From a virus: DNA of 64,000 nt. Position 1 is the first letter of the stretch. Each line of letters opens with the position of its first letter. The position numbers were made by a program, and so were the translations under genes. Below the pieces are notes generated by a model. It made no database searches and was not told the DNA's origin. It saw only the letters and a program-made list of their open reading frames with translations. The stretch covers positions 23,551 to 87,550 of the IMG/VR virus record IMGVR_UViG_3300028025_003977; one strand, 5' to 3'. Below are positions 1 through 64,000 of the stretch, in pieces.

Positions 1-3000
1 GATCTGTAGTAATAGATTCCACAGAAACAGTTGCAGATAGAAAATTTGTTGAGCTTGCTGAAAATGGAATTGACGATGGAACGGACATTAAGGCACAAAG
101 AAAAGCAGTTAGAGGACAAAAGGCAGGTGCTATTGGCGGTCTAGCTATGACTGCAGCGTTTACACTTCCTGCAATTACTGGAACCAATGAGGCACTTAAC
201 GGTCTTACAAATAATCTTCTTATTGCATCATCTGCAATTTCTGCATTTGCTACAATTGCACAGGTTCGTGGCATTGGTGGCGGAGGCATGGGAATGGGTG
301 CTAAAGCCAGAAACTTAAAAAATGCATCTATGGCATATCGTGGTGTTGCACCACAAAGAATTCCAGCAGGAATGGAAGGTGCTGGTCGTTCTTTAAGTAG
401 AGAAGCTGGTATTGCACAGGCAAAACAACAAGTTGGTGCTGGAAGAGTTATGGGTGCAGTAGCAACTAAAGCTGGTGGAACTGGTAGGGGTGCTGGTCTT
501 GCTAGAGGTGCTTTGTCAACAGTAGGTCTTTTGGGTGGTCCAGTTGGAGTTGCATTAGTTGCAGCAATTGCTCTTGGAACTGTTGCGTTCGTTGCATATC
601 AAAAAGCAATTAACAATGCTCGTAAAGAAGGTGCATCTTTATTTGCAGAGCAAACAAAAGCTGCAGAGTATTATGGAATTGAACTTAAAACTATTAATTC
701 AGCAATGATGGAAAATGCAAAAATTGCAAAAGAAATGGGATTTGCAGGTGCAGGAGCAGTAGCATCTACTGTAGATCCAGAATTAAAGAAAGCAATTTTA
801 GAACAAGAAGAAAATAAAAAACTTGTAGAACAACTTAAAGAGTCTAGTGACCCAGCTTCAATATTCCTTGGACAATATGGGAAAATGTTACAGCAAGGAT
901 TTAATCCAGAGCAAGCAAAAGAAGTTCTTTCTGTATTGGCACAAGCTAGTGGTCAAATGGGAGGACTCACCCGTGTTAGCAGTCAAATAAACGGAATTAC
1001 AACACCAGGACAAGCAACTGCAGCAATTGGAGAATCGTTTACAAAAAATGTTGGGTCTATGTTTGGAAGCAATAGCCTAGTTCTTAATACTGAATTAGCA
1101 AATGCTGAAGGTAGATTTGGAGAGTTAATAAAAGCTGGTCTTACATCATCAGACCTAAGCGAAGGATTTAAAATTGTTGAAGATGGTATTGCTGCTGCAT
1201 ATAAAGAAGGTGCATCCAAGGGTCTTTCAACTCTGACTGTTGAAGAAACTTTAAATAAGTCTTTTAAGTCACAGTTAGAAGGATTAGGATTTAAAGAAGG
1301 CGATGAAGTGTATGACACAGTTAATGCTATTAAAGACTCTAAATTACAGTTAGCATTAGTACAAGGAGCAGCAGCAGGTCTTGATATGTCAAACTTTATT
1401 GAAGATTTAGATGTATCTACAGCTAAAGCAAAAGAACTTTATCTTACTTTAGCATCTACAGATGCACTTGCTGCAACTAACACACAAGCTATTTCTCAGG
1501 CTCAACGTGTAATAGATGAGATTGATAAAGAAATTCAAGTAAGAACCGCATACTTTGATCAACTTGCAGTAAACAATGAAAATGCCCAAGCATCAGAAGA
1601 AGAGCGTACAAAAAATTTCCAAAAAAATATAGAAAAACGAAATAAGGCTATTCAAAAAGAAATTAAGGGAATTCAAAAAGCTGCAGACGAACAGATTAAA
1701 ACAAAAGAAAAAGAAATTGATGCAATTGAGGAAAGTTCTGATAAATACTTAAAGGCTCTTCAGTCACAAAAAGACGAGTCTTCTTTCTTAGCTAGCCAGC
1801 AACAAACAGCATTGGGTGGACTTGGTGCACTTGCAAGTGGAGATGTTATTGGATTCTTGCAAGCAAGAGATGAAATGGCTTCAGCTGCTCAGTCAAATGC
1901 TCAAGAAGAAGAAATTAAAAAAATTGAAGATCTTACAGATGCAAGAATTACGGACATTGAAAAAACAATAGATGCAATTAAAGAAAAAGCAGATGCAGAA
2001 GTTGGAACACTTCAAGACCAGCTTGAAAAGAATCAAGAGCTTATGGATAAAGAAGGAGAGCGTCATGAAAACAGAATGGCTGCTCTTCAAAAAGAAGCAA
2101 TACAAATTCAAACAAATAAGTCTGCAGAAATTAAAGCATTTGATGACTCTAAGGCTGCACTTCAAGAGTTTATAAATACTCCAGTTGGAGACAAGCTTGG
2201 AAAAGATTTAACTAAGTATGCTGAAGCAATATCAAACGTTGCTGCAAATATGCCAGCACACTCAAAAAATATTATGAATGATCTTGCAACATCATTTGGA
2301 AATAACTTCCAATCCGTCTTTGATGCAGAAGTGCAAAAATCTGCAGAAGAGTTTGGTGTAGATCCAACAGACCTAAAAACTTTGGTTCAAAAATCTTTAC
2401 CTAAAAATGGAGGAAGTGGAGCAAAGGCATCGGATAGATTTGCAAAGGGTGGATACGTTAGCGGTCCAGGAACTGGAACATCAGACTCCATTTCTGCTCA
2501 ACTTTCAAATGGAGAGTATGTTGTTAAGGCTGACGCAGTTAAAAGAATTGGAAAAGATACGCTGGATAGAATTAATTCTGGAACTGGAGGCATGGTAACA
2601 AGAACCAATACAGTTGAAGGATATCGTGTTGGTGGAGGAGAAGCAATTACCGCAGCAGCAGCTTTTGCAGGTGGAGTTAAAACTGCAGTTAGTGCAATTA
2701 CTTCAGCAAATGCTTTAGTTCAGGCAGCAGCAAGTGTAATGAATGAAGAGCCAGAAAATTCAGATGGTGGAGGAACTGGAAAGACAACATCTGTTCCAGA
2801 ACAACTTGGAAAAGTTGCAAGAATTCTTCGTGGAAACTATAGAGTATCTGCAAGAGGAACGTATCCAAGTGGAAATCCTCACAGTGCAAGATATGGCACT
2901 GCAATTGACTACGCTACTCCAACGGGAACTGATGTTTATGCAATGGCAGGAGGAACTGCATCAAACCTTAACAGAGGAAATAGTTCTTTTGGAAAGTATG

Positions 3001-3479
3001 TAACAATTAGACATGCTGACGGAACAGAATCTCTATATGCTCACTTAGATTCACATGGTCAAGGAGGAACTGTTAATGCTGGAGACTTTATTGGTGAGAC
3101 TGGAAACACTGGAAATTCCACAGGTCCTCACCTACACTTTGAATGGTCAGCACTTAAGAATGGATTTAATCCTCCAGGAATGAGAATTGGTGGAGAAACA
3201 ATGTCCGATGGTCTTGCCAATTTACACAAGGGAGAACTTGTTTTAACTAAGCCACTTACACAACAATTAAAAGATGGAATTGCAGAATTAAAATTTGGAA
3301 TGCCATCAATGTCTGGCGTTTCTCCAATAGATAGTGGTACAATGGTATCTAGCAGTAATACATACAACATTAGCGTTGATGCATCTGGTCCTTCAATGGA
3401 TCCAAATAAGATTGCACAAAAAATTGTTACTGCTATTAGCAGAGAAGAAGATAGAAGAAGTTTTGGGAGGACTAGCTGA
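1..3479 (+). CDS. Tape measure protein with C-terminal M23 peptidase (5'-truncated)
   Basis: The frame is open from base 3, upstream of the ATG at 147, so the gene starts before the window. Long Ala/Gly-rich and coiled-coil regions, a GGYVSGPGTGTSDSI motif, and M23 motifs HxxxD (YGTAID region), YAHL and GPHLHFE. Followed by tail genes. Confidence 0.9.
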   Translation, partial: SVVIDSTETVADRKFVELAENGIDDGTDIKAQRKAVRGQKAGAIGGLAMTAAFTLPAITGTNEALNGLTNNLLIASSAISAFATIAQVRGIGGGGMGMGAKARNLKNASMAYRGVAPQRIPAGMEGAGRSLSREAGIAQAKQQVGAGRVMGAVATKAGGTGRGAGLARGALSTVGLLGGPVGVALVAAIALGTVAFVAYQKAINNARKEGASLFAEQTKAAEYYGIELKTINSAMMENAKIAKEMGFAGAGAVASTVDPELKKAILEQEENKKLVEQLKESSDPASIFLGQYGKMLQQGFNPEQAKEVLSVLAQASGQMGGLTRVSSQINGITTPGQATAAIGESFTKNVGSMFGSNSLVLNTELANAEGRFGELIKAGLTSSDLSEGFKIVEDGIAAAYKEGASKGLSTLTVEETLNKSFKSQLEGLGFKEGDEVYDTVNAIKDSKLQLALVQGAAAGLDMSNFIEDLDVSTAKAKELYLTLASTDALAATNTQAISQAQRVIDEIDKEIQVRTAYFDQLAVNNENAQASEEERTKNFQKNIEKRNKAIQKEIKGIQKAADEQIKTKEKEIDAIEESSDKYLKALQSQKDESSFLASQQQTALGGLGALASGDVIGFLQARDEMASAAQSNAQEEEIKKIEDLTDARITDIEKTIDAIKEKADAEVGTLQDQLEKNQELMDKEGERHENRMAALQKEAIQIQTNKSAEIKAFDDSKAALQEFINTPVGDKLGKDLTKYAEAISNVAANMPAHSKNIMNDLATSFGNNFQSVFDAEVQKSAEEFGVDPTDLKTLVQKSLPKNGGSGAKASDRFAKGGYVSGPGTGTSDSISAQLSNGEYVVKADAVKRIGKDTLDRINSGTGGMVTRTNTVEGYRVGGGEAITAAAAFAGGVKTAVSAITSANALVQAAASVMNEEPENSDGGGTGKTTSVPEQLGKVARILRGNYRVSARGTYPSGNPHSARYGTAIDYATPTGTDVYAMAGGTASNLNRGNSSFGKYVTIRHADGTESLYAHLDSHGQGGTVNAGDFIGETGNTGNSTGPHLHFEWSALKNGFNPPGMRIGGETMSDGLANLHKGELVLTKPLTQQLKDGIAELKFGMPSMSGVSPIDSGTMVSSSNTYNISVDASGPSMDPNKIAQKIVTAISREEDRRSFGRTS

Positions 3480-4027
3480 TGGCACAAGCATATTTAAATA
3501 AAACTTTTAGTAAGCCTTCTCTTATTATATTGTCTACATCTAATCCAACAGCAGAACTATCTAGTGGAACGCCAACAGGAAGATGGGACTTTGGTTCTGG
3601 ACAGGTACTTTACTTAACAGATGACAATAGGTCTGCTCTCTCTGTAACCCCACAAAGACTTGAGTCTAAAAGAAGAATGATTGATGGAACAATGCGTTCT
3701 GTTCACATTGCAGATAAAATGACTTTTAGCACTTCTTGGGAATCCCTTCCATCTAGAAAAACTAGACCAACTCCAGCAAGTCCAGATGGTCTTTCAAATA
3801 AAATTACTTCAGATGGCTTTGGTGCAGGTCAAGATATTAAGGCTTGGTATGAAGCAAACTTTTCAGATTTTTGGATGCTATTAGTATATGATGCATCGGT
3901 ATCAGGAAACTCAGTAAACAATGTTGAAAAGTATAATGTTTTCTTTGATGATTTTGATTTTTCTATTGTAAAAAGAGGACAACATAATGATTTGTGGGAT
4001 GTGTCTATTAGCCTGGTGGAAGTGTAA
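3479..4027 (+). CDS. Distal tail / minor tail protein
   Basis: 182 aa ORF directly after the tape measure (stop/start overlap). Position and size are typical of Dit-like proteins. Confidence 0.6.
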   Translation: MAQAYLNKTFSKPSLIILSTSNPTAELSSGTPTGRWDFGSGQVLYLTDDNRSALSVTPQRLESKRRMIDGTMRSVHIADKMTFSTSWESLPSRKTRPTPASPDGLSNKITSDGFGAGQDIKAWYEANFSDFWMLLVYDASVSGNSVNNVEKYNVFFDDFDFSIVKRGQHNDLWDVSISLVEV

Positions 4028-7000
4028 TGTTAACTACAGGATTAACAGCAATAGATTCCATTTACAAAAAAGGATCTACTGTATCTTCTAAGCATAAAAT
4101 TTTAGCAGAGTGGAACCACAACTCCTATTATAAAATTAACTATATTGGTTCTTATCCAATATACATTGATGCTAAATCAAGCGGTTCTAGCGATCCAACA
4201 TATTCAAAAACATTTGTTGCAACGGATTTAGGTGGATGGGATAATGGCAATCTTTACAATACAGTATCTGTAGATAGCACTCAAATTCCAAAAGAAAACA
4301 AGGAAAGAAAAGACCTTTGTAGCCTATACAATGTTATTGAAGTAGATAGACCAGATCCAGGAATTATTTATGGAATTGGGTCTCAGACTTCAACAACAAT
4401 TGTTGAAGATTCTAAAACAGTTAAGTCTTACAACATTTTGCAATCTCCAGTTAGACTTTATCCTCTTTCAAATAATCAGGGATTTAAGTACTGGAATTCT
4501 TTTAGATATTGCAAACCAAATTCAAGTGTTTCCCCAGCAATCACTCATGAACTAATTGGAAGATCTGGAAGTGATTTTACAATGAAGGGAAACAACGCCT
4601 TTGTTGTTTATGATGGAGTTTTAAAAACAAATAAAATTGTTGTTAAAACGCAGACTGTAAATGGTTACGCTAAGGACTTTACAATACAGGTTTTAAAAGC
4701 TGGAAGCACAACTTGGTCAACTGTATATTTTGAAAATGATGATACAAGGCTAGCTGCAGCAAAATTAAAAACGGTATCTGGAACTAGTGGGTCTAAAAAT
4801 ATAACCCTAACAGATAGTTCAGGAATTTATGTTGGAATGAGAGTTGTTCAATCAGGATCAACCGCAAACATACCAACCGAAACATATGTAGAGTCAGTTG
4901 GAGTTGACGGATTAGTTACTCTTAACAAGAATTTAACAGGAAACCTTAGTGCCGTTGCAGGTATTAATTTTATAGATACACCAGCACTATCTGATGGAAT
5001 TGTTAGAATTACTGGTAAAAAAATTAATGGTACAGTTGTATGGTCTCTTGCTAGTGGAGCTGAAGAAGAAAACGCTTTATCGTCATTTAAGATTCCAACC
5101 GATGGAGTGTCTGGACTAGACGTAGAACTAATAACTGGCATTAGATTTTCCGCACAAACAATGTCAAAGGCAAACGCAACACTAGACATTATTGAAATAT
5201 CTCCAAGAATGGTTGTAGATTTTACTGGATATACAGAAGCACTCTCTGTTGACACTACTATTGGAGATGCTTCTCTTGGATTGCCAGTAGGATCTATTGT
5301 TTCATCTACAGGATCTATAGATTTATTTAATGAAGATAATTTAATTAGCAATAAAAATGTTGACTCAATTCTTGACGACCTATTAAAGCCAAATGTTAAG
5401 TTTACAATTCTAAATGTTATTACTTCTGGTCAAATTCAAAAGTTTGTTCCAGTAAAAGTTTTATATGCAGAAAGCTGGGATGAAGAATCTAACTGGAAAG
5501 TCTCCGTATCCTTAGAAGACTCCATGCGTTTCTTAAAAGATAAACCAGCACCTGACATGCTACTTGCTGCAAGAAATGGAATTAAAGTATCTGCAATTAT
5601 TAAAATTCTTTTAGACAATGCTGGATATAATAGATTTAGCTTTGTTAAAAGTAAAGAAGAGCTGGCTTATGAATATGAAGATATTCCTTTGGACTTCTTT
5701 AGATGTAGAAAAGAAGAGTCTGTTGCAGAAGTTTTAAACGAAATAGCAAAGTCTGCCCAGCTATCCATATTCTTTGATAGTTTTAATAATCTTGTTGCAA
5801 TGACTAAAGAGGCGGTTGCAAACAAGACAGACCTATATGACTACTGGCTTGTAGGAGATATTGGCGAATTAGATTCAGGAGATAGCGAGTACCTTTTCTT
5901 AAATGATAAATATACAAGCAATATCGAAAGCTTTGAGGATACAATTGTTCCTCCAATTACTGCAGGAGAAGTTGCGTATGATCATTTGGGTATGGAAAAA
6001 AAACCTATAAATCTTGTCAAAGAGTCCCTTAAGAAAGATGGAAATATAGACATTCTTAATACTGTAAAAGAAAATGGATATAGTGAGGTTAACTTAAATA
6101 GAAACCTTTCATATGTGCCTCATATCGTCTGGCAGCCGTCTAACACGGACTTAGATGCTTGGCTTGCTGTTGGAGCACTACAGAAAAATTTAAATGCCTC
6201 AGATGGATTAAGTTATTTTAACACAAGTGGATATGACGCACAAACAGAGCAGGATGCCATCAGAGAGGCTTATGATAGCCTAACTGATACTCAAAAAAAT
6301 GATTTAACAATTTTTATTCAAGAAGATCACCTGACCTCATCCTTCCAAAGAAAATATAACGGATATGTATCTATTGATGATGAATTAGTTAAATATAACG
6401 GTGTGCTGTATAAGGTTTCAAGAAGAGGGTTTTCTACTGACCTAGTTATTTACTTTTCCGAAGAAGAAAAATTAACAGCAATTTTAAAGGCTCCATCTGG
6501 AGCAAGCTTTATCCCAGTGGGTCTAATTGTTGATATTCAAATGTCAGTAATTTCTAGCCCAGATTTATCTAATAATTCTTATAAATATGTTGTTACTAAA
6601 ACTGGCAGAGGCTTTGATGGAACAGTAATAGCAAGCCATATAACATCAAATAGCCCAGAAGCAATTACTTGGTCTTCATTTTCTACAAAGCTATATTCTT
6701 CAACTCAACCAGGGGCAAATGTAAAAGCTACAATAAACTTATTAACACAAACCAAGGTTTCAACTGGAGATGCTGCTGTCAATGAATATCTTTATGCAAA
6801 TGCTGGATATGCAAAAATAATTGGACCACCTTCATATACAACTTCAGACTCTACTGCAAATTTGCCACCTAGTGACCAACTTATTATTAGAGATCAAGGT
6901 CAACAATTTTTATCTGGATTTAAAAAAGCTATAGGATTTAATCCAATAAGAATTGGAGCAAAATTAAGAATTTTAGAATCGGGATCAAATTCAACATTTG

Positions 7001-8214
7001 CTGGAATTGGAATGTACAATTCTTCAACAACCACAGGAACTAATGGATACTTCCTTGAAGTTTCTACTTCTGGAGATGCGTTTGAAGCAGATAAGCCAGA
7101 TAGTAACAACATTAGATTTTATAAAGTTACAGGAACAGATAGAACTCCGCAACTTCTTGGTGTTGGCTTTGCAAGAGTTAATGCTGCTAAGTTTGGAAAT
7201 GAATCTGCACAGCCAGCCTACGCAGCACTAGGAAATCCTGATGGGTGGAGAACTACTTTTAGTTTAGACATTGTTACATATGACTCAGCTTCCTACAGAG
7301 CATTTGATATTTACTTTGAAGACGTTTTAGTATTTACAGCAATTGATGATGCAAAAGTTGGAGAGTCTGGATATATTCCTCCAAGACAAGATGTGTCAAT
7401 GTTTGTAAGAGATGATTCTGCTGCAATTTTTGAGTATTTTTATGCAACAGCAATTCCAAATGGAATAAATGTTTCTGTAACAGACCCAATTCTTTCTGCA
7501 CCAGAACCGTATGGTTTTGATCAAGCAATTGACCGTGGAATCTTTAGCTCCTCAGCTAGACAAATTTTAGGAACCAACTATCAAATTTTTTACGAAGACT
7601 TTGGATGCCTTGTAAGAGAAGTTAGAAAAATTGAAGCTAGATTCCCATTCCCAACTTTTTCTGCTTCTTTGATTGAGCTAGGAAGAGTAGTGCCAGACTA
7701 CATTGTTAAAAACTTTAAATATACTTCATTTGGAGGAGAATTTTGGATTTATTGCACAGCAGGTGCAACCGTAAGAATCGATTCTGAAAGTTCTATCCCT
7801 GTATACATTTCTGGAATTTTGTTGGATAAACTTGGTGGTGGAACCGTAGCCATTGACGATTATATTAATTCTTTAGATATAGAAGAAAGAAAGAATCAGG
7901 AGCTTGAAATTAATAAGCGTTTATACGGCGAGCAGTCTTATAATATTTCTGGAAGCTATATTTCAGGAGTAGAAATGGCAAGAAAACTAGCAAACTGGGT
8001 TGCTAAAAAAGCATCTAAAGAAAAAACTATTATTTCTGCAGAAATTTTTCCAAACCCACTTCTTCAACTTGGAGATAAGATAAAGGTATTTTACAAGGCT
8101 AGGGGATATTGTGTTGATGAAGATGGAGATAAGACATATGTTCTATCTCGAATTTCTTATTCCGCCACACCAGATGATATTTCTATGAACGTTGAGTTAA
8201 GGGAGATGTTGTAA
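4027..8214 (+). CDS. Large minor tail / baseplate hub protein
   Basis: 1395 aa, beta-rich, second gene after the tape measure. The C-terminal NPLLQLGDKIKV...VLSRISYS segment resembles hub/Tal C-termini. Confidence 0.65.
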   Translation: MLTTGLTAIDSIYKKGSTVSSKHKILAEWNHNSYYKINYIGSYPIYIDAKSSGSSDPTYSKTFVATDLGGWDNGNLYNTVSVDSTQIPKENKERKDLCSLYNVIEVDRPDPGIIYGIGSQTSTTIVEDSKTVKSYNILQSPVRLYPLSNNQGFKYWNSFRYCKPNSSVSPAITHELIGRSGSDFTMKGNNAFVVYDGVLKTNKIVVKTQTVNGYAKDFTIQVLKAGSTTWSTVYFENDDTRLAAAKLKTVSGTSGSKNITLTDSSGIYVGMRVVQSGSTANIPTETYVESVGVDGLVTLNKNLTGNLSAVAGINFIDTPALSDGIVRITGKKINGTVVWSLASGAEEENALSSFKIPTDGVSGLDVELITGIRFSAQTMSKANATLDIIEISPRMVVDFTGYTEALSVDTTIGDASLGLPVGSIVSSTGSIDLFNEDNLISNKNVDSILDDLLKPNVKFTILNVITSGQIQKFVPVKVLYAESWDEESNWKVSVSLEDSMRFLKDKPAPDMLLAARNGIKVSAIIKILLDNAGYNRFSFVKSKEELAYEYEDIPLDFFRCRKEESVAEVLNEIAKSAQLSIFFDSFNNLVAMTKEAVANKTDLYDYWLVGDIGELDSGDSEYLFLNDKYTSNIESFEDTIVPPITAGEVAYDHLGMEKKPINLVKESLKKDGNIDILNTVKENGYSEVNLNRNLSYVPHIVWQPSNTDLDAWLAVGALQKNLNASDGLSYFNTSGYDAQTEQDAIREAYDSLTDTQKNDLTIFIQEDHLTSSFQRKYNGYVSIDDELVKYNGVLYKVSRRGFSTDLVIYFSEEEKLTAILKAPSGASFIPVGLIVDIQMSVISSPDLSNNSYKYVVTKTGRGFDGTVIASHITSNSPEAITWSSFSTKLYSSTQPGANVKATINLLTQTKVSTGDAAVNEYLYANAGYAKIIGPPSYTTSDSTANLPPSDQLIIRDQGQQFLSGFKKAIGFNPIRIGAKLRILESGSNSTFAGIGMYNSSTTTGTNGYFLEVSTSGDAFEADKPDSNNIRFYKVTGTDRTPQLLGVGFARVNAAKFGNESAQPAYAALGNPDGWRTTFSLDIVTYDSASYRAFDIYFEDVLVFTAIDDAKVGESGYIPPRQDVSMFVRDDSAAIFEYFYATAIPNGINVSVTDPILSAPEPYGFDQAIDRGIFSSSARQILGTNYQIFYEDFGCLVREVRKIEARFPFPTFSASLIELGRVVPDYIVKNFKYTSFGGEFWIYCTAGATVRIDSESSIPVYISGILLDKLGGGTVAIDDYINSLDIEERKNQELEINKRLYGEQSYNISGSYISGVEMARKLANWVAKKASKEKTIISAEIFPNPLLQLGDKIKVFYKARGYCVDEDGDKTYVLSRISYSATPDDISMNVELREML

Positions 8215-8215
8215 T

Positions 8216-8959
8216 ATGCCAGCACAAAAGCAGGGTGGAGCAAGCAAAAAAGTTAAAGACCCCGAAACAGCAAGAGAAAATAAAAGACTTGGTAAAAGAC
8301 CTGATCCAAATAGAGCAAATGCAAGAGAAGATAGAAAGCCAGTATACGTCTACCCTGGATTTGATACAAGTTCTACTTTAAAAGTTAAGCCTGGCAAAGG
8401 TGGAACTGGCAATGGTGGAAATAAAGATAAAAAAGACAAGCCAGATCCAAGAGAAATTTATCCAGTATCTCAGGTTCAGATACCATTGGGTTCTGGTCAG
8501 GTAATAACTCCAAACCTTCAAGAAGCATATATTAGAGAAGTTACAAGGCTTACTTTAAACCTCATTTCTAGTGCAGAAAACTTATTGTTTGCTTACAATT
8601 TTACTGGAATTAATAAAATTGCATCATACATGCTTGAATCAGATGATGCCAGCCAAAGATCAACTGCGGTAGTTTCTAATATTATTAGACCTAGATCAGG
8701 AGTTGAGTTATCAGAATTAGAGGTTAGAGATAAGCTTAACAATGTAATTAATCTTATTGCAAACACAATTGGAGACCTAGTTCCATCTTCTACTAAATTA
8801 AATAGTTTTGGGCAAAAAAAGGATAACTTAGATTTTATAGGAGGTACGCCAAGAATAGATAATAGAACATCATTTTATGATTTAAAGCTAGAACTTCCAG
8901 ACATACAAGGGTTTGGATATGACGTTGCTTATACAATAAAATGCTATGATATTAGTTAA
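8216..8959 (+). CDS. Hypothetical virion protein with basic, low-complexity N-terminus
   Basis: 247 aa ORF within the tail operon; Lys/Arg-rich N-terminus. Confidence 0.6.
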   Translation: MPAQKQGGASKKVKDPETARENKRLGKRPDPNRANAREDRKPVYVYPGFDTSSTLKVKPGKGGTGNGGNKDKKDKPDPREIYPVSQVQIPLGSGQVITPNLQEAYIREVTRLTLNLISSAENLLFAYNFTGINKIASYMLESDDASQRSTAVVSNIIRPRSGVELSELEVRDKLNNVINLIANTIGDLVPSSTKLNSFGQKKDNLDFIGGTPRIDNRTSFYDLKLELPDIQGFGYDVAYTIKCYDIS

Positions 8960-8961
8960 AA

Positions 8962-8970
8962 TGGTATAAT
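8962..8970 (+). promoter_or_regulatory. Extended -10 promoter (TGgTATAAT), probably leaderless
   Basis: TATAAT at 8965-8970, 6 nt before the ATG at 8977. Confidence 0.55.
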
Positions 8971-8976
8971 TTGTTT

Positions 8977-9981
8977 ATGATGCAGGGAATTTACAGAATT
9001 TATAAAGATGGAAAATTAGTAGCAGAAAAAGAAAATCAAATGACAGTTGCAGGACGTGCAATTGTTTTAAAGGCTTTGATGGGCTTGATTCCAAGTATTG
9101 GTGGTAATATTCAAGTTGGAATTTCTAGCGTTGCAAATGGAACATCTCCTAATAGCACTAATTCAGATGGACTAATTACAGACACTAGACTTGGATTTTC
9201 TGTAAGTAGCATTCCAGTTCGTCTAGCATTTTTAGATAATAGTGGAAACTATGATGCAATGGTTTTTAGAGGAACTATCCCATCCACGGCTGACGCATTT
9301 ACAATACATGAACTTGGAATTTTTCCCTCAAGCTTAGAAGAAGACAAAGCTTTATCTGAGCTACTTTTAGTTTCTGGAGAATCTGCAGATGGATGGCTAA
9401 GATCTGGAACAGGAATTGGTTCTGTTTCTGGAAATCCTCCATCAACATCTGGATATGTATCCGCAGCACCCACTGACTTTTCTGGAGGGTTTAGGGTTGG
9501 ATCAACAGCTTTATTCTTAAAGCAAAATGAAGTTTTAAGAATTAACAAAACTTTTAGTCAGTTTTCATCTTCAGGTCAAAACGCATTTAATATTGAAGAT
9601 AACATTTCAATAGCATATTCTAAAAAAACTGGAGATACTCCAAAAATTATTCTTAAGTTTTTAACCAATGATGCTAATTATTTTACTACAAACTTTACAG
9701 CAACTACTGGAACAACTTATGTTATTAAAGATATTTTAAGAAGTTCTTTTACAAATGTTTTAACTCCAAGTTGGGGAAACATAAATGCCATAGAAATAAC
9801 AGTAGAAAACTCAGATGTAATTATTGATGCAATTAGAATTAATGACAATAACAATCTAGATACAACTTATGGAATGGTTTCAAGAACTGTGCTTGGTTCT
9901 GGAAATTTAATTACTAAAGGTGCCTCAGAAGCAGTAGATATTGAATATTATTTAAGCTTTGGCTTTAATAAGGCGGTTTAA
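8977..9981 (+). CDS. Minor tail / baseplate-associated protein
   Basis: N-terminal GIYRIYKDGKLVAEKENQMT...IHELGIF pattern resembles phage fibre/baseplate attachment domains. Start placed at ATG 8977. Confidence 0.6.
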   Translation: MMQGIYRIYKDGKLVAEKENQMTVAGRAIVLKALMGLIPSIGGNIQVGISSVANGTSPNSTNSDGLITDTRLGFSVSSIPVRLAFLDNSGNYDAMVFRGTIPSTADAFTIHELGIFPSSLEEDKALSELLLVSGESADGWLRSGTGIGSVSGNPPSTSGYVSAAPTDFSGGFRVGSTALFLKQNEVLRINKTFSQFSSSGQNAFNIEDNISIAYSKKTGDTPKIILKFLTNDANYFTTNFTATTGTTYVIKDILRSSFTNVLTPSWGNINAIEITVENSDVIIDAIRINDNNNLDTTYGMVSRTVLGSGNLITKGASEAVDIEYYLSFGFNKAV

Positions 9982-9983
9982 CC

Positions 9984-11183
9984 ATGCCTGTAACTGGATA
10001 TGTAAAAGGTTTAGTTCCTGGAAAAAGATACAGAATGGTTGTTAGTGCTCAGGCTGGAGCACAGCAAAACATTGTTCTTCCTTCGATTGAGTTTGTAGTC
10101 CCCTCTGCACCAGATTTAATATCTTCTTATACACCAGTTGGAACACTAACTTTTGAAGACAAAACTTATGTAGATAATAGAGTAACTCCTGGAACTGGAG
10201 CTACAACAGCAACATTTAATGTTACGCACTGGTCAGCAGCTAACAACTCTAGAACCTATACTTTTTGGGTAAATGGTAGTGGGTACAGCAAAGTAAGAGT
10301 TGGTAGCATTATTAGATTTGGTGCAAATGGAAATACATCAACTGGTCTTTCAAACTATGAAGACTCTGACTCTTACTATGATACATATGACTACCAAGTT
10401 GTTGATAAACAGTCAACTTATATGGTTTGCAATGTTAGACAATCAATCACGAGCATTGTTGGCTCTGGATCATCTGCAGAAGTTCAAACCACTAACATGT
10501 CAGATGGTGCAATTGCTGCTGCTTGGTGTAAAGGTCAAGCTGGTCACTATAGGCACCAATATACAAAAACTGGAAATGCTTCAAACAGAAGACCTTCCAG
10601 CTGGACTAAGTTTGAATTTGATGGAAGAGCATTGGGTGCTAAAAACAAAAATCCAAATACAGCAGTTGGAACAGTATATATTCCAAGGGTTCCATCAACA
10701 TCTAGTAACCTAAGCATTACAAAAACTCATCACAACGTTAATATTAAAATTCCAGATAATTTTCCATTATTTAGAGATCAAAACGTTATAGATATTCCAA
10801 TCTTTGCATATAAAAATAGAACTTTGGGAACATGGCATAATATGGACCACACAGCTTTTATAGCAATTGATGAGCCAAAACAATACTCTAATAGTGCTAT
10901 GAATAACTTATTAAGAGGAACCTTAAATGACTCAAATACAAGAGATGGAATTCCAATAAATATAGATTCATTAAATGTAAATAATGTGGCATTTCAAGAT
11001 GATGCAGGAAACCCTGGAATATTTACTGAAACAAACTACAACAAAGAGTATTACTTTACTATTGCAAGATACAAAAAGGTTGGATCAGTTTGGCAAGGAG
11101 CATGGCTTCAGAGTGAAGACTCAGAACCAAGAGTATCAGATCCTGAAGCAATTATTTGGTCACAAAAGGCAAGTGGTGTTTAA
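9984..11183 (+). CDS. Hypothetical tail protein
   Basis: 399 aa beta-rich ORF, translationally coupled within the tail operon. Confidence 0.6.
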   Translation: MPVTGYVKGLVPGKRYRMVVSAQAGAQQNIVLPSIEFVVPSAPDLISSYTPVGTLTFEDKTYVDNRVTPGTGATTATFNVTHWSAANNSRTYTFWVNGSGYSKVRVGSIIRFGANGNTSTGLSNYEDSDSYYDTYDYQVVDKQSTYMVCNVRQSITSIVGSGSSAEVQTTNMSDGAIAAAWCKGQAGHYRHQYTKTGNASNRRPSSWTKFEFDGRALGAKNKNPNTAVGTVYIPRVPSTSSNLSITKTHHNVNIKIPDNFPLFRDQNVIDIPIFAYKNRTLGTWHNMDHTAFIAIDEPKQYSNSAMNNLLRGTLNDSNTRDGIPINIDSLNVNNVAFQDDAGNPGIFTETNYNKEYYFTIARYKKVGSVWQGAWLQSEDSEPRVSDPEAIIWSQKASGV

Positions 11184-14100
11184 TGACTAGAAATTCTACA
11201 GGAAACAGGTCTACAAATACTGGACCAACAACTACATTGTTTGGTTTTTATGACGTAGACTCTGACACCACCAAGATGATGACAGAAAGCCTAGCTTCAA
11301 AAAACTTTGATGGATTTATTCCAAAAGTAGCACTTGAAATTGACCTTTATGATTCTCAAAATGGATATTTTAATTTAGAAGTTGGTCAATACTTACAAGT
11401 TACAGATGAATATGGTCAAAATTATTTAAGAGAAGTAGTATCTATTAATTCAGATCCTGAAGGATCTTACTATGGAGCAAAGCTAGGAACTCCAGATGCA
11501 GAAAGAAGAAACAACGTTCTTGACATGTCTTATTCTTTTGTGTATCCAACTGGACATTCTTTGGCTGGAGAACCAACAAAAGTTTTTATCAACTACCGCC
11601 TTGAAACTGGAGAAACAAGAACTTTAACTATACAAACAACATTAGGTGGAGATGGCTTCCCAACAAATAAAGTTTTTGCTTCTAGAGAAATTTGGTCTCA
11701 AAGAGTAGCAGGTTCAAAAGGCTGGCTATTAAGCTCTCAAGGAAATGCAATACTTAACAACCTCCAAGTAAGAGGAGAAATTGAAGCAACATCTGGAAAC
11801 TTTGAAGGATACCTAACTGTTAACGGCGGAGCAATGAGGCTTGGAGCTAACGTATCTGTTGATGGCGATGACGGAATTAGAATTGACACAAATAACTATT
11901 GGTATTCAGATGGTACTTTTAGAGCTGGTGGAGTATTAGAAGGAACTACTACATTTAGAGGTATATCTTGGGATGGAGATGAATTTTCTGTAACTGGAGA
12001 TATAAGAGCAGAAACTGGATACCTTGGAGGAATTGATGGCTGGATCATTGCTGAAGGTGTTATTAAAGCTGGAGGAACTGACAGCAGTAGCAATCCCTGG
12101 GGAGATAAATACTTCTTAAAAAACCCAGACTATGTTGTAAATCCAGAAGATGCTGTTGTTCAATTTGGAGACGTATTCAAAGTATTTAAAAACGGAGACG
12201 TAAGCATTAGTGGATCGTTACAAGCAGAGTCTATTATTGTTGACGAATACCAATACTGGAACAAAAATGATGATGGTAAATTTAGAGTTGGGTCTGCAGA
12301 CAAATACATTTATTGGGATGGAACTAATTTAAATGTAAATGCAATCATTAATGCTACTGGTGGAACATTTACAAATACAGTAAACATTGGTACTGGAACA
12401 AATAAGATTAAGCTAACTGGTGGAACTACAGATGCACTAACAAACATTCAAATTGGAACTGGTGGGTTTGAGTCTGCTCCATTCTATGCAGAAGGAACTG
12501 GAAAGTTTTCTCTTGGTTCTGGTCTTAGCTGGAACCCTACAGGTTCAGTTCTTAAAATTAATGGTATCCTAAGAGGCTACATTGAGTCTAGTGCACTTAC
12601 TCCAGTTCCTTTGGTTACAAATGCAATGGGTGTTGGATATCACGACCCGTTATCTTCCCCTAGCACAGCAAACGGATATGGTCTTGGTGGTGTTGGTATA
12701 AGACTAGATGCAAATAATTATTGGTACTCCACAGCAAATGGATTTAAAATTGGAGACGCAACACACTATCTAAGATGGTATGACAATAAGCTAACTCTTA
12801 CAGCACCTTTAATGTCTAATGCAACAATATCTTCTACAGAAATTATCGGATCTAGAATCCGTGGTTCTGATGTATTTGCAAACTCTGCACAAATTGGTGG
12901 AAATGATTTTGGTTGGGTTGCTGGCTCTGGAGGTCTTTTTTCTGGAACATCAAATGCTACGGCTTATCTGCAATCTGGATTTCATTCAAACCCAATTGAA
13001 AATATTACTCAAAGTGCACCAATTAGAGTTGGAAAACTAGTAAGTAGTCTTCCAACAGTAACTGGTAAAATTACAGCAAATCAAAGAACCAAGATTGTAA
13101 CTGGAAATGGAACAAAGTTTACCCAAGAACTTAGACGAGGATATTCAATATATGTTATTGAAGGCACAAGAAGATATTTTGTTGGAAACGTTGATAGCGT
13201 TATAAGTGATACAGAATTAGCCTTATACGAAAATCCAAATATTACTATTTTTATTAAAGACCAAAACTTTTATGCTTATAAGTTTGAAACAATAATTAGA
13301 ACTCAGTTCTATACAGATATTGAAAATCCAGAAAAAATTAGTTTGGCTGGAACAAATCTTACAGCAATTCCAATAGATTCGGCAAATACAAAATATCAAG
13401 TTGGAGACGAGATCAGATTTGACGAAATATTCCTTGCAAACTCTGGATCCTTTTTGACTGGAATATTGTCAAACACAACCTATTATGTTAAAACAGTAAC
13501 AACTACAAGCGTAACTATTACTGCACAAAAACAAAATGTGCTATCAGATTATTCAAATAACACTTTTGCTCCAGCAGTTACATACTCTGCTTCAGGTGCC
13601 TCCCTTGTATTAAGCCTACCAATATTTTCTATTGAGGATTCAGAAACTTCTGGCTTTGCTACATTTGGAGCTAGAGTTTTACCAAGAGCAACAGAAAACA
13701 CTTATGAGCTACTCACAGATTCTGTTCCAGGTCCGATACTTGGAGAAAACTCAGACTCTAATGGTGACGGAACCGTTGATGAAATTGGTGGATTTATTAA
13801 TGGTGGGTCTGTTACATATGTTACTCCAACTTATTTACCAAAAACATATGTTAAAAATTCTTCATACCTTACAACTTTTGTTGGAGAAGAAAATAGTACG
13901 GCTATTGAAATATCTAAAATTGAAACAACTTATTCTGAAGATACAGCAAATCCTGGAGAATATTTTTACAACGTTTATATTTACCCTACAAACTCAACCA
14001 AACTTTCTTTGCTAAACATGGTAACTGGAGAAAACCTCTACCTATCAAATATTCCAGTAGATTCAACAAGCACAGAATATAACAAACTTTTTGAACCATT

Positions 14101-15013
14101 AAACGATGGGTACTTTCCAATTATTGGATTTGTTGATAATGATAGAAATATTGTAGAAAATAAAGAAGATGCAACAGGAATTGTATTATATGGAGATGGA
14201 TATTTAAACTATGCTCCTAAGACTCCAGAACCAAGTCCAACAGCAGCAGCTTTTTCTAGAACCTATACCTCTTACGTTGTATCAAGTTTGTCTGCAACAG
14301 ACAATAAAGTAACAATTACTACCAGTACAAATCATAACTTTGTTGTTGGAAAAACAGTAACTGTTACAGGGTTCAGAGAAACCTCCTACCTATCAGACGA
14401 TTTTGTTGGAGAGTTTGAAATTATAGATGTTCCAGCATCTAATCAATTTACTTATCAAGCAGTGTTCCCAGACAAGCTACCAACATCTATAGATCCTGGA
14501 GTAGTTGCATATTCTTTCCCTAGTGGAAAAATTATAAGCTTTGACAAAAACTATTCCCTTTGGATTGGAGCCTCAAAGCCAGACGTAGCTCCAATTACTA
14601 TTGATCCATACGGAAATAAGCTAAAAGTTAAAGATTTAGAAGTTACAGGAGAGGTAATTGGATTTTATTCTGATATAATTGAGCTAGATGATTTTTCTAG
14701 TTCTTTTAATGGTAGAAGAAACACATTTACGCCCAAGTATAACTACAAAGACGTAACTGTTAAAAACCCATTAAACCTAGTAGTTTCATTAAATGGAGTA
14801 ATTCAGTCAGGATTTATTCAAAACAAAGAATATGTCTGGCAGTCTGGTCTTTTATCCTACAGAGGATTTACACTGGACACAGAAGGAAGAATAAAGTTTT
14901 CTGAATCCCCTCCACTTGGATCAACTATTAATGTAAGAGTTTTTCCAGGACCAGTAAAAAATAAAACAGCAAGGATATATCCGTTCAAAGCAGCGGATGT
15001 AGCATTAGGATAA
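11183..15013 (+). CDS. Long tail fibre-like protein, module A gene 1
   Basis: Start at ATG 11183 overlaps the upstream TAA. Repeated GIRxDxNNYWY and xxWDG motifs. The C-terminal ~110 aa are homologous to the C-terminus of 42506..46501. Confidence 0.7.
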   Translation: MTRNSTGNRSTNTGPTTTLFGFYDVDSDTTKMMTESLASKNFDGFIPKVALEIDLYDSQNGYFNLEVGQYLQVTDEYGQNYLREVVSINSDPEGSYYGAKLGTPDAERRNNVLDMSYSFVYPTGHSLAGEPTKVFINYRLETGETRTLTIQTTLGGDGFPTNKVFASREIWSQRVAGSKGWLLSSQGNAILNNLQVRGEIEATSGNFEGYLTVNGGAMRLGANVSVDGDDGIRIDTNNYWYSDGTFRAGGVLEGTTTFRGISWDGDEFSVTGDIRAETGYLGGIDGWIIAEGVIKAGGTDSSSNPWGDKYFLKNPDYVVNPEDAVVQFGDVFKVFKNGDVSISGSLQAESIIVDEYQYWNKNDDGKFRVGSADKYIYWDGTNLNVNAIINATGGTFTNTVNIGTGTNKIKLTGGTTDALTNIQIGTGGFESAPFYAEGTGKFSLGSGLSWNPTGSVLKINGILRGYIESSALTPVPLVTNAMGVGYHDPLSSPSTANGYGLGGVGIRLDANNYWYSTANGFKIGDATHYLRWYDNKLTLTAPLMSNATISSTEIIGSRIRGSDVFANSAQIGGNDFGWVAGSGGLFSGTSNATAYLQSGFHSNPIENITQSAPIRVGKLVSSLPTVTGKITANQRTKIVTGNGTKFTQELRRGYSIYVIEGTRRYFVGNVDSVISDTELALYENPNITIFIKDQNFYAYKFETIIRTQFYTDIENPEKISLAGTNLTAIPIDSANTKYQVGDEIRFDEIFLANSGSFLTGILSNTTYYVKTVTTTSVTITAQKQNVLSDYSNNTFAPAVTYSASGASLVLSLPIFSIEDSETSGFATFGARVLPRATENTYELLTDSVPGPILGENSDSNGDGTVDEIGGFINGGSVTYVTPTYLPKTYVKNSSYLTTFVGEENSTAIEISKIETTYSEDTANPGEYFYNVYIYPTNSTKLSLLNMVTGENLYLSNIPVDSTSTEYNKLFEPLNDGYFPIIGFVDNDRNIVENKEDATGIVLYGDGYLNYAPKTPEPSPTAAAFSRTYTSYVVSSLSATDNKVTITTSTNHNFVVGKTVTVTGFRETSYLSDDFVGEFEIIDVPASNQFTYQAVFPDKLPTSIDPGVVAYSFPSGKIISFDKNYSLWIGASKPDVAPITIDPYGNKLKVKDLEVTGEVIGFYSDIIELDDFSSSFNGRRNTFTPKYNYKDVTVKNPLNLVVSLNGVIQSGFIQNKEYVWQSGLLSYRGFTLDTEGRIKFSESPPLGSTINVRVFPGPVKNKTARIYPFKAADVALG

Positions 15014-15024
15014 GGTGGAAATAA

Positions 15025-18000
15025 ATGGCTAAAAAGGTAATGCAGGAAACGTATTATACTTTCATACCTTCTGAGGATAAAATTATTCTCCCAAGAGTAA
15101 TTCAGAGAGAAAGCCTAATGTTGATTACAAACGTAACAACAAATCAGGTAATTTATAATTTTTCAGACCCAGACTTAAATGCCACATCTTACACCGTTGC
15201 TGGATCAGCATCTTCCTCAACAACAACAATTGTATTAAATTACAACTGTAATGAAATGGACTCTAAAGACAAGCTTCAAATTGTTTATGAAGAGTACGAT
15301 GAAAAAATTACACCGTCAGACCTTCTAGTTGATGCTGTTGGTAAAATGCGTGTTGCAAACCCACAGTCCTTAATTGACACAGATTTTGAATACGGAACAC
15401 AACCTTCTAAATGGGAAACTGTTTCGTTGGTAGCCAACTACCCATCTTTCTTTTCAAAAGGCACTGGCGGAAACTCTTTAGCTGTAGCAGATATTGTTGG
15501 AGACGGAACCACAACTGCAAGAAAATCAAGAGTATATGTATTGACCGAATCAGATCATGGTCTTGTTTCAAATAGTGTTGTTAGTATTCAAGAAACAACA
15601 AATGATGCAGCCGAAGGAACGTTTATTGTAACAAAGCCAGCTGCACCGTCAATTACAGGTGTATCTTCTGGTGTGTTTACCGCAAATGCTCATGGACTTT
15701 CAGCAAACCAACCAATTAGATTTAGTGCTGCAAGTACTTCTGGCGTATCAACAACTACCGTTTACTATGTTAAGACAGTTTTAGCTAATTCATTTATGGT
15801 AGCAACTTCAATTGCAGGATCTGCAATTACAACGTTTACTAATGGAACCCCAACAGTTGATGTAAACAAAATGTTTACATATCTTGCAAATGGTCGTGTT
15901 GGAAATGATTCAATTAAAGACAGCAACCTTACTAGCATTTATGGTGGAGACTTATTTGATGGAGCAAATGTTCCAGGATCTTCTTCCTTTACGGTTGAAG
16001 TTGCAGGATCCGTTGCAACCGTAACAACTCCAAATCCCCATGGATTAATTCCTGGAACTCCATTCCTTATTAATGGTGCAACTACTAACACATTTTTAAA
16101 CGGATCTTGGGTAGTATCTGCTACACCAACTCCAAAAATCTTTAACTTTACTGTAACTGGAGACAATGTAGTAAACATTTCTCCAGCAGCAACAGTTTCT
16201 GGATCAAAACTTTATTGTAAGCCAGATGCTTATGTTCAACACACGGCATATAATGGTGGCGTACTTTTAGCAACTGGAAACAACGTTGTAAATGTTCAAC
16301 AGGTAAGACAGTCTAGAAGAACATTTAGGTATCAATCAGGAAAAGCAATTCAGTTTTCTACAGGAACCAAACTGACCCCAAGCTACGATATTACTGAAAT
16401 TTATTCAAATACAACTGTTGGAGATGCTACAATTGTTGTTAAAACTGTACAAGACCATGGTCTTCAAGAAAATGCTAGAGTAACCATTAGTGGTGTGCAA
16501 GTTGTTGGAACTGATGCAAACCCATACAATGGAAGCTTTTTAGTAACTGGCATTGTTGATGAAAATACTTTTAGCTTTGAAACTACAATTCCAACAGCAA
16601 TTAGCACTACAAACAGAAATCCAAGTGGAGACAACGCTCTTGTTACTGTAACAAATTGGGCAGGATCTTCAACAAGACTTGGTTTATTCAATGATCAAAA
16701 CGGAATGTACTTTGAATATGATGGTCAAAAGCTGTTTGCTTGTAGAAGATTTTCTAATAAACCAATTTTTGGAACAGTATCTGTAACTAAAGACAGCTCT
16801 ATTGTGACTGGAACTTCAACGCTATTTCTAAAGCAAATAGAGAAAAACCAAAACATTGTAATTAAAGGCATGACCTATAGAGTTGTAAATATTGATAGCG
16901 ACACAACCATGCATATTTCTCCAGCCTATAGAGGACAAACTGTTGGAGGGAATGTAAAGGTATACAAGGTCCAAGAAGTTAGAATTCCACAAAATGAATT
17001 TAACATTGACAGACTAGATGGAACAGGACCTTCTGGATATATTATTGACCCAACAAAAATGCAGATGCTTTATATTGATTATTCTTGGTATGGTTCTGGA
17101 TTTATTCGCTATGGATTAAGAGCAACAAATGGAGATATTGTTTATTGTCATAGAATTCCAAATAACAATTTAAATAGTCAATCTTATATGCGTTCTGGAA
17201 ACCTTCCTGCTAGATACGAAGTTTCTAACTTTGGTCCAACAACTGTTTTAGTCTCTTCTCCAGGAACTCCATTGGCACAAACAAGTAACCCAACAGCAGC
17301 AGATGTTCCTGGAACACCTTTAAATTCTAGTCAGACTGTAATGTATGTAAAAGATATTGAAGGCTGGAGAACTACTGCACCATCTGGAAACTCAACAGAT
17401 ATTATTGGCTATCTTTTGATTAGTGATAAGACAAATACTGAAATTGTTTCTTACACAGCAGTTGGATCGTATAATGCTAAGGTTGGCGGATATCCAATTA
17501 CAATTCAAAGAAGAGTAACTCAGTTTATTACTAGCCAAGGAAGTGTTGGGGTAGGATCGTTTAGAAACGGAACATATAGTTCTGGAGCCTATACAGATAG
17601 GATGAAGCTGTTTGCAGGAGCAAGTACAAACTTTAATACTGCTGGTATTCAGCAAGGAAATGTTATCTTTGCTGCAGATGGAACAAAACTTGGAAGAGTT
17701 GCAACATCTCTAGAGCTTGGTGGTGCTGCAAATCCTGCTGCAGATGGACAAAGCTTAACAATTTCAAGTGTGTTTAATGGAAAGACATGGGAAGTTCCAG
17801 ACTCTCCAAATAAAGATTCAAACGGAACAAATGTTCCTTACGGATATACCTCTACGAATACAATTGCAACTGTTGGATACAGCATATCTTCAACAATTGC
17901 TTTGCAGGGAACTGCCAACACAGTATCGTTTAGCCCAGACTCATCTATTCAAAATGGAACTGGAACAGATGGTCAGGTTTCAGTTCAAGTAATTACACAA

Positions 18001-18663
18001 ACCTGTGCTCCTTCTCTAAGCCACTGGGGATCTTCCGTAATCATGGACGGAACATTTGACGAAGATAAAGCTTTCCAGCTTAATGCTAGAATGAGAGGTG
18101 CAGGACTTTCAGTTGCTGCAGGTGCATCAAATGCCTTACTAAGTATTAGAATAGCACCATCTGTTGATAATGGAATTGCTAGAAACTTTGGCAAGAGAGA
18201 CGTTATTAATACAATGCAATTAATTTTAAGAGAAATTCAAACATCTGCAAATGGTAGATTCCTTATAGAAGGGTTTTTAAATCCATCTACAATTAGTGAT
18301 TCTGGATGGAGTTCAGCAAATGGATCATCAACACTAACATATCCAGATAGCTGGGAATATACTTCTGTAGGCTCTGGATCTTTAGCTCAAGTTTTGTATC
18401 ATGGAACAGCAGCAACTATTACTGGAGGAGACAACATATTCTCTTTCTACACAGAAAATTCAGGAAGTGGATATGGAATTTCTACATATAACCTTGGTTC
18501 AACACGAGAGCTTGGAACATCTATTCTTAGTGGAAATGGAAGTATTTCAACTCCAGGATTCCCTAATGGTCCAGATGTTTTAACAATTGTTGCAACAAAC
18601 CTAGAAACATCTGGTTCCAAGTTTATTAATGCAAAGATTACATGGACTGAATCCCAGGCATAA
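15025..18663 (+). CDS. Tail fibre/structural protein, module A gene 2 (paralog of 46505..49441)
   Basis: Shares LITNVTTNQVIYNFSDP, SLIDTDFEYGTQP.KWE, FRYQSGK.IQFSTG, YMRSGNLPARYE and SHWGSSVIMDG with 46505..49441. Four HGL-type repeats. Confidence 0.75.
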   Translation: MAKKVMQETYYTFIPSEDKIILPRVIQRESLMLITNVTTNQVIYNFSDPDLNATSYTVAGSASSSTTTIVLNYNCNEMDSKDKLQIVYEEYDEKITPSDLLVDAVGKMRVANPQSLIDTDFEYGTQPSKWETVSLVANYPSFFSKGTGGNSLAVADIVGDGTTTARKSRVYVLTESDHGLVSNSVVSIQETTNDAAEGTFIVTKPAAPSITGVSSGVFTANAHGLSANQPIRFSAASTSGVSTTTVYYVKTVLANSFMVATSIAGSAITTFTNGTPTVDVNKMFTYLANGRVGNDSIKDSNLTSIYGGDLFDGANVPGSSSFTVEVAGSVATVTTPNPHGLIPGTPFLINGATTNTFLNGSWVVSATPTPKIFNFTVTGDNVVNISPAATVSGSKLYCKPDAYVQHTAYNGGVLLATGNNVVNVQQVRQSRRTFRYQSGKAIQFSTGTKLTPSYDITEIYSNTTVGDATIVVKTVQDHGLQENARVTISGVQVVGTDANPYNGSFLVTGIVDENTFSFETTIPTAISTTNRNPSGDNALVTVTNWAGSSTRLGLFNDQNGMYFEYDGQKLFACRRFSNKPIFGTVSVTKDSSIVTGTSTLFLKQIEKNQNIVIKGMTYRVVNIDSDTTMHISPAYRGQTVGGNVKVYKVQEVRIPQNEFNIDRLDGTGPSGYIIDPTKMQMLYIDYSWYGSGFIRYGLRATNGDIVYCHRIPNNNLNSQSYMRSGNLPARYEVSNFGPTTVLVSSPGTPLAQTSNPTAADVPGTPLNSSQTVMYVKDIEGWRTTAPSGNSTDIIGYLLISDKTNTEIVSYTAVGSYNAKVGGYPITIQRRVTQFITSQGSVGVGSFRNGTYSSGAYTDRMKLFAGASTNFNTAGIQQGNVIFAADGTKLGRVATSLELGGAANPAADGQSLTISSVFNGKTWEVPDSPNKDSNGTNVPYGYTSTNTIATVGYSISSTIALQGTANTVSFSPDSSIQNGTGTDGQVSVQVITQTCAPSLSHWGSSVIMDGTFDEDKAFQLNARMRGAGLSVAAGASNALLSIRIAPSVDNGIARNFGKRDVINTMQLILREIQTSANGRFLIEGFLNPSTISDSGWSSANGSSTLTYPDSWEYTSVGSGSLAQVLYHGTAATITGGDNIFSFYTENSGSGYGISTYNLGSTRELGTSILSGNGSISTPGFPNGPDVLTIVATNLETSGSKFINAKITWTESQA

Positions 18664-18672
18664 GGAGTAGAA

Positions 18673-19047
18673 ATGTCTGCAGACAAAATTATTCATTCAT
18701 TTAAAACTCCTCTTAGAACTTCAAGTATTACAAGCCAAGAGCCTTTTAAAATTCTAAGCTTTGAAAGTCCTGGCGTTGTTATAAATGATGCATCAGGTCT
18801 TACAAATAGTTTATCTATTAGTTCAAATAATTCAGGATACTATCTAACAAATAACGGACTTACTGTTGAATGGAAACAGCCTACATGGTTAGATATATCC
18901 TCAGCCAGCTCAACTATAGTTAGTGCTGTTGATAAAGCTAATTCAATAAATACTCTTGTTTCTGCATTTAGAAGAACAACAATTTCTCAGAGAGCACCAC
19001 TTAGTACAGATGGACTAGATGGTGATATTTGGTTCGTGTATCAATAA
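18673..19047 (+). CDS. Small tail fibre-associated protein
   Basis: 124 aa ending in DGLDGDIWFVYQ, a common phage fibre C-terminal motif. Confidence 0.6.
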   Translation: MSADKIIHSFKTPLRTSSITSQEPFKILSFESPGVVINDASGLTNSLSISSNNSGYYLTNNGLTVEWKQPTWLDISSASSTIVSAVDKANSINTLVSAFRRTTISQRAPLSTDGLDGDIWFVYQ

Positions 19048-21101
19048 TGGCTGGATACATTGGAGTAAAAGATAAATGGACTCCCATTTCAACAGGATAC
19101 ACAAAAATAAATGGTGAGTGGAAGCAAGTAAAGTCTGCCTATGCAAAAGTAAATGGACAATGGAAAGAAGTATTTTCTCCAGCATTAAATACAATTCAAA
19201 ACTTTAAAATTAAAAGCAAAACTGCAGATGAGGTAGTACTTGAATGGGATCCAAATGCTACAGCAGAAACATATTCAGTATTTGTATCTGAAACCCCGCA
19301 AGGAACATATTTAGATCCAGTAGTAACTCAACAAACAAATGATTTTCAGTTCTTATCGTCTCAAAACAAAGTTACTTTAACTGGAACTGGAACAATAGCA
19401 CTAAACATCTTGTCTCCAATTGTAACAGGAACAGGAACAAGTTTTACTTCACAGATAGTTGTAGATGAAATATTGTTTGCAACTATTGGCGGAACTTCCA
19501 CATATATTGGAAAAGTAAAATCTATTGAAAGTAATACAAAACTTACACTATATACGGACTGGAGTTTTGCAAACGCATCTGGACTATCTTTTATTATTTA
19601 TAAAAAGAATACAAAAACTATATCAACTAACAGAGAAGCAAACTATAAGTTTTTTGTAAACTCTCTTGATGCATCAAATAATCCAGGAATATCATCTTCT
19701 CAATTAACAAGATCAACTCCAATTAGAGTTCCAGATCCACCAGCATTAACTGTTAAGTTTAAAAATGAAACAGCAGGAACAATAACAATTGCATGGACAA
19801 AAGATAGAAGAGCAACCTCATATGATATTTATAGAAATAGAACAGGGTCTTTTGTTTTACATGCCAATGTTACTCCAAGCGGAGGAATGGAAGAAACCTA
19901 CACACCATTGCCTGACTCATCAGGATTAGATTATGCCTACTATGTTGTAGCAAAAAATAATATTTTAACTGTAGCACCAGATAACGATCCAGCAACGGAA
20001 CAACAATCTGAACCATCAAATTCTATAAATTTCGTATCTACTCCGCCAACCCTTGGAAACATATCTTTAAAGGGTGTATCTGTAGACCATAACAGCGTTA
20101 AGTTGCAGTGGACAGACGTTGCAAATGCAGATAGATACTTTATTCAAATTTCTGGAGGAACATACGGAACTTTTAGTGATGATATATCAATAGCAACAAC
20201 AACTATAGCGGATGCAAATAGAATTGAGTATACTGTAAATCTTGCAGATCAAACTGATTATAATATTAGAATTAGAGCAAGAGGTGCTGCTGGAACAATT
20301 TATGAAGCATCAAGTGCCTACTCAAATGAAATTTCAGTTTCAACAGGAAGGGCAGCAGAAACTGGAAAAAGATGGGTGGCACAAACAGATAAAAATTATA
20401 CTTCTACTGAATCCACAAGACTTAGAACTACTGTATCATATTACGATCCGTATGATAGAAGAACATTTGCAACTGAAAGTTATAGCACATATTCAACTAC
20501 TAAAGCTGGTGTAGGAATAGTTGTTACAACTGCAAACGTAACTAAAAGTAGAATTATTCAGGTATGGCAACCAGGAAGACCAGGGTATTGGATAACAGTT
20601 CCTGGATACTGGACCAACACAAGACCTAGAAGATGGGTTCCTCCAAGAAGAGAATGGATTCCTGGAACGCCTGGAAGGTATGTAGCAGAAAGAGTAGACT
20701 ACAGTGTAGTAGAAACAACTACTAAACAATATTTTGGTATATTCTATACTCCAATTACAAGCTCAACAGATCTTCCAGCAGCTGCAAGACTTGATGCTGC
20801 AACTTTTAGGTTTTATAAAGATACTTCTACTTCAAAAGGTATAACTATCCACATTGGAACTACAGACCCAAGTTTAACTTATTTCTTTAATACTACAACA
20901 GTTGCTGGGGCTGGAACAAAAAGCTTTGTTTCTACAGCCTATTATAATTACTTAAAACTATCAAATGTAAACTCTGTAATTTTTACTGGAACAGGAGCGG
21001 TTGCAAACTTTGATGATGGAAGATTGATTGTTGAATGGTCTCTTGAGGAAGCGTATACAATAACAAGTGCCATAGCAATGAGTATAACTGGAAATAAATA
21101 G
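19047..21101 (+). CDS. FN3-like repeat virion protein with a W/P/G-rich insert
   Basis: N-terminal YxKxNGxWK repeats. FN3-like motifs (VVLEWD..A.TYSV, ITIAW...ATSYDIY, VKLQW...ADRYFIQ). WxPGxPG segment near the C-terminus. Confidence 0.7.
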   Translation: MAGYIGVKDKWTPISTGYTKINGEWKQVKSAYAKVNGQWKEVFSPALNTIQNFKIKSKTADEVVLEWDPNATAETYSVFVSETPQGTYLDPVVTQQTNDFQFLSSQNKVTLTGTGTIALNILSPIVTGTGTSFTSQIVVDEILFATIGGTSTYIGKVKSIESNTKLTLYTDWSFANASGLSFIIYKKNTKTISTNREANYKFFVNSLDASNNPGISSSQLTRSTPIRVPDPPALTVKFKNETAGTITIAWTKDRRATSYDIYRNRTGSFVLHANVTPSGGMEETYTPLPDSSGLDYAYYVVAKNNILTVAPDNDPATEQQSEPSNSINFVSTPPTLGNISLKGVSVDHNSVKLQWTDVANADRYFIQISGGTYGTFSDDISIATTTIADANRIEYTVNLADQTDYNIRIRARGAAGTIYEASSAYSNEISVSTGRAAETGKRWVAQTDKNYTSTESTRLRTTVSYYDPYDRRTFATESYSTYSTTKAGVGIVVTTANVTKSRIIQVWQPGRPGYWITVPGYWTNTRPRRWVPPRREWIPGTPGRYVAERVDYSVVETTTKQYFGIFYTPITSSTDLPAAARLDAATFRFYKDTSTSKGITIHIGTTDPSLTYFFNTTTVAGAGTKSFVSTAYYNYLKLSNVNSVIFTGTGAVANFDDGRLIVEWSLEEAYTITSAIAMSITGNK

Positions 21102-21117
21102 CACTTAGTGCTATAAT
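21098..21117 (+). promoter_or_regulatory. Extended -10 promoter overlapped by a perfect 8-bp inverted repeat
   Basis: ATAGCACT-T-AGTGCTAT (21098-21114) overlaps TGcTATAAT (21109-21117). An SD (AAGGAG) precedes the ATG at 21142. Confidence 0.6.
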
Positions 21118-21141
21118 AGAAGTCAAACATAAGGAGACATA

Positions 21142-21309
21142 ATGTCAACAACTTTGGAACTAGTAGTTCAAGAACTACAAAATCGTATTGGTCAGATTAC
21201 AAGTCAATATGAAACACAGATGGCTGTGCTTAAGGCACAGGCAACAGAAGCACTTGCTGCAAAAGATGCAGAGATCGCTTCTCTAAAGGGTGAAAGCAAT
21301 GGCAACTAG
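21142..21309 (+). CDS. Small coiled-coil protein (55 aa, not in the ORF track)
   Basis: MSTTLELVVQELQNRIGQITSQYETQMAVLKAQATEALAAKDAEIASLKGESNGN; strong SD; TAG at 21307-21309. Confidence 0.8.
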   Translation: MSTTLELVVQELQNRIGQITSQYETQMAVLKAQATEALAAKDAEIASLKGESNGN

Positions 21310-21754
21310 ACTTAGCGATGGAATGCCCATTACAACAGAATGGTTAAACCAGCTAGTAACAGAAATTAATGAACTAAGAAATACCTCTTCTGGTTCTTCT
21401 TCAGCAACTGGAGCAGCACAAAGAGTTGTTGAGTTCTATGGTCCAGGTCTTTTAGGTAACACAGCGGTTCAGGTTCAAACGGGAGTTTTTTCAACAACTG
21501 CTCCTGCAGCACAAAAAACAATAGAAGCAAATGTTAATTTTCCAATTCCATTTGCAGACAATAATGTTTTTATTGTTGTCACACCAACATTCCCTGACTC
21601 AAGTGGTAGAGCATACAAAGCTACCGCATCAGTGGCTGGAGTAAATGCTAGCTCATTTAAAATGACGGTAATGTTAGTAACGGACACAGACACATTTGGT
21701 GCAGATAAAGCCGTTAGCGTAAACTATATTGCAATTGGAAAAAAGAAGTCCTAG
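21299..21754 (+). CDS. Fibre-tip protein, gp53-like/H-type lectin-like C-terminal domain
   Basis: VQTG...VNFPIPF...V.VT...VNYIAIG pattern typical of small fibre-tip beta-sandwich domains. Confidence 0.6.
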   Translation: MATRLSDGMPITTEWLNQLVTEINELRNTSSGSSSATGAAQRVVEFYGPGLLGNTAVQVQTGVFSTTAPAAQKTIEANVNFPIPFADNNVFIVVTPTFPDSSGRAYKATASVAGVNASSFKMTVMLVTDTDTFGADKAVSVNYIAIGKKKS

Positions 21755-21760
21755 CAAATA

Positions 21761-21790
21761 GTTGACATTGCCATGTCAACATGATATACT
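21761..21790 (+). promoter_or_regulatory. Sigma70-type promoter with a palindrome over -35
   Basis: TTGACA (21762-67), 17 nt, TATACT (21785-90) with extended TG. Dyad GTTGACAT-tgcc-ATGTCAAC. Confidence 0.75.
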
Positions 21791-21841
21791 TTTTTATTAA
21801 TACAAGCATAGCCATATCTATGCCCAAACAGAAAGTTTTTA

Positions 21842-22651
21842 ATGACAAACGATTTGAAGTGGATGCTGTCATCAGACCAGCAATTCCCATATCAAGATGA
21901 TAAGATGATTGAGCTATGGTTTAAGGTAATGAGATGGTTTAAGCCAGACGTAGTTGATTATCTAGGTGATACAGACGATCAAGCTTGCTATAGCAAGTAC
22001 ACAGAAGGTCGCTCAGCAGAGTTTTTAAAGATGCACAAGGATGATAACGGAAATGCAATTATGCCCCTTATGCAACATGAAGCAAAACTAGCAAGAGACT
22101 TTTATACTAAGACACGAAAAGTAGCAAAAAATGCACAGTTGTTTTCAGCACTTGGAAACCACGACATTCGTGTATTTGAATACATTGATAAAAAGCTTCC
22201 AGAATATGTAGAGGCAACAACTCCAGAGGCACTATGGAATTTAGACAGCCTTGGTTACGATTATATTTATTATAATCAGCCACCTGCTCATCGCTTTGGA
22301 GATATCCATGTTCATCATGGAAATGCCATTTCGCAAAATGCAGGAGAGTCTGTTCGTAAAGATGTAGATAACTTTGGGGTATCTCTTATTCGTGGTCACT
22401 CTCATCGTGCAGGTGTTTACTTTAACACCTATGAGTTAAGAAACGGTGGACTAGGAGAAACTTTGCGTGGATACGAAATTGGTCATATGTGTGATGAAAA
22501 GTCTACAGGAATGATGTATACAAATAATCATAACTGGCAAAAGGCTTTTGCAATTGCACATATTGAAAATGGAAATTATCCCCATATTCAGCTAGTACAC
22601 GTCTCCCCTGACTACTCTTGTGTAGTAGATGGTAAGTTCTTTAAGGTATAA
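21842..22651 (+). CDS. Calcineurin-like metallophosphoesterase
   Basis: Motifs SDQQ, LGDTDD, GNHD, HHG, GHSHR. Confidence 0.85.
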   Translation: MTNDLKWMLSSDQQFPYQDDKMIELWFKVMRWFKPDVVDYLGDTDDQACYSKYTEGRSAEFLKMHKDDNGNAIMPLMQHEAKLARDFYTKTRKVAKNAQLFSALGNHDIRVFEYIDKKLPEYVEATTPEALWNLDSLGYDYIYYNQPPAHRFGDIHVHHGNAISQNAGESVRKDVDNFGVSLIRGHSHRAGVYFNTYELRNGGLGETLRGYEIGHMCDEKSTGMMYTNNHNWQKAFAIAHIENGNYPHIQLVHVSPDYSCVVDGKFFKV

Positions 22652-22659
22652 CCTTAGGC

Positions 22660-22665
22660 TATAAT
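22660..22665 (+). promoter_or_regulatory. -10 element, probably leaderless
   Basis: TATAAT 6 nt before the ATG at 22672, with no SD. Confidence 0.45.
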
Positions 22666-22671
22666 TTAATA

Positions 22672-22863
22672 ATGTGGTGTAAGGTATGCAGTGGCAGAGT
22701 CCTAGTAGATAGAGTATTTACTACGGACTCTCACATTGAGATGTTCTGTTTTTCCTGTGGAAAAAGATGGATATTTAACAACCCTGCAAATTATGGCACA
22801 TTTCCTTTATGGCTTTTAGAAAAGGAAAAGAAATTTAAATGGTACTCGTCAATGGGACAATAA
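22672..22863 (+). CDS. Small Zn-ribbon protein
   Basis: CKVC...CFSC pairs. Confidence 0.7.
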   Translation: MWCKVCSGRVLVDRVFTTDSHIEMFCFSCGKRWIFNNPANYGTFPLWLLEKEKKFKWYSSMGQ

Positions 22864-23339
22864 AGCCTGTTAAGAAAAAGTGCTTTATAAATGGTGACGT
22901 GCACCATGTTGTTAGAATAGATAGACCAAAAGGTATTGTTTATTTGTTTAATATGGAAACAAAAACTCAAGCAACATTCTCCTACCATGACTATAAAGAA
23001 TTTAAAAAACCCTGTTACAGAATAGGTGAAGCTTCAAGATCTTTAAATAGGCATCCAGATAGACTTAGGTTTGCCATGAAGAACGGTCTTGTTTCAAAAC
23101 CAAAATTAATATGGTCAAATAACAAGTCTACATATTATTTTTCTACAGAAAATATATTTGAACTTAGAGAATATTTTGCTGGAGTTCACATAGGCAGACC
23201 CAGAAAAGACGGTATGATAATATCTTCAAGGGTTCCAAGTCGTGAAGAACTAGAAGCAAAATTAAATCTTAGGCAAATGCTATATGTAAGAAAAGAAGAT
23301 GGAACCTATGTTCCTATTTGGAAAGCAGAGGAGTTCTAG
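22839..23339 (+). CDS. Putative DNA-binding protein with a MerR-like HTH
   Basis: YRIGEASRSLNRHPDRLRFAMKNGLV resembles a MerR/excisionase HTH. Confidence 0.6.
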   Translation: MVLVNGTIKPVKKKCFINGDVHHVVRIDRPKGIVYLFNMETKTQATFSYHDYKEFKKPCYRIGEASRSLNRHPDRLRFAMKNGLVSKPKLIWSNNKSTYYFSTENIFELREYFAGVHIGRPRKDGMIISSRVPSREELEAKLNLRQMLYVRKEDGTYVPIWKAEEF

Positions 23340-23629
23340 TGGCTAGACATAAAAAAATAAAAATGACAGAACTAGAAAAGTTTATTGGTTCTGAGCTTTC
23401 AGAAGATACTGCATTGATTGGTGCAGCAGAAACATTAGCACAGGCATCAAAAATTGCAACAAAAAAGAAAGATGTAGACTCTTTAATTAATGCAGTTGAA
23501 GGTTGGCTAACACTTTCTAGATTTCTTTCGGAAGAAAAGGATTTTGACAAATCGTCAAGATATGGTATGATTGGTTTTACAAGTAGCCAGGGAGACAGTA
23601 ATGAGTCAAAAGGAAACAACAACGGTTAG
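23318..23629 (+). CDS. Hypothetical protein
   Basis: ORF in a co-oriented operon; true start may be 23339 or 23363. Confidence 0.55.
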   Translation: MESRGVLVARHKKIKMTELEKFIGSELSEDTALIGAAETLAQASKIATKKKDVDSLINAVEGWLTLSRFLSEEKDFDKSSRYGMIGFTSSQGDSNESKGNNNG

Positions 23630-23813
23630 AGTTAACCTAAAGTTTGTTAGAAACTTAGGAAACTACGAAAGCGTACATGTTGAATTGGGTGTAGAAGACT
23701 TTGTAAGAGATACAGACGGCAACGTTGATTCAGCCATGAACAGAGTATACTCTTTTGTAGAAAATAAATTAATGGAAAAGGTTCAAGAGATAGAGCAGGA
23801 CCTTAAGAAGTGA
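23601..23813 (+). CDS. Conserved actinophage-type hypothetical protein
   Basis: SD GGAG before ATG 23601; NLGNYES..VELG motif. Confidence 0.7.
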   Translation: MSQKETTTVRVNLKFVRNLGNYESVHVELGVEDFVRDTDGNVDSAMNRVYSFVENKLMEKVQEIEQDLKK

Positions 23814-24145
23814 CAGCGGATAAAGCAAAGCTAGCATATATTTTCTTAAACAACTATGCAAAGTTGTATGAAAAGAAATATAACATAAAGCCAAACATAA
23901 ACAAGTACAAAGAAAAATGGGCAGCGGTTTCAATTATTGAAGATTACCAGTTGGACCAAATAGACAAGGCTTTAGAATACTACTTTACTTTACAGAAAGA
24001 GGGTCATCCTCTTGCTTGGTTCTATAACAATGTAGACACCATTATTTCAACTTTAAAAGAAAAAGAACGTGACGAACGCCTAAGACTAGAGCGTAGAAAA
24101 GAAACAGCAAAATTGCGTGAGGAGTATCTAAATGGGAATGCGTGA
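23810..24145 (+). CDS. Hypothetical protein (possible helicase loader/initiator partner)
   Basis: GTGA overlap with the upstream gene; lies directly before dnaB. Confidence 0.6.
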   Translation: MTADKAKLAYIFLNNYAKLYEKKYNIKPNINKYKEKWAAVSIIEDYQLDQIDKALEYYFTLQKEGHPLAWFYNNVDTIISTLKEKERDERLRLERRKETAKLREEYLNGNA

Positions 24146-25367
24146 GGAAGTAGATGTTATTACAGCTGCTTGCAAGAATAAAGATATTCATGTGCTATTT
24201 GAAAACAACATTGACTCAATGCTTAAAAGCACGTCAGATGTTTGGGACTTTATAAAAGAATACTATAACGAGACTCGTCAAATTCCAGACAAGAATCTTA
24301 TTGCAACTAGGTTTAGAGACTTTGAACCGTCTAATGATTCTGGACCAACGATTTATCACGTTAATAGATTGAAGGAAACCTTTCTTGACGAATCTCTTAG
24401 ATCAACCGTAAAGAAGGCTGCACAACTTTTACAAGACAATGAGTCTAATAAGGCACTGTCTTCTCTTAACTCAGATATTTCTTCTCTATCAAGAATTACT
24501 GCAAAAGTAAGAGACATTGATGTAACAGATGTTGATGATGCTATTGCGTACTTCGATAAACAAAGAGAAGCAGCAATGAATGGTGACGTAGGCATTCGTT
24601 CTAACATTGCATCATTTGATGTTTGTCTTCCAATGGGAATTTCCAAGGGACAACTTGGAGTTCTTCTTGCGTATCCTGCAATTGGTAAGTCTTGGTTGGC
24701 ACTTTATTTTGCTGTCCAGGCTTGGAAGAATGGTCGCACCCCAATGATCCTTTCTCTAGAAATGACAGAGCAGGAAGTTCGTAATAGAATTTTTGCAATT
24801 ATTGGAGATGGTAGATGGTCACATCGTGCATTAAGTTCTGGTCGTGTAAACCAAGATGAGTTTAAGGCTTGGGCAAAAGAAAACTTAGAGGGCAAACCAC
24901 CATTTAAGATTATCTCTAATGACGGTGGAAGCGAAGTAAATCCAAATGTTGTAAGAGCAAAGATTGACCAGTATAAGCCAGACATTGTATTTATTGACTA
25001 CCTACAACTTATGACAGACAATTCTGGATCCTCTCAAAATGAGACTGTTAAAATAAAGAATCTATCTAGAGAGCTTAAATTGTTGGCTATCTCAGAACAG
25101 ATACCAGTTGTTGCAATCGCCTCTGCTACGCCCGATGATGCCTCAGATTTGGAGTCTGTACCACAGCTTGGTCAGGTAGCTTGGTCACGACAGATTGCTT
25201 ATGATGCTGACTGGGTTCTTGCAATGGGTCGTAAAGCAAATAGCGATGCTCTTGAAGTGGCGTTTAGAAAAAATCGTCATGGATTTTTGGGAGACTTTGT
25301 AATGCTAGCAGACTTTGATAAAGGAAAGTTTTCAGAAGTATATGACCCAAGTGATGACTCAACCTAA
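24132..25367 (+). CDS. dnaB: DnaB-like replicative helicase
   Basis: Walker A AYPAIGKS, SLEM, IDYLQLM, SRELKLLA, IAYDAD, KNRHG. Confidence 0.95.
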   Translation: MGMREEVDVITAACKNKDIHVLFENNIDSMLKSTSDVWDFIKEYYNETRQIPDKNLIATRFRDFEPSNDSGPTIYHVNRLKETFLDESLRSTVKKAAQLLQDNESNKALSSLNSDISSLSRITAKVRDIDVTDVDDAIAYFDKQREAAMNGDVGIRSNIASFDVCLPMGISKGQLGVLLAYPAIGKSWLALYFAVQAWKNGRTPMILSLEMTEQEVRNRIFAIIGDGRWSHRALSSGRVNQDEFKAWAKENLEGKPPFKIISNDGGSEVNPNVVRAKIDQYKPDIVFIDYLQLMTDNSGSSQNETVKIKNLSRELKLLAISEQIPVVAIASATPDDASDLESVPQLGQVAWSRQIAYDADWVLAMGRKANSDALEVAFRKNRHGFLGDFVMLADFDKGKFSEVYDPSDDST

Positions 25368-25369
25368 TC

Positions 25370-25375
25370 TATAAT
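25370..25375 (+). promoter_or_regulatory. -10 element, probably leaderless
   Basis: TATAAT 6 nt before the ATG at 25382. Confidence 0.45.
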
Positions 25376-25381
25376 TGAGGT

Positions 25382-25717
25382 ATGGATTTCGTTGGACACA
25401 AGAAAATTAAAGACTTTTCTCTAGATGGTAACATCGCAGATGAGTCAGATACTATGCGTCTAAGAAAAGAATATGACATACTATTAGACCATTATATGAA
25501 GGAAAGAGGATATGTTCCACACCTGGAACTTGAAAGTGTCTTCTCTTTGTCGTATAATGGAACATCGTTTGATTTTAAAATAACTCGTTACGGAATTTAT
25601 GTAGGAAAGGCTAAGGCAAAGTGTTACAAGGGAGTTTTAGGAAACAGGCTTATACCAGCGATTCATACCAGCAAGACCAGATTAGAGAAATTATCAAAGT
25701 CTGCGGAATCTCAATAG
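25382..25717 (+). CDS. Hypothetical protein
   Basis: 111 aa ORF between helicase and primase; overlaps the primase start by 97 nt. Confidence 0.65.
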   Translation: MDFVGHKKIKDFSLDGNIADESDTMRLRKEYDILLDHYMKERGYVPHLELESVFSLSYNGTSFDFKITRYGIYVGKAKAKCYKGVLGNRLIPAIHTSKTRLEKLSKSAESQ

Positions 25718-26571
25718 GAACTGAGTTAGATACTCACTTTCTTGTATACTGCCCTTTTCATTACAACGTACACACTCCAGCATGTGAAGTAGACAAGGAA
25801 AAAGGATTGTTTATTTGTTTTTCTTGTGGGGAAAACGGAACGCTATTAGATTTAATTATGCGTACAACATCAAGAAATTATTTTGAAGCAATGCGTGTGA
25901 TCTCTGCAGCAGAAAAATCTATAGACTTTGTAGATGTAATTGACAAGGCAGTAGAAGAAAAGCCAGAGTTTGTTGAGTTTGATTTAAATACAATTGAAAG
26001 ACTTCACTCTACACTTTTAGAAAATACTCGTGCAGTAGAATACTTTAATTCAAGAAAAATTAATCTAGATTCAATTAAGCATTTTAAGCTAGGTTATTCT
26101 GAAAAGCAGGACATGGTTACTGTTCCAGTTTATTCTAACACTGGAATCTGTGTAGGATTTGTTGGCAGATCAATTGAGGGAAAAACCTTTAAAAATTCTA
26201 CAGGAACACCAAGAAATAAAATCTTGTTTAATTTAAATAATGTAATGTATAAAGAGGTTGTAATTGTAGAGTCCTCTTTTGATGCAATTAGGTTATGGCA
26301 ATTAGGAATTCCAGCAATTGCAACATTGGGTGCAAATCTTGGTAAGATGCAAATTCAATTAATAAATAAATATGTTTCTAGACTAATTCTTGCAATGGAC
26401 CAAGACGATGCAGGAAACACACTAAGAAAAAATATTTCAAGCAACGTATCTATTCCAACATCAACTATGGAATTTCCAGATGGCGTAAAAGATATTGGAG
26501 ATATGACAGACGAACAAATATTAAGTTCGTATAAAACGCTCTCAGAGTTTGACATTGCTTTACAACTCTGA
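25621..26571 (+). CDS. dnaG: DNA primase (CHC2 Zn finger + TOPRIM)
   Basis: CPFH...CFSC zinc finger; IVESSFDA and MDQDDAG TOPRIM motifs. Confidence 0.92.
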   Translation: MLQGSFRKQAYTSDSYQQDQIREIIKVCGISIGTELDTHFLVYCPFHYNVHTPACEVDKEKGLFICFSCGENGTLLDLIMRTTSRNYFEAMRVISAAEKSIDFVDVIDKAVEEKPEFVEFDLNTIERLHSTLLENTRAVEYFNSRKINLDSIKHFKLGYSEKQDMVTVPVYSNTGICVGFVGRSIEGKTFKNSTGTPRNKILFNLNNVMYKEVVIVESSFDAIRLWQLGIPAIATLGANLGKMQIQLINKYVSRLILAMDQDDAGNTLRKNISSNVSIPTSTMEFPDGVKDIGDMTDEQILSSYKTLSEFDIALQL

Positions 26572-26577
26572 TATAAT
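26549..26577 (+). promoter_or_regulatory. Sigma70-type promoter for ssb
   Basis: TTGACA (26549-54), 17 nt, TATAAT (26572-77) with extended TG. The -35 lies inside the last primase codons. Confidence 0.75.
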
Positions 26578-26621
26578 AAAACAATAGATTCACTTATCGA
26601 ATCAAATATTAGGAGAAATAT

Positions 26622-27278
26622 ATGGGTATCATTCAGGGTCTTGATGCAATCAAGAGTCACATTGACAAGCCAAAGGGATCTGACGGTCCAAAAGCCCGAT
26701 GGCTAAAGCTAGAAGATGGACAATCAATCAAGCTTCGTTTTGTTAACGAAGTTGATCCAGACTCAAAGAACTATGACACATCTCGTGGATTAGCAATTGT
26801 AGTCGCAGAACACACAAATCCAAAAGACTATCGCCGTAAGGCTGTATGTAGCATGGAAGAGGAAGGTCGCTGTCATGGTTGCGAAATGCACCGCAGAGAT
26901 CCAAAGGCTGGCTGGAAAGCTCGTCTAAGACTTTATGCAAACGTACTAGTTGATGATGGTACTGGAGAACAGTACACCGCAATTTGGTCACAGGGCGTTG
27001 GTCCTAAGTCAGTAACAACACAAACACTAATTGAATATGCAAGTGATACAGGTGCTATCAGTAACCTTACATGGCGTTTAAAGCGTTCAGGTACAGGTAC
27101 GCAGACAAGCTATGCCTTGTTCCCACTAGTAGTAGATGAAACAGCATTTGACTGGTCATCCGTTGAGCAATATGAATTAGAAAAAACTGCAATTCGTTCG
27201 GTTAAGTATGCAGACCAAGAGTCATTCTACTCTGGTCTAGATGCAGACGATTCAGTATCTACCTCCTCTGAGTGGTAA
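26622..27278 (+). CDS. Single-stranded DNA-binding protein (gp32-like)
   Basis: WLKLEDGQSIKLRF start, C-x6-C-x2-C Zn site, LKRSGTGTQTSY, acidic C-terminal tail; located between primase and polymerase. Confidence 0.8.
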   Translation: MGIIQGLDAIKSHIDKPKGSDGPKARWLKLEDGQSIKLRFVNEVDPDSKNYDTSRGLAIVVAEHTNPKDYRRKAVCSMEEEGRCHGCEMHRRDPKAGWKARLRLYANVLVDDGTGEQYTAIWSQGVGPKSVTTQTLIEYASDTGAISNLTWRLKRSGTGTQTSYALFPLVVDETAFDWSSVEQYELEKTAIRSVKYADQESFYSGLDADDSVSTSSEW

Positions 27279-27279
27279 T

Positions 27280-27309
27280 TTGACAGACTTGGGGGCAGTG
27301 GGATATACT
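27280..27309 (+). promoter_or_regulatory. Sigma70-type promoter for dnaE
   Basis: TTGACA (27280-85), 18 nt, TATACT (27304-09). Confidence 0.65.
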
Positions 27310-27323
27310 CTTACTGCCCCCAA
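27289..27323 (+). terminator. GC-rich hairpin after ssb (terminator-like), with the dnaE -10 in its loop
   Basis: TTGGGGGCAGT...ACTGCCCCCAA 11-bp perfect stem, extendable to 15 bp with G-U pairs. No clear U-tract. Confidence 0.55.
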
Positions 27324-27339
27324 CTATTATTGGAGATAA

Positions 27340-30300
27340 ATGTTTCACAATCATCATTCACACTCTTACTACAGCCTATTAGACGGCTTCTCTTCTCCAG
27401 AAGAACTGCTTAAAAGAGCAGAGGAGATTGGTATGGGTGCTATATCTATTACAGATCACGGAACTTTAAGTGGTCACAGAGATTTATTAGTGGCTGCCAA
27501 GAGCAGTTCAGTTAAGCCCATCTTGGGCTTAGAGGCATACTTTACAACAGATCGTTTAGACAAAAGAGCCAGAAAAGATCGTGCAGACGAAGAACAGATT
27601 TACAACCACTTGATTGTTTTAGCACAAAACGAAAACGGATTACAGAACCTATCAAAACTTTCAGAGATTGGTTGGAATGACGGATTCTTTAGTAAGCCCC
27701 GTATTGACTTTGAAGTACTGCAAGAAAACTCAAAAGATTTAATTGTTTTGTCTGGATGCATGAATAGTATTATTGCTAAGGCAATTCAAAATGGAAACAT
27801 GGATGCAGCAAAAAGACATACAGATTGGTTTAAGCAAGTATTTAAAGATAACTTTTACATGGAGCTTCAGCCACACAATCCTGCAGAACTTAATTTGCAA
27901 ATGTTAAAGCTGGCAGATGATATGGGAGTTAAAAGTACTGTAACTTTAGATTGCCATTATGCTTCTCCAGAAGATAAGATTGCAGAAGAAATTATGCTTA
28001 TTCTTGGAACGCATCCAAAGGTTTTAAGAGAAGCGACATTTGATGATAGCAGAAAGATTAAAGACCTAATTGAAAGACTGGACTACCTATATGGTGATCG
28101 CTTTATGTCGTTTAAGGACCTAGACATATTCTTAATGGATCATAAAACTGTTCGTGACAAGATGATTGACCAAGGAATTGATAGAGATGATCTTTATGAA
28201 AACTCTATGGAGATTAGTTCTAAGGTTGGCTCTTACGACTTAAAAGAAAACCTAGACCTCCTACCAGTTGACCACAAAGACCCTAACTCCGAGCTTGAAA
28301 GATTAGCCATGGAAGGTTTGATAAAGCGTGGGTTTGGAGAAGACAAAGTTTATTTGGATAGGCTTAAAGAAGAACTTGAAATTATTAAGTCTAAAAACTT
28401 TTCTTCTTACTTCCTTGTTGTATCAGATATGATTGGCTGGTCAAAGAACAACAATATCTTTGTTGGTCCTGGTCGTGGCTCTGCAGCAGGTTCTTTGGTT
28501 TGTTATGCCCTAGAAATTACCGAGGTTGATCCAATTAAGTTTGGACTCTTGTTCTTCCGATTTATTAATCCAGAGCGTAACGACTTCCCAGACATTGACA
28601 CTGACTATGAAGATCGTAAGCGTGGTCAAGTAAAGGACTACCTTGCTGAGCAGTATAAGCACGTTGCATCTATTGCCACATTCCTAACATTCAAAGATAA
28701 AGGTGTTGTAAGAGACGTTGCTCGTGTTTTTCATATTCCTTTGCCAGAAGTTAATAAGGCACTCAAGGGCGTTGAAACATGGGATGATTTTATTAGCGAT
28801 AAGTCCACTGCTGAATTTAGACAGAAGTATCCAGAAGTAGTTAAGTATGCAGAAAGACTTCGTGGGCGTATTCGTGGAACAGGAATGCATGCTGCTGGTA
28901 TTGTGGCTGCTAAAGATAATATTTCAAAGTACGCTCCAATGGAAACTCGTAAGGACACGCAATCAGATGACCGTGTTCAAGTAGTAGCAGTAGACATGGA
29001 ACAGGCTGCAGACATTGGTCTAATTAAGATTGATGCACTAGGTCTGAAGACACTGACTGTAATCCATGATGCTATGGATATGATTGAAGAGCGACAGGGC
29101 GTTAAATTGGATCTAAGAAAGATTGATTTAACAGACAGAGAAGTATATGCAGACTTAACTGCAGGATTTACCAAAGGTGTATTCCAAGCAGAAACAACTC
29201 CTTATACAAACCTGCTTGTAAAAATGGGCGTGTACAACTTTGATGAACTTGCTGCTTCAAATGCTTTAGTTCGTCCAGGTGCCATGAATACCATTGGTGC
29301 AGAATATATTGCTCGCAAAAAGGGCAAAAAGCCAGTGAAATACCTTCATGACATTGTAAAAGAGTTTACTAAAGATACCTATGGATGTATTTTGTATCAG
29401 GAACAGGTAATGCTTGCTTGTGTGCATTTGGGCGGAATGTCTATGGCAGAAGCAGACAAGGTTCGTAAAATTATTGGTAAGAAAAAAGATGCTAAAGAAT
29501 TTGATAAGTTTAGGGATCAGTTTGTTAAGGGGGCTTCTAAGCATATTACAGAAAAGCAAGCAGAGTCCTTGTGGCATGACTTTGAAGCACACGCTGGATA
29601 TTCCTTTAACAAGTCTCACGCTGTAGCATACTCAATGCTTTCTTATTGGTCAGCCTGGATTAAGCGTTACTATCCACACGAGTTTATGTATTCTTTATTA
29701 AAGAATGAAAAAGATAAAGATACTCGCACAGACTACTTAATTGAAGCTAAGCGTATGGGAATTAAAATTAGGTTGCCACATATTAATGAATCTGACCTTG
29801 ACTTTACTCTTGAGGAAAAATCAATTAGGTTTGGTCTTGGCAATATAAAATACATCTCTGAAAATATTAGCAAGAAAATTATTGATCAAAGACCATTTTA
29901 TTCATATGCAGAGTTTATGGAACACGCAACAAAAAAGGGATCTGGTATTAATAGTCGTGCTGTTGATGCGTTAAATAGAGTTGGTGCAGCAGCATTTAAT
30001 GATAACCAACGTACTGGAGAAGAGAATAAAAACTTTTATGAGTACCTTAACATTCCAGAATTCCATACTGACATTCCTAGATGGATTGAAGCATATACAA
30101 GACCAATTGAAGAATATGAAGAAGAAGGCTGCTTCCTTGTAATTGGAATGGTAAAGGCTATTAAGCGTGGTGATGGCTGGAGTCGTATTGAAGTTGTAGA
30201 TAAGACAGGCAGCGTTGGAGTTTTTGATAGATCAGAAACTACTATTGAAGCTGGAAAGATGTACATCTTTTTAATTGCAGACAATAGAATTGGTGCCTTT

Positions 30301-30603
30301 GCTACACCAGAAGATTTAAAGGACACATCAAATCCTTTTATTAAATATCTAATGTCAAGAACATTGAGTCTTGGAGATAAAGAATACATGGTTATTAGTT
30401 TTACTCCAAGAAAAACAAAAAAGGGAGATAAGATGGCAAACGTAGTACTTGCTGATGAAGATAAAGAACTATACAGTGTCGTAGTATTTCCAACTGCATA
30501 TGCAGAATCGCTAGTTAGGATGAAGCCTGGTGGCGTTTGTAAGCCAGTATTAAACACAACATCAAGTGGCTCAGTCACTGTGAAAGGATTTGAAAGAGTA
30601 TGA
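27340..30603 (+). CDS. dnaE: DNA polymerase III alpha subunit
   Basis: PHP HSH/DG/TDH/GLE; GPGRGSAAGSLV; FPDIDTD; KIDALGLKTL; FNKSH; C-terminal OB. Confidence 0.97.
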   Translation: MFHNHHSHSYYSLLDGFSSPEELLKRAEEIGMGAISITDHGTLSGHRDLLVAAKSSSVKPILGLEAYFTTDRLDKRARKDRADEEQIYNHLIVLAQNENGLQNLSKLSEIGWNDGFFSKPRIDFEVLQENSKDLIVLSGCMNSIIAKAIQNGNMDAAKRHTDWFKQVFKDNFYMELQPHNPAELNLQMLKLADDMGVKSTVTLDCHYASPEDKIAEEIMLILGTHPKVLREATFDDSRKIKDLIERLDYLYGDRFMSFKDLDIFLMDHKTVRDKMIDQGIDRDDLYENSMEISSKVGSYDLKENLDLLPVDHKDPNSELERLAMEGLIKRGFGEDKVYLDRLKEELEIIKSKNFSSYFLVVSDMIGWSKNNNIFVGPGRGSAAGSLVCYALEITEVDPIKFGLLFFRFINPERNDFPDIDTDYEDRKRGQVKDYLAEQYKHVASIATFLTFKDKGVVRDVARVFHIPLPEVNKALKGVETWDDFISDKSTAEFRQKYPEVVKYAERLRGRIRGTGMHAAGIVAAKDNISKYAPMETRKDTQSDDRVQVVAVDMEQAADIGLIKIDALGLKTLTVIHDAMDMIEERQGVKLDLRKIDLTDREVYADLTAGFTKGVFQAETTPYTNLLVKMGVYNFDELAASNALVRPGAMNTIGAEYIARKKGKKPVKYLHDIVKEFTKDTYGCILYQEQVMLACVHLGGMSMAEADKVRKIIGKKKDAKEFDKFRDQFVKGASKHITEKQAESLWHDFEAHAGYSFNKSHAVAYSMLSYWSAWIKRYYPHEFMYSLLKNEKDKDTRTDYLIEAKRMGIKIRLPHINESDLDFTLEEKSIRFGLGNIKYISENISKKIIDQRPFYSYAEFMEHATKKGSGINSRAVDALNRVGAAAFNDNQRTGEENKNFYEYLNIPEFHTDIPRWIEAYTRPIEEYEEEGCFLVIGMVKAIKRGDGWSRIEVVDKTGSVGVFDRSETTIEAGKMYIFLIADNRIGAFATPEDLKDTSNPFIKYLMSRTLSLGDKEYMVISFTPRKTKKGDKMANVVLADEDKELYSVVVFPTAYAESLVRMKPGGVCKPVLNTTSSGSVTVKGFERV

Positions 30604-30944
30604 ACTTAGATAATTTAGCAAGAAGCGTACATCACAATGCAACAGAAAAAGGATTTTGGGACTACATGTATGAAAATGTAGAGCCAAAGGCAGACCCATT
30701 TATTTTCTTTGCAAAACAAATTGCAATGATTCACTCAGAAGCAACAGAAGTCTTGGAAGCACTTAGAAAGCAAAAGGGACAACAAGAGGTTGTAGAAGAG
30801 CTAGCGGATATTATTATTCGTGTAGTTGACTTGTACCAGGGTCTTGTAATGGCTGGAGAAGCCAAAGACTCTCTTGAGGATGTAGTTACAAAGAAGACAA
30901 TTATTAATAGCCAACGTCCAAAAATGCATGGCGTATTGGGATGA
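30600..30944 (+). CDS. MazG-like nucleotide pyrophosphohydrolase
   Basis: IHSEATEVLEA...EELADIIIR all-alpha NTP-PPase motif. Confidence 0.85.
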   Translation: MNLDNLARSVHHNATEKGFWDYMYENVEPKADPFIFFAKQIAMIHSEATEVLEALRKQKGQQEVVEELADIIIRVVDLYQGLVMAGEAKDSLEDVVTKKTIINSQRPKMHGVLG

Positions 30945-30978
30945 TATAATAGATGCTTATACAAGATGGAGATATAAA

Positions 30979-31980
30979 ATGACAACAATGGAAGATATTT
31001 TATCAAGGCTAGATCCAAAGACAAGAAAGCGTGTGCAGCAAGCAACAGAAGTAGAAACTGAAAAACAGCCTACTCCAAGTTTAAGCTTGAATGTTGGGCT
31101 TAAGGGTGGACTGGGTTATGGTCGTCAAGTTTTAGTTTGGGGGAATAAGTCTGCAGGTAAATCTTCTTTCTGTTTGCAGATGATTGGTGAGGCACAAAAA
31201 GAAGGAAAGACCTGTGCCTGGATTGATTCTGAAGCATCGTACTCACCTGAGTGGGCAGAAAAGCTTGGAGTAGATTCAAGTAAATTAATTTATTCTGCAG
31301 CAAAGTCTGTAAACGATATGGTAGACGTAGTTGTTGACTTGATGAATGCAGGAGTTGATCTTGTTGTTGTAGACTCTATCTCAGCACTGCTTCCTGCAAT
31401 CTATTTTGAAAAAGATGGCGAAGAGTTAAAGTCTCTTGAAAATACCAAACAAATTGGTGCAGAGGCAAAAGACATGACTCATGCAGTAAAGATGATGAAT
31501 TATGCGAATAAAAATACATTGCTTGTTTTAATTTCACAGCAACGTAATAGTTTTGGAGGAATGCATGCAACCCATATTCCAACTGGTGGAATGGCTGTTA
31601 AGTTTTTCTCAAGCACAATTATTAAACTATGGTCATCTGAGTCAGAAGCATCTTCTATTAAAGACAAGATTGCCATTGGGGATAAGCTAATTGAACAACG
31701 TGTTGGTCGTCCAGTAAACTGGACAATTGACTATAATAAAACAGGACCACAATTCATTAGTGGGTCCTATGACTTTTATTTCCAAGGAGATGTTGTAGGG
31801 GTAGACAAGGTAGCTGACCTTGTTGACATTGCAGAAATGATGGGCATTATCGAACGTGGTGGAGCCTGGTATACTATTATGGATCAAAGATTGCAGGGTC
31901 GTGCAAAAGTTATTGACTATGTAAAAGAAAATCCAGCAGTATTTGATACTCTAGAAAGCATGGTATACAGTAAGTTATGA
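30979..31980 (+). CDS. recA: RecA-like recombinase
   Basis: Walker A GNKSAGKS, IDSEAS, VVVDSISAL, GGMAVKFF, GGAWY. Start placed at ATG 30979 after SD GGAG. Confidence 0.93.
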   Translation: MTTMEDILSRLDPKTRKRVQQATEVETEKQPTPSLSLNVGLKGGLGYGRQVLVWGNKSAGKSSFCLQMIGEAQKEGKTCAWIDSEASYSPEWAEKLGVDSSKLIYSAAKSVNDMVDVVVDLMNAGVDLVVVDSISALLPAIYFEKDGEELKSLENTKQIGAEAKDMTHAVKMMNYANKNTLLVLISQQRNSFGGMHATHIPTGGMAVKFFSSTIIKLWSSESEASSIKDKIAIGDKLIEQRVGRPVNWTIDYNKTGPQFISGSYDFYFQGDVVGVDKVADLVDIAEMMGIIERGGAWYTIMDQRLQGRAKVIDYVKENPAVFDTLESMVYSKL

Positions 31981-32165
31981 GCATTAACCCAGAAGATTTT
32001 ATAAAGTCTTCAGAAAGACAAGCAGACATTGGTGTAGACACAATTTTTGGAACATTTATGTGTCAGGATTGTGATGAGCATTTAAGACAGGCAAAGCTTA
32101 ACGAAGATGAATTAGTAATAGTTTATGTTTGTTCTAGCAATCATAGAAATGAAATTAAACTGTGA
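31977..32165 (+). CDS. Small Zn-binding protein
   Basis: CQDC...CSSNH. Confidence 0.65.
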   Translation: MSINPEDFIKSSERQADIGVDTIFGTFMCQDCDEHLRQAKLNEDELVIVYVCSSNHRNEIKL

Positions 32166-32467
32166 GCGAACGTGGTGAACTAAAAAGAATTGGTGCTAAG
32201 GCACATAAAAATTCTGGTCGTGGTCAATATCAAAAAGGTGACGGATCACTTGACGAGTTCATTGTTGACGTAAAAGAAGCAGGAAAAAGTTTTACTCTAA
32301 GCCAAGATGTTTGGGCAAAGATTGTAACTGACACACTAAGAACTGACAATACTAAATCTCCAGCACTGCTGTTGGCAATTGGAGAAACACAAAAGATAAG
32401 ACTAGCAGTCATTGAATGGGCAATGCTAGAAGATTTAATGGAGAGAGCAAATGGAATCAACCCTTGA
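32162..32467 (+). CDS. Hjc-like PD-(D/E)XK Holliday junction resolvase
   Basis: E..NSGRG..KGD...IVDVKE motif; GTG start. Confidence 0.65.
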   Translation: MSERGELKRIGAKAHKNSGRGQYQKGDGSLDEFIVDVKEAGKSFTLSQDVWAKIVTDTLRTDNTKSPALLLAIGETQKIRLAVIEWAMLEDLMERANGINP

Positions 32468-32780
32468 TTATATTAGTCAGGTAACTGAGTTTAATGATAT
32501 TCACGAGTTTATGAAAGACAAAGACCTTGATGAGGCAATGGCTATTGTTGTTAAGATTATGATGAAGCCAGACATTCCATCTGTTCAGGCAGTTGTTTTA
32601 ATTAGCAAACTACAGGCTATGAGTGCAAAGTTTGGAATGCTTGCAACATGGTATACAACTGTAGAAAAGGGACCATCTGGAAGCATCAACAATACTAAAA
32701 AGCATGTGTACTATTCTATGCGTGATTCATTAGATAAGCTTGTAGATTCTCTAAAATATATTGCAAGGCTTGGTGCTTAA
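32451..32780 (+). CDS. Hypothetical helical protein
   Basis: 109 aa ORF coupled within the recombination operon. Confidence 0.7.
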   Translation: MESTLDYISQVTEFNDIHEFMKDKDLDEAMAIVVKIMMKPDIPSVQAVVLISKLQAMSAKFGMLATWYTTVEKGPSGSINNTKKHVYYSMRDSLDKLVDSLKYIARLGA

Positions 32781-33556
32781 TGGCTAGAAATTTAATTGGA
32801 ACATTGACTAAGAAGCCAAGAAATACAAAACTAGATGCAAAAAAATTTAGACTTGCAATTGGAAAAGCTTACTTAGAAGGAAAGACTGGGTATATTCATA
32901 GAAAAAAAACTACCTTTTCTCCCTCCACAGTTGGATATGGTCACGGCAAGTGTCCCAGATATTGGTCAATTGCTTTTGATGGTGCAGACTTTAAAGAAAC
33001 ATTTAATGCTCAGGGCGTTGCTGCAATGGACAACGGTACAGATGCACATGCAAGGCTTGAAAAGGTTATTGCAAAGACTGGATACTTAAAAGAGTCAGAG
33101 CGTGAAATTAAATTGGACAGCCCACCAATTCGTGGCTTTATAGATTTAATCTTAGATGTTGAGGGTGAGGAAATTGTTGGAGAAATCAAAACAATTAAGG
33201 ATGACCAATACACCCTAAGAAAAGATACCTCAACTGGTGCAGATAGCCATGTTGTTCAGTTGCTTATTTACATGAAAGTCACTGGTGCTGAAGAAGGATT
33301 CTTTTTGTATGAGAACAAGAACACTCACGAGATTACCGTAATTCCAATGGTAATGTCACCAGAAAACTTAGATTATGTAGACTACATTTTTGATTGGATG
33401 AAAGAAGTTCGTGCAGCTTGGGAAGAAAAGAAAAATATCAAGCGTCCATTTAAGGGAGACAAAGCTCCATGTACCTATTGTCCAGTTAAAGAAGTGTGCT
33501 TTGAAAAGTCTGACGGAAGACATAAGATTGTTCCATTAGAAATTAGACAAGCATGA
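32780..33556 (+). CDS. Cas4-like PD-(D/E)XK exonuclease
   Basis: FSPS..G.CPR, GTDAH, GFIDLI, GEIKT, QLLIY, C-terminal CxxCP..xC Fe-S cysteines. Confidence 0.88.
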   Translation: MARNLIGTLTKKPRNTKLDAKKFRLAIGKAYLEGKTGYIHRKKTTFSPSTVGYGHGKCPRYWSIAFDGADFKETFNAQGVAAMDNGTDAHARLEKVIAKTGYLKESEREIKLDSPPIRGFIDLILDVEGEEIVGEIKTIKDDQYTLRKDTSTGADSHVVQLLIYMKVTGAEEGFFLYENKNTHEITVIPMVMSPENLDYVDYIFDWMKEVRAAWEEKKNIKRPFKGDKAPCTYCPVKEVCFEKSDGRHKIVPLEIRQA

Positions 33557-33843
33557 AAGTATGTAAAGAGTGCAACTTAAAGTTTGATGCAAAAACTCAC
33601 AATCAAAAATATTGTTCTGGAGAATGCTGTCGCATTGCAACAAACAAAAGAATTATGGAAAAGTACTACCAGAAAAAAGCAAGGCTAAGCGGTCTTGAAA
33701 GACTTTGTAGTTGCGGATCAACTTTGAGCAGATACAACTCTGATGACACTTGCTCAGTATGTGATTCTAAAAACAAAAAAAATAAAAGATACTTGGCGAT
33801 GGAGGCAATGTCAAATGTCATTAGCAGTACTAAAAAAGTCTAG
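33553..33843 (+). CDS. Cys-rich Zn-binding protein
   Basis: CKEC...YCSGECC...CSC...CSVC. Confidence 0.7.
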   Translation: MKVCKECNLKFDAKTHNQKYCSGECCRIATNKRIMEKYYQKKARLSGLERLCSCGSTLSRYNSDDTCSVCDSKNKKNKRYLAMEAMSNVISSTKKV

Positions 33844-34384
33844 TGCTCATAAAGTTTTAGGAATTGATGCTTCAACTGCCTCACTAGCATTTTGTTTGTT
33901 TGAAAACGATAAGCCAGTAAAATTTGGCAAGATGCCAATTGTAGGTGCTGACATTTATGATAAGGTTAAAGATGCTCATAGAAAGTCGGAAGCTATTGCG
34001 TCACTGGTAGATCCAGATTACGTTGCAGTTGAATCTGCAATCATGGTTAGGTCAGCAGATGCAGGACTAAAGATTGCTATGATCGTTGGTGCTTCATTAG
34101 CAGCACTACTAAAACCTGAAACAAAGGTAATTACTGTTGCTCCAATTCAATGGCAGTCATTTATTGGAAATAATAATCCAACTAAAGCAGATAAGGCTAA
34201 TATTAGACTACAGTTCCCAGACAAGACTGATAGCTGGTATAAGGGTAAAATAAGAGAGAATAGAAAGCAAAAAACGATGGACTACTTTAATAATAAGTTT
34301 GACATAAGTGTTACAGATAATGACACTGGTGATGCTATTGGAATTGCCTACTATGCATATAATAAACTTACGGAGAGATCATGA
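33815..34384 (+). CDS. ruvC: RuvC-like Holliday junction resolvase
   Basis: LGIDAST, VAVE, DNDTGDAIGI acidic catalytic residues. SD GGAGG at 33801 supports start 33815. Confidence 0.82.
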   Translation: MSLAVLKKSSAHKVLGIDASTASLAFCLFENDKPVKFGKMPIVGADIYDKVKDAHRKSEAIASLVDPDYVAVESAIMVRSADAGLKIAMIVGASLAALLKPETKVITVAPIQWQSFIGNNNPTKADKANIRLQFPDKTDSWYKGKIRENRKQKTMDYFNNKFDISVTDNDTGDAIGIAYYAYNKLTERS

Positions 34385-34545
34385 AAAAACTTTATCAGTC
34401 AAAAACCTGGCTTACAAAAAGATACATTATTGATAGAAAAACTATTGAAGAAATTGCCAAAGAATGTGAAACTAGCCATCAAACAGTATATAGATATTTG
34501 GTAGAGTTTGATTTAATTAGAAATCAAAGAAAGTGGTCACGATGA
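34381..34545 (+). CDS. Small HTH protein (54 aa, not in the ORF track)
   Basis: MKKLYQSKTWLTKRYIIDRKTIEEIAKECETSHQTVYRYLVEF; ATGA overlaps at both ends. Confidence 0.8.
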   Translation: MKKLYQSKTWLTKRYIIDRKTIEEIAKECETSHQTVYRYLVEFDLIRNQRKWSR

Positions 34546-35300
34546 TTGAAAAAAATATTTGGCAAACATATGAATGTAAAAAAGAAGATTTACCAGCATA
34601 TGCACAAGAAGGAATAAACTCTTGGGTGACTCAAAATCCTTCTTGGGAACACAACTATATGAGTGCAGAAGATAGAGAACATTTCTTTAAATATGAATAC
34701 AGTACAGAGGTTTATGATACTTACATGAAAATGCCAATGGGTGTTATGAAGGCTGGACTTTGGAGATTTGCAATTTTACATGCTTATGGTGGAGTGTATG
34801 CAGACCTAGATACAAACTGTATTAGTAAAATTTCTAGATGGTTCCCACAAGGATATGAAATGGTAGTTGATATTGAAGGAGACACACCTTGGTATGCAAC
34901 ACAAGTTATTGCAGCAAGATCAGGTCATCCATTCTTAAAAGATGCAATGGATTTATGTGTTGAAAGAGTAAAGCTGGGGGACTGGAGCATTCCTAATATG
35001 GTTCATTACTATACAGATGTTGCAATGTTTACAGACAGCTTAATGAACTCAATGGGTCTTCCACCACACGAAGGTGACTTGAGATTAAAAGCAGCAGAGT
35101 ATAATGAGTCTAAGCTAGCACAAGAAAATAGGTTCTTTGCTTTTTCTGGAGACAAGGCAAGGTGCTTGCTTGATAGATACGTTCAGCATTTATACTGGGG
35201 AGATACTGGTCGCAAAGAAGGATACATTGCCTGGAAAGCAGACCCACTAGTAAACCAATCCTATAAAGATGGGTTTGATCCAAAAGACTGGAAAGAGTAA
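34542..35300 (+). CDS. Glycosyltransferase, DXD sugar-binding (OCH1/GT32-like)
   Basis: IWQTY, LWRFAILHAYGGVYADLD. Confidence 0.88.
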   Translation: MIEKNIWQTYECKKEDLPAYAQEGINSWVTQNPSWEHNYMSAEDREHFFKYEYSTEVYDTYMKMPMGVMKAGLWRFAILHAYGGVYADLDTNCISKISRWFPQGYEMVVDIEGDTPWYATQVIAARSGHPFLKDAMDLCVERVKLGDWSIPNMVHYYTDVAMFTDSLMNSMGLPPHEGDLRLKAAEYNESKLAQENRFFAFSGDKARCLLDRYVQHLYWGDTGRKEGYIAWKADPLVNQSYKDGFDPKDWKE

Positions 35301-35968
35301 TGCCTACAGTTGGAGTTCTTCCTGCATCAGGAAAGGCATCTAGGATTGGTGGAATACCAAAATTTTGTTTGCCTATTAGCGATGATAGATGTTTGTTGCA
35401 GTGGCATGTAAATCAAATGCTTGAGGTATGTGATGAGGTTCGTGTATCAACAAGACCTGAGTGGGTTCCAATTATTCAAAACATGGACATGAACATAAAA
35501 CTTATCGTTAGAGAGCCTTCAACCATGTCTGACGCAATTGATTTTATGATAGGCGACTATAATGACACTGTGCTTATTGGAATGCCTGATACTTATATCT
35601 TAAATTCAACAAAGAACATTTACTCAGAGCTTATGAAAAATCAAGACAACGCAGACTTAGTTTTAGGAGTTTGGAATTGTCCAGAAGAACTTAGAGGAAG
35701 AGTTGGTCAGGTATCTTTACGAGACAATAAAGTAGTAGCTTCAAAAGATAAAACAAATGATTGTGACTATGAATATTTGTGGGGTACTTTACTTTTCCGA
35801 AAAAATATGATAAGATATGTAGACCCAAGTAGAAACCATCCAGGAGAACAAATTCAGGAGTGGATAACATCAAGGTTTAATATTCAAGCAGTTAGAAATG
35901 ACGGAGAGTACATGGATATTGGTACACTAAAAGGTTTAAAAGATCTTTACAGAAGAATGGAAAATTAG
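35300..35968 (+). CDS. Sugar-phosphate nucleotidyltransferase (RmlA-like)
   Basis: VLPASGKASRIGGIPKFCLPI N-terminal motif, GMPD, YMDIGT. Confidence 0.82.
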   Translation: MPTVGVLPASGKASRIGGIPKFCLPISDDRCLLQWHVNQMLEVCDEVRVSTRPEWVPIIQNMDMNIKLIVREPSTMSDAIDFMIGDYNDTVLIGMPDTYILNSTKNIYSELMKNQDNADLVLGVWNCPEELRGRVGQVSLRDNKVVASKDKTNDCDYEYLWGTLLFRKNMIRYVDPSRNHPGEQIQEWITSRFNIQAVRNDGEYMDIGTLKGLKDLYRRMEN

Positions 35969-36211
35969 ATGCACGAGTATGAAGATAAGTTTCATATTGA
36001 GGTAGATCAAGTAAATCATCCTGCACACTACACAACTGACCCATCTGGAGTTGAGTGCATTCAAATTACACGTCATAGAAACTTTAACATTGGTAATGCT
36101 TTTAAGTATCTTTGGAGAGCTGGAATTAAGGATGACAAAAAACAAATAGAAGATTTGCAAAAGGCAATCTTTTATATTAATGATGAAATTAATAGGCTGG
36201 AAGGAAGATAA
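35969..36211 (+). CDS. DUF3310-like protein
   Basis: VNHPAHYT...ECIQI...GNAFKYLWRAG.K...EDLQKA. Confidence 0.85.
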   Translation: MHEYEDKFHIEVDQVNHPAHYTTDPSGVECIQITRHRNFNIGNAFKYLWRAGIKDDKKQIEDLQKAIFYINDEINRLEGR

Positions 36212-36384
36212 TGCCCACTTATGAATACACTTGTGTAACCTGTGACAGCTCTATTGAAAAACCAAATATTAAGGTTGACGACAGAGATCATCAACAATGT
36301 GAAAAGTGTGGTAATGTTCTTACTAGGAGTTGGACTCTTGGAAATGTTTCTGTATGGGCTCCAACTGCTGGCGGATATAGGTAA
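36211..36384 (+). CDS. FmdB-like Zn-ribbon protein (57 aa, not in the ORF track)
   Basis: MPTYEYTCVTC...CEKCG. Confidence 0.85.
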   Translation: MPTYEYTCVTCDSSIEKPNIKVDDRDHQQCEKCGNVLTRSWTLGNVSVWAPTAGGYR

Positions 36385-36662
36385 TGGCTAAAACAAAAAC
36401 TGTAATTAAGTATAATCCAAACTGGGATGTAAAGTTTGAACACCAGCATGGCAAAGACCTAATTGTTCCAGGAACACCTCTTAAAATAAAGAATGTTCGT
36501 GGAGACTTTAAGTTTGAAAAGTATGTAAAGAACACCGATTCTGGTATGGAATGGATTGATGTTATTGGTCCCACTGGATATAGGTCCTTTTATTTGTGGG
36601 ATTTAAAGGGTATAATTAAACCTAAGAAGAAAAGGATTAAGAAGAATGGCAGCGGAAATTGA
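36384..36662 (+). CDS. Hypothetical protein
   Basis: 92 aa coupled ORF. Confidence 0.7.
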   Translation: MAKTKTVIKYNPNWDVKFEHQHGKDLIVPGTPLKIKNVRGDFKFEKYVKNTDSGMEWIDVIGPTGYRSFYLWDLKGIIKPKKKRIKKNGSGN

Positions 36663-37164
36663 GCTAGCAGAGCGTTGGGAAAGAATCAACAAGGTTGTTG
36701 AGGAGTTCCTTCGTGGAAACACAAACCCTAACGATATTGCTACAATCACTGGATTTAAAAGATCCCAAGTAACTGAGTACCTAAATGAGTGGCGTACAGT
36801 TATTCAAAGTGATAGACAGATTCAAATGCGAGCCAGAGAAGCTCTTGCAGGTGCAGATCAGCACTACTCAATGCTTATTAAAGAAGCCTGGGATGTAGTA
36901 GAGCAAGCAGACCTTACTGCACAGTTACCACAAAAAACATCAGCCTTAAAACTAATTGCTGATATTCAACAAAAACAAATGGACATGCTACAAAAAGCAG
37001 GTGTGCTAGACAACAACGAACTAGCAGAACAAATTATTGAAACAGAAGAAAAGCAACAGATGCTTGTTGAGATTATTAGAGATGTTGTTTCGTCTTGCGA
37101 AAAATGTAAGCCTCAAGTTTCTTCAAGGTTAAGTAAGATAACAGGACAAGCAGAGGCACTCTAG
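36646..37164 (+). CDS. Terminase small subunit (putative)
   Basis: N-terminal HTH-like region and helical body, immediately upstream of the large subunit. Confidence 0.65.
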   Translation: MAAEIELAERWERINKVVEEFLRGNTNPNDIATITGFKRSQVTEYLNEWRTVIQSDRQIQMRAREALAGADQHYSMLIKEAWDVVEQADLTAQLPQKTSALKLIADIQQKQMDMLQKAGVLDNNELAEQIIETEEKQQMLVEIIRDVVSSCEKCKPQVSSRLSKITGQAEAL

Positions 37165-38954
37165 TGTTTGAAGATATGATTGATCTTCTTGGCGGAGATG
37201 AATTTGACGAAAAGCCAGTAAATTTAGAAGAGTTTGTAACCTCTAGAGATTACCTTGGTCTACCACCCCTTTCTGATTATCAGTACACTGCAATTAAAGC
37301 AATGAGTCAAATTTATAAAAAAGAAACTTTGATTAATGTTTTTGGTCAAGAAGAGGGAACCAAGATATCAAAACAAACTTGCAATGAGGTAGTATTGCAA
37401 CTTGGTAAGGGTTCTGGTAAGGACTACATGTCAACCATTTCCGTTTCTTATATGGTATATCTTCTTTTATGTTTAAAAGATCCTGCAAAGTATTATGGTA
37501 AACCCCCAGGTGATTCTATTGATATTCTTAATATTGCTATTAACGCTGAGCAAGCAAAGAATGTTTTCTTTAAGGGTTTAAAAAATAGAATTGATAAGTC
37601 TCCTTGGTTTCAAGGAAAGTATTCCTACACTGCAGGTTCTGTAAGTTTTGATAAAGGAGTTACTTGCCACTCAGGACACTCTGAAAGAGAATCTTGGGAA
37701 GGGTACAACGTTCTCTGTGTAATCCTTGATGAGATCTCTGGCTTTGCTATTGATAATACAACGGGTCACGATCAAGCAAAAACTGGTCAGGCAATTTATG
37801 ATATGTATCGTGCCTCTGTAGATTCTCGTTTCCCAGATTTTGGTAAAGTAGTTTTGCTATCATTCCCAAGATATAGAAATGACTACATTCAGCAAAGGTA
37901 TGATGCAGTGATTGCAGCCAAAGAAACAACTATTCGTGAACATACCTTTAAACTAGATGAAACACTAGAGGTTGAAGATTCAAATAACGAGTTTACTATT
38001 CAGTGGGAAGAAGATCACATTAGTGCCTACAAGTTTCCTAAAGTGTTTGCCCTACGCAGACCAACATGGGAAATAAATCCAACAAGAAAAATAGAAGATT
38101 TTAAGATTCAGTTTTACACAAACCCTACAGATGCTTTGTCAAGATTTGCCTGTATGCCTCCAGATGCAGTGGATGCATTCTTTAGATCAAAGGAAAAAAT
38201 TGAAGCATGTTTTAATCAGCCATCACTTGCAATAGATGAGAGCGGAAGATTTGCAGAGTGGTTTGTTCCAGATGATGACAAAGAATATTTTATTCACGTT
38301 GACCTTGCACAAAAGCATGACCACTGTGCAGTTGCTTTGGCTCACGTTGAAAAGTTTGTAAAGATTACAACCTTTAATGACTATGATGTAATTAATCCAT
38401 TAGTTGTTGTTGATGCTGTTAGATGGTGGACTCCAACTGCAGATAAAACTGTAGACTTTAAAGATGTAAAAAATTATATTTTAGATCTTAGAAATCGTGG
38501 GTTTAAGATTAAGCTTGTAACATTTGATAGATGGAACTCACTTGATATTATGAATGAGTTAAAAGCAAGTGGAATGAATTCGGAAACTTTATCTGTTGCA
38601 AAAAAGCATTACGAAGATATGCAAATGCTTGTGGCAGAAGAAAGACTGGTTGGTCCAGCAATTAGATTGCTAATAGAAGAGCTTTTGCAATTAAGAATTA
38701 TTCGTGACAAGGTAGATCACCCAAGAAAGGGATCTAAGGATCTTGCAGATGCTGTCTGTGGTGCAATATATAATGCTATTGCTTTAACCCCAAGAAGGCA
38801 AGGTGGAAGAGAAATAGAAGTTCATACATACAAACAACAAGCACTTGACAACAAGCAAAAAGAATGGGATAATATTCTACAGAGAGACCTTGAAAAAAAT
38901 AGACAAGCCCCAGATGATATTCTTAGGTATTTAAATGGAATAGGAATGGTTTAA
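37164..38954 (+). CDS. Terminase large subunit
   Basis: Walker A GKGSGKD, Walker B VILDE, nuclease motifs HVDLA, TFDRWNS, SKDLADAV. Confidence 0.92.
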   Translation: MFEDMIDLLGGDEFDEKPVNLEEFVTSRDYLGLPPLSDYQYTAIKAMSQIYKKETLINVFGQEEGTKISKQTCNEVVLQLGKGSGKDYMSTISVSYMVYLLLCLKDPAKYYGKPPGDSIDILNIAINAEQAKNVFFKGLKNRIDKSPWFQGKYSYTAGSVSFDKGVTCHSGHSERESWEGYNVLCVILDEISGFAIDNTTGHDQAKTGQAIYDMYRASVDSRFPDFGKVVLLSFPRYRNDYIQQRYDAVIAAKETTIREHTFKLDETLEVEDSNNEFTIQWEEDHISAYKFPKVFALRRPTWEINPTRKIEDFKIQFYTNPTDALSRFACMPPDAVDAFFRSKEKIEACFNQPSLAIDESGRFAEWFVPDDDKEYFIHVDLAQKHDHCAVALAHVEKFVKITTFNDYDVINPLVVVDAVRWWTPTADKTVDFKDVKNYILDLRNRGFKIKLVTFDRWNSLDIMNELKASGMNSETLSVAKKHYEDMQMLVAEERLVGPAIRLLIEELLQLRIIRDKVDHPRKGSKDLADAVCGAIYNAIALTPRRQGGREIEVHTYKQQALDNKQKEWDNILQRDLEKNRQAPDDILRYLNGIGMV

Positions 38955-39313
38955 TGGAAATTCCAGACGACTTCTCAGAAGAAGAGTATGATGAAATGAT
39001 GGACTACATGCTTAGGAATAACTACATACAAAGCGTTGGAATTGATGAAGATGGTGAGCCCATCTATAAGATGACACAAGATTTAATTGAAGACTATCCA
39101 GATATTTTTGAAGCTCATATGGAATTTACAAATGATCTTTTATTTTCTGTTTGGCAAAAAGGATACGTTGAAATGACAATGACAGAAGATGGAGAATGGC
39201 TAATTATCCCAACTGATGTTACATTAAACTATGAAGAAATTCCTAACCTTACAAAAGAAGAAAGGCTTCTTTTGTGGGAGCTTAGTGAAATGAAAAAAAG
39301 AGACGATCAATAG
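38954..39313 (+). CDS. Acidic hypothetical protein
   Basis: 119 aa, coupled to the terminase gene. Confidence 0.7.
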   Translation: MEIPDDFSEEEYDEMMDYMLRNNYIQSVGIDEDGEPIYKMTQDLIEDYPDIFEAHMEFTNDLLFSVWQKGYVEMTMTEDGEWLIIPTDVTLNYEEIPNLTKEERLLLWELSEMKKRDDQ

Positions 39314-39315
39314 AC

Positions 39316-39345
39316 TTGACAAACGTCATGCCAATAGTGTAAGAT
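39316..39345 (+). promoter_or_regulatory. Sigma70-type promoter, probably leaderless; drives the DUF6065-like gene and tRNA array
   Basis: TTGACA (39316-21), 18 nt, TAAGAT (39340-45); ATG 7 nt later. Confidence 0.65.
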
Positions 39346-39352
39346 AGAGGCT

Positions 39353-40087
39353 ATGGATTTAGAAAAAACAATTGAGCTAAGATACTTTGATAAAGAAAAC
39401 AAACTTTTCAAAGTAGTAAATCCAAAAGTAAAAAGAACCTGGATGGACGATACACAAAATAATGCTTACCGATGTACTCCATTAAATGTTGCAAACACTT
39501 ATGGATGGTATGTCTTATGCCCAATGGACTTTACAGCAGAATGGAATGGTGGACCGCTAGAGTCAGATCTTGTTGTAACAATTATTAACCCTCCAGAAAG
39601 TGACAAAGAAGATTCACATAGAATCACTGCTACTAATTTTGGTCATGGAATACTAAGTCTAGTTCCAGATTTTATTATTAAAACAAGCCCAGGAGTTTCA
39701 ACATATGTTCGTGGGATTCCAAATTTAGTTGCAAATGGCATACAGCCACTTGATGGTGTTGTTGAAACAGATTGGCTGCCATTTACTTTCACTTATAACT
39801 TTAAGTTTATTAAACCAGGAAAAATTAAATTTGAAAAAGGTCAAGCACTTTTTAGTTTTTTTCCAGTAGAAAGAGGATATGTAGAACAATTTGATCCTTT
39901 AATTTCAAGTATTGAAGATTATCCAGAATTTAAAAAAGAATATGAAATGTATAGTAGCCATAGATCCATGCAACAAATGGGAGTTACTGAAATAGATGGT
40001 CACTATGGAAGAGGAGAAACTCCCGCAAAAAAACATGAGGTCGATAATCATTTAAAAACAAGTAGGATAAAAGAATTTAAATATTAA
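39353..40087 (+). CDS. DUF6065-like protein
   Basis: AYRCTPLNVANTYGW..CP.DF.AEWNGG, FGHGILS, PLDGVVETDWLPFTFT. Confidence 0.75.
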   Translation: MDLEKTIELRYFDKENKLFKVVNPKVKRTWMDDTQNNAYRCTPLNVANTYGWYVLCPMDFTAEWNGGPLESDLVVTIINPPESDKEDSHRITATNFGHGILSLVPDFIIKTSPGVSTYVRGIPNLVANGIQPLDGVVETDWLPFTFTYNFKFIKPGKIKFEKGQALFSFFPVERGYVEQFDPLISSIEDYPEFKKEYEMYSSHRSMQQMGVTEIDGHYGRGETPAKKHEVDNHLKTSRIKEFKY

Positions 40088-40097
40088 AATTAAATAA

Positions 40098-40177
40098 CGT
40101 AGAGTTGGGCAGGTGGTGAGCCCCTTTGACTGTAAATCAAACGCTTTGCTGTGTAGGTTCGATTCCTATCTCTACGA
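40098..40177 (+). tRNA. tRNA-Tyr(GTA), long variable arm, C1:G72, no encoded CCA
   Basis: Acceptor CGTAGAG/CTCTACG, D stem GGGC/GCCC, anticodon arm TTTGA-CTGTAAA-TCAAA, T arm GTAGG-TTCGATT-CCTAT. Confidence 0.88.
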
Positions 40178-40181
40178 CTAA

Positions 40182-40254
40182 TCCCCAATAGCTCAATTGG
40201 CAGAGCGTTAAACTGTTAATTTAAATGTTCCTGGTTCGAGTCCAGGTTGGGGAG
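40182..40254 (+). tRNA. tRNA-Asn(GTT)
   Basis: Acceptor TCCCCAA/TTGGGGA, anticodon arm TTAAA-CTGTTAA-TTTAA, T arm CCTGG-TTCGAGT-CCAGG, G73. Confidence 0.92.
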
Positions 40255-40258
40255 CAGC

Positions 40259-40316
40259 AGTATATGTTTGTCAGTTGCATATACTCCCACATGTTAAGTG
40301 GCATGGCAAACTGACA
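40259..40316 (+). ncRNA. Putative H-type pseudoknot element in the tRNA spacer
   Basis: S1 40259-66/40278-85 (8 bp); S2 40269-76/40309-16 (8 bp); internal hairpin CCAC/GTGG. Confidence 0.45.
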
Positions 40317-40317
40317 G

Positions 40318-40388
40318 GCGAATGTTGCATAATGGTAGTGCCTCAGTTTTCCAAACTGACGGTGAGAGTTCGATTCTCTCCATTCGCT
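40318..40388 (+). tRNA. tRNA-Gly(TCC)
   Basis: Acceptor GCGAATG/CATTCGC, anticodon arm TCAGT-TTTCCAA-ACTGA, T arm GAGAG-TTCGATT-CTCTC, U73. Confidence 0.92.
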
Positions 40389-40389
40389 C

Positions 40390-40462
40390 CCCTAATTAGC
40401 TCAGTGGATAGAGCAAACGGTTTCTACCCGTTAGGTCAGGAGTTCGAATCTCTTATTGGGGG
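40390..40462 (+). tRNA. tRNA-Arg(TCT)
   Basis: Acceptor CCCTAAT/ATTGGGG, anticodon arm AACGG-TTTCTAC-CCGTT, A20 in the D loop; 1 nt after tRNA-Gly. Confidence 0.9.
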
Positions 40463-40504
40463 CTTTAGAGTATAATTAAACTAAGAAACATCTAAGGAGA
40501 TGTA

Positions 40505-40729
40505 ATGGAAACAACTGTAGAAGAAAAACAGGAACGAAAGTTACTAATAGCAGATAGATGTGACAGGTGTGGTGCTCAAGCATTTGTCCTTGTAAAAGGC
40601 GTAGCAGGAGAGCTATATTTCTGCGGGCATCACTATACAAAAAATGAAGATGCTCTTATTAAATTTTCCTATGAAATCATAGACGAAAGAGACTTTATTA
40701 ACGAAAGATCGTCTTCAAGTCCTATCTAG
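40505..40729 (+). CDS. Small Zn-finger protein (actinophage-type)
   Basis: DRCDRCGAQA...LYFCGHH. TATAAT at 40471-76; the SD sits in an ACATCT/AGATGT hairpin. Confidence 0.8.
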   Translation: METTVEEKQERKLLIADRCDRCGAQAFVLVKGVAGELYFCGHHYTKNEDALIKFSYEIIDERDFINERSSSSPI

Positions 40730-40782
40730 GATATAATAGATTTGGGTTTAATCCCTAATTTATAGGAAAAGAGTGATTCTAA

Positions 40783-41172
40783 ATGGGTTCACCAATCGTG
40801 GGAGGTAAGGTTACAACACCTTACAAGAAGCTTGGAAAGATGTGGAGCAAGGGCTATCACACAGGAGTAGACTACGCTTGCAAAGAAGGAACAGACATTG
40901 TTGCTGTTGCTGACGGTAAGATTGAAAATGCATCTTGGGGTGCCAGCTATGGCACACAGTTAGTTCAAAAAGTTGAGGGTGGATGGGTAATCTATGCACA
41001 CCTTTCAAAGGCTCTAGTAAAGCCAGGAGACAAAGTAAAGAAGGGTCAGCATATTGGAGAGTCTGGTAATACAGGCAACTCTTCAGGTCCCCACCTTCAC
41101 TTTGAAATGAGAGACAACATTAGATGGAGTGCAGGTAAGGACATTGATCCTGCTGCAATTCTTGCATCTTAA
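40783..41172 (+). CDS. Stand-alone M23 peptidase (candidate endolysin)
   Basis: HTGVD, YAHL, GPHLHFE; no signal peptide or binding domain. Confidence 0.88.
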   Translation: MGSPIVGGKVTTPYKKLGKMWSKGYHTGVDYACKEGTDIVAVADGKIENASWGASYGTQLVQKVEGGWVIYAHLSKALVKPGDKVKKGQHIGESGNTGNSSGPHLHFEMRDNIRWSAGKDIDPAAILAS

Positions 41173-41187
41173 TATAACTAAATAGTA

Positions 41188-41223
41188 GAGCCCTTGACAA
41201 TTGTCAGGGGCTTCTGCTATAAT
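41188..41223 (+). promoter_or_regulatory. Promoter overlapping a terminator-like hairpin, probably leaderless
   Basis: TTGACA (41194-99), 18 nt, TATAAT (41218-23) with extended TG; ATG 7 nt later. Dyad GAGCCCTTGAC-aatt-GTCAGGGGCTT. Confidence 0.7.
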
Positions 41224-41230
41224 ATTCCTT

Positions 41231-41398
41231 ATGTCAGAAATTAATATAGAAAGTTTAATTGAAGAAATTATTTCTCAAAAACATGAAGAAATTCCAGAAA
41301 TTGAATCCGAACATTTTCAAGCTTTTGTTAATGGGTGGAACAACTCATTAGAAGAAATAATTAAATACCTAAAACAAAAAAACGGAGAAAACATTTAA
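41231..41398 (+). CDS. Small acidic protein
   Basis: ATG 41231 is positioned as a leaderless start. Confidence 0.7.
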   Translation: MSEINIESLIEEIISQKHEEIPEIESEHFQAFVNGWNNSLEEIIKYLKQKNGENI

Positions 41399-41536
41399 AT
41401 GGGAAAACACCATGATAAAATTCTTGCAGCCTTAGAGGTTCGTAAAAACAATGTGCCACAAAGAGGTGGATACAATATGCCAGGTTCAATGAACAAAAAG
41501 AAAACAGGATATGTAAAGCGAGGAATTAAGCGATAG
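41399..41536 (+). CDS. Small basic protein (45 aa, not in the ORF track)
   Basis: MGKHHDKILAALEVRKNNVPQRGGYNMPGSMNKKKTGYVKRGIKR; starts directly after the upstream TAA. Confidence 0.7.
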   Translation: MGKHHDKILAALEVRKNNVPQRGGYNMPGSMNKKKTGYVKRGIKR

Positions 41537-41547
41537 CTTTTTCCCAA

Positions 41548-41619
41548 GCCTCTTTAGCTCAGTGGTAGAGCAACGCTCTTGTAAAGCGTAGGTCATCCGT
41601 TCAAATCGGATAAGGGGCT
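41548..41619 (+). tRNA. tRNA-Thr(TGT)
   Basis: Acceptor GCCTCTT/AAGGGGC, anticodon arm ACGCT-CTTGTAA-AGCGT, T arm ATCCG-TTCAAAT-CGGAT. Confidence 0.92.
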
Positions 41620-41643
41620 CTCAAGAAAACAATTAGGAGAAAA

Positions 41644-41937
41644 ATGAATCTAGTAGAATTTATTGAAGAAGTTAAGTCAGGTCAGACCCTTGTGGATTTC
41701 TGGGCTGAATGGTGTGGACCATGCAAGATGCTAACACCTGTAATTGAAGAACTATCTAAAGAGCAGGATGTTCGTTTGCTAAAGATTAATGTTGATGAAA
41801 GTCCAGAGCTTGCACAAGCACTTGGCATCAATAGCATTCCAGTTATTATGCTATACAATAGTGGAGAAAAACTAAAGCATATTGTTGGTGCTAAGCCAAA
41901 GCCAGCACTAAAGAAAGCGTTGTTTGATAATGTTTAA
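41644..41937 (+). CDS. trxA: Thioredoxin
   Basis: VDFWAEWCGPCK...INSIP. Confidence 0.95.
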   Translation: MNLVEFIEEVKSGQTLVDFWAEWCGPCKMLTPVIEELSKEQDVRLLKINVDESPELAQALGINSIPVIMLYNSGEKLKHIVGAKPKPALKKALFDNV

Positions 41938-42202
41938 TCGTAAATTAAAAGATGAGATGCTTGTAGAAGAACACCAGTATCGTGCTGTTATTACATATCT
42001 TCCTGAAAAGGGAACCTATAAGGCATCAGTTCAAAGAAGAACTGGGATTAACGAATGGGTTAAAGTACGTTGTGGGTTAAAGGGTATTAGCTTTGCATCT
42101 AAAAAACATGCGGAAGAAGTAGCAAGACACCACATTAGAGTACAAAAGAGCCTTGACGATAAGATTAATAGTCCTGTATCATATATCATATATGACGATT
42201 AG
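41930..42202 (+). CDS. Hypothetical protein
   Basis: ATG 41930 overlaps the thioredoxin end. Confidence 0.65.
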   Translation: MFNRKLKDEMLVEEHQYRAVITYLPEKGTYKASVQRRTGINEWVKVRCGLKGISFASKKHAEEVARHHIRVQKSLDDKINSPVSYIIYDD

Positions 42203-42213
42203 GAGGATGTTTT

Positions 42214-42468
42214 ATGCCAGCCCCATATAAAGTTCGTAGAAACTATCGTGGATGTAACGGATACTCTGTTGTAAGTGCAGATGGCAAAAGCCATGGATGC
42301 ATGAAGACTCGCCGTATGGCTATTCGCCAACAAAGAGCATTGTATGCAGCAACAGCAGATAAAAAGTCTAACGAAATTTCTGCTATTGAAGATCAAATTA
42401 TTAAGCAATATGTAGAGGAAATTAAAAAAGAATCTGAAATTTGGAACGGATCAGTACTAAAAAAGTAA
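42214..42468 (+). CDS. Small basic hypothetical protein
   Basis: SD AGGAGG; MPAPYKVRRNYRGC.GY.V...HGC pattern. Confidence 0.7.
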   Translation: MPAPYKVRRNYRGCNGYSVVSADGKSHGCMKTRRMAIRQQRALYAATADKKSNEISAIEDQIIKQYVEEIKKESEIWNGSVLKK

Positions 42469-42470
42469 CT

Positions 42471-42499
42471 GTGCCATACGCATAAATAGATGATAAAAT
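42471..42499 (+). promoter_or_regulatory. Promoter of the second fibre operon, probably leaderless
   Basis: GTGCCA, 17 nt, TAAAAT (42494-99) with extended TG; ATG 6 nt later. Confidence 0.55.
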
Positions 42500-42505
42500 A
42501 GACTT

Positions 42506-45500
42506 ATGGCATCCAAGAAATTTTTAAACCCTATAAACCTGCTAAATTTAGCATCTGACCCTGCCAGTGCCACCGAAGGTGATATTTATTTTAACACCAC
42601 CGATGATGTTGTAAAGGTATATGCCAATGGTGCTTGGGTAGCAGTTGGTGCCAATCCTACACAAGAAGATATTCAAGACCTTGTTGCCCCATTATTTACA
42701 CACTCTAATCACATCAATGCTTCTGTAACTTATGAAGACGCATCTAATGAACTACATATCGATGTAATTAGTGCTCCATCTGCTGGATATACTGGCACAG
42801 TAAAACATGATGTTAGATTAAACGGAAGCATTGCAACGGGTCAAGCAGTTTATGTAAGTTCTTCAAATGGAACAAATATGATTGTTTCAAAAGCCTCAAA
42901 CGCATCTGAAGCAACATCTAGCAAAACTCTTGGTCTTTTAGAGTCTGGTGGAACAAACAATGCATTAGTTAAAGTTGTAACAGAAGGTCTCTTGGCAGGT
43001 CTTAATACATCCACCGCAGGTACAGAGGGTGATCCAGTATGGCTTGGCACCGATGGAAATTTAATTTATGGTCTTGCAAACAAACCTGTTCCTCCTGCAC
43101 ACTTAGTTTTTATTGGTATTGTTACCAGAAAAAATGAAAACAATGGTGAGATCTTTGTTAAAGTACAGAACGGCTTTGAGCTAAAAGAAATTCATGATGT
43201 ACTTCTTGAAGCTAATGAGTCAATAGCAGATAATGAAATCCTCTCTTATGATAGTGCAAGTGGTCTTTGGAAAAATCAAACTCCAGCAGAAGCAGGGCTT
43301 CAAGTAATTGTTTCTGGCGTATCAGATACTGAAATCGGATATCTTGACGGAGTTACAAGTGCTATTCAAACACAGATAAACAATAAAGCATCTTTATCTG
43401 GTGCTACATTTACTGGAGAAATTGAAGCCACTAAACTTAAGGCTACTGCAGCTGGTGGAGACGAGGGTGGAGAAATACTTCTTGGAAAACCATCCACAAA
43501 TACAACCCTTGCTGGCATAGGCGTTACTGTAGATGTTTACCAAAATAGACTTAGATTTTTTGAACAAGGTGGAGATGCTCGTGGATACTACATTGACATT
43601 ACTAATGGTGGATCAGCTGCGTCAACAAACCTAGTTAGTGCTGGTGGATCAAGCAATCTTGACGGTCTTACAGACGTAACAATTAGCGGAACCATAGCAG
43701 ACAATGAAGTTCTTGCATATGACACTGCAACTTCTCAGTGGATTAATCAAACTACAACAGAAGCAGGGCTTGCTAAAACCACAGACCTTGATTCATACCA
43801 GCCACTAGATGCAGATTTATCAGCAATTGGTGCACTTACTGGAACTTCTGGACTTTTAAAAAAGGAATCAGCTAACAACTGGTCACTTGACACAAATACT
43901 TATATTACATCATCTGCACTTAATGGTTATGCGTTACTAACTGATCCAGAGTTTCTTGGAACACCTCTTGCTCCAACCGTTACTGCTGGAGATAATAGTA
44001 CAAAAATTGCTACAACAGCGTTTGTTGCTACAAGTTTTGCTCCGATTAATGCACCAACATTTACTGGCACAGTAGTTCTTCCATCTACAACTTCCATAGG
44101 AGATGCATCCTCTACTGAAATTAGCTACTTGAATGGCGTGACTTCTTCAATCCAAACACAATTAAATAGCAAGCCTGACCTTACTTCTGGCGTTCTTAGC
44201 GAATCTGTAATCCCGATAGAAATTGCAAGAGTTAGCGATATGTCAAACTCTACAACTGGCTATGTTCCTATAAATACAAAAGGACAGCCTGACGGTGTAG
44301 CAACACTTGATGGAAGTGGAAAAGTTCCAAGTACACAATTAGATCAATTCGTTGTTGCCTTTTTAGCAGGACCAACATTTACTGGTACAGTAATTCTTCC
44401 GTCAACAACAAGTATTGGAACAGTTACTTCAACAGAAATTGGATACTTAGACGGAGTAACATCTGCACTTCAGACACAGATTGACAACAAGCTTTCAACA
44501 TCATTAGCTGTATCAAACTACTTAAGTAAGGCAGATGCAATATCAGACTATCAGCCAAAAGATTTAGATCTTACAAATATTTCTGCATTGTCAACAACTG
44601 GAATTGTTGTTCGTGGAGTAGACTCAACATACACTACAGTAACTAATAATTCTTCTAATTGGGATACTGCATACACTGATAGAAATAAATGGGATGGTGG
44701 ATCAACAGGTCTCAATGCATCATCTGGAAGAACATCTTTAGGTCTTGTAATTGGAACAGATGTTCAAGCTTACAGTTCACATCTTGCAGGAATTAATACT
44801 CTTGGTTCTGGTACTGGTCTTTTAAAAAATACAGCAGGAACATGGTCTTACGACACAAGTACATATGCATTAGCATCTTCTTTGTCTGGCTACCAGCCAC
44901 TTGACGGAGACCTTACAGCAATCTCTGCAATTACTTCAGGTGTTGGATTATTAAAAAGACTTGGACCAGATACATGGTCTATTGATACAAGTTCTTATAT
45001 AACTGGCTCTTCTCCAACAATTAGTACCTCTTTAATATCTGGAACAAGTACCTTTAATTTAATAAATGCTACTGCAACAACAGTAAATTTTGCAGGTGCT
45101 GCGACAACATTAATAATTGGAGCAACAGATGCAGGGGCAACAACAACTATTAGAACCCCAACAATACTTACAACAAGCTCAAACCTAGATTTATTTAATA
45201 CAACCGCAACCACTGTTAACTTTGCAGGTGCAGCAACAACATTTACAATTGGAGGAACTCCAACAGGATCTGTTACTGCAACTTTATTTGGAAATGCTAC
45301 CACAACAACAAAAACAATTAATATCGGAACTGGTGGAGCATCAGGTTCAGAAACAAATATTAATATTGGTTCTTCAACAAGTGGGGCAACTGGAACAGTT
45401 TCTGTTTACCCTTCTACAAATTTTGTTGGTTCAGTTTCTGTTCCGACACCAACATCCTCTAATCATGCAGCACCGAAAAGCTATGTTGATGCACTAGCAG

Positions 45501-46501
45501 CTGGTGTAGTAGTAAAAGCTCAAGTAGTCTATACTTCTTCTACTAATTTAAATGCAACCTATGCAAATGGAACTAGTGATTCTTCTGGTGGTCTTGGTGT
45601 TGGAGCAACCCTTACTGGAAACGTAGACGGAGCACTAATCCTTGATGGACCAGAAGTAGAAGCTGGTCAAAGAGTTCTTATTAAAAATCAAACCGATGCA
45701 AAGCATAACGGTATATATGTTGTAACTTTTGCTGGAGATGGTGACGATCCATTTATTTTGACAAGAGCAACCGACTTTAATGGTAACTCTTCAACTAACG
45801 GTATAGTTAAAAACGCAAACTATGTTTTTGTTACCTCTGGAACCAACTCTGCAAATGACTCTTATGTAGTTTCTCTTGCAGGAACATCAACATCCCCAAG
45901 CGGTGCAATTAAATTTGGAACAGACAATGTTTCTTTTGCACAGTACTCTGGTGTACCAAATAACATCAGCACACTTGGATATGTTACAACAGGAACTTGG
46001 GCAGCAACCCCAATTGATAAAGACTTTATTGATGTTGAAATAGCCAGAACAAACGATCCAGTATTTACTGGTCATGTTACAGTTCCGTCCCCTACAGATG
46101 ATACTGATGCAGCAAACAAAGAATATGTAGATGATTTAATTTTTGCCAGTTTGCCATACCTTCCAGACATTATTCCACTGGATGACTTGAGGTATGAGTT
46201 TAACGACATAGATTCTAGATTTGTTCCAAAATTCCAAGGAGAACAGGTAGCAATTAATAACCCACTTAGACTTTTGTTAACAATAAATGGTATAATTCAA
46301 ACAGTGGACTTTCCAGAATATGTCTGGCAATCTATGCTACCAAGAGAAGGCTTTATGGTAGACTCAGATGGCTACATTGCATTTTCTGAAGTACCACCAG
46401 CAGGATCAACATTTGATGCCAGGTTAATGCTTGGACCAAACGTAAATTCAATAAAGAAAGGGTATCCATTCAAAGCGGTGGATATATTATTAGGAGCATA
46501 A
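42506..46501 (+). CDS. Mosaic repeat tail fibre protein, module B gene 1
   Basis: 3x TEIxYLxGVTSxxQTQ, 3x YQPxDxDLxxI, 2x ADNExLxYD...W.NQT..EAGL, 2x ATTVNFAGAATT. C-terminus homologous to 11183..15013. Confidence 0.8.
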   Translation: MASKKFLNPINLLNLASDPASATEGDIYFNTTDDVVKVYANGAWVAVGANPTQEDIQDLVAPLFTHSNHINASVTYEDASNELHIDVISAPSAGYTGTVKHDVRLNGSIATGQAVYVSSSNGTNMIVSKASNASEATSSKTLGLLESGGTNNALVKVVTEGLLAGLNTSTAGTEGDPVWLGTDGNLIYGLANKPVPPAHLVFIGIVTRKNENNGEIFVKVQNGFELKEIHDVLLEANESIADNEILSYDSASGLWKNQTPAEAGLQVIVSGVSDTEIGYLDGVTSAIQTQINNKASLSGATFTGEIEATKLKATAAGGDEGGEILLGKPSTNTTLAGIGVTVDVYQNRLRFFEQGGDARGYYIDITNGGSAASTNLVSAGGSSNLDGLTDVTISGTIADNEVLAYDTATSQWINQTTTEAGLAKTTDLDSYQPLDADLSAIGALTGTSGLLKKESANNWSLDTNTYITSSALNGYALLTDPEFLGTPLAPTVTAGDNSTKIATTAFVATSFAPINAPTFTGTVVLPSTTSIGDASSTEISYLNGVTSSIQTQLNSKPDLTSGVLSESVIPIEIARVSDMSNSTTGYVPINTKGQPDGVATLDGSGKVPSTQLDQFVVAFLAGPTFTGTVILPSTTSIGTVTSTEIGYLDGVTSALQTQIDNKLSTSLAVSNYLSKADAISDYQPKDLDLTNISALSTTGIVVRGVDSTYTTVTNNSSNWDTAYTDRNKWDGGSTGLNASSGRTSLGLVIGTDVQAYSSHLAGINTLGSGTGLLKNTAGTWSYDTSTYALASSLSGYQPLDGDLTAISAITSGVGLLKRLGPDTWSIDTSSYITGSSPTISTSLISGTSTFNLINATATTVNFAGAATTLIIGATDAGATTTIRTPTILTTSSNLDLFNTTATTVNFAGAATTFTIGGTPTGSVTATLFGNATTTTKTINIGTGGASGSETNINIGSSTSGATGTVSVYPSTNFVGSVSVPTPTSSNHAAPKSYVDALAAGVVVKAQVVYTSSTNLNATYANGTSDSSGGLGVGATLTGNVDGALILDGPEVEAGQRVLIKNQTDAKHNGIYVVTFAGDGDDPFILTRATDFNGNSSTNGIVKNANYVFVTSGTNSANDSYVVSLAGTSTSPSGAIKFGTDNVSFAQYSGVPNNISTLGYVTTGTWAATPIDKDFIDVEIARTNDPVFTGHVTVPSPTDDTDAANKEYVDDLIFASLPYLPDIIPLDDLRYEFNDIDSRFVPKFQGEQVAINNPLRLLLTINGIIQTVDFPEYVWQSMLPREGFMVDSDGYIAFSEVPPAGSTFDARLMLGPNVNSIKKGYPFKAVDILLGA

Positions 46502-46504
46502 ACA

Positions 46505-49441
46505 ATGGCTAGAAAAGTACTTCACGAGACGAATTATACATTCACTCCGTCAACAAGAACGATTGTAATCCCAGATCACATTCCAAGGGAGAGACTGGTA
46601 TTAATTACAAACGTAACTACTAACCAGGTTATCTACAACTTCTCTGACCCTAGTCTTAAAGCAACAAGCTACACACCAGCCATTGATTCAAACAACGTAG
46701 CCACAACTACTATTGTATTAAACTACAATACTGCAGCAATGTCTGCTACAGATAAACTTCAAATCACAGTTGATGAATATGCTGAAAGCTTCCAGCCAGA
46801 TGAAGCCTATATGGATCCAGTTGGAAAATTTAGAGTTTCCAACCCTACCTCTTTGATTGATACCGATTTTGAATACGGAACTCAGCCTACTAAATGGGAA
46901 GTATTAAGTCTTACAAATAATAAGCCATCTTGTTTTTATGATATTCAAACTCCAATTGCTCAGCCTTCTGGAGGAACAAATACATTTGTTTCAATTACAG
47001 GAACTGGATCATCTAGACTGGTAACTGTAGTAACTACGGCAGCCCACGGTCTTTCTGTTGGGGATAAGTTCTTTATTCAAGATACACTAGACGTTAATGC
47101 AGATGGATGGTATTTAGTCAGAAGCGTTTCAACAACAACAGTTTCTAATGACACCTTTACATATTATGCAAGAGCAAATGTTGCTAACGGATCAGTTCGT
47201 GATGCAACAAAAACTTTTGCCTACAAAGCTTTTAACTACACAGGATCTGAAATTCCTATTTCAGTTAGCTCTGGTGCTGCATTTACGGCATCTAGCACCA
47301 CAGTAACAGCAACAACAACACATGCTCATGGTCTTAGTGTTGGAGATTTAATTTATGTTAATGGCACAACAGCTGCCTCTTCTAATCCACCAAATGGTGC
47401 ATGGGAAGTAAAGACAACTCCAACAACAAACACATTCACTTTTGATGTTATTGATGCTCCATCTGGTGCAATTACAGCAACTGCAAAATCTTTAACTGGA
47501 AGACCAGGATCCCTTTCTGTTCACAGACCTTTTGACGGTGGAGTTAAGTTTACAACTGGATCTTCTGCCCCTGGTTCAAAGATCGTAAGACAGACAAGAA
47601 GATACTTTAGATACCAGTCAGGTAAAGGCATTCAGTTCTCTACTGGATCTATGCTAAAGCCAGTATTTTCAGTTGATCTTATCACAAGTTCCAGTACAAC
47701 AGTTACCGTTAAAACTAGATACGAACATTTCCTTGGAATTGGTGCACAGGTTACAGTAACTGGTGCAGATCAAACAGCATACAATGGAACTTTTGTGGTT
47801 ACGGCAATTACTGGACCTAAAGAATTCCAATACACCGCATCTTCAGTTCCTTCAGCAACTCCAGCAACTGGGTTCCCTATCACGGTAGCACCAGTCGCTT
47901 GGTTTGGTGGTCAGACAAGAGTAGGAATGTTTGATGAACAAAACGGATTCTTCTTTGAGTTTGATGGACAAACACTATGGGCAGTAAGACGCTCTAGTAC
48001 AGATCAAATTTCTGGAATTGTTGCAACAACTCAAGGTTCTCCAACAATCACTGGTACAGATACTAGATTCTCAGAACAACTAAATCCAGGAGACAAGATT
48101 GCTATTAGAGGTTTAACCTATACTGTTCAATCAATCACAAGTAATACAGAATTGTATGTGTTCCCAGAATATCGTGGTCAGTCAATTGCTTCTGGTGGAA
48201 TTGTAAGCAAGGTGGTTGACTTTAAGGTTCCACAGTCCTCTTGGAATATTGATAAGTTAGATGGCACAGGACCTTCAGGAGTAAATGTAGATCTATCTAA
48301 AATGCAAATGTTCTATCTTGACTATGCATGGTATGGTGCAGGTGCAATTAGGTTTGGATTTAAAGACGAGCGTGGAGAAGTTGTATACTGTCACAGAATG
48401 ACACATGCAAATGTTAAGTCAGAGGCATACATGCGTTCTGGAAACCTTCCTGCCCGATACGAAGCAGCAGCAGATGCACCAGTTACAAAGCTTTCAGCAT
48501 CACTTTCTGACTCTGCTACCAGTATGTCGGTTGCTAGTACTGTAGGATTTCCTTCAACTGGAACTCTGTCTATTACAAAGGCTGGAAATACTGCACAAGA
48601 AATTGAATATGTTTCTTACACAGGAAAAACAGCAACAACTTTTACTGGTTTGACCAGAGCTCTTACAAATGTAATTGTTAATCCAGTTACTGGTGCTACT
48701 GGTGGAGGTAATGCAACTGCTCAATCATTTACTTATTCAGCAACTGCTCCAGTAAGAGTTGACCTGTACTCTAGACAGTATGCAACTGGAACAAGTCACT
48801 GGGGATCATCTGTAATTATGGATGGTGGATACGATGATGACAAGTCTTTCGTATTCCAAGCAGGTATGAAAACTGGTGTAGTTGTTCCAAGAAGCACAAC
48901 ATCAAGATCTGCTCTAATTAGTCTAAGACTTGCTCCATCGGTAGACAATGGAGTAGTTGGAGTCCTTGGAGAAAGAGAACTTGTTAATAGAATGCAGTTA
49001 AGACTAAGACAAATGGATGTTTTAACCTTAGTTGCAGGTTCTCTTGGAAACCCAGGAGCATTCCTTGTAGAACTTATATTAAATCCAAGATTTAATACTG
49101 CAACTGGAAATACTTGGGAAAATGTTGGTGGATCAAGCTTGTCTCAAGTTTGCTATCACGCAACAAATACAACCCTAATTGGTGGAGAGCCAATCTTCTC
49201 CTTCTTTGTATCTACTCAGTCTGGTGAAGCAAACGTTGTGCAACAAGATCTTGGTTTGGTTAGAGATTTAGGAAACTCAATTCTTGGTGGAGGAACAACA
49301 AATACTGGTCAAACAACTGAGTTGAATATCTTCCCAGATGGACCAGACATTGTAACAATAGCAATCAGAAACCTTTCTGGTTCTGGTGTAACGAGTGCTA
49401 CAGTTAACGGAAGGCTTTCTTGGACTGAAGCCCAAGCATAG
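46505..49441 (+). CDS. Tail fibre/structural protein, module B gene 2 (paralog of 15025..18663)
   Basis: Collinear motif conservation with 15025..18663 from N- to C-terminus (WTESQA vs WTEAQA). Confidence 0.78.
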   Translation: MARKVLHETNYTFTPSTRTIVIPDHIPRERLVLITNVTTNQVIYNFSDPSLKATSYTPAIDSNNVATTTIVLNYNTAAMSATDKLQITVDEYAESFQPDEAYMDPVGKFRVSNPTSLIDTDFEYGTQPTKWEVLSLTNNKPSCFYDIQTPIAQPSGGTNTFVSITGTGSSRLVTVVTTAAHGLSVGDKFFIQDTLDVNADGWYLVRSVSTTTVSNDTFTYYARANVANGSVRDATKTFAYKAFNYTGSEIPISVSSGAAFTASSTTVTATTTHAHGLSVGDLIYVNGTTAASSNPPNGAWEVKTTPTTNTFTFDVIDAPSGAITATAKSLTGRPGSLSVHRPFDGGVKFTTGSSAPGSKIVRQTRRYFRYQSGKGIQFSTGSMLKPVFSVDLITSSSTTVTVKTRYEHFLGIGAQVTVTGADQTAYNGTFVVTAITGPKEFQYTASSVPSATPATGFPITVAPVAWFGGQTRVGMFDEQNGFFFEFDGQTLWAVRRSSTDQISGIVATTQGSPTITGTDTRFSEQLNPGDKIAIRGLTYTVQSITSNTELYVFPEYRGQSIASGGIVSKVVDFKVPQSSWNIDKLDGTGPSGVNVDLSKMQMFYLDYAWYGAGAIRFGFKDERGEVVYCHRMTHANVKSEAYMRSGNLPARYEAAADAPVTKLSASLSDSATSMSVASTVGFPSTGTLSITKAGNTAQEIEYVSYTGKTATTFTGLTRALTNVIVNPVTGATGGGNATAQSFTYSATAPVRVDLYSRQYATGTSHWGSSVIMDGGYDDDKSFVFQAGMKTGVVVPRSTTSRSALISLRLAPSVDNGVVGVLGERELVNRMQLRLRQMDVLTLVAGSLGNPGAFLVELILNPRFNTATGNTWENVGGSSLSQVCYHATNTTLIGGEPIFSFFVSTQSGEANVVQQDLGLVRDLGNSILGGGTTNTGQTTELNIFPDGPDIVTIAIRNLSGSGVTSATVNGRLSWTEAQA

Positions 49442-49453
49442 TGGGAGGAAAAC

Positions 49454-50131
49454 GTGGGACTTAACAAACTAAACCACCTTTACTCTACTGAGCCATTGAC
49501 AGTAGATTCTTTACTAGCTAACAATGACGTAACCGTATTAGATGACGTTAATGTATTTGGAGAAACCCTTGTTGATGGATTGCTTGGGCAGCCAAACCAA
49601 GTACTTAAAGTCAATTCTGCTGGAACTACAATTGAATGGGCTACCCTAGATGCTCTTCCATCACAGTCTTCAAATGCAGGAAAATACCTAACAACTAATG
49701 GAACTACTGCTTCATGGGCAACAATTACACTAAGTAACTATGCACTTTTAAATGCCCCATCTTTTACTGGAACAGTATATTCTGCTGGAAATGTTGTCTC
49801 ACATATTGATACAAATGCTCCAACTTTAAATTCTGGCAATTCCTATAAATATACGTTAGTTTTGGCAGATGACGGTAAGATGATTGAAATGAATACCTCT
49901 ACTGGAGTAGGAAACACTCTTGAAATCCCCTTAAATTCATCCCACGCCTTTCCAATCGGTACTCAGATATCAGTACTTCAAACTGGTGCTGGACAAACAA
50001 CTATCTCTGGAGCAGTTGGTGTGACCGTAAACGCTACTCCTGGAGCTAAACTAAGAGCACAATGGTCTGCTGCAAGCTTAGTAAAAAGAGCCACCAATAC
50101 TTGGGCTTTAATTGGAGATTTGACGGCATAA
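49454..50131 (+). CDS. Tail fibre-associated protein
   Basis: GQPNQVLKVNSAG and NAGKYLTTNGT fibre motifs. C-terminal FPIGTQISVLQTGAGQ...LRAQWSAASLVKR..NTWALIGDL domain. Confidence 0.72.
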   Translation: MGLNKLNHLYSTEPLTVDSLLANNDVTVLDDVNVFGETLVDGLLGQPNQVLKVNSAGTTIEWATLDALPSQSSNAGKYLTTNGTTASWATITLSNYALLNAPSFTGTVYSAGNVVSHIDTNAPTLNSGNSYKYTLVLADDGKMIEMNTSTGVGNTLEIPLNSSHAFPIGTQISVLQTGAGQTTISGAVGVTVNATPGAKLRAQWSAASLVKRATNTWALIGDLTA

Positions 50132-50134
50132 ATT

Positions 50135-51421
50135 ATGTTTTTATTTAAAAATCTCTCAACAATTGCATCTTCTGTTCGTAATATGTTTACTGATAATTTT
50201 AACAGACCTGATTCAGGAGAATTAGGAGATGCAACAGATCAGAGTAGATGGACAGCCCTTCGTGGAGTATTTACTATTTTTGAAAATAAAGCCAGAACAA
50301 CTTCTGCAGCCAGTACATACCCAATTGCCTCTATTACAATGCCAGATTCTCCTCTTGATCAAGATGTAGTTATTTCATTAAAGGGAACAACTCCTGGAAC
50401 TGGTGCAGCCCTTTGGATTACAGATAACAATAACTGGTGGGCTGTAACAACTGGTAAAGAAGTGGGAGAAAATTGTAACTGTGATACATGTTCTACATGT
50501 AATGCTGGAAATTGTAATGCTGGACCATGTACAACAAATGGAAACTGTATTGCTGGACCATGTAATGCTCAAGGAAATGCTTTTGGAAACTTTACTGCTG
50601 GAAACGTAAACGCATTTACTGGAAACAATCAAAACGCAGCAAGTGGAGGAAACGTAAACGCATTTACTGGAAACAATGCTAGATATTTTTGTAATGCTTG
50701 GAACTTTGGAAACTGCAATACTACTAACTCAGCATGTTCACAGCTAGGTGAACCAGTTCAAACTGGTGGAGGAAACTGTAGAGTTTGGAGAAGCCCCATT
50801 CCAAGATACTGTATTGGCTGGAACACTAGAAACTTTTCTCGTCCTTGTGTTGCATACAGTTGCGACACAGTAGGAAATAGATTTTGTAGGGCATCAAGCA
50901 TTACAAGCTACAACGCAGCAACTGGTGGAGGAAATACAAATACATTTTTCCCTGCAACTTGGAATGCAGCAACTGGTGGAGGAAACTTTAATGGAAACAC
51001 CTTTACCGTAACTGGATGGAACTGTGCTGGAACTTTTTGCTCTGGAACCTATAACTGTGCAGCATATACATGTACTGCTTGGACATGCACAAATACTACA
51101 TTTTCTAGTTGTAATTGTCAAACCTGCTTTCCAACATATGTTAGGGTTATAAAGTCTGTTGCAGGAACTGTTTCAGAATTAACTAGGTGGGTGGTTTCTA
51201 CCCTTGGAACACAATTAGTTAACTCTATGAGAATTACTACTAGTGGATCTCAAATAACAATTGAGCCATATGCAAATGCGGATCTTACATCAAAAATTGG
51301 AAGTGACCTAGTTTACACACCAACTGGTGTTGCACTTTCATCCAGCTATGGTATAATTGTAGAACCATCTCCTACAAGCCAAGGATTTGAAATTGATGAA
51401 ATTACAATTGAAAAAATTTAA
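50135..51421 (+). CDS. Beta-sandwich protein carrying a 218-aa, 24-Cys mirror-symmetric insert
   Basis: FTDNFNR N-terminus and YVRVIK...MRITT..QITI C-terminus resemble the two halves of a ConA-like sandwich. Residues 114-331 are Cys/Asn/Gly/Ala/Thr-rich. Confidence 0.8.
   Translation: MFLFKNLSTIASSVRNMFTDNFNRPDSGELGDATDQSRWTALRGVFTIFENKARTTSAASTYPIASITMPDSPLDQDVVISLKGTTPGTGAALWITDNNNWWAVTTGKEVGENCNCDTCSTCNAGNCNAGPCTTNGNCIAGPCNAQGNAFGNFTAGNVNAFTGNNQNAASGGNVNAFTGNNARYFCNAWNFGNCNTTNSACSQLGEPVQTGGGNCRVWRSPIPRYCIGWNTRNFSRPCVAYSCDTVGNRFCRASSITSYNAATGGGNTNTFFPATWNAATGGGNFNGNTFTVTGWNCAGTFCSGTYNCAAYTCTAWTCTNTTFSSCNCQTCFPTYVRVIKSVAGTVSELTRWVVSTLGTQLVNSMRITTSGSQITIEPYANADLTSKIGSDLVYTPTGVALSSSYGIIVEPSPTSQGFEIDEITIEKI
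50600..50677 (+). repeat. Exact 30-bp direct repeat (48-bp period)
   Basis: GGAAACGTAAACGCATTTACTGGAAACAAT at 50600-50629 and 50648-50677. Confidence 0.9.
50915..50985 (+). repeat. Exact 20-bp direct repeat (51-bp period)
   Basis: GCAGCAACTGGTGGAGGAAA at 50915-50934 and 50966-50985. Confidence 0.88.
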
Positions 51422-51431
51422 AGGATAAAAT

Positions 51432-51710
51432 ATGAGTGACAAAAAAGAAAATACAGAAGACGTTCCTGAGCTTAGAGTTCCACCTAATCCAGGACCAGAA
51501 AGATTGCCATTTGATATAGCCATGGTAATTAACAATTGTGTTTATCAGGTTTTAAATGTTGATGGCGACCATGCAGCACAGCTTTTGTCTCAACCAACTT
51601 ATATTAGGTTTAAAAACGAAGAAGCTAAGCTTGGATGGAAGTACGATCCAGAAACAAAAACATTTTCAAGACCGATTTACGATTCAGAAACTGATACGTT
51701 TCACTACTAG
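51432..51710 (+). CDS. Small GWKY-motif protein A (possible fibre assembly factor)
   Basis: IAMVINNCVYQV...AAQLLSQP...GWKYD; paralogous to 52413..52913. Confidence 0.7.
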   Translation: MSDKKENTEDVPELRVPPNPGPERLPFDIAMVINNCVYQVLNVDGDHAAQLLSQPTYIRFKNEEAKLGWKYDPETKTFSRPIYDSETDTFHY

Positions 51711-51723
51711 AAAGCATTAAAAA

Positions 51724-52413
51724 ATGAAGCTTATACAATTTACATGTGAGGATAAAACATATCCATTAAACGTTCCTATTCCTGCAAAAAAAATGATCCC
51801 ACAGTGGTATAAGGATGGAGAAACATACTACATTGACAAGCACAGTAATGATAGTGGTGCTGGGCTAAAAACATGCATACCATTTTTAGATGTTTTAACT
51901 GCTGGATATCTTTTAGTTACCCCCTTTGACATATTTGTTGGTAAAAAAGAAGACGGTTCCTTGAGTATTGAATGGAACTCTCCAGATCCTTGGCAAAATT
52001 TTGTAAACCAAAGACCTTATGAGTCTGGAGCAACTATTCCAAGACCTTCAGGTCATCTAGATGCTCATTTTGTTTGGTCAAATAAATGGGGATGGAAAAC
52101 TCCTAGAGGATATAGTACAATTGTTACACACCCATTCAACAGGTTTGATCTTCCCTTTACTACAATGTCTGGATTTATGGACACTGATAAGATTTCAGTA
52201 AATGGAAACGTTCCTTTCTTTTTAAAAGAAGGATTTTATGGAGTTATTCCAGAAGGAACTCCATATGCACAAATTATTCCAGTAAAAAGAAAGTTTTGGA
52301 AAATGATTAATAACCCTGCAAACATTGATTTGGTATCAATGCAAAGTGTTAAGATACACTCAGAAAAAGCTTATTATAAGAAAAAAGCTTGGATAAGAAA
52401 AGAGTATAACTAA
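51724..52413 (+). CDS. DUF6065-like protein
   Basis: PIPAKKMIPQWYK, KTCIPFLD.LTAGY, W.WKTPRGYS...HP.N..LPF...SG..DTD, GTP..Q.IP.KR..W. Confidence 0.68.
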   Translation: MKLIQFTCEDKTYPLNVPIPAKKMIPQWYKDGETYYIDKHSNDSGAGLKTCIPFLDVLTAGYLLVTPFDIFVGKKEDGSLSIEWNSPDPWQNFVNQRPYESGATIPRPSGHLDAHFVWSNKWGWKTPRGYSTIVTHPFNRFDLPFTTMSGFMDTDKISVNGNVPFFLKEGFYGVIPEGTPYAQIIPVKRKFWKMINNPANIDLVSMQSVKIHSEKAYYKKKAWIRKEYN

Positions 52414-52913
52414 TGTCTAAACATAAAAATGGAGTAATTGTCTTAAGCACATTGGACATTATTAAGGGTTGGTTTTCAAAAAGAAAAAGATTTGAAAACA
52501 AGCAATCTCTTTTTTATAACATGATGCCTCCCGAGCCACTTGGAGAAAAAATAATTAGTATTGCTATTGTTTTGGATGAAGAGGTTCAAGAAATTATTAG
52601 AGCACAGTCTGGGCTAGCCTCATTGTTTTTATCCAATCCTTCTTTTGTAGAAATTAGTAAAGAGTTAGATCCAGAAAGTAAGCCACAAGTTGGCTGGAAA
52701 TATATTGATGGAAGATTTTTTAAGAAGCATGTTCTTGTCAGGGAAAACGATGTTCTTTGGAGCGTTGATGGTGATCCTTGCGATGATCCAAACTGCGATC
52801 TTTGCCTTGGCGGTGGCAAATTAACAGCAACAATAAATGGAGAAAACACTCCAAGGCTTCCTGTTGTAAATAGAATAGAACCTAGTGAGGAAAAAGAAAA
52901 AAATGACGAATAA
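52413..52913 (+). CDS. GWKY-motif protein B with a C-terminal CxxxxCxxC
   Basis: IAIVLDEEVQEI...ASLFLSNP...GWKYID; PCDDPNCDLC. Confidence 0.68.
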   Translation: MSKHKNGVIVLSTLDIIKGWFSKRKRFENKQSLFYNMMPPEPLGEKIISIAIVLDEEVQEIIRAQSGLASLFLSNPSFVEISKELDPESKPQVGWKYIDGRFFKKHVLVRENDVLWSVDGDPCDDPNCDLCLGGGKLTATINGENTPRLPVVNRIEPSEEKEKNDE

Positions 52914-53562
52914 TATTGTTTTTACCAGCACGTTTCCACAATATGATATCCCACATCCAATTCCAGCAAGTAGGGCTGTTCCAGAATGGTGGAGAAAAGA
53001 ATCCACCGTAGCTGATCAGATTCATACAATGAAAAAATGTGTTCCAATTTTAGATTCTCTTACAGCAGGTTATGTCATAACACTTCCTTCTGATGTACAT
53101 AGAGCAAAGGGTATGGATAACTTTGGACAACGTTCAGATATATCTTTTGTTTCTCAGCATTATAAATTGCAAACTAAAGCCTATCCACTTTCAGAAGAAT
53201 TTGAAGATCAACCATACAAGTGGATAAATCCTTGGAAAATTACAACTCCAAAAGGATATAGTTGCTTATTTATTCACCCATTGAATTCAGGGGATATGCC
53301 GTTTCATTCTTTTTCTGGGGTAGTTGACACTGACAAGCATCCAGTTCCTGTAAACTTTCCATTTGTAGTTAAAAAAGATTTTGAAGGGGTTATCCTAGCA
53401 GGAACTCCAATTATTCAAGTTATACCATTTAAAAGAGAGTCCTGGAAAAGTAAAGTAATAGATGATAAAGAGTTTATTGAGGACAAATCTTTTTATAAGA
53501 TATTTAATCCCCCCTATGGTCAGTATAAAAGAAACTGGTGGAGTAAAAAGGAGTTTAGATAA
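52903..53562 (+). CDS. DUF6065-like protein (paralog of 51724..52413)
   Basis: PIPASRAVPEWWR, KKCVPILDSLTAGY, WKITTPKGYSC..HP.N, SGVVDTD, GTPIIQVIPFKRESW. Confidence 0.7.
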   Translation: MTNNIVFTSTFPQYDIPHPIPASRAVPEWWRKESTVADQIHTMKKCVPILDSLTAGYVITLPSDVHRAKGMDNFGQRSDISFVSQHYKLQTKAYPLSEEFEDQPYKWINPWKITTPKGYSCLFIHPLNSGDMPFHSFSGVVDTDKHPVPVNFPFVVKKDFEGVILAGTPIIQVIPFKRESWKSKVIDDKEFIEDKSFYKIFNPPYGQYKRNWWSKKEFR

Positions 53563-54299
53563 TGAGCAATTTTGTAGAATTTATTACGGAAGATGCAAAA
53601 AATCTAAGTGTTAAAAGTAATTCTGTAGATTTAATAATTACTCAAATTCCATTTTACAGGTTAGACTTTTTAAATTATGGTGGAGACCCAACAAAACAAA
53701 TAGGATCTGAAAAAAACACAAAAAAATATATTAATTCTTTATTGCAATCAATAAAAGAAATGGAAAGAGTTTTAAAGCCAACTGGATCTATTTTTATTGT
53801 TTCTCCAAGCATGGATAAAATGTACTTTGAGCTTCCTTTAAAGGTTTTAAAAAAAACAGATTTAATTTTAGCAAACTCCCCGTTGATTTGGAACTGGTCT
53901 GACCCAAAAGAGCAAGCTCAGCTTGGATCAATAAAGTTTAACTATGATCTAGTTTTTCATTTTGTTAAAAGCCCAAGCCTTTTATATAGCAATCCGTATG
54001 CAATAAGAAAACATTCTGAATCGATTTGGAATCTTCCTTGGAATAGCAGCCTCAATGATGTAATAAAAAGACTAGAAACTATTGGCTATGTAGAAAATTC
54101 TTTTACACCAGAAATTCCTAAAAGATTAATCGAAATGTTTTCCAAGCCAAATGATATTGTTTTAGACCCATTTGGAGGAAGTGGAACAACGGTGTGTGAA
54201 GCCTATAGTTTAAAAAGAAATGGTATAAGCATAGATGTTTCAGAACAGCAAACAGATTTAGCAAAAATTAGACTAGGCTTTATGAAAGAAAAAAAATAA
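53562..54299 (+). CDS. Beta-class N6/N4 DNA methyltransferase-like protein with a non-canonical catalytic motif
   Basis: SVDLIIT-QIPF in place of SPPY/DPPY; RVLKPTGSIF; intact SAM motif VLDPFGGSGTT. Confidence 0.75.
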   Translation: MSNFVEFITEDAKNLSVKSNSVDLIITQIPFYRLDFLNYGGDPTKQIGSEKNTKKYINSLLQSIKEMERVLKPTGSIFIVSPSMDKMYFELPLKVLKKTDLILANSPLIWNWSDPKEQAQLGSIKFNYDLVFHFVKSPSLLYSNPYAIRKHSESIWNLPWNSSLNDVIKRLETIGYVENSFTPEIPKRLIEMFSKPNDIVLDPFGGSGTTVCEAYSLKRNGISIDVSEQQTDLAKIRLGFMKEKK

Positions 54300-55237
54300 T
54301 GGAAACAATATATGTATCAACAGCAACAATGGACGACAACGAAACTGAAAGATCTATCCTTGGGCTCTTTGAAAAAGCAAAGTATCCAGAAAGAATTTAT
54401 GTTGGGTTGTCTTGCTCCACAAAGCATAAATCTTTTTATAAAAAATTGCTAAAGTCTTTTAAGAATAAAAATGTAAAAATTCTTTATAGCAAAATTACTC
54501 CCAACAGCCTTGACGTTTATGGTACTGGTCAAGCTAGATTTAAAGCATTTTCCATGTACTCAGGACAGGACTATGTTCTTCAGTGTGACTCTCACACAAA
54601 CTTTGAACAAGACTGGGATGAAATTTTAATTAACACATTTAAAGAAGCAAAGTCGGAACTAGGTCATGACAAAATTGTTTTAACTGCATATCTTGGACCG
54701 TATGAACATACTTCTTCTGGAATAAAAATAATTGATCCTCGTGCAAGATATCCATTTTATGTTTCTGGATTTTTTAATAATTATTTTGCTAAATGGATAG
54801 ATAAACCATTATTAGGAGAAAAAAAATATCCTGAAAAGTTTTATCCATGTGTAAAATTTAATGGAAACTTTGCTTTTGGAGACAAAAAATTTGCAGAAAA
54901 CCCTGGAACATACAAAGATGCATTTTTTTATGACGAAGAAATTATTCAAGGAGTAAATCTTATAAATAATGGATTTTATATGGTTTATCCAAACATTAAC
55001 TTACCAGTTACCCACCTATATTCTGATCATATAAATGAATTTGGTGGAGAAAGAAAATATTTTATAGAATATGTTTCTGAAAAAACTAGCGAAGTCCTTC
55101 ATAACCTTGCCCATAAAAGATATTACAGTCTTATTAACAACAAGGATTATATAAAAAAATATGAAGAGTATGCTAAAATAAATTTACGTCTAGGTTTATA
55201 CAAAGACAATGATTATATACCAGAAAAATATTTTTAG
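54299..55237 (+). CDS. GT60/Skp1-type GlcNAc transferase-like glycosyltransferase
   Basis: IYVS...LFEKAKYPERIYVG, G.GQAR...QDYVLQCDSH..FEQDWD, FNGNF.F, F..EE. Confidence 0.8.
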   Translation: METIYVSTATMDDNETERSILGLFEKAKYPERIYVGLSCSTKHKSFYKKLLKSFKNKNVKILYSKITPNSLDVYGTGQARFKAFSMYSGQDYVLQCDSHTNFEQDWDEILINTFKEAKSELGHDKIVLTAYLGPYEHTSSGIKIIDPRARYPFYVSGFFNNYFAKWIDKPLLGEKKYPEKFYPCVKFNGNFAFGDKKFAENPGTYKDAFFYDEEIIQGVNLINNGFYMVYPNINLPVTHLYSDHINEFGGERKYFIEYVSEKTSEVLHNLAHKRYYSLINNKDYIKKYEEYAKINLRLGLYKDNDYIPEKYF

Positions 55238-55246
55238 GAGACAGCT

Positions 55247-55507
55247 GTGAGCGATGATGATTTTTTAGAAGTTCCACCACTAAAGCCAGTAAGACCATGG
55301 GACTTGTTAAATCCAAATAAAGAAAAGGTTTCAGACGAAGCACAAAAAAGAAGAATGGATATATGTAAATCGTGTCCATTTTTTATTAAAATAACAGGTC
55401 AATGTAGTAAGTGTGGCTGCCTTATGGCTGGCAAAACAAAGCTTGCGGATGCTTCCTGTCCTATTAATAAGTGGGGACCAAACTCAGCAACTCTAAAGGA
55501 AGACTAA
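55247..55507 (+). CDS. Small Cys-cluster protein (DUF6171-like)
   Basis: RR..ICKSC...CSKCGC..KTKL..SCPINKW. Confidence 0.75.
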   Translation: MSDDDFLEVPPLKPVRPWDLLNPNKEKVSDEAQKRRMDICKSCPFFIKITGQCSKCGCLMAGKTKLADASCPINKWGPNSATLKED

Positions 55508-56463
55508 TGATAGGAAAATTTTCTGTTATTCCAGGTCGTGGAACTGGTGCTATGGCAGAGTTTGTAAATGAAAATGTTTTGCCAAACAGTATAAACTTAA
55601 AAGATTGTAACTTAATTATCTTGCCTGGAAATGAAGATCAGATAAGAAAGTATACAAAAAATATTGTTTGGTGCCATGTTCCATCTTATAAAATGCCAAT
55701 AAAAGTTTCAAAGTATTTTTTTGATCCAGAAATATTACCATTTGTTGATTTGTTTTTAGTACAATCAGAGTTCCATAAAAAAGATTTGTCAGAGCACTTT
55801 GATATAGATGAAAGCAAATTTTATATTGTAAGCAATCAATTTACTCCAATTGAATACAAAGAAAAACCAAAAAATAAAGTAAACTTCATGTATACTTCTC
55901 AAAACTCTAGAGGCTTGGATGTTTTATTAAAAGCTTTTGATAAAATAAAAGACAAAAATGTTTCACTAACCCTTCATTGTTGTGAATGTGAAGAATGTCT
56001 TCAACCAGAAGATATTAGCTACGAGGCAAAGTTAATTTTAGACAAACATAATAAGATAAAAAATAATCAGTATAGCTCAAAAGAAATTTATATAGAAACA
56101 TTAAATAATTCTCACGTTTATGCCTACCCATGCACGTTTGAAGAAACTGCTTGTATTGGAGTAATGGAAGCAATGAGTGCTGGTGTAAAAATAGTAACTA
56201 CAGATGCTGGAGCCTTGCCTGAAACTACTGGAGGATTTGCAAAAATTATTAATAATTATCCAGTTATGGATTTTGAAGTAGAAAGATTAGAAAAAAAGTT
56301 AATAAAAATTTTTGTTAAAGAAATGAAAAAAGCAATTAAAGAAATTAGAAAAAACAAGTTTGATCCAAAGCCTCAAATAGAATATATTAATAATAGGTTT
56401 TCAAAAGAAAATTCTATAAAGCAGTGGGCTGAGCTAGATAGAATTATTGGAGAAATGCAATGA
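55507..56463 (+). CDS. GT-B glycosyltransferase (GT4-like)
   Basis: YTSQNSRGLDVLL, YPCTFEETACIGVMEAMSAG (Ex7E), TTDAGALPET. Confidence 0.88.
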   Translation: MIGKFSVIPGRGTGAMAEFVNENVLPNSINLKDCNLIILPGNEDQIRKYTKNIVWCHVPSYKMPIKVSKYFFDPEILPFVDLFLVQSEFHKKDLSEHFDIDESKFYIVSNQFTPIEYKEKPKNKVNFMYTSQNSRGLDVLLKAFDKIKDKNVSLTLHCCECEECLQPEDISYEAKLILDKHNKIKNNQYSSKEIYIETLNNSHVYAYPCTFEETACIGVMEAMSAGVKIVTTDAGALPETTGGFAKIINNYPVMDFEVERLEKKLIKIFVKEMKKAIKEIRKNKFDPKPQIEYINNRFSKENSIKQWAELDRIIGEMQ

Positions 56464-57470
56464 AAAGAATAATGGTAACTGGTGCAAGTGGCTTAATGGG
56501 TGTTCACGTTGTTAGACATATATTAAAGACCACTGACTGCGATACAATTATTTTGCCAGTTAGCTATAAGCATCGTGGAATTCAAGACAGACTAAGTTAC
56601 ATATTTAATTCTTATACAGATGCAATGAGAAGAATTAAAATTGTTAATGTAGATTTAGCACACCCAATGTCGCCAGTAACGTATGCTCAGTTTGGTAAGG
56701 TTGACTATGTAATTAATTGTGCAAGTGAAAGCCATGTAAATCGTAGCATTGAAAACCCTGCACCATTTATTATCAATAACGTGTCCCTTATGTGTAACAT
56801 GCTTGATTGGGCAAGACACGCAGAAGTAGAAAAGTTTTTACATATATCCACTGATGAGGTATATGGTCCAGGATCAAAGCATAGGACAAATAAAGAGTGG
56901 AAAGATCTGCATCTTCCAAGCAATCCATATGCAGCATCTAAGGCAGCACAAGAAGACATTGCTTTGTCTTACTGGAGAACATACGGTTTACCAATTGCAA
57001 TTGTAAATAGCATGAATATTATTGGCGAGACTCAAGACTCTGAAAAGTATATGGCTATGATTATGAAAAAGATTTACAAAAATGAAAAAGTAACTGTTCA
57101 TTTTAACAAGGGTGATATTGGAAGCAGATATTATTTACATGCAAGAAGCTTAGCTTCAGGGCTAATGCACATCTTAGAGCAAAATTTTCCAAAATATGGG
57201 GAAGCAGATTTACCACTAAGAATGCATATTGCTGGAGAAAAAAAGTTAGATAATCTAGAGCTTGCTCAACTTGTTGCAAATGCAGCAGGTAAAAAACTAA
57301 ACTACGACTTGGTAGATCCAAACATAGAAAGACCAGGGCATGATATGCATTACGCACTAAGCGGAGACAATCTTGCCAAGTCTGGCTGGACACACCCAAT
57401 GCCAATTGAAGAGTCAATTAGCCGAGTTGTAAAATGGACATATGATAACCCTCAATGGCTTGACATCTAA
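56460..57470 (+). CDS. NDP-sugar 4,6-dehydratase (RmlB-like SDR)
   Basis: TGASGLMG, ASESHVNRSI, STDEVYG, YAASK, RPGHD..Y. Confidence 0.9.
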   Translation: MKRIMVTGASGLMGVHVVRHILKTTDCDTIILPVSYKHRGIQDRLSYIFNSYTDAMRRIKIVNVDLAHPMSPVTYAQFGKVDYVINCASESHVNRSIENPAPFIINNVSLMCNMLDWARHAEVEKFLHISTDEVYGPGSKHRTNKEWKDLHLPSNPYAASKAAQEDIALSYWRTYGLPIAIVNSMNIIGETQDSEKYMAMIMKKIYKNEKVTVHFNKGDIGSRYYLHARSLASGLMHILEQNFPKYGEADLPLRMHIAGEKKLDNLELAQLVANAAGKKLNYDLVDPNIERPGHDMHYALSGDNLAKSGWTHPMPIEESISRVVKWTYDNPQWLDI

Positions 57471-57488
57471 CAATTAAATTGATATAAT
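57460..57488 (+). promoter_or_regulatory. Sigma70-type promoter
   Basis: TTGACA (57460-65), 17 nt, TATAAT (57483-88) with extended TG. Confidence 0.75.
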
Positions 57489-57517
57489 ATAAGTCCCAAC
57501 TAACAAAAGGAAATAAG

Positions 57518-58420
57518 ATGAAGAAAAGTATTATTGCTATTATTGGAATAGCATTGCTTTTGGTTATTACAGGAACCTCGGCAAAAGGAAATACCAAGCC
57601 CACCATTGCTGTAATTGATACAGGAATTGACGCTACACATAGCTTAGTGTCTGGAAAAATTGTACATGAAGTATGCATTCTTGATTTTAAAGTGTGTCCA
57701 AATGGACAAGACTTTATGGAAGGTGTTGGAGCAGCAACTTTAGATCCAGTTAGAGCTAGTAGAAATGGTTTTTATCACGGAACTCAAATTGCTTCCGTAA
57801 TAACTAAAAATAATCCAAATGTTAATCTTGTTGTTATTAGAATTATTCCAATGACAGCAACTGGATTTAGAGCAAGTACGTCATTAAATACTGTACAAAA
57901 AGCATTAGAATGGGTAGACAAAAACCATCAAGCATATAATATTGTTGCAGTAAATATGAGCCAGTCATATGTTTCAAGGGATGCTTGCACGAAGCATGTT
58001 CCCATTGAAAATGCAATTAATTCTCTTGCATCAAAAAACATTCCATCATTTTTTCCAACAGGAAATGGATCTAATTATTCTAAGATAGACTTCCCTGCAT
58101 GTATTGCATCATCAATTTCTGTTGGTGCTACAGACCCAGCATATGGAAAGCAAATGTCTCCAGCAATTTATAGCAACAATTCATCCGCTACAGATTTTTT
58201 TGCACTAGGAACAATGTTTGCTGCATCTCCTAGCAACAAAACTGCCAACTCTGTTGGAACATCAAACTCCAGTGCACTTATGGCAGCAAAATGGGTAGCA
58301 GTAAAAGAACTAAATCCAAGCTTGTCAATGTCTCAAGTATATGATAGAATTAAGTCCCAATCAAGATACCTTGAACATAAGCGTTCAGGAAAAATGTTTA
58401 TTGTTGATCTAGTTAATTAG
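57518..58420 (+). CDS. Secreted subtilisin-like S8 protease
   Basis: N-terminal signal peptide; IAVIDTG (Asp), HGT (His), PTGN (oxyanion Asn), GTS (Ser). Confidence 0.9.
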   Translation: MKKSIIAIIGIALLLVITGTSAKGNTKPTIAVIDTGIDATHSLVSGKIVHEVCILDFKVCPNGQDFMEGVGAATLDPVRASRNGFYHGTQIASVITKNNPNVNLVVIRIIPMTATGFRASTSLNTVQKALEWVDKNHQAYNIVAVNMSQSYVSRDACTKHVPIENAINSLASKNIPSFFPTGNGSNYSKIDFPACIASSISVGATDPAYGKQMSPAIYSNNSSATDFFALGTMFAASPSNKTANSVGTSNSSALMAAKWVAVKELNPSLSMSQVYDRIKSQSRYLEHKRSGKMFIVDLVN

Positions 58421-58427
58421 GAATGCT

Positions 58428-58805
58428 ATGAAAATTTTAGTATACGGTAGTAAAGATTTTGGAGATTATCCAACATTTATGCGTGGAGTTGTAGTTGCAA
58501 TTGAAGAAAATCTACACAAAAACGGCTACCAAGAAAAGCATATTAAGATATTAACCGCAGGACCAAGAAGAATAAATGGTTATACGGCAGAGTTTATTAA
58601 TAGGTCAGAGGATATGTTTAAGCAGAAAAAAATCTGGACCAAGTTTGCTCGTGCTAAGTACCAAGATGTTTTAGAAAATTTAGAAAGCTATAATATTGAC
58701 CACATTGTGTCATTTAATTCAAAGTCAGATCCTGACAAGAACCATGATGCACTTATCCGCAAGGCTGAACAACTAAAAATTCCAGCCTCATTCTACAGAT
58801 ACTAA
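58428..58805 (+). CDS. SLOG/YspA-like protein
   Basis: MKILVYGSKDF.DY start typical of SLOG-like phage proteins. Confidence 0.55.
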   Translation: MKILVYGSKDFGDYPTFMRGVVVAIEENLHKNGYQEKHIKILTAGPRRINGYTAEFINRSEDMFKQKKIWTKFARAKYQDVLENLESYNIDHIVSFNSKSDPDKNHDALIRKAEQLKIPASFYRY

Positions 58806-58814
58806 GGAAAATAA

Positions 58815-59024
58815 ATGCCAATAATTGGTTACGAAGAAGCACACGCTATAGTAGAAAAGAATAAAAACCTTTACTGGGATGGCTGGAACATTGTAGACTG
58901 GAAAGCAGATTCTCTTGGAGAAATGTCAAAGGGTGGAATGTTAAAAGATGGCAAGTGGGGATTTTACAAGACCTACGAACCAAACGAAAACGGTTGGGAA
59001 GTACCAGTAAAATATGTTAGATGA
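58815..59024 (+). CDS. Trp-rich small hypothetical protein
   Basis: LYWDGWNIV...GKWG...GWEVP; SD AAGGA. Confidence 0.7.
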   Translation: MPIIGYEEAHAIVEKNKNLYWDGWNIVDWKADSLGEMSKGGMLKDGKWGFYKTYEPNENGWEVPVKYVR

Positions 59025-59298
59025 AGAATGGATGATGAAAGCCAAGTGTCGTGCCATTGATCGTGAAATGTTTTTTGATAAGTATGAAGAAGATCCAATA
59101 CTTGCAAAAACAGTTGATGAAACTATTTGTTTACAGTGTCCTGTTATAGCAGAGTGTTTTAATCACGGAACAACAAACTCAGAATGGGGAGTTTGGGGTG
59201 GTGTATACTTAGTAGATGGAGAACCAAGCCCTTCTAAGAACATGCATAAAACAAAAGAGGTGTGGTCTATGATCCTAGATGCGGTGTCAGATGGCTAA
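59014..59298 (+). CDS. whiB: WhiB-family transcription factor
   Basis: AKC...FF...ICLQCPVIAEC...EWGVWGG. Confidence 0.92.
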   Translation: MLDEEWMMKAKCRAIDREMFFDKYEEDPILAKTVDETICLQCPVIAECFNHGTTNSEWGVWGGVYLVDGEPSPSKNMHKTKEVWSMILDAVSDG

Positions 59299-59548
59299 AT
59301 TTACTAAAGAAATGTCTATTGCAGTACATCAAGTAAAGCCTCCATATCCAAAACTTGTTGTAGACTTTGTAGAGTTTGATCAATACATTTCTATTCGTAT
59401 TTATGAAAATCAAATTATGGAAATGAACGCTCCTCAAATGGAAACATTTATGGAGTATCTTCAAATGCTTAGAACACTTATTGAATCTTTTGGTGTCAAA
59501 TGCTATTTTGACGGAGCAAAAGGCGATCCACCGAGAGGAACAAAATGA
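59291..59548 (+). CDS. Hypothetical protein
   Basis: ATG 59291 overlaps the whiB end. Confidence 0.7.
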   Translation: MAKFTKEMSIAVHQVKPPYPKLVVDFVEFDQYISIRIYENQIMEMNAPQMETFMEYLQMLRTLIESFGVKCYFDGAKGDPPRGTK

Positions 59549-59709
59549 CAGCTGGTAATTTAGTTTGGATACTTGATGAACAAGTAGTTGGAGAAATTGT
59601 TTCTCATGGTGCATATTTTTCAAAAGTAAAGTTTTTTGTAGATGGAATAGAGCATGAAGAGTTTGTAGACAATACTGACTTTGTTGCCTATGAGTTATAC
59701 GAAGAATAA
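59545..59709 (+). CDS. Small protein (54 aa, not in the ORF track)
   Basis: MTAGNLVWILDEQVVGEIVSHGAYFSKVKF...; SD GAGG; ATGA overlap. Confidence 0.7.
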   Translation: MTAGNLVWILDEQVVGEIVSHGAYFSKVKFFVDGIEHEEFVDNTDFVAYELYEE

Positions 59710-59711
59710 AC

Positions 59712-59741
59712 TTGACAAACCCAGCCTGTATAGTGTATTAT
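59712..59741 (+). promoter_or_regulatory. Sigma70-type promoter
   Basis: TTGACA (59712-17), 18 nt, TATTAT (59736-41). Confidence 0.6.
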
Positions 59742-59767
59742 AGATATACCAAAAACAAGGATATTAA

Positions 59768-59929
59768 ATGATTAAATACGAAAAAGGATTTCAGTACGAC
59801 TTTTTTGCACAAGAATGGTCGCATGATTGTGGTGCCTGTGGCACAGAGCTTTATGCACCAACCAAAAAACATCTAGAAGGAAACTTTTGGATACACACAC
59901 ATTCAAATAACTGTCTTGGAGGATGGTAA
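59768..59929 (+). CDS. Small Zn-finger-like protein (53 aa, not in the ORF track)
   Basis: CGAC...HTHSNNC; SD AAGGA. Confidence 0.7.
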   Translation: MIKYEKGFQYDFFAQEWSHDCGACGTELYAPTKKHLEGNFWIHTHSNNCLGGW

Positions 59930-60348
59930 TGAACTATAAAGCTTTTAGTCAAGAGCTGTACGATGCTAATGATGATGCTAAAGAATTAGTAATAAAATGG
60001 CTTGGTGCAAATAACATTAAGTCATGGGTTAATCCTGATAAATATGGGATAGACCTTGTATCTGATGAAAAAAAATATGAAGTAGAAGTAAAGCATAACT
60101 GGCGTGGATCATCTTTTCCATTTAAAGATGTTCATTTTCCAATTAGAAAATTAAAGTTTGCAAATAAAGATTCGGTATTTGTTATGTTAAATCATGAACG
60201 CACACACGCATTGATTGTAGATGGTAAAACTTTTTTGGAAGCACCTCAAGTTTTAAAAGATACAATTTACACTAAAGATGAAAAGTTTGTAGAAATTCAA
60301 GTTGAAAATTGTACGATTGTTAAGATAATGGATAACGGCAATGAATAA
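59929..60348 (+). CDS. PD-(D/E)XK-like hypothetical nuclease
   Basis: YGIDLV...YEVEVK motif. Confidence 0.55.
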   Translation: MNYKAFSQELYDANDDAKELVIKWLGANNIKSWVNPDKYGIDLVSDEKKYEVEVKHNWRGSSFPFKDVHFPIRKLKFANKDSVFVMLNHERTHALIVDGKTFLEAPQVLKDTIYTKDEKFVEIQVENCTIVKIMDNGNE

Positions 60349-60640
60349 AACAGAGCTAGAAACTTTAATCTACTATGAAACAGATCAAGAAATGCTGTTA
60401 ATGGATGGATTTGAAAATGCTTTTATTGGTTTTTCAAGACGATGTGGTCAACCAACACTGGCAACCTATTCATTTACAAAGATGCTACAGATACTTGTTG
60501 AGCGTGATGGCATGGATGTAATGGAAGCAGAAGAATATATTTCATACAATTGTGCAGGTGCCTGGATGGGAGAACTAACTCCAGTAATTCTATATGAATA
60601 TGAAGATGTGTTTTTAAAGAATTGGAAAAGCCATGCGTAG
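60341..60640 (+). CDS. Conserved phage hypothetical protein
   Basis: DGFENAFIG...ATYS...DGM...EAEEYISYN..GAWMGE.TP. Confidence 0.75.
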   Translation: MNKTELETLIYYETDQEMLLMDGFENAFIGFSRRCGQPTLATYSFTKMLQILVERDGMDVMEAEEYISYNCAGAWMGELTPVILYEYEDVFLKNWKSHA

Positions 60641-61043
60641 TGCAGTAATTGTAGATATTGATGGAACAGTATCTCACAGAAGCAATCGTGAAATATATGA
60701 TTATTCAAAAGTTATTCATGACACTCCAGACAAAAATGTTATTGAGGTTGTAAACGCTTTGTGGCGAGCTGGACATAAAATTATATTTGTTTCAGGTCGT
60801 GATGATTCATGCTTCAATGAAACATACAGATGGCTAACATTAAACTGCCCACCATTTATTAAGCTTTACATGCGTAAGTATGGAGATTTTAGAGACGACT
60901 CAGTTGTTAAACGAGAAATTTACGAACAGCTTATTGCACCTAATCATGATATTTTATGTGTGCTTGATGATCGTCAACAGGTAGTAGATATGTGGCGTGA
61001 AACTGGTCTTACTTGTCTACAAGTGGCTCCAGGAGATTTTTAA
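60633..61043 (+). CDS. HAD phosphatase (PNKP/PseT 3'-phosphatase domain)
   Basis: IVDIDGT, VSGRD, D..VK, VLDDRQQVVDMWR. Confidence 0.88.
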   Translation: MRSAVIVDIDGTVSHRSNREIYDYSKVIHDTPDKNVIEVVNALWRAGHKIIFVSGRDDSCFNETYRWLTLNCPPFIKLYMRKYGDFRDDSVVKREIYEQLIAPNHDILCVLDDRQQVVDMWRETGLTCLQVAPGDF

Positions 61044-61231
61044 TGGCTAAGAGTTATTTAATTAAATCAACAGAAGATTTAATGGACATTTATACTAATG
61101 CCTTGGGGCATTATATTGCTGGTCGTATGGGAACAAAAGAATCACACATAGAAGATTTTGCTATAGAGGCAGCTAGCTTTGCTGAAGGTTTCTATTCTAT
61201 TATTCAAGCATTGCCAAAGGACAACAGATGA
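61043..61231 (+). CDS. Small hypothetical protein
   Basis: SD AGGAG; ATG overlaps the upstream TAA. Confidence 0.65.
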   Translation: MAKSYLIKSTEDLMDIYTNALGHYIAGRMGTKESHIEDFAIEAASFAEGFYSIIQALPKDNR

Positions 61232-61341
61232 AGCTCACGCATTCAGTAGCAGAGTTGCTTATTCTTACATTTGTAGCGTTAAACTGTTATGTTAATGTAA
61301 GAAGATATATTTGGGATAGGAGGAAACGAAATGGAATTTGA
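61228..61341 (+). CDS. Small membrane peptide (37 aa, not in the ORF track)
   Basis: MKLTHSVAELLILTFVALNCYVNVRRYIWDRRKRNGI; fills the gap with overlaps at both ends. Confidence 0.5.
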   Translation: MKLTHSVAELLILTFVALNCYVNVRRYIWDRRKRNGI

Positions 61342-61582
61342 ACTATATCATGAAAAGGATGCTGGTCCAATAGTTCGTTGGATTGCTACAAAGTTACTAA
61401 GTATTTTGCATACAATTGAAAAGCCCTTGTATGACTATGCAGATATGTATACAGCAGTATGGGACGACTATGAAGATGAAGATACTCTTGCTGTTCCACA
61501 TAATCAAATGGGAATTTTTGATAACCTAGAGCCACTACCACAGTTTGAAAAATTTGAAAATCTTACGGAGGACTTAATTTAA
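61331..61582 (+). CDS. Acidic hypothetical protein
   Basis: SD AGGAGG. Confidence 0.65.
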   Translation: MEFELYHEKDAGPIVRWIATKLLSILHTIEKPLYDYADMYTAVWDDYEDEDTLAVPHNQMGIFDNLEPLPQFEKFENLTEDLI

Positions 61583-61770
61583 TGTCAGACGATTACTACT
61601 ACTATAAAGATCAGGTTGCTGAACTCCAAGCCACTAATAACTTTGTCCGTTCAAATACAATTAGATCTATCTTGGCAAAAATTGAAAATGTTAAGAACGA
61701 GAGAGACCTTAAGGGATTATCAAATGCTGGTGTTGATGAAGTAATTATTTTAATAAAGGAAATGCTATGA
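61582..61770 (+). CDS. Small hypothetical protein
   Basis: Coupled ORF with SD GGAGG. Confidence 0.65.
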   Translation: MSDDYYYYKDQVAELQATNNFVRSNTIRSILAKIENVKNERDLKGLSNAGVDEVIILIKEML

Positions 61771-62015
61771 GTTACGCTAGACTATCCTTTTCAGACCTGT
61801 ATTTATTTATGAACATGCAGGGATACTTAGAGTGTATGGGATGCATGTTAGCACCAATAACGGTAATGGCTCATTCAACTAGTGGTGTTTCTTTTCGTAC
61901 AAAAAGTACACTAGTTATGATTAAGCACATACAAGAGCATAGAGATGCTGGTCATGATGTTCCAGACGGTATAGAAGAAAGACTACTAGAAGACGATAAG
62001 GATAACTTTAAATGA
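61767..62015 (+). CDS. Small Zn-binding protein
   Basis: SDLYLF...ECMGC...HIQEHRDAGH.VP. Confidence 0.68.
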   Translation: MSYARLSFSDLYLFMNMQGYLECMGCMLAPITVMAHSTSGVSFRTKSTLVMIKHIQEHRDAGHDVPDGIEERLLEDDKDNFK

Positions 62016-62143
62016 TACAAAAGATTTTACGATACGCAGAAAAAATTGGGCTGGACCAAGAAGAATTACTGCAAATGACAGTGCTTGAAGCTTTATTAAA
62101 AATTGAAGATACCCAGGCAATGTGGAAAGAACTATCTAAATAA
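62012..62143 (+). CDS. Small protein (43 aa, not in the ORF track)
   Basis: MIQKILRYAEKIGLDQEELLQMTVLEALLKIEDTQAMWKELSK; ATGA overlap. Confidence 0.55.
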   Translation: MIQKILRYAEKIGLDQEELLQMTVLEALLKIEDTQAMWKELSK

Positions 62144-62151
62144 TCCCACCG

Positions 62152-62160
62152 TGATATAAT
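62152..62160 (+). promoter_or_regulatory. Extended -10 promoter
   Basis: TGaTATAAT, followed by a leader hairpin TAGTC/GACTA. Confidence 0.5.
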
Positions 62161-62191
62161 AAACTTGTTAGTCTTAGACTAGCAGGGAGAC

Positions 62192-63865
62192 TTGGGAGAG
62201 TTGAAAAGATTAAAAAAACTTACAGCATATTTTTTGGCTAGCTCCTTACTTTTTGTAGGGAGCTCTTTCTTTATAGCAACATCTTCACACGCCACGCCAT
62301 TAGTATGTAACATGTCTACCGTTACTGGAGATGATGATGGGTCTTTCCCAATGACTCTTCCGTTTAGTCTTCAGTTAGGTAACACTAGCTACAATCAAAT
62401 TTATTACAGCACTAATGGTCTTATGTCTTTTGGACGACCAGATGGTAATTTTTGGAGCTATCCACAGACTCCATCTGTAACTCTTGCAGGTAGAGACTGG
62501 GTTTCATTTGGTCCAGGTGCTTATACTTCATATGGATATAATCAGGACTCATTTTGTATTGAGTGGTCAGTTCGCCCATTTCCACAATCAAGCGGTCCTC
62601 TAACACAAATTAGATTAGTTGTAAATGTATTTCCTAATGGTGGATGGCATGGTGAGATTACAACTCTTGGATGGATTCCCCCAGACATTAGGCGTGGAAT
62701 TGTATGGGAACAAAATGGTACACCACTACCTATTGGAGCAGCATTTGATGTAAATGGTGGAGTTCCAGTTGAAGTTGCACCTGCTCCAGCACCTACAAGC
62801 TTTACAGAGCCTCCTGCAATTCCAACTCAATGTTGGGATGGCAGCACAGTTTATGCTCCTGCTACATGTCCTCCAGTTCCACCAGACATTACTTGTTGGA
62901 ACGGAGAAATAGTTCCTTGGAATGGATCATGTCAGCAGGTCCCACCACCTATTGAATGCTGGAATGGAACATCTGTAAATTGGAACGAGCAATGTCCAAT
63001 TCAACCAACTCCTACGCCCAGCCCTGAGCCACAGCCGTCAGTATCACCAGAGCCAACAGTAGAACCGTCACCCCAGCCAATAGAGCCAAGCCCAATGCCG
63101 TCAGAACCTGTTGTGCTGCCTTCAGAAACTTCTTCACCTATTCCAGTCCCTTCTTTTTCAAGTCCCTCAGAATATCCGTGGCAGCCTGAAGGACCTGTTG
63201 CAGTTCCATCCCTAGATCCTGAGCCAGAGATTTCATTTCCAGAACCATTAACTCCAGATCCAATCGAGAGCTCATTTCCTGATCTAGATCTTCCATCCAC
63301 TGATCTTCCATCTGATAATAATATCACAGAAACAACTGACGAAGAAACAGCATCTTTTGTTGAGGACTTTACTCAAAGCGGTTCCATCTCAGATGCTGAG
63401 ACAGAACTATTAATTGAAAACTTTTTGGGTGATGGCTTTATATCTGAAGATGAAGTATCTGGACTCTCAGATTCTTTAACTGAAGACGGAGTTTTGACGG
63501 AAGATGAGAAGGAACTCTTAGTTGATGTTATCTTAGAACAAGCAGATGGTAATGCAATCTCAACTGAGTTAATTGATGAACTCGGTCTTGACTATGAAGA
63601 TTTGCCAGATGACCAGCCAGTTATGTTAGATAACGGTGTAGTCCTTTTTGCAGAAGTTGCAGATGCTTTGGAAATCTTTGAAAATCCATCAGAAATTTTA
63701 GCTGCAGTATTTACAGATCCTAGCAAGGCTCTTACTGCTGTAGCTAACATTGGTGCAGATATGACACCAGAACAACGTGAAGAATCACAAACAGTTGTTG
63801 TTGCGTCCATTATTGTTGGACAAGTAATAGCATCAACTAATTTAATAACAGGGAGGATAAGATAA
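62192..63865 (+). CDS. Secreted/membrane protein: NIDO-like domain, 3x CWxG repeats, Pro/Glu linker, acidic helical region, C-terminal hydrophobic segment
   Basis: Signal peptide; DDGSFPMTLPFSLQLGNTSYNQIYYSTNGLMSFG; CWDG/CWNG/CWNG; PEP repeats; VVVASIIVGQVIA. Confidence 0.75.
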   Translation: MGELKRLKKLTAYFLASSLLFVGSSFFIATSSHATPLVCNMSTVTGDDDGSFPMTLPFSLQLGNTSYNQIYYSTNGLMSFGRPDGNFWSYPQTPSVTLAGRDWVSFGPGAYTSYGYNQDSFCIEWSVRPFPQSSGPLTQIRLVVNVFPNGGWHGEITTLGWIPPDIRRGIVWEQNGTPLPIGAAFDVNGGVPVEVAPAPAPTSFTEPPAIPTQCWDGSTVYAPATCPPVPPDITCWNGEIVPWNGSCQQVPPPIECWNGTSVNWNEQCPIQPTPTPSPEPQPSVSPEPTVEPSPQPIEPSPMPSEPVVLPSETSSPIPVPSFSSPSEYPWQPEGPVAVPSLDPEPEISFPEPLTPDPIESSFPDLDLPSTDLPSDNNITETTDEETASFVEDFTQSGSISDAETELLIENFLGDGFISEDEVSGLSDSLTEDGVLTEDEKELLVDVILEQADGNAISTELIDELGLDYEDLPDDQPVMLDNGVVLFAEVADALEIFENPSEILAAVFTDPSKALTAVANIGADMTPEQREESQTVVVASIIVGQVIASTNLITGRIR

Positions 63866-64000
63866 TGAAGAAGTGGTTAAAGGATAAATTCCGTGAAACA
63901 TTAAACCAAACATTCACCCTTCTTGGTATGTTCGTAGCATGGGCAGTCCTAGACGGGTCTGCTAAGACAGTAGTTGGGTGGGCAATTATGCTATGCGTAG
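63865..64000 (+). CDS. Membrane protein (3'-truncated)
   Basis: MKKWLKDKFRETLNQTFTLLGMFVAWAVLDGSAKTVVGWAIMLCV; two hydrophobic segments. Confidence 0.7.
   Translation, partial: MKKWLKDKFRETLNQTFTLLGMFVAWAVLDGSAKTVVGWAIMLCV

What the first reader, a model, noticed from the sequence alone, without database searches (positions are those of the whole stretch)
50474..51127. 24-Cys mirror-symmetric insert: a candidate giant disulfide-laddered hairpin projecting from a beta-sandwich
Seen: residues 114-331 of ORF 50135..51421 hold exactly 24 Cys in three groups of 8, with near-palindromic spacing about a central loop. Left arm C122-C127-C132-C138-C143 (gaps 5,5,6,5) mirrors right arm C297-C302-C308-C313-C318 (5,6,5,5). 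Cys-free Asn/Gly/Ala spacers of 42 and 45 aa face each other. C186-C194 (gap 8) mirrors C243-C251 (gap 8). The innermost pair C215/C226 closes a basic-aromatic tip, RVWRSPIPRY. CNCxTC knuckles cap both ends. The flanks (..TDNNNWWAV.. and ..YVRVIKSVAG..) look like adjacent strands of one ConA-like sandwich. Inference: a ~100-residue antiparallel stalk with up to 12 nested disulfides (or a metal-clamped base) presenting a binding tip, similar in concept to ultralong antibody CDR stalks but in a phage fibre operon. I know of no characterised phage protein with this design.
Basis: partly seen in the sequence, partly recalled or inferred. Interest (0 to 1): 0.85.

Follow-up and report, generated by a model that had tools for sequence, protein, structure and literature searches.

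The report
Cysteine-laddered hairpin stalk in phage adhesin
A tail-fibre-module protein of a probable freshwater actinobacterial phage is a lectin-like beta-sandwich carrying a long two-armed hairpin pinned by 12 matched cysteine pairs, and it belongs to a large uncharacterised phage family in which the stalk has from 0 to 23 such pairs.

Summary
ORF 50135-51421 (428 aa) has 24 Cys, all in residues 114-331, with mirror-symmetric spacing (permutation p<0.0005).

The hairpin reading is strongly supported by comparison, not by a structure:
- The family has 313 clusters at 50% identity and no Pfam, PHROG or PDB relative.
- Cys number ranges from 0 to 46. Inside the insert it is even in 119 of 119 Cys-bearing representatives.
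- The two arm lengths correlate at r=0.97 over 3-183 residues.
- Cys spacings match in mirror order (Spearman 0.72) but not in direct order (0.02).
- Cys are gained and lost as nested partners.
- Five rungs of the window protein share one register (i+j=440). Recent DNA duplications of 16 and 17 codons in the two arms face each other in that register.

The flanks form one ConA-like sandwich (Z 15.6-15.9 to CBM66 and to mycobacteriophage receptor-binding domains).

Not supported: the tip is not hypervariable. The spacers vary most, and the apex is conserved and basic across the family.

Unresolved: disulfide or metal chemistry, monomer or trimer, extended or compact geometry. AlphaFold2 models the ladder only weakly.

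Most likely it is the distal adhesin of the fibre, with a rigid stalk whose length can change by adding or losing repeats. The scan has no record of it on other DNA.

The parts
50135..51421 (+). Whole gene (428 aa plus stop): a ConA-like sandwich with an inserted Cys-laddered hairpin. It is single-copy in the 92,955-bp virus record.
50135..50473 (+). Residues 1-113: a conserved N-terminal peptide and the first half of the beta-sandwich.
   Evidence: pLDDT above 90 for residues 20-110. Fold matches span model residues 13-428.
50474..50563 (+). Left base ladder, C114-C143 (8 Cys). It comprises the CNCDTC knuckle and then 5/5/6/5-residue rungs rich in Gly, Asn and Pro.
50564..50689 (+). Left Cys-free spacer, residues 144-185. 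It holds a perfect 30-nt direct repeat (50600-50629 and 50648-50677, period 16 codons) that encodes GNVNAFTGNN twice.
50690..50887 (+). Tip domain, C186-C251 (8 Cys, 4 nested pairs). The two 8-residue loops CNAWNFGNC and CDTVGNRFC face each other.
50780..50809 (+). Apex RVWRSPIPRY, between C215 and C226. It is the basic-aromatic turn of the hairpin.
   Evidence: The motif is conserved in close relatives. Basic residues are enriched at the apex across the family. C215 and C226 are lost together in P0004 and P0005.
50888..51022 (+). Right Cys-free spacer, residues 252-296. It holds a 96%-identical 23-nt direct repeat (50912-50934 and 50963-50985, period 17 codons) that encodes NAATGGGN twice.
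51023..51127 (+). Right ladder, C297-C331 (8 Cys). Its rungs are aromatic-rich (F, Y, Y, W) and it ends in the CNCQTC knuckle. It is the best conserved part of the insert.
51128..51421 (+). Residues 332-428 plus stop: the second half of the beta-sandwich.
   Evidence: pLDDT 88-96
49454..50131 (+). Upstream gene (225 aa), ending 4 nt before the ladder gene. Its C-terminal part matches the C-termini of tail fibre and minor tail proteins. It is the candidate docking partner.
   Evidence: phrog_8780, phrog_16053, phrog_18179
46505..49441 (+). 978-aa virion structural or fibre protein of the same module.
   Evidence: phrog_5838, E 3e-278
51432..53562 (+). Four genes (92, 229, 166 and 225 aa) that follow the ladder gene in the same order in very distant relatives. 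Their function is unknown.

Best explanation
The protein is the distal adhesin, or receptor-binding accessory, of a tail fibre of a probable freshwater actinobacterial phage. Its conserved part is one ConA-like (lectin/CBM-type) beta-sandwich, which probably docks on the fibre protein encoded just upstream. A 218-residue insert leaves and re-enters the sandwich between two of its strands. The insert runs out and back as two antiparallel arms in register, with residue i facing residue about 440-i.

The arms are built from short tandem repeats. They are tied together by 12 nested Cys-Cys links: 114-331, 116-328, 119-326, 122-318, 127-313, 132-308, 138-302, 143-297, 186-251, 194-243, 201-238 and 215-226. 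These are most likely disulfides that close once the particle meets oxidising lake water.

The result would be a stiff, uncharged stalk that resists proteases. It carries a conserved basic-aromatic apex (R-x-W-R...P-R) and aromatic/Asn-lined sides, and these would contact anionic or glycan components of the host envelope. Stalk length evolves by matched repeat duplications or deletions in both arms.

Shown here: the Cys pattern, the two-arm nested topology (by comparison), the single-domain ConA-like flanks and the fibre-module context. Inferred: disulfide chemistry, rigidity, extended geometry, docking on the upstream protein and ligand binding by the apex.
For: Topology:
- Mirror symmetry of the Cys gaps in the window protein has p<0.0005, and most of 120 relatives show it too.
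- In 211 relatives the arm lengths correlate at r=0.97 over a range of 3-183 aa. Rung-by-rung spacings correlate in mirror order (Spearman 0.72) but not in direct order (0.02). Steps of 14 or more are mirrored in 154 of 207 cases, against 27 of 299 in direct order.
- Nested partner sums are constant along each stalk: 440 for five rungs here, 416 for 10 of 15 rungs in P0036, and 349 for five rungs in P0042.

Pairing:
- The Cys count is even in 211 of 217 Cys-bearing relatives.
- Among 50%-identity representatives, 114 are even and 5 are odd. Each of the 5 odd ones has exactly one stray Cys outside the insert, so the insert is even in 119 of 119.
- Of 84 clean comparisons between relatives, 46 lost sets of Cys that are closed under nested pairing, against 3 under adjacent pairing. 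For example, C215 and C226 are lost together, and so are the 3rd Cys from each end.
- The two facing loops of the tip are exchanged between arms in six relatives.

Matched growth:
- A 16-codon duplication in the left spacer and a 17-codon duplication in the right spacer face each other in the 440 register.
- Spacer lengths correlate at r=0.96 in the close group.

Scaffold:
- AF2 gives pLDDT above 90 for both flanks.
- VIA-align gives Z 15.9 to CBM66 (4b1m), Z 15.6 to a mycobacteriophage Douge baseplate chain (8zdo_a) and Z 15.6 to the TM4 gp23 C-terminal receptor-binding domain (9n6a_A). All three alignments span residues 10-428.

Context:
- The neighbours are fibre or virion proteins.
- In a distant relative the gene directly upstream carries Mtd_N.
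- WhiB at 59014-59298 points to an actinobacterial host.

Apex: Arg+Lys make up 8.6% of the central 25 residues, against 1.7% in the arms, in 208 relatives.

Precedent: disulfides in phage virions have been shown by mass spectrometry for cyanophage Pam3 (PMC9942802) and reported for phage Milano (PMC10811340).
Against: - No structure or chemistry was measured.
- AF2 confidence is only 55-77 for most of the base ladder and below 50 for both spacers. For the 305-aa relative P0059, residues 115-192 (nearly all of the ladder) are below pLDDT 50.
- Rung periods of 5 and 7 residues are the commonest. They do not fit a flat two-stranded beta-ribbon, in which cross-strand disulfides recur at even spacing.
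- Virions assemble in a reducing cytoplasm, so disulfides would have to form late.
- The protein has no obvious N-terminal anchor or trimerisation domain, so its attachment to the fibre is conjecture.
- The parity and correlation statistics are not corrected for shared ancestry.
Confidence: 0.6

Rival explanations
1. Trimeric needle. Three copies associate so that three hairpins form a six-stranded rod, as in the T4 gp37 tip. The paired Cys would lie in the core and form inter- or intra-chain disulfides, or bind metal on the three-fold axis.
For: The gene sits in a fibre module. T4 gp37 forms a trimeric needle with seven iron atoms held by His of the three chains (PMC6957217). With an 8-residue rung, one face of each arm would be aromatic, which suggests a buried interface. 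AF2 monomer models of the ladder are poor, as expected if folding needs partners.
Against: The insert has no His, and there is no sequence similarity to any solved fibre. The protein has no N-terminal shaft. The unit of evolutionary loss is one Cys pair per chain, which fits simple intrachain disulfides.
Confidence: 0.2
2. Compact two-layer repeat domain. Each arm folds back and forth as short strands or PPII/polyglycine-II segments, and the two layers pack face to face with the Cys between them. The insert would then be a knob of about 8 nm rather than a stalk of 30 nm or more.
For: The arms are tandem repeats of 5-12 residues with Gly/Asn turn-formers. Cys-free relatives carry GSNYGxV-type or NPPPGGG-type repeats. 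The latter recall the glycine-rich lattices of S16 gp38 and Pam3 gp24 (PMC9942802). The AF2 tip shows short strands.
Against: AF2 draws a 13-residue strand (117-129) facing 315-326 at the base, which is an extended pairing. Constant i+j sums over many rungs are what a straight in-register ribbon gives.
Confidence: 0.2
3. Metal clamps. The CxC...CxxC units at the base are tetrathiolate Zn or Fe sites rather than two disulfides. Only the single Cys pairs would then be disulfides. In some relatives these units are repeated six times.
For: CxC at the start and CxxC at the end occur in 133 of 217 relatives, and the full CxCxxC...CxCxxC in 85. The unit is in direct rather than mirror order. P0227 stacks six CNC/CQTC units.
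Against: Nested sums at the base differ by only 1 (445, 444, 445), so nested disulfides fit as well. Most rungs have only two Cys. There is no His, and only 3 Asp or Glu, in the insert.
Confidence: 0.15

Closest known systems
ConA-like lectin/CBM domains of actinophage receptor-binding proteins (TM4 gp23 C-terminal domain 9n6a; Douge baseplate chain 8zdo_a; CBM66 4b1m)
   Same: The flanks fold into the same two-sheet sandwich (Z 15.6-15.9, 149-173 aligned residues). The phage tail context and the probable actinobacterial host also match.
   Different: Sequence identity is 9-12%, and no Pfam, PHROG or PDB sequence match exists. None of the titles or alignments indicates a long Cys-rich insert. 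Sugar binding by the sandwich was not tested.
T4 gp37 long-tail-fibre needle
   Same: A thin distal element of a fibre carries the receptor-binding tip, and it is stabilised by a line of regularly spaced cross-links (PMC6957217). From my own knowledge of the 2XGF structure, each chain runs out to the tip and back.
   Different: gp37 uses His-bound iron shared by three chains. Here there is no His, and the cross-links are Cys pairs. There is no sequence similarity, and the oligomeric state is unknown.
Cystine-ladder beta-hairpin peptides (theta-defensins, tachyplesin, protegrin); from my own knowledge
   Same: Two antiparallel strands are joined by parallel, nested disulfide rungs.
   Different: Those peptides have 2-3 rungs in 17-18 residues and are free peptides. 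Here there are 12 rungs in 218 residues (up to 23 rungs in relatives), inserted in a folded domain. The rungs are 5-12 residues apart rather than 2.
Bovine ultralong CDR H3 stalk-and-knob; from my own knowledge
   Same: A long two-stranded projection from a beta-sandwich presents a small disulfide-rich binding unit.
   Different: The antibody stalk has no disulfides and is far shorter, and its knob is the variable part. Here the stalk carries the cross-links and varies most, while the apex is conserved.
Glycine-rich (polyglycine-II) adhesins S16 gp38 and Pam3 gp24
   Same: Both are distal adhesins encoded next to the fibre gene, rich in Gly plus polar and aromatic residues, and built from short repeats (PMC9942802).
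   Different: No sequence match was found. Those adhesins have no Cys ladder and are not inserted into a ConA-like domain. PGII conformation was not tested here.

Membership tests
ConA-like lectin/glucanase fold (scaffold) | A two-sheet jelly-roll sandwich formed by one contiguous domain | tested here: met
   AF2 gives pLDDT above 90 for both flanks. VIA-align gives Z 15.9, 15.6 and 15.6, with alignments spanning both flanks. The weaker Foldseek hits are all lectin or GH43-C type.
ConA-like lectin/glucanase fold (scaffold) | A carbohydrate- or Ca-binding site on the concave face | not tested
   No coordinates were available and no ligand residues were compared.
Cystine-ladder hairpin | Two antiparallel arms in register | tested here: met
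   Arm lengths correlate at r=0.97, and spacings match in mirror order (0.72) but not direct order (0.02). Nested sums are constant.
Cystine-ladder hairpin | Cys bonded arm to arm in nested order | tested here: inconclusive
   The insert Cys count is even in 119 of 119 representatives. Lost sets are closed under nested pairing in 46 comparisons, against 3 for adjacent pairing. This shows coupling of nested partners but not the chemical bond.
T4 gp37-type metal-cored trimeric needle | HxH motifs that bind iron on the three-fold axis | tested here: not met
   The insert contains no His.
T4 gp37-type metal-cored trimeric needle | Homotrimer | tested here: inconclusive
   No usable result was obtained; see Tried and rejected.
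Disulfide-braced beta-helix (Tenebrio antifreeze type) | Direct tandem repeats with Cys paired within each coil, so that the termini lie at opposite ends | tested here: not met
   Direct-order spacing correlation is 0.02. Irregular steps are mirrored and not repeated. The insert's two ends must meet inside one sandwich.
Zinc ribbon or knuckle | Two CxxC knuckles forming a Cys4 site | tested here: inconclusive
   The base has CxC...CxxC in 133 of 217 relatives. No Pfam zinc-finger hit was found. Metal content is not testable with these tools.
Polyglycine-II adhesin (S16 gp38 type) | Sequence or profile similarity, and a lattice of glycine-rich motifs | tested here: inconclusive
   No PDB sequence hit at E up to 10 apart from a chance one, and no Pfam or PHROG hit. 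The models of the Gly-rich spacers are unreliable.

The most novel reading that the evidence does not exclude
The insert is a new protein architecture: a single-chain, two-stranded nanorod stapled by nested disulfides. Its length would be set in steps by matched repeat numbers in the two arms, from 1 to 23 rungs and up to roughly 30 nm or more. A whole clade of aquatic phages would use it as a reach-adjustable probe that carries a conserved cationic tip through the host's outer layers.
Probability: 0.3. Interest if true: 0.85.

Novelty: new variant of a known kind. Interest (0 to 1): 0.72.

Why it matters
Phage receptor-binding proteins are the main determinants of host range. This family has at least 313 clusters at 50% identity, all from metagenomes. 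It appears to come from phages of abundant but mostly uncultured freshwater bacteria, and it has no annotation.

If the nested-disulfide stalk is real, it would be by far the largest cystine ladder I know of. It would also be a natural example of a rigid protein rod that changes length module by module, which matters for protein design (stalk-and-tip binders, nanoscale spacers).

It would imply that virions mature oxidatively after release. The strict evenness of the Cys count and the matched duplications in the two arms also give a clean natural case for studying how paired structural elements co-evolve.

Tried and rejected
- Pfam and PHROGs scans of the protein found no family.
- tblastn against 50,697 deposited phage genomes found no match. 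The tool notes that records of this genome or near copies may be left out.
- A profile search of PDB sequences gave only a chance hit, E 5.8, to the factor X light chain.
- Foldseek against PDB with the whole model gave only weak lectin-type hits, E 0.02-0.2. VIA-align was needed to show the fold.
- ESM Atlas search with the insert alone gave no feature hit, and structural rows had TM 0.31 or less.
- AF2 of the short relative P0059 was run in the hope of a confident ladder, but residues 115-192 came out below pLDDT 50.
- The trimer prediction (three copies of P0059, collected) returned 'no answer'. I do not use it as evidence either way.
- The search for an Erv1/Alr sulfhydryl oxidase in the virus record found nothing, but the control genomes did not ring either, so it is uninformative.
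- BLASTP of the ladder protein against the terminal protein of the other fibre module (19029-21101) found no similarity. That protein carries fn3.
- Literature searches for a phage cystine ladder or a Cys-rich fibre hairpin found nothing relevant. The tentaclin paper is unrelated.
- I rejected an alpha-helical hairpin because the Gly/Asn/Thr/Pro-rich composition does not fit one.
- I rejected thioether (lanthionine-type) cross-links because they would not require an even number of Cys.
Full report
**Observation.** ORF 50135-51421 on the + strand encodes 428 residues. All lie between residues 114 and 331, which correspond to bases 50474-51127, and none lies in the flanks. The list of gaps between successive Cys is nearly palindromic. 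Its mirror-mismatch score is 14, against a mean of 102 for shuffled gap lists, and none of 2000 shuffles reached it. The spacers (42 and 45 aa), the CNCDTC and CNCQTC caps and the RVWRSPIPRY apex are all as described. The insert has no His, Lys or Met. The rest of the window's proteins average 0.62% Cys, and the neighbouring fibre proteins 0-0.3%, against 5.6% here. The feature is therefore real and far from chance.

**The family.** The protein has no Pfam or PHROG family. It has no sequence relative in the PDB and no tblastn match among deposited phage genomes. It is nevertheless widespread in metagenomes. A word-indexed search found 120 relatives. An exhaustive HMMER search found 313 clusters at 50% identity, 185 of them below E 1e-10. 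The flanks are conserved, and the insert varies enormously. Protein length runs from about 245 to 585 aa and the Cys number from 0 to 46.

**Evidence for Cys pairing.**
- The Cys number is even in 211 of 217 Cys-bearing full-length relatives.
- Among the 50%-identity representatives, 114 are even and 5 are odd (binomial p about 6e-28, not corrected for ancestry).
- Each of the five odd ones has exactly one stray Cys far outside the insert, so the insert itself is even in 119 of 119.
- Thioether-type cross-links or unpaired structural Cys would not impose evenness.

**Evidence for a two-arm topology in register.**
- Taking Cys k and Cys N+1-k as partners, the lengths of the two arms correlate at r=0.97 across 211 proteins, over a range of 3 to 183 residues.
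- Rung-to-rung spacings of the two arms correlate in mirror order (Spearman 0.72) but not in direct order (0.02).
- Unusually long steps are mirrored in 154 of 207 cases, against 27 of 299 in direct order.
- Striking single cases include gap lists 92/16/92 (P0051), 43/19/43 (P0245), and a 40-Cys protein whose irregular 16-residue steps recur at mirrored places (P0082).
- The partner sums i+j are constant along each stalk, as expected for a straight antiparallel pairing. The sum is 440 for five consecutive rungs of the window protein (122/318, 127/313, 132/308, 138/302, 143/297). It is 437-441 in the tip, 416 for 10 of 15 rungs in P0036 and 349 for five rungs in P0042.
- A disulfide-braced beta-helix, which would give direct rather than mirror symmetry, is therefore excluded.

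**Joint gain and loss of partners.** In pairwise comparisons of relatives at 55% identity or more, 46 of 84 clean differences removed a set of Cys that is closed under nested pairing. Only 3 were closed under adjacent pairing. The remainder lie in perfectly regular repeats, where the alignment cannot place the deletion. Examples:
- P0004 and P0005 lack exactly C215 and C226, replaced by Ala and Val or Ile.
- P0044 lacks the third Cys from each end of P0041.
- P0058 lacks the 11th and 18th of the 28 Cys of P0046.
- P0022 has an extra pair at mirrored positions.

In six close relatives the two facing 8-residue loops of the tip (the CNAWNFGNC type and the CxTxGNRFC type) have changed sides together. 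One expects this if the two loops form a single pseudo-symmetric unit.

**Matched growth of the arms.** The left spacer holds a perfect 30-nt direct repeat with a period of 16 codons. The right spacer holds a 96%-identical 23-nt repeat with a period of 17 codons. In the 440 register, left copy 1 (residues 156-165) faces right copy 2 (277-284), and left copy 2 (172-181) faces right copy 1 (260-267). The two arms therefore each grew by one repeat, and the new repeats face each other. Within the 34 closest relatives, left and right spacer lengths take 15 distinct pairs of values and correlate at r=0.96.

**The scaffold.** AlphaFold2, run with an 84-sequence alignment, gives pLDDT above 90 for residues 20-110 and 330-428. 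An exhaustive structural comparison places both flanks in one ConA-like sandwich. The top matches are Z 15.9 to CBM66 (4b1m), Z 15.6 to a chain of the mycobacteriophage Douge baseplate (8zdo_a) and Z 15.6 to the C-terminal receptor-binding domain of mycobacteriophage TM4 gp23 (9n6a_A). All three alignments run from about residue 10-23 to 427-428.

**What the models do not show.**
- AF2 draws strands 117-129 and 132-138 facing 306-311 and 315-326, and short strands in the tip. Confidence there is 55-77, and both spacers are below 50.
- For a 305-aa relative with 7-residue rungs, residues 115-192 (nearly all of the ladder) are below pLDDT 50.
- The commonest rung periods are 5, 8 and 7 residues. 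Odd periods do not fit a flat beta-ribbon with disulfides at equivalent sites.
- One subfamily has 7-residue steps on one arm facing 9-residue steps on the other.
- Cys-free relatives keep the two-arm repeat design, with Tyr/Gly/Asn heptads or Pro/Gly-rich repeats. The Cys therefore look like optional staples on an older repeat hairpin.
- The detailed conformation remains open. It could be an extended ribbon of up to about 35 nm, a PPII-like bundle or a compact two-layer stack of about 8 nm.

**The tip.** Among the 34 closest relatives the mean column entropy is as follows:

| Region | Mean column entropy |
|---|---|
| Flanks | 0.46-0.68 |
| Ladders | 0.64-0.86 |
| Tip domain | 1.0 |
| Spacers | 1.46-1.58 |

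The spacers also hold most of the indels, and the apex motif G-G-N-C-R-x-W-R...P-R...C is conserved. Across 208 relatives, the central 25 residues hold 8.6% Arg+Lys against 1.7% in the arms, and twice as much Trp, with almost no acidic residues. An uncharged stalk with a cationic, aromatic apex is thus a trait of the whole family. It suggests a conserved anionic or glycan ligand, but this is inference.

**Context and host.**
- The gene ends a run of large virion or fibre genes. These are 42506-46501, 46505-49441 (phrog_5838) and 49454-50131, which matches the C-termini of tail fibre and minor tail proteins.
- In distant relatives the ladder gene again directly follows a fibre-type gene. In one case that gene carries the Mtd_N domain of the Bordetella phage tropism determinant.
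- The ladder gene is always followed by the same four small genes.
- The window also encodes WhiB (59014-59298), an M23 peptidase, an S8 protease and a thioredoxin.
- By established knowledge, WhiB is confined to Actinobacteria and their phages. The closest named relative is an uncultured freshwater Caudovirales contig. The host is therefore probably a freshwater actinobacterium.
- The record is an 87%-complete virus contig of 92,955 bp, and the gene is single-copy.

**Mechanism proposed.** The sandwich docks the protein at the fibre end. The insert forms a cross-linked two-arm stalk. The cross-links are most simply disulfides, for three reasons. The evolutionary unit is one pair. Most rungs have only two Cys. 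There is no His and hardly any acidic residue to complete a metal site. Disulfides in phage virions have precedent (Pam3, shown by mass spectrometry, PMC9942802; Milano, PMC10811340). Stalk length is tuned by adding or removing facing repeats. The apex, and perhaps the aromatic/Asn faces, bind the host envelope.

**Rivals.**
- A trimeric six-stranded needle like the T4 gp37 tip, which holds seven irons bound by His of three chains (PMC6957217).
- A compact two-layer fold rather than an extended stalk.
- Metal clamps at the CxC...CxxC units. These are present in 133 of 217 relatives and are stacked six times in P0227.

None of these rivals contradicts the two-arm, nested-partner topology.

**Verdict.** The hairpin-with-nested-pairs interpretation is supported by strong comparative evidence, but it is unproven chemically and structurally. 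The hypervariable-tip expectation is rejected. I found no characterised protein with this design, so this is an unannotated and widespread family of phage adhesins with an unusual structural solution that can change length by repeat number.

Noticed in passing
41644-41937 (+); also L001:1360-1647: A phage thioredoxin gene (PF00085, E 1e-26) lies about 570 nt upstream of the fibre module that ends in the Cys-ladder gene. The UFOVP359-like relative has it in the same place. It may be linked to oxidative folding, or it may simply be a partner of nucleotide metabolism.
   Followed up: partly
51432-53562 (+); L001:11350-13410, L003:11056-13022, L004:11361-13215: Four genes (about 72-92, 225-230, 102-166 and 219-225 aa; the two larger ones are paralogs in phrog_7084) follow the ladder gene in the same order in relatives as distant as about 33% identity. 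Glycosyltransferase (PF11397), methyltransferase-like and, in L003 and L004, DUF6065 genes follow them. In the window the two 225-229-aa proteins gave no Pfam hit at E 0.01 or lower, so 'DUF6065-like' is unconfirmed here.
   Followed up: partly
59014-59298 (+), 40783-41172 (+), 57518-58420 (+): The window encodes WhiB, an M23 peptidase and an S8 subtilase. WhiB points to an actinobacterial host despite the window's 36.5% G+C.
   Followed up: partly
Relatives P0189, P0105, P0221, P0161, P0070 (no window coordinates): Relatives that lack Cys, or have Cys only at the base, keep a two-arm repeat insert made of GSNYGxV-type heptads, Tyr/Asn decamers or NPPPGGG-type repeats. The hairpin-of-repeats design therefore does not depend on Cys.
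   Followed up: partly
55247-55507 (+): A small protein (86 aa) with 6 Cys matches DUF6171 (E 1.4e-6). It lies inside the glycosyltransferase cluster downstream of the ladder gene.
   Followed up: no
50690-50887 (+) compared with P0023, P0026, P0031-P0034: The two facing 8-residue Cys loops of the tip domain are exchanged between the arms in six relatives. This looks like a swap within a pseudo-two-fold unit.
   Followed up: partly
147-21101 and 42506-50131 (+): The large structural and fibre proteins of the window are almost free of Cys, with 0-6 Cys in proteins of up to 1395 aa. This makes the ladder protein stand out.
   Followed up: yes
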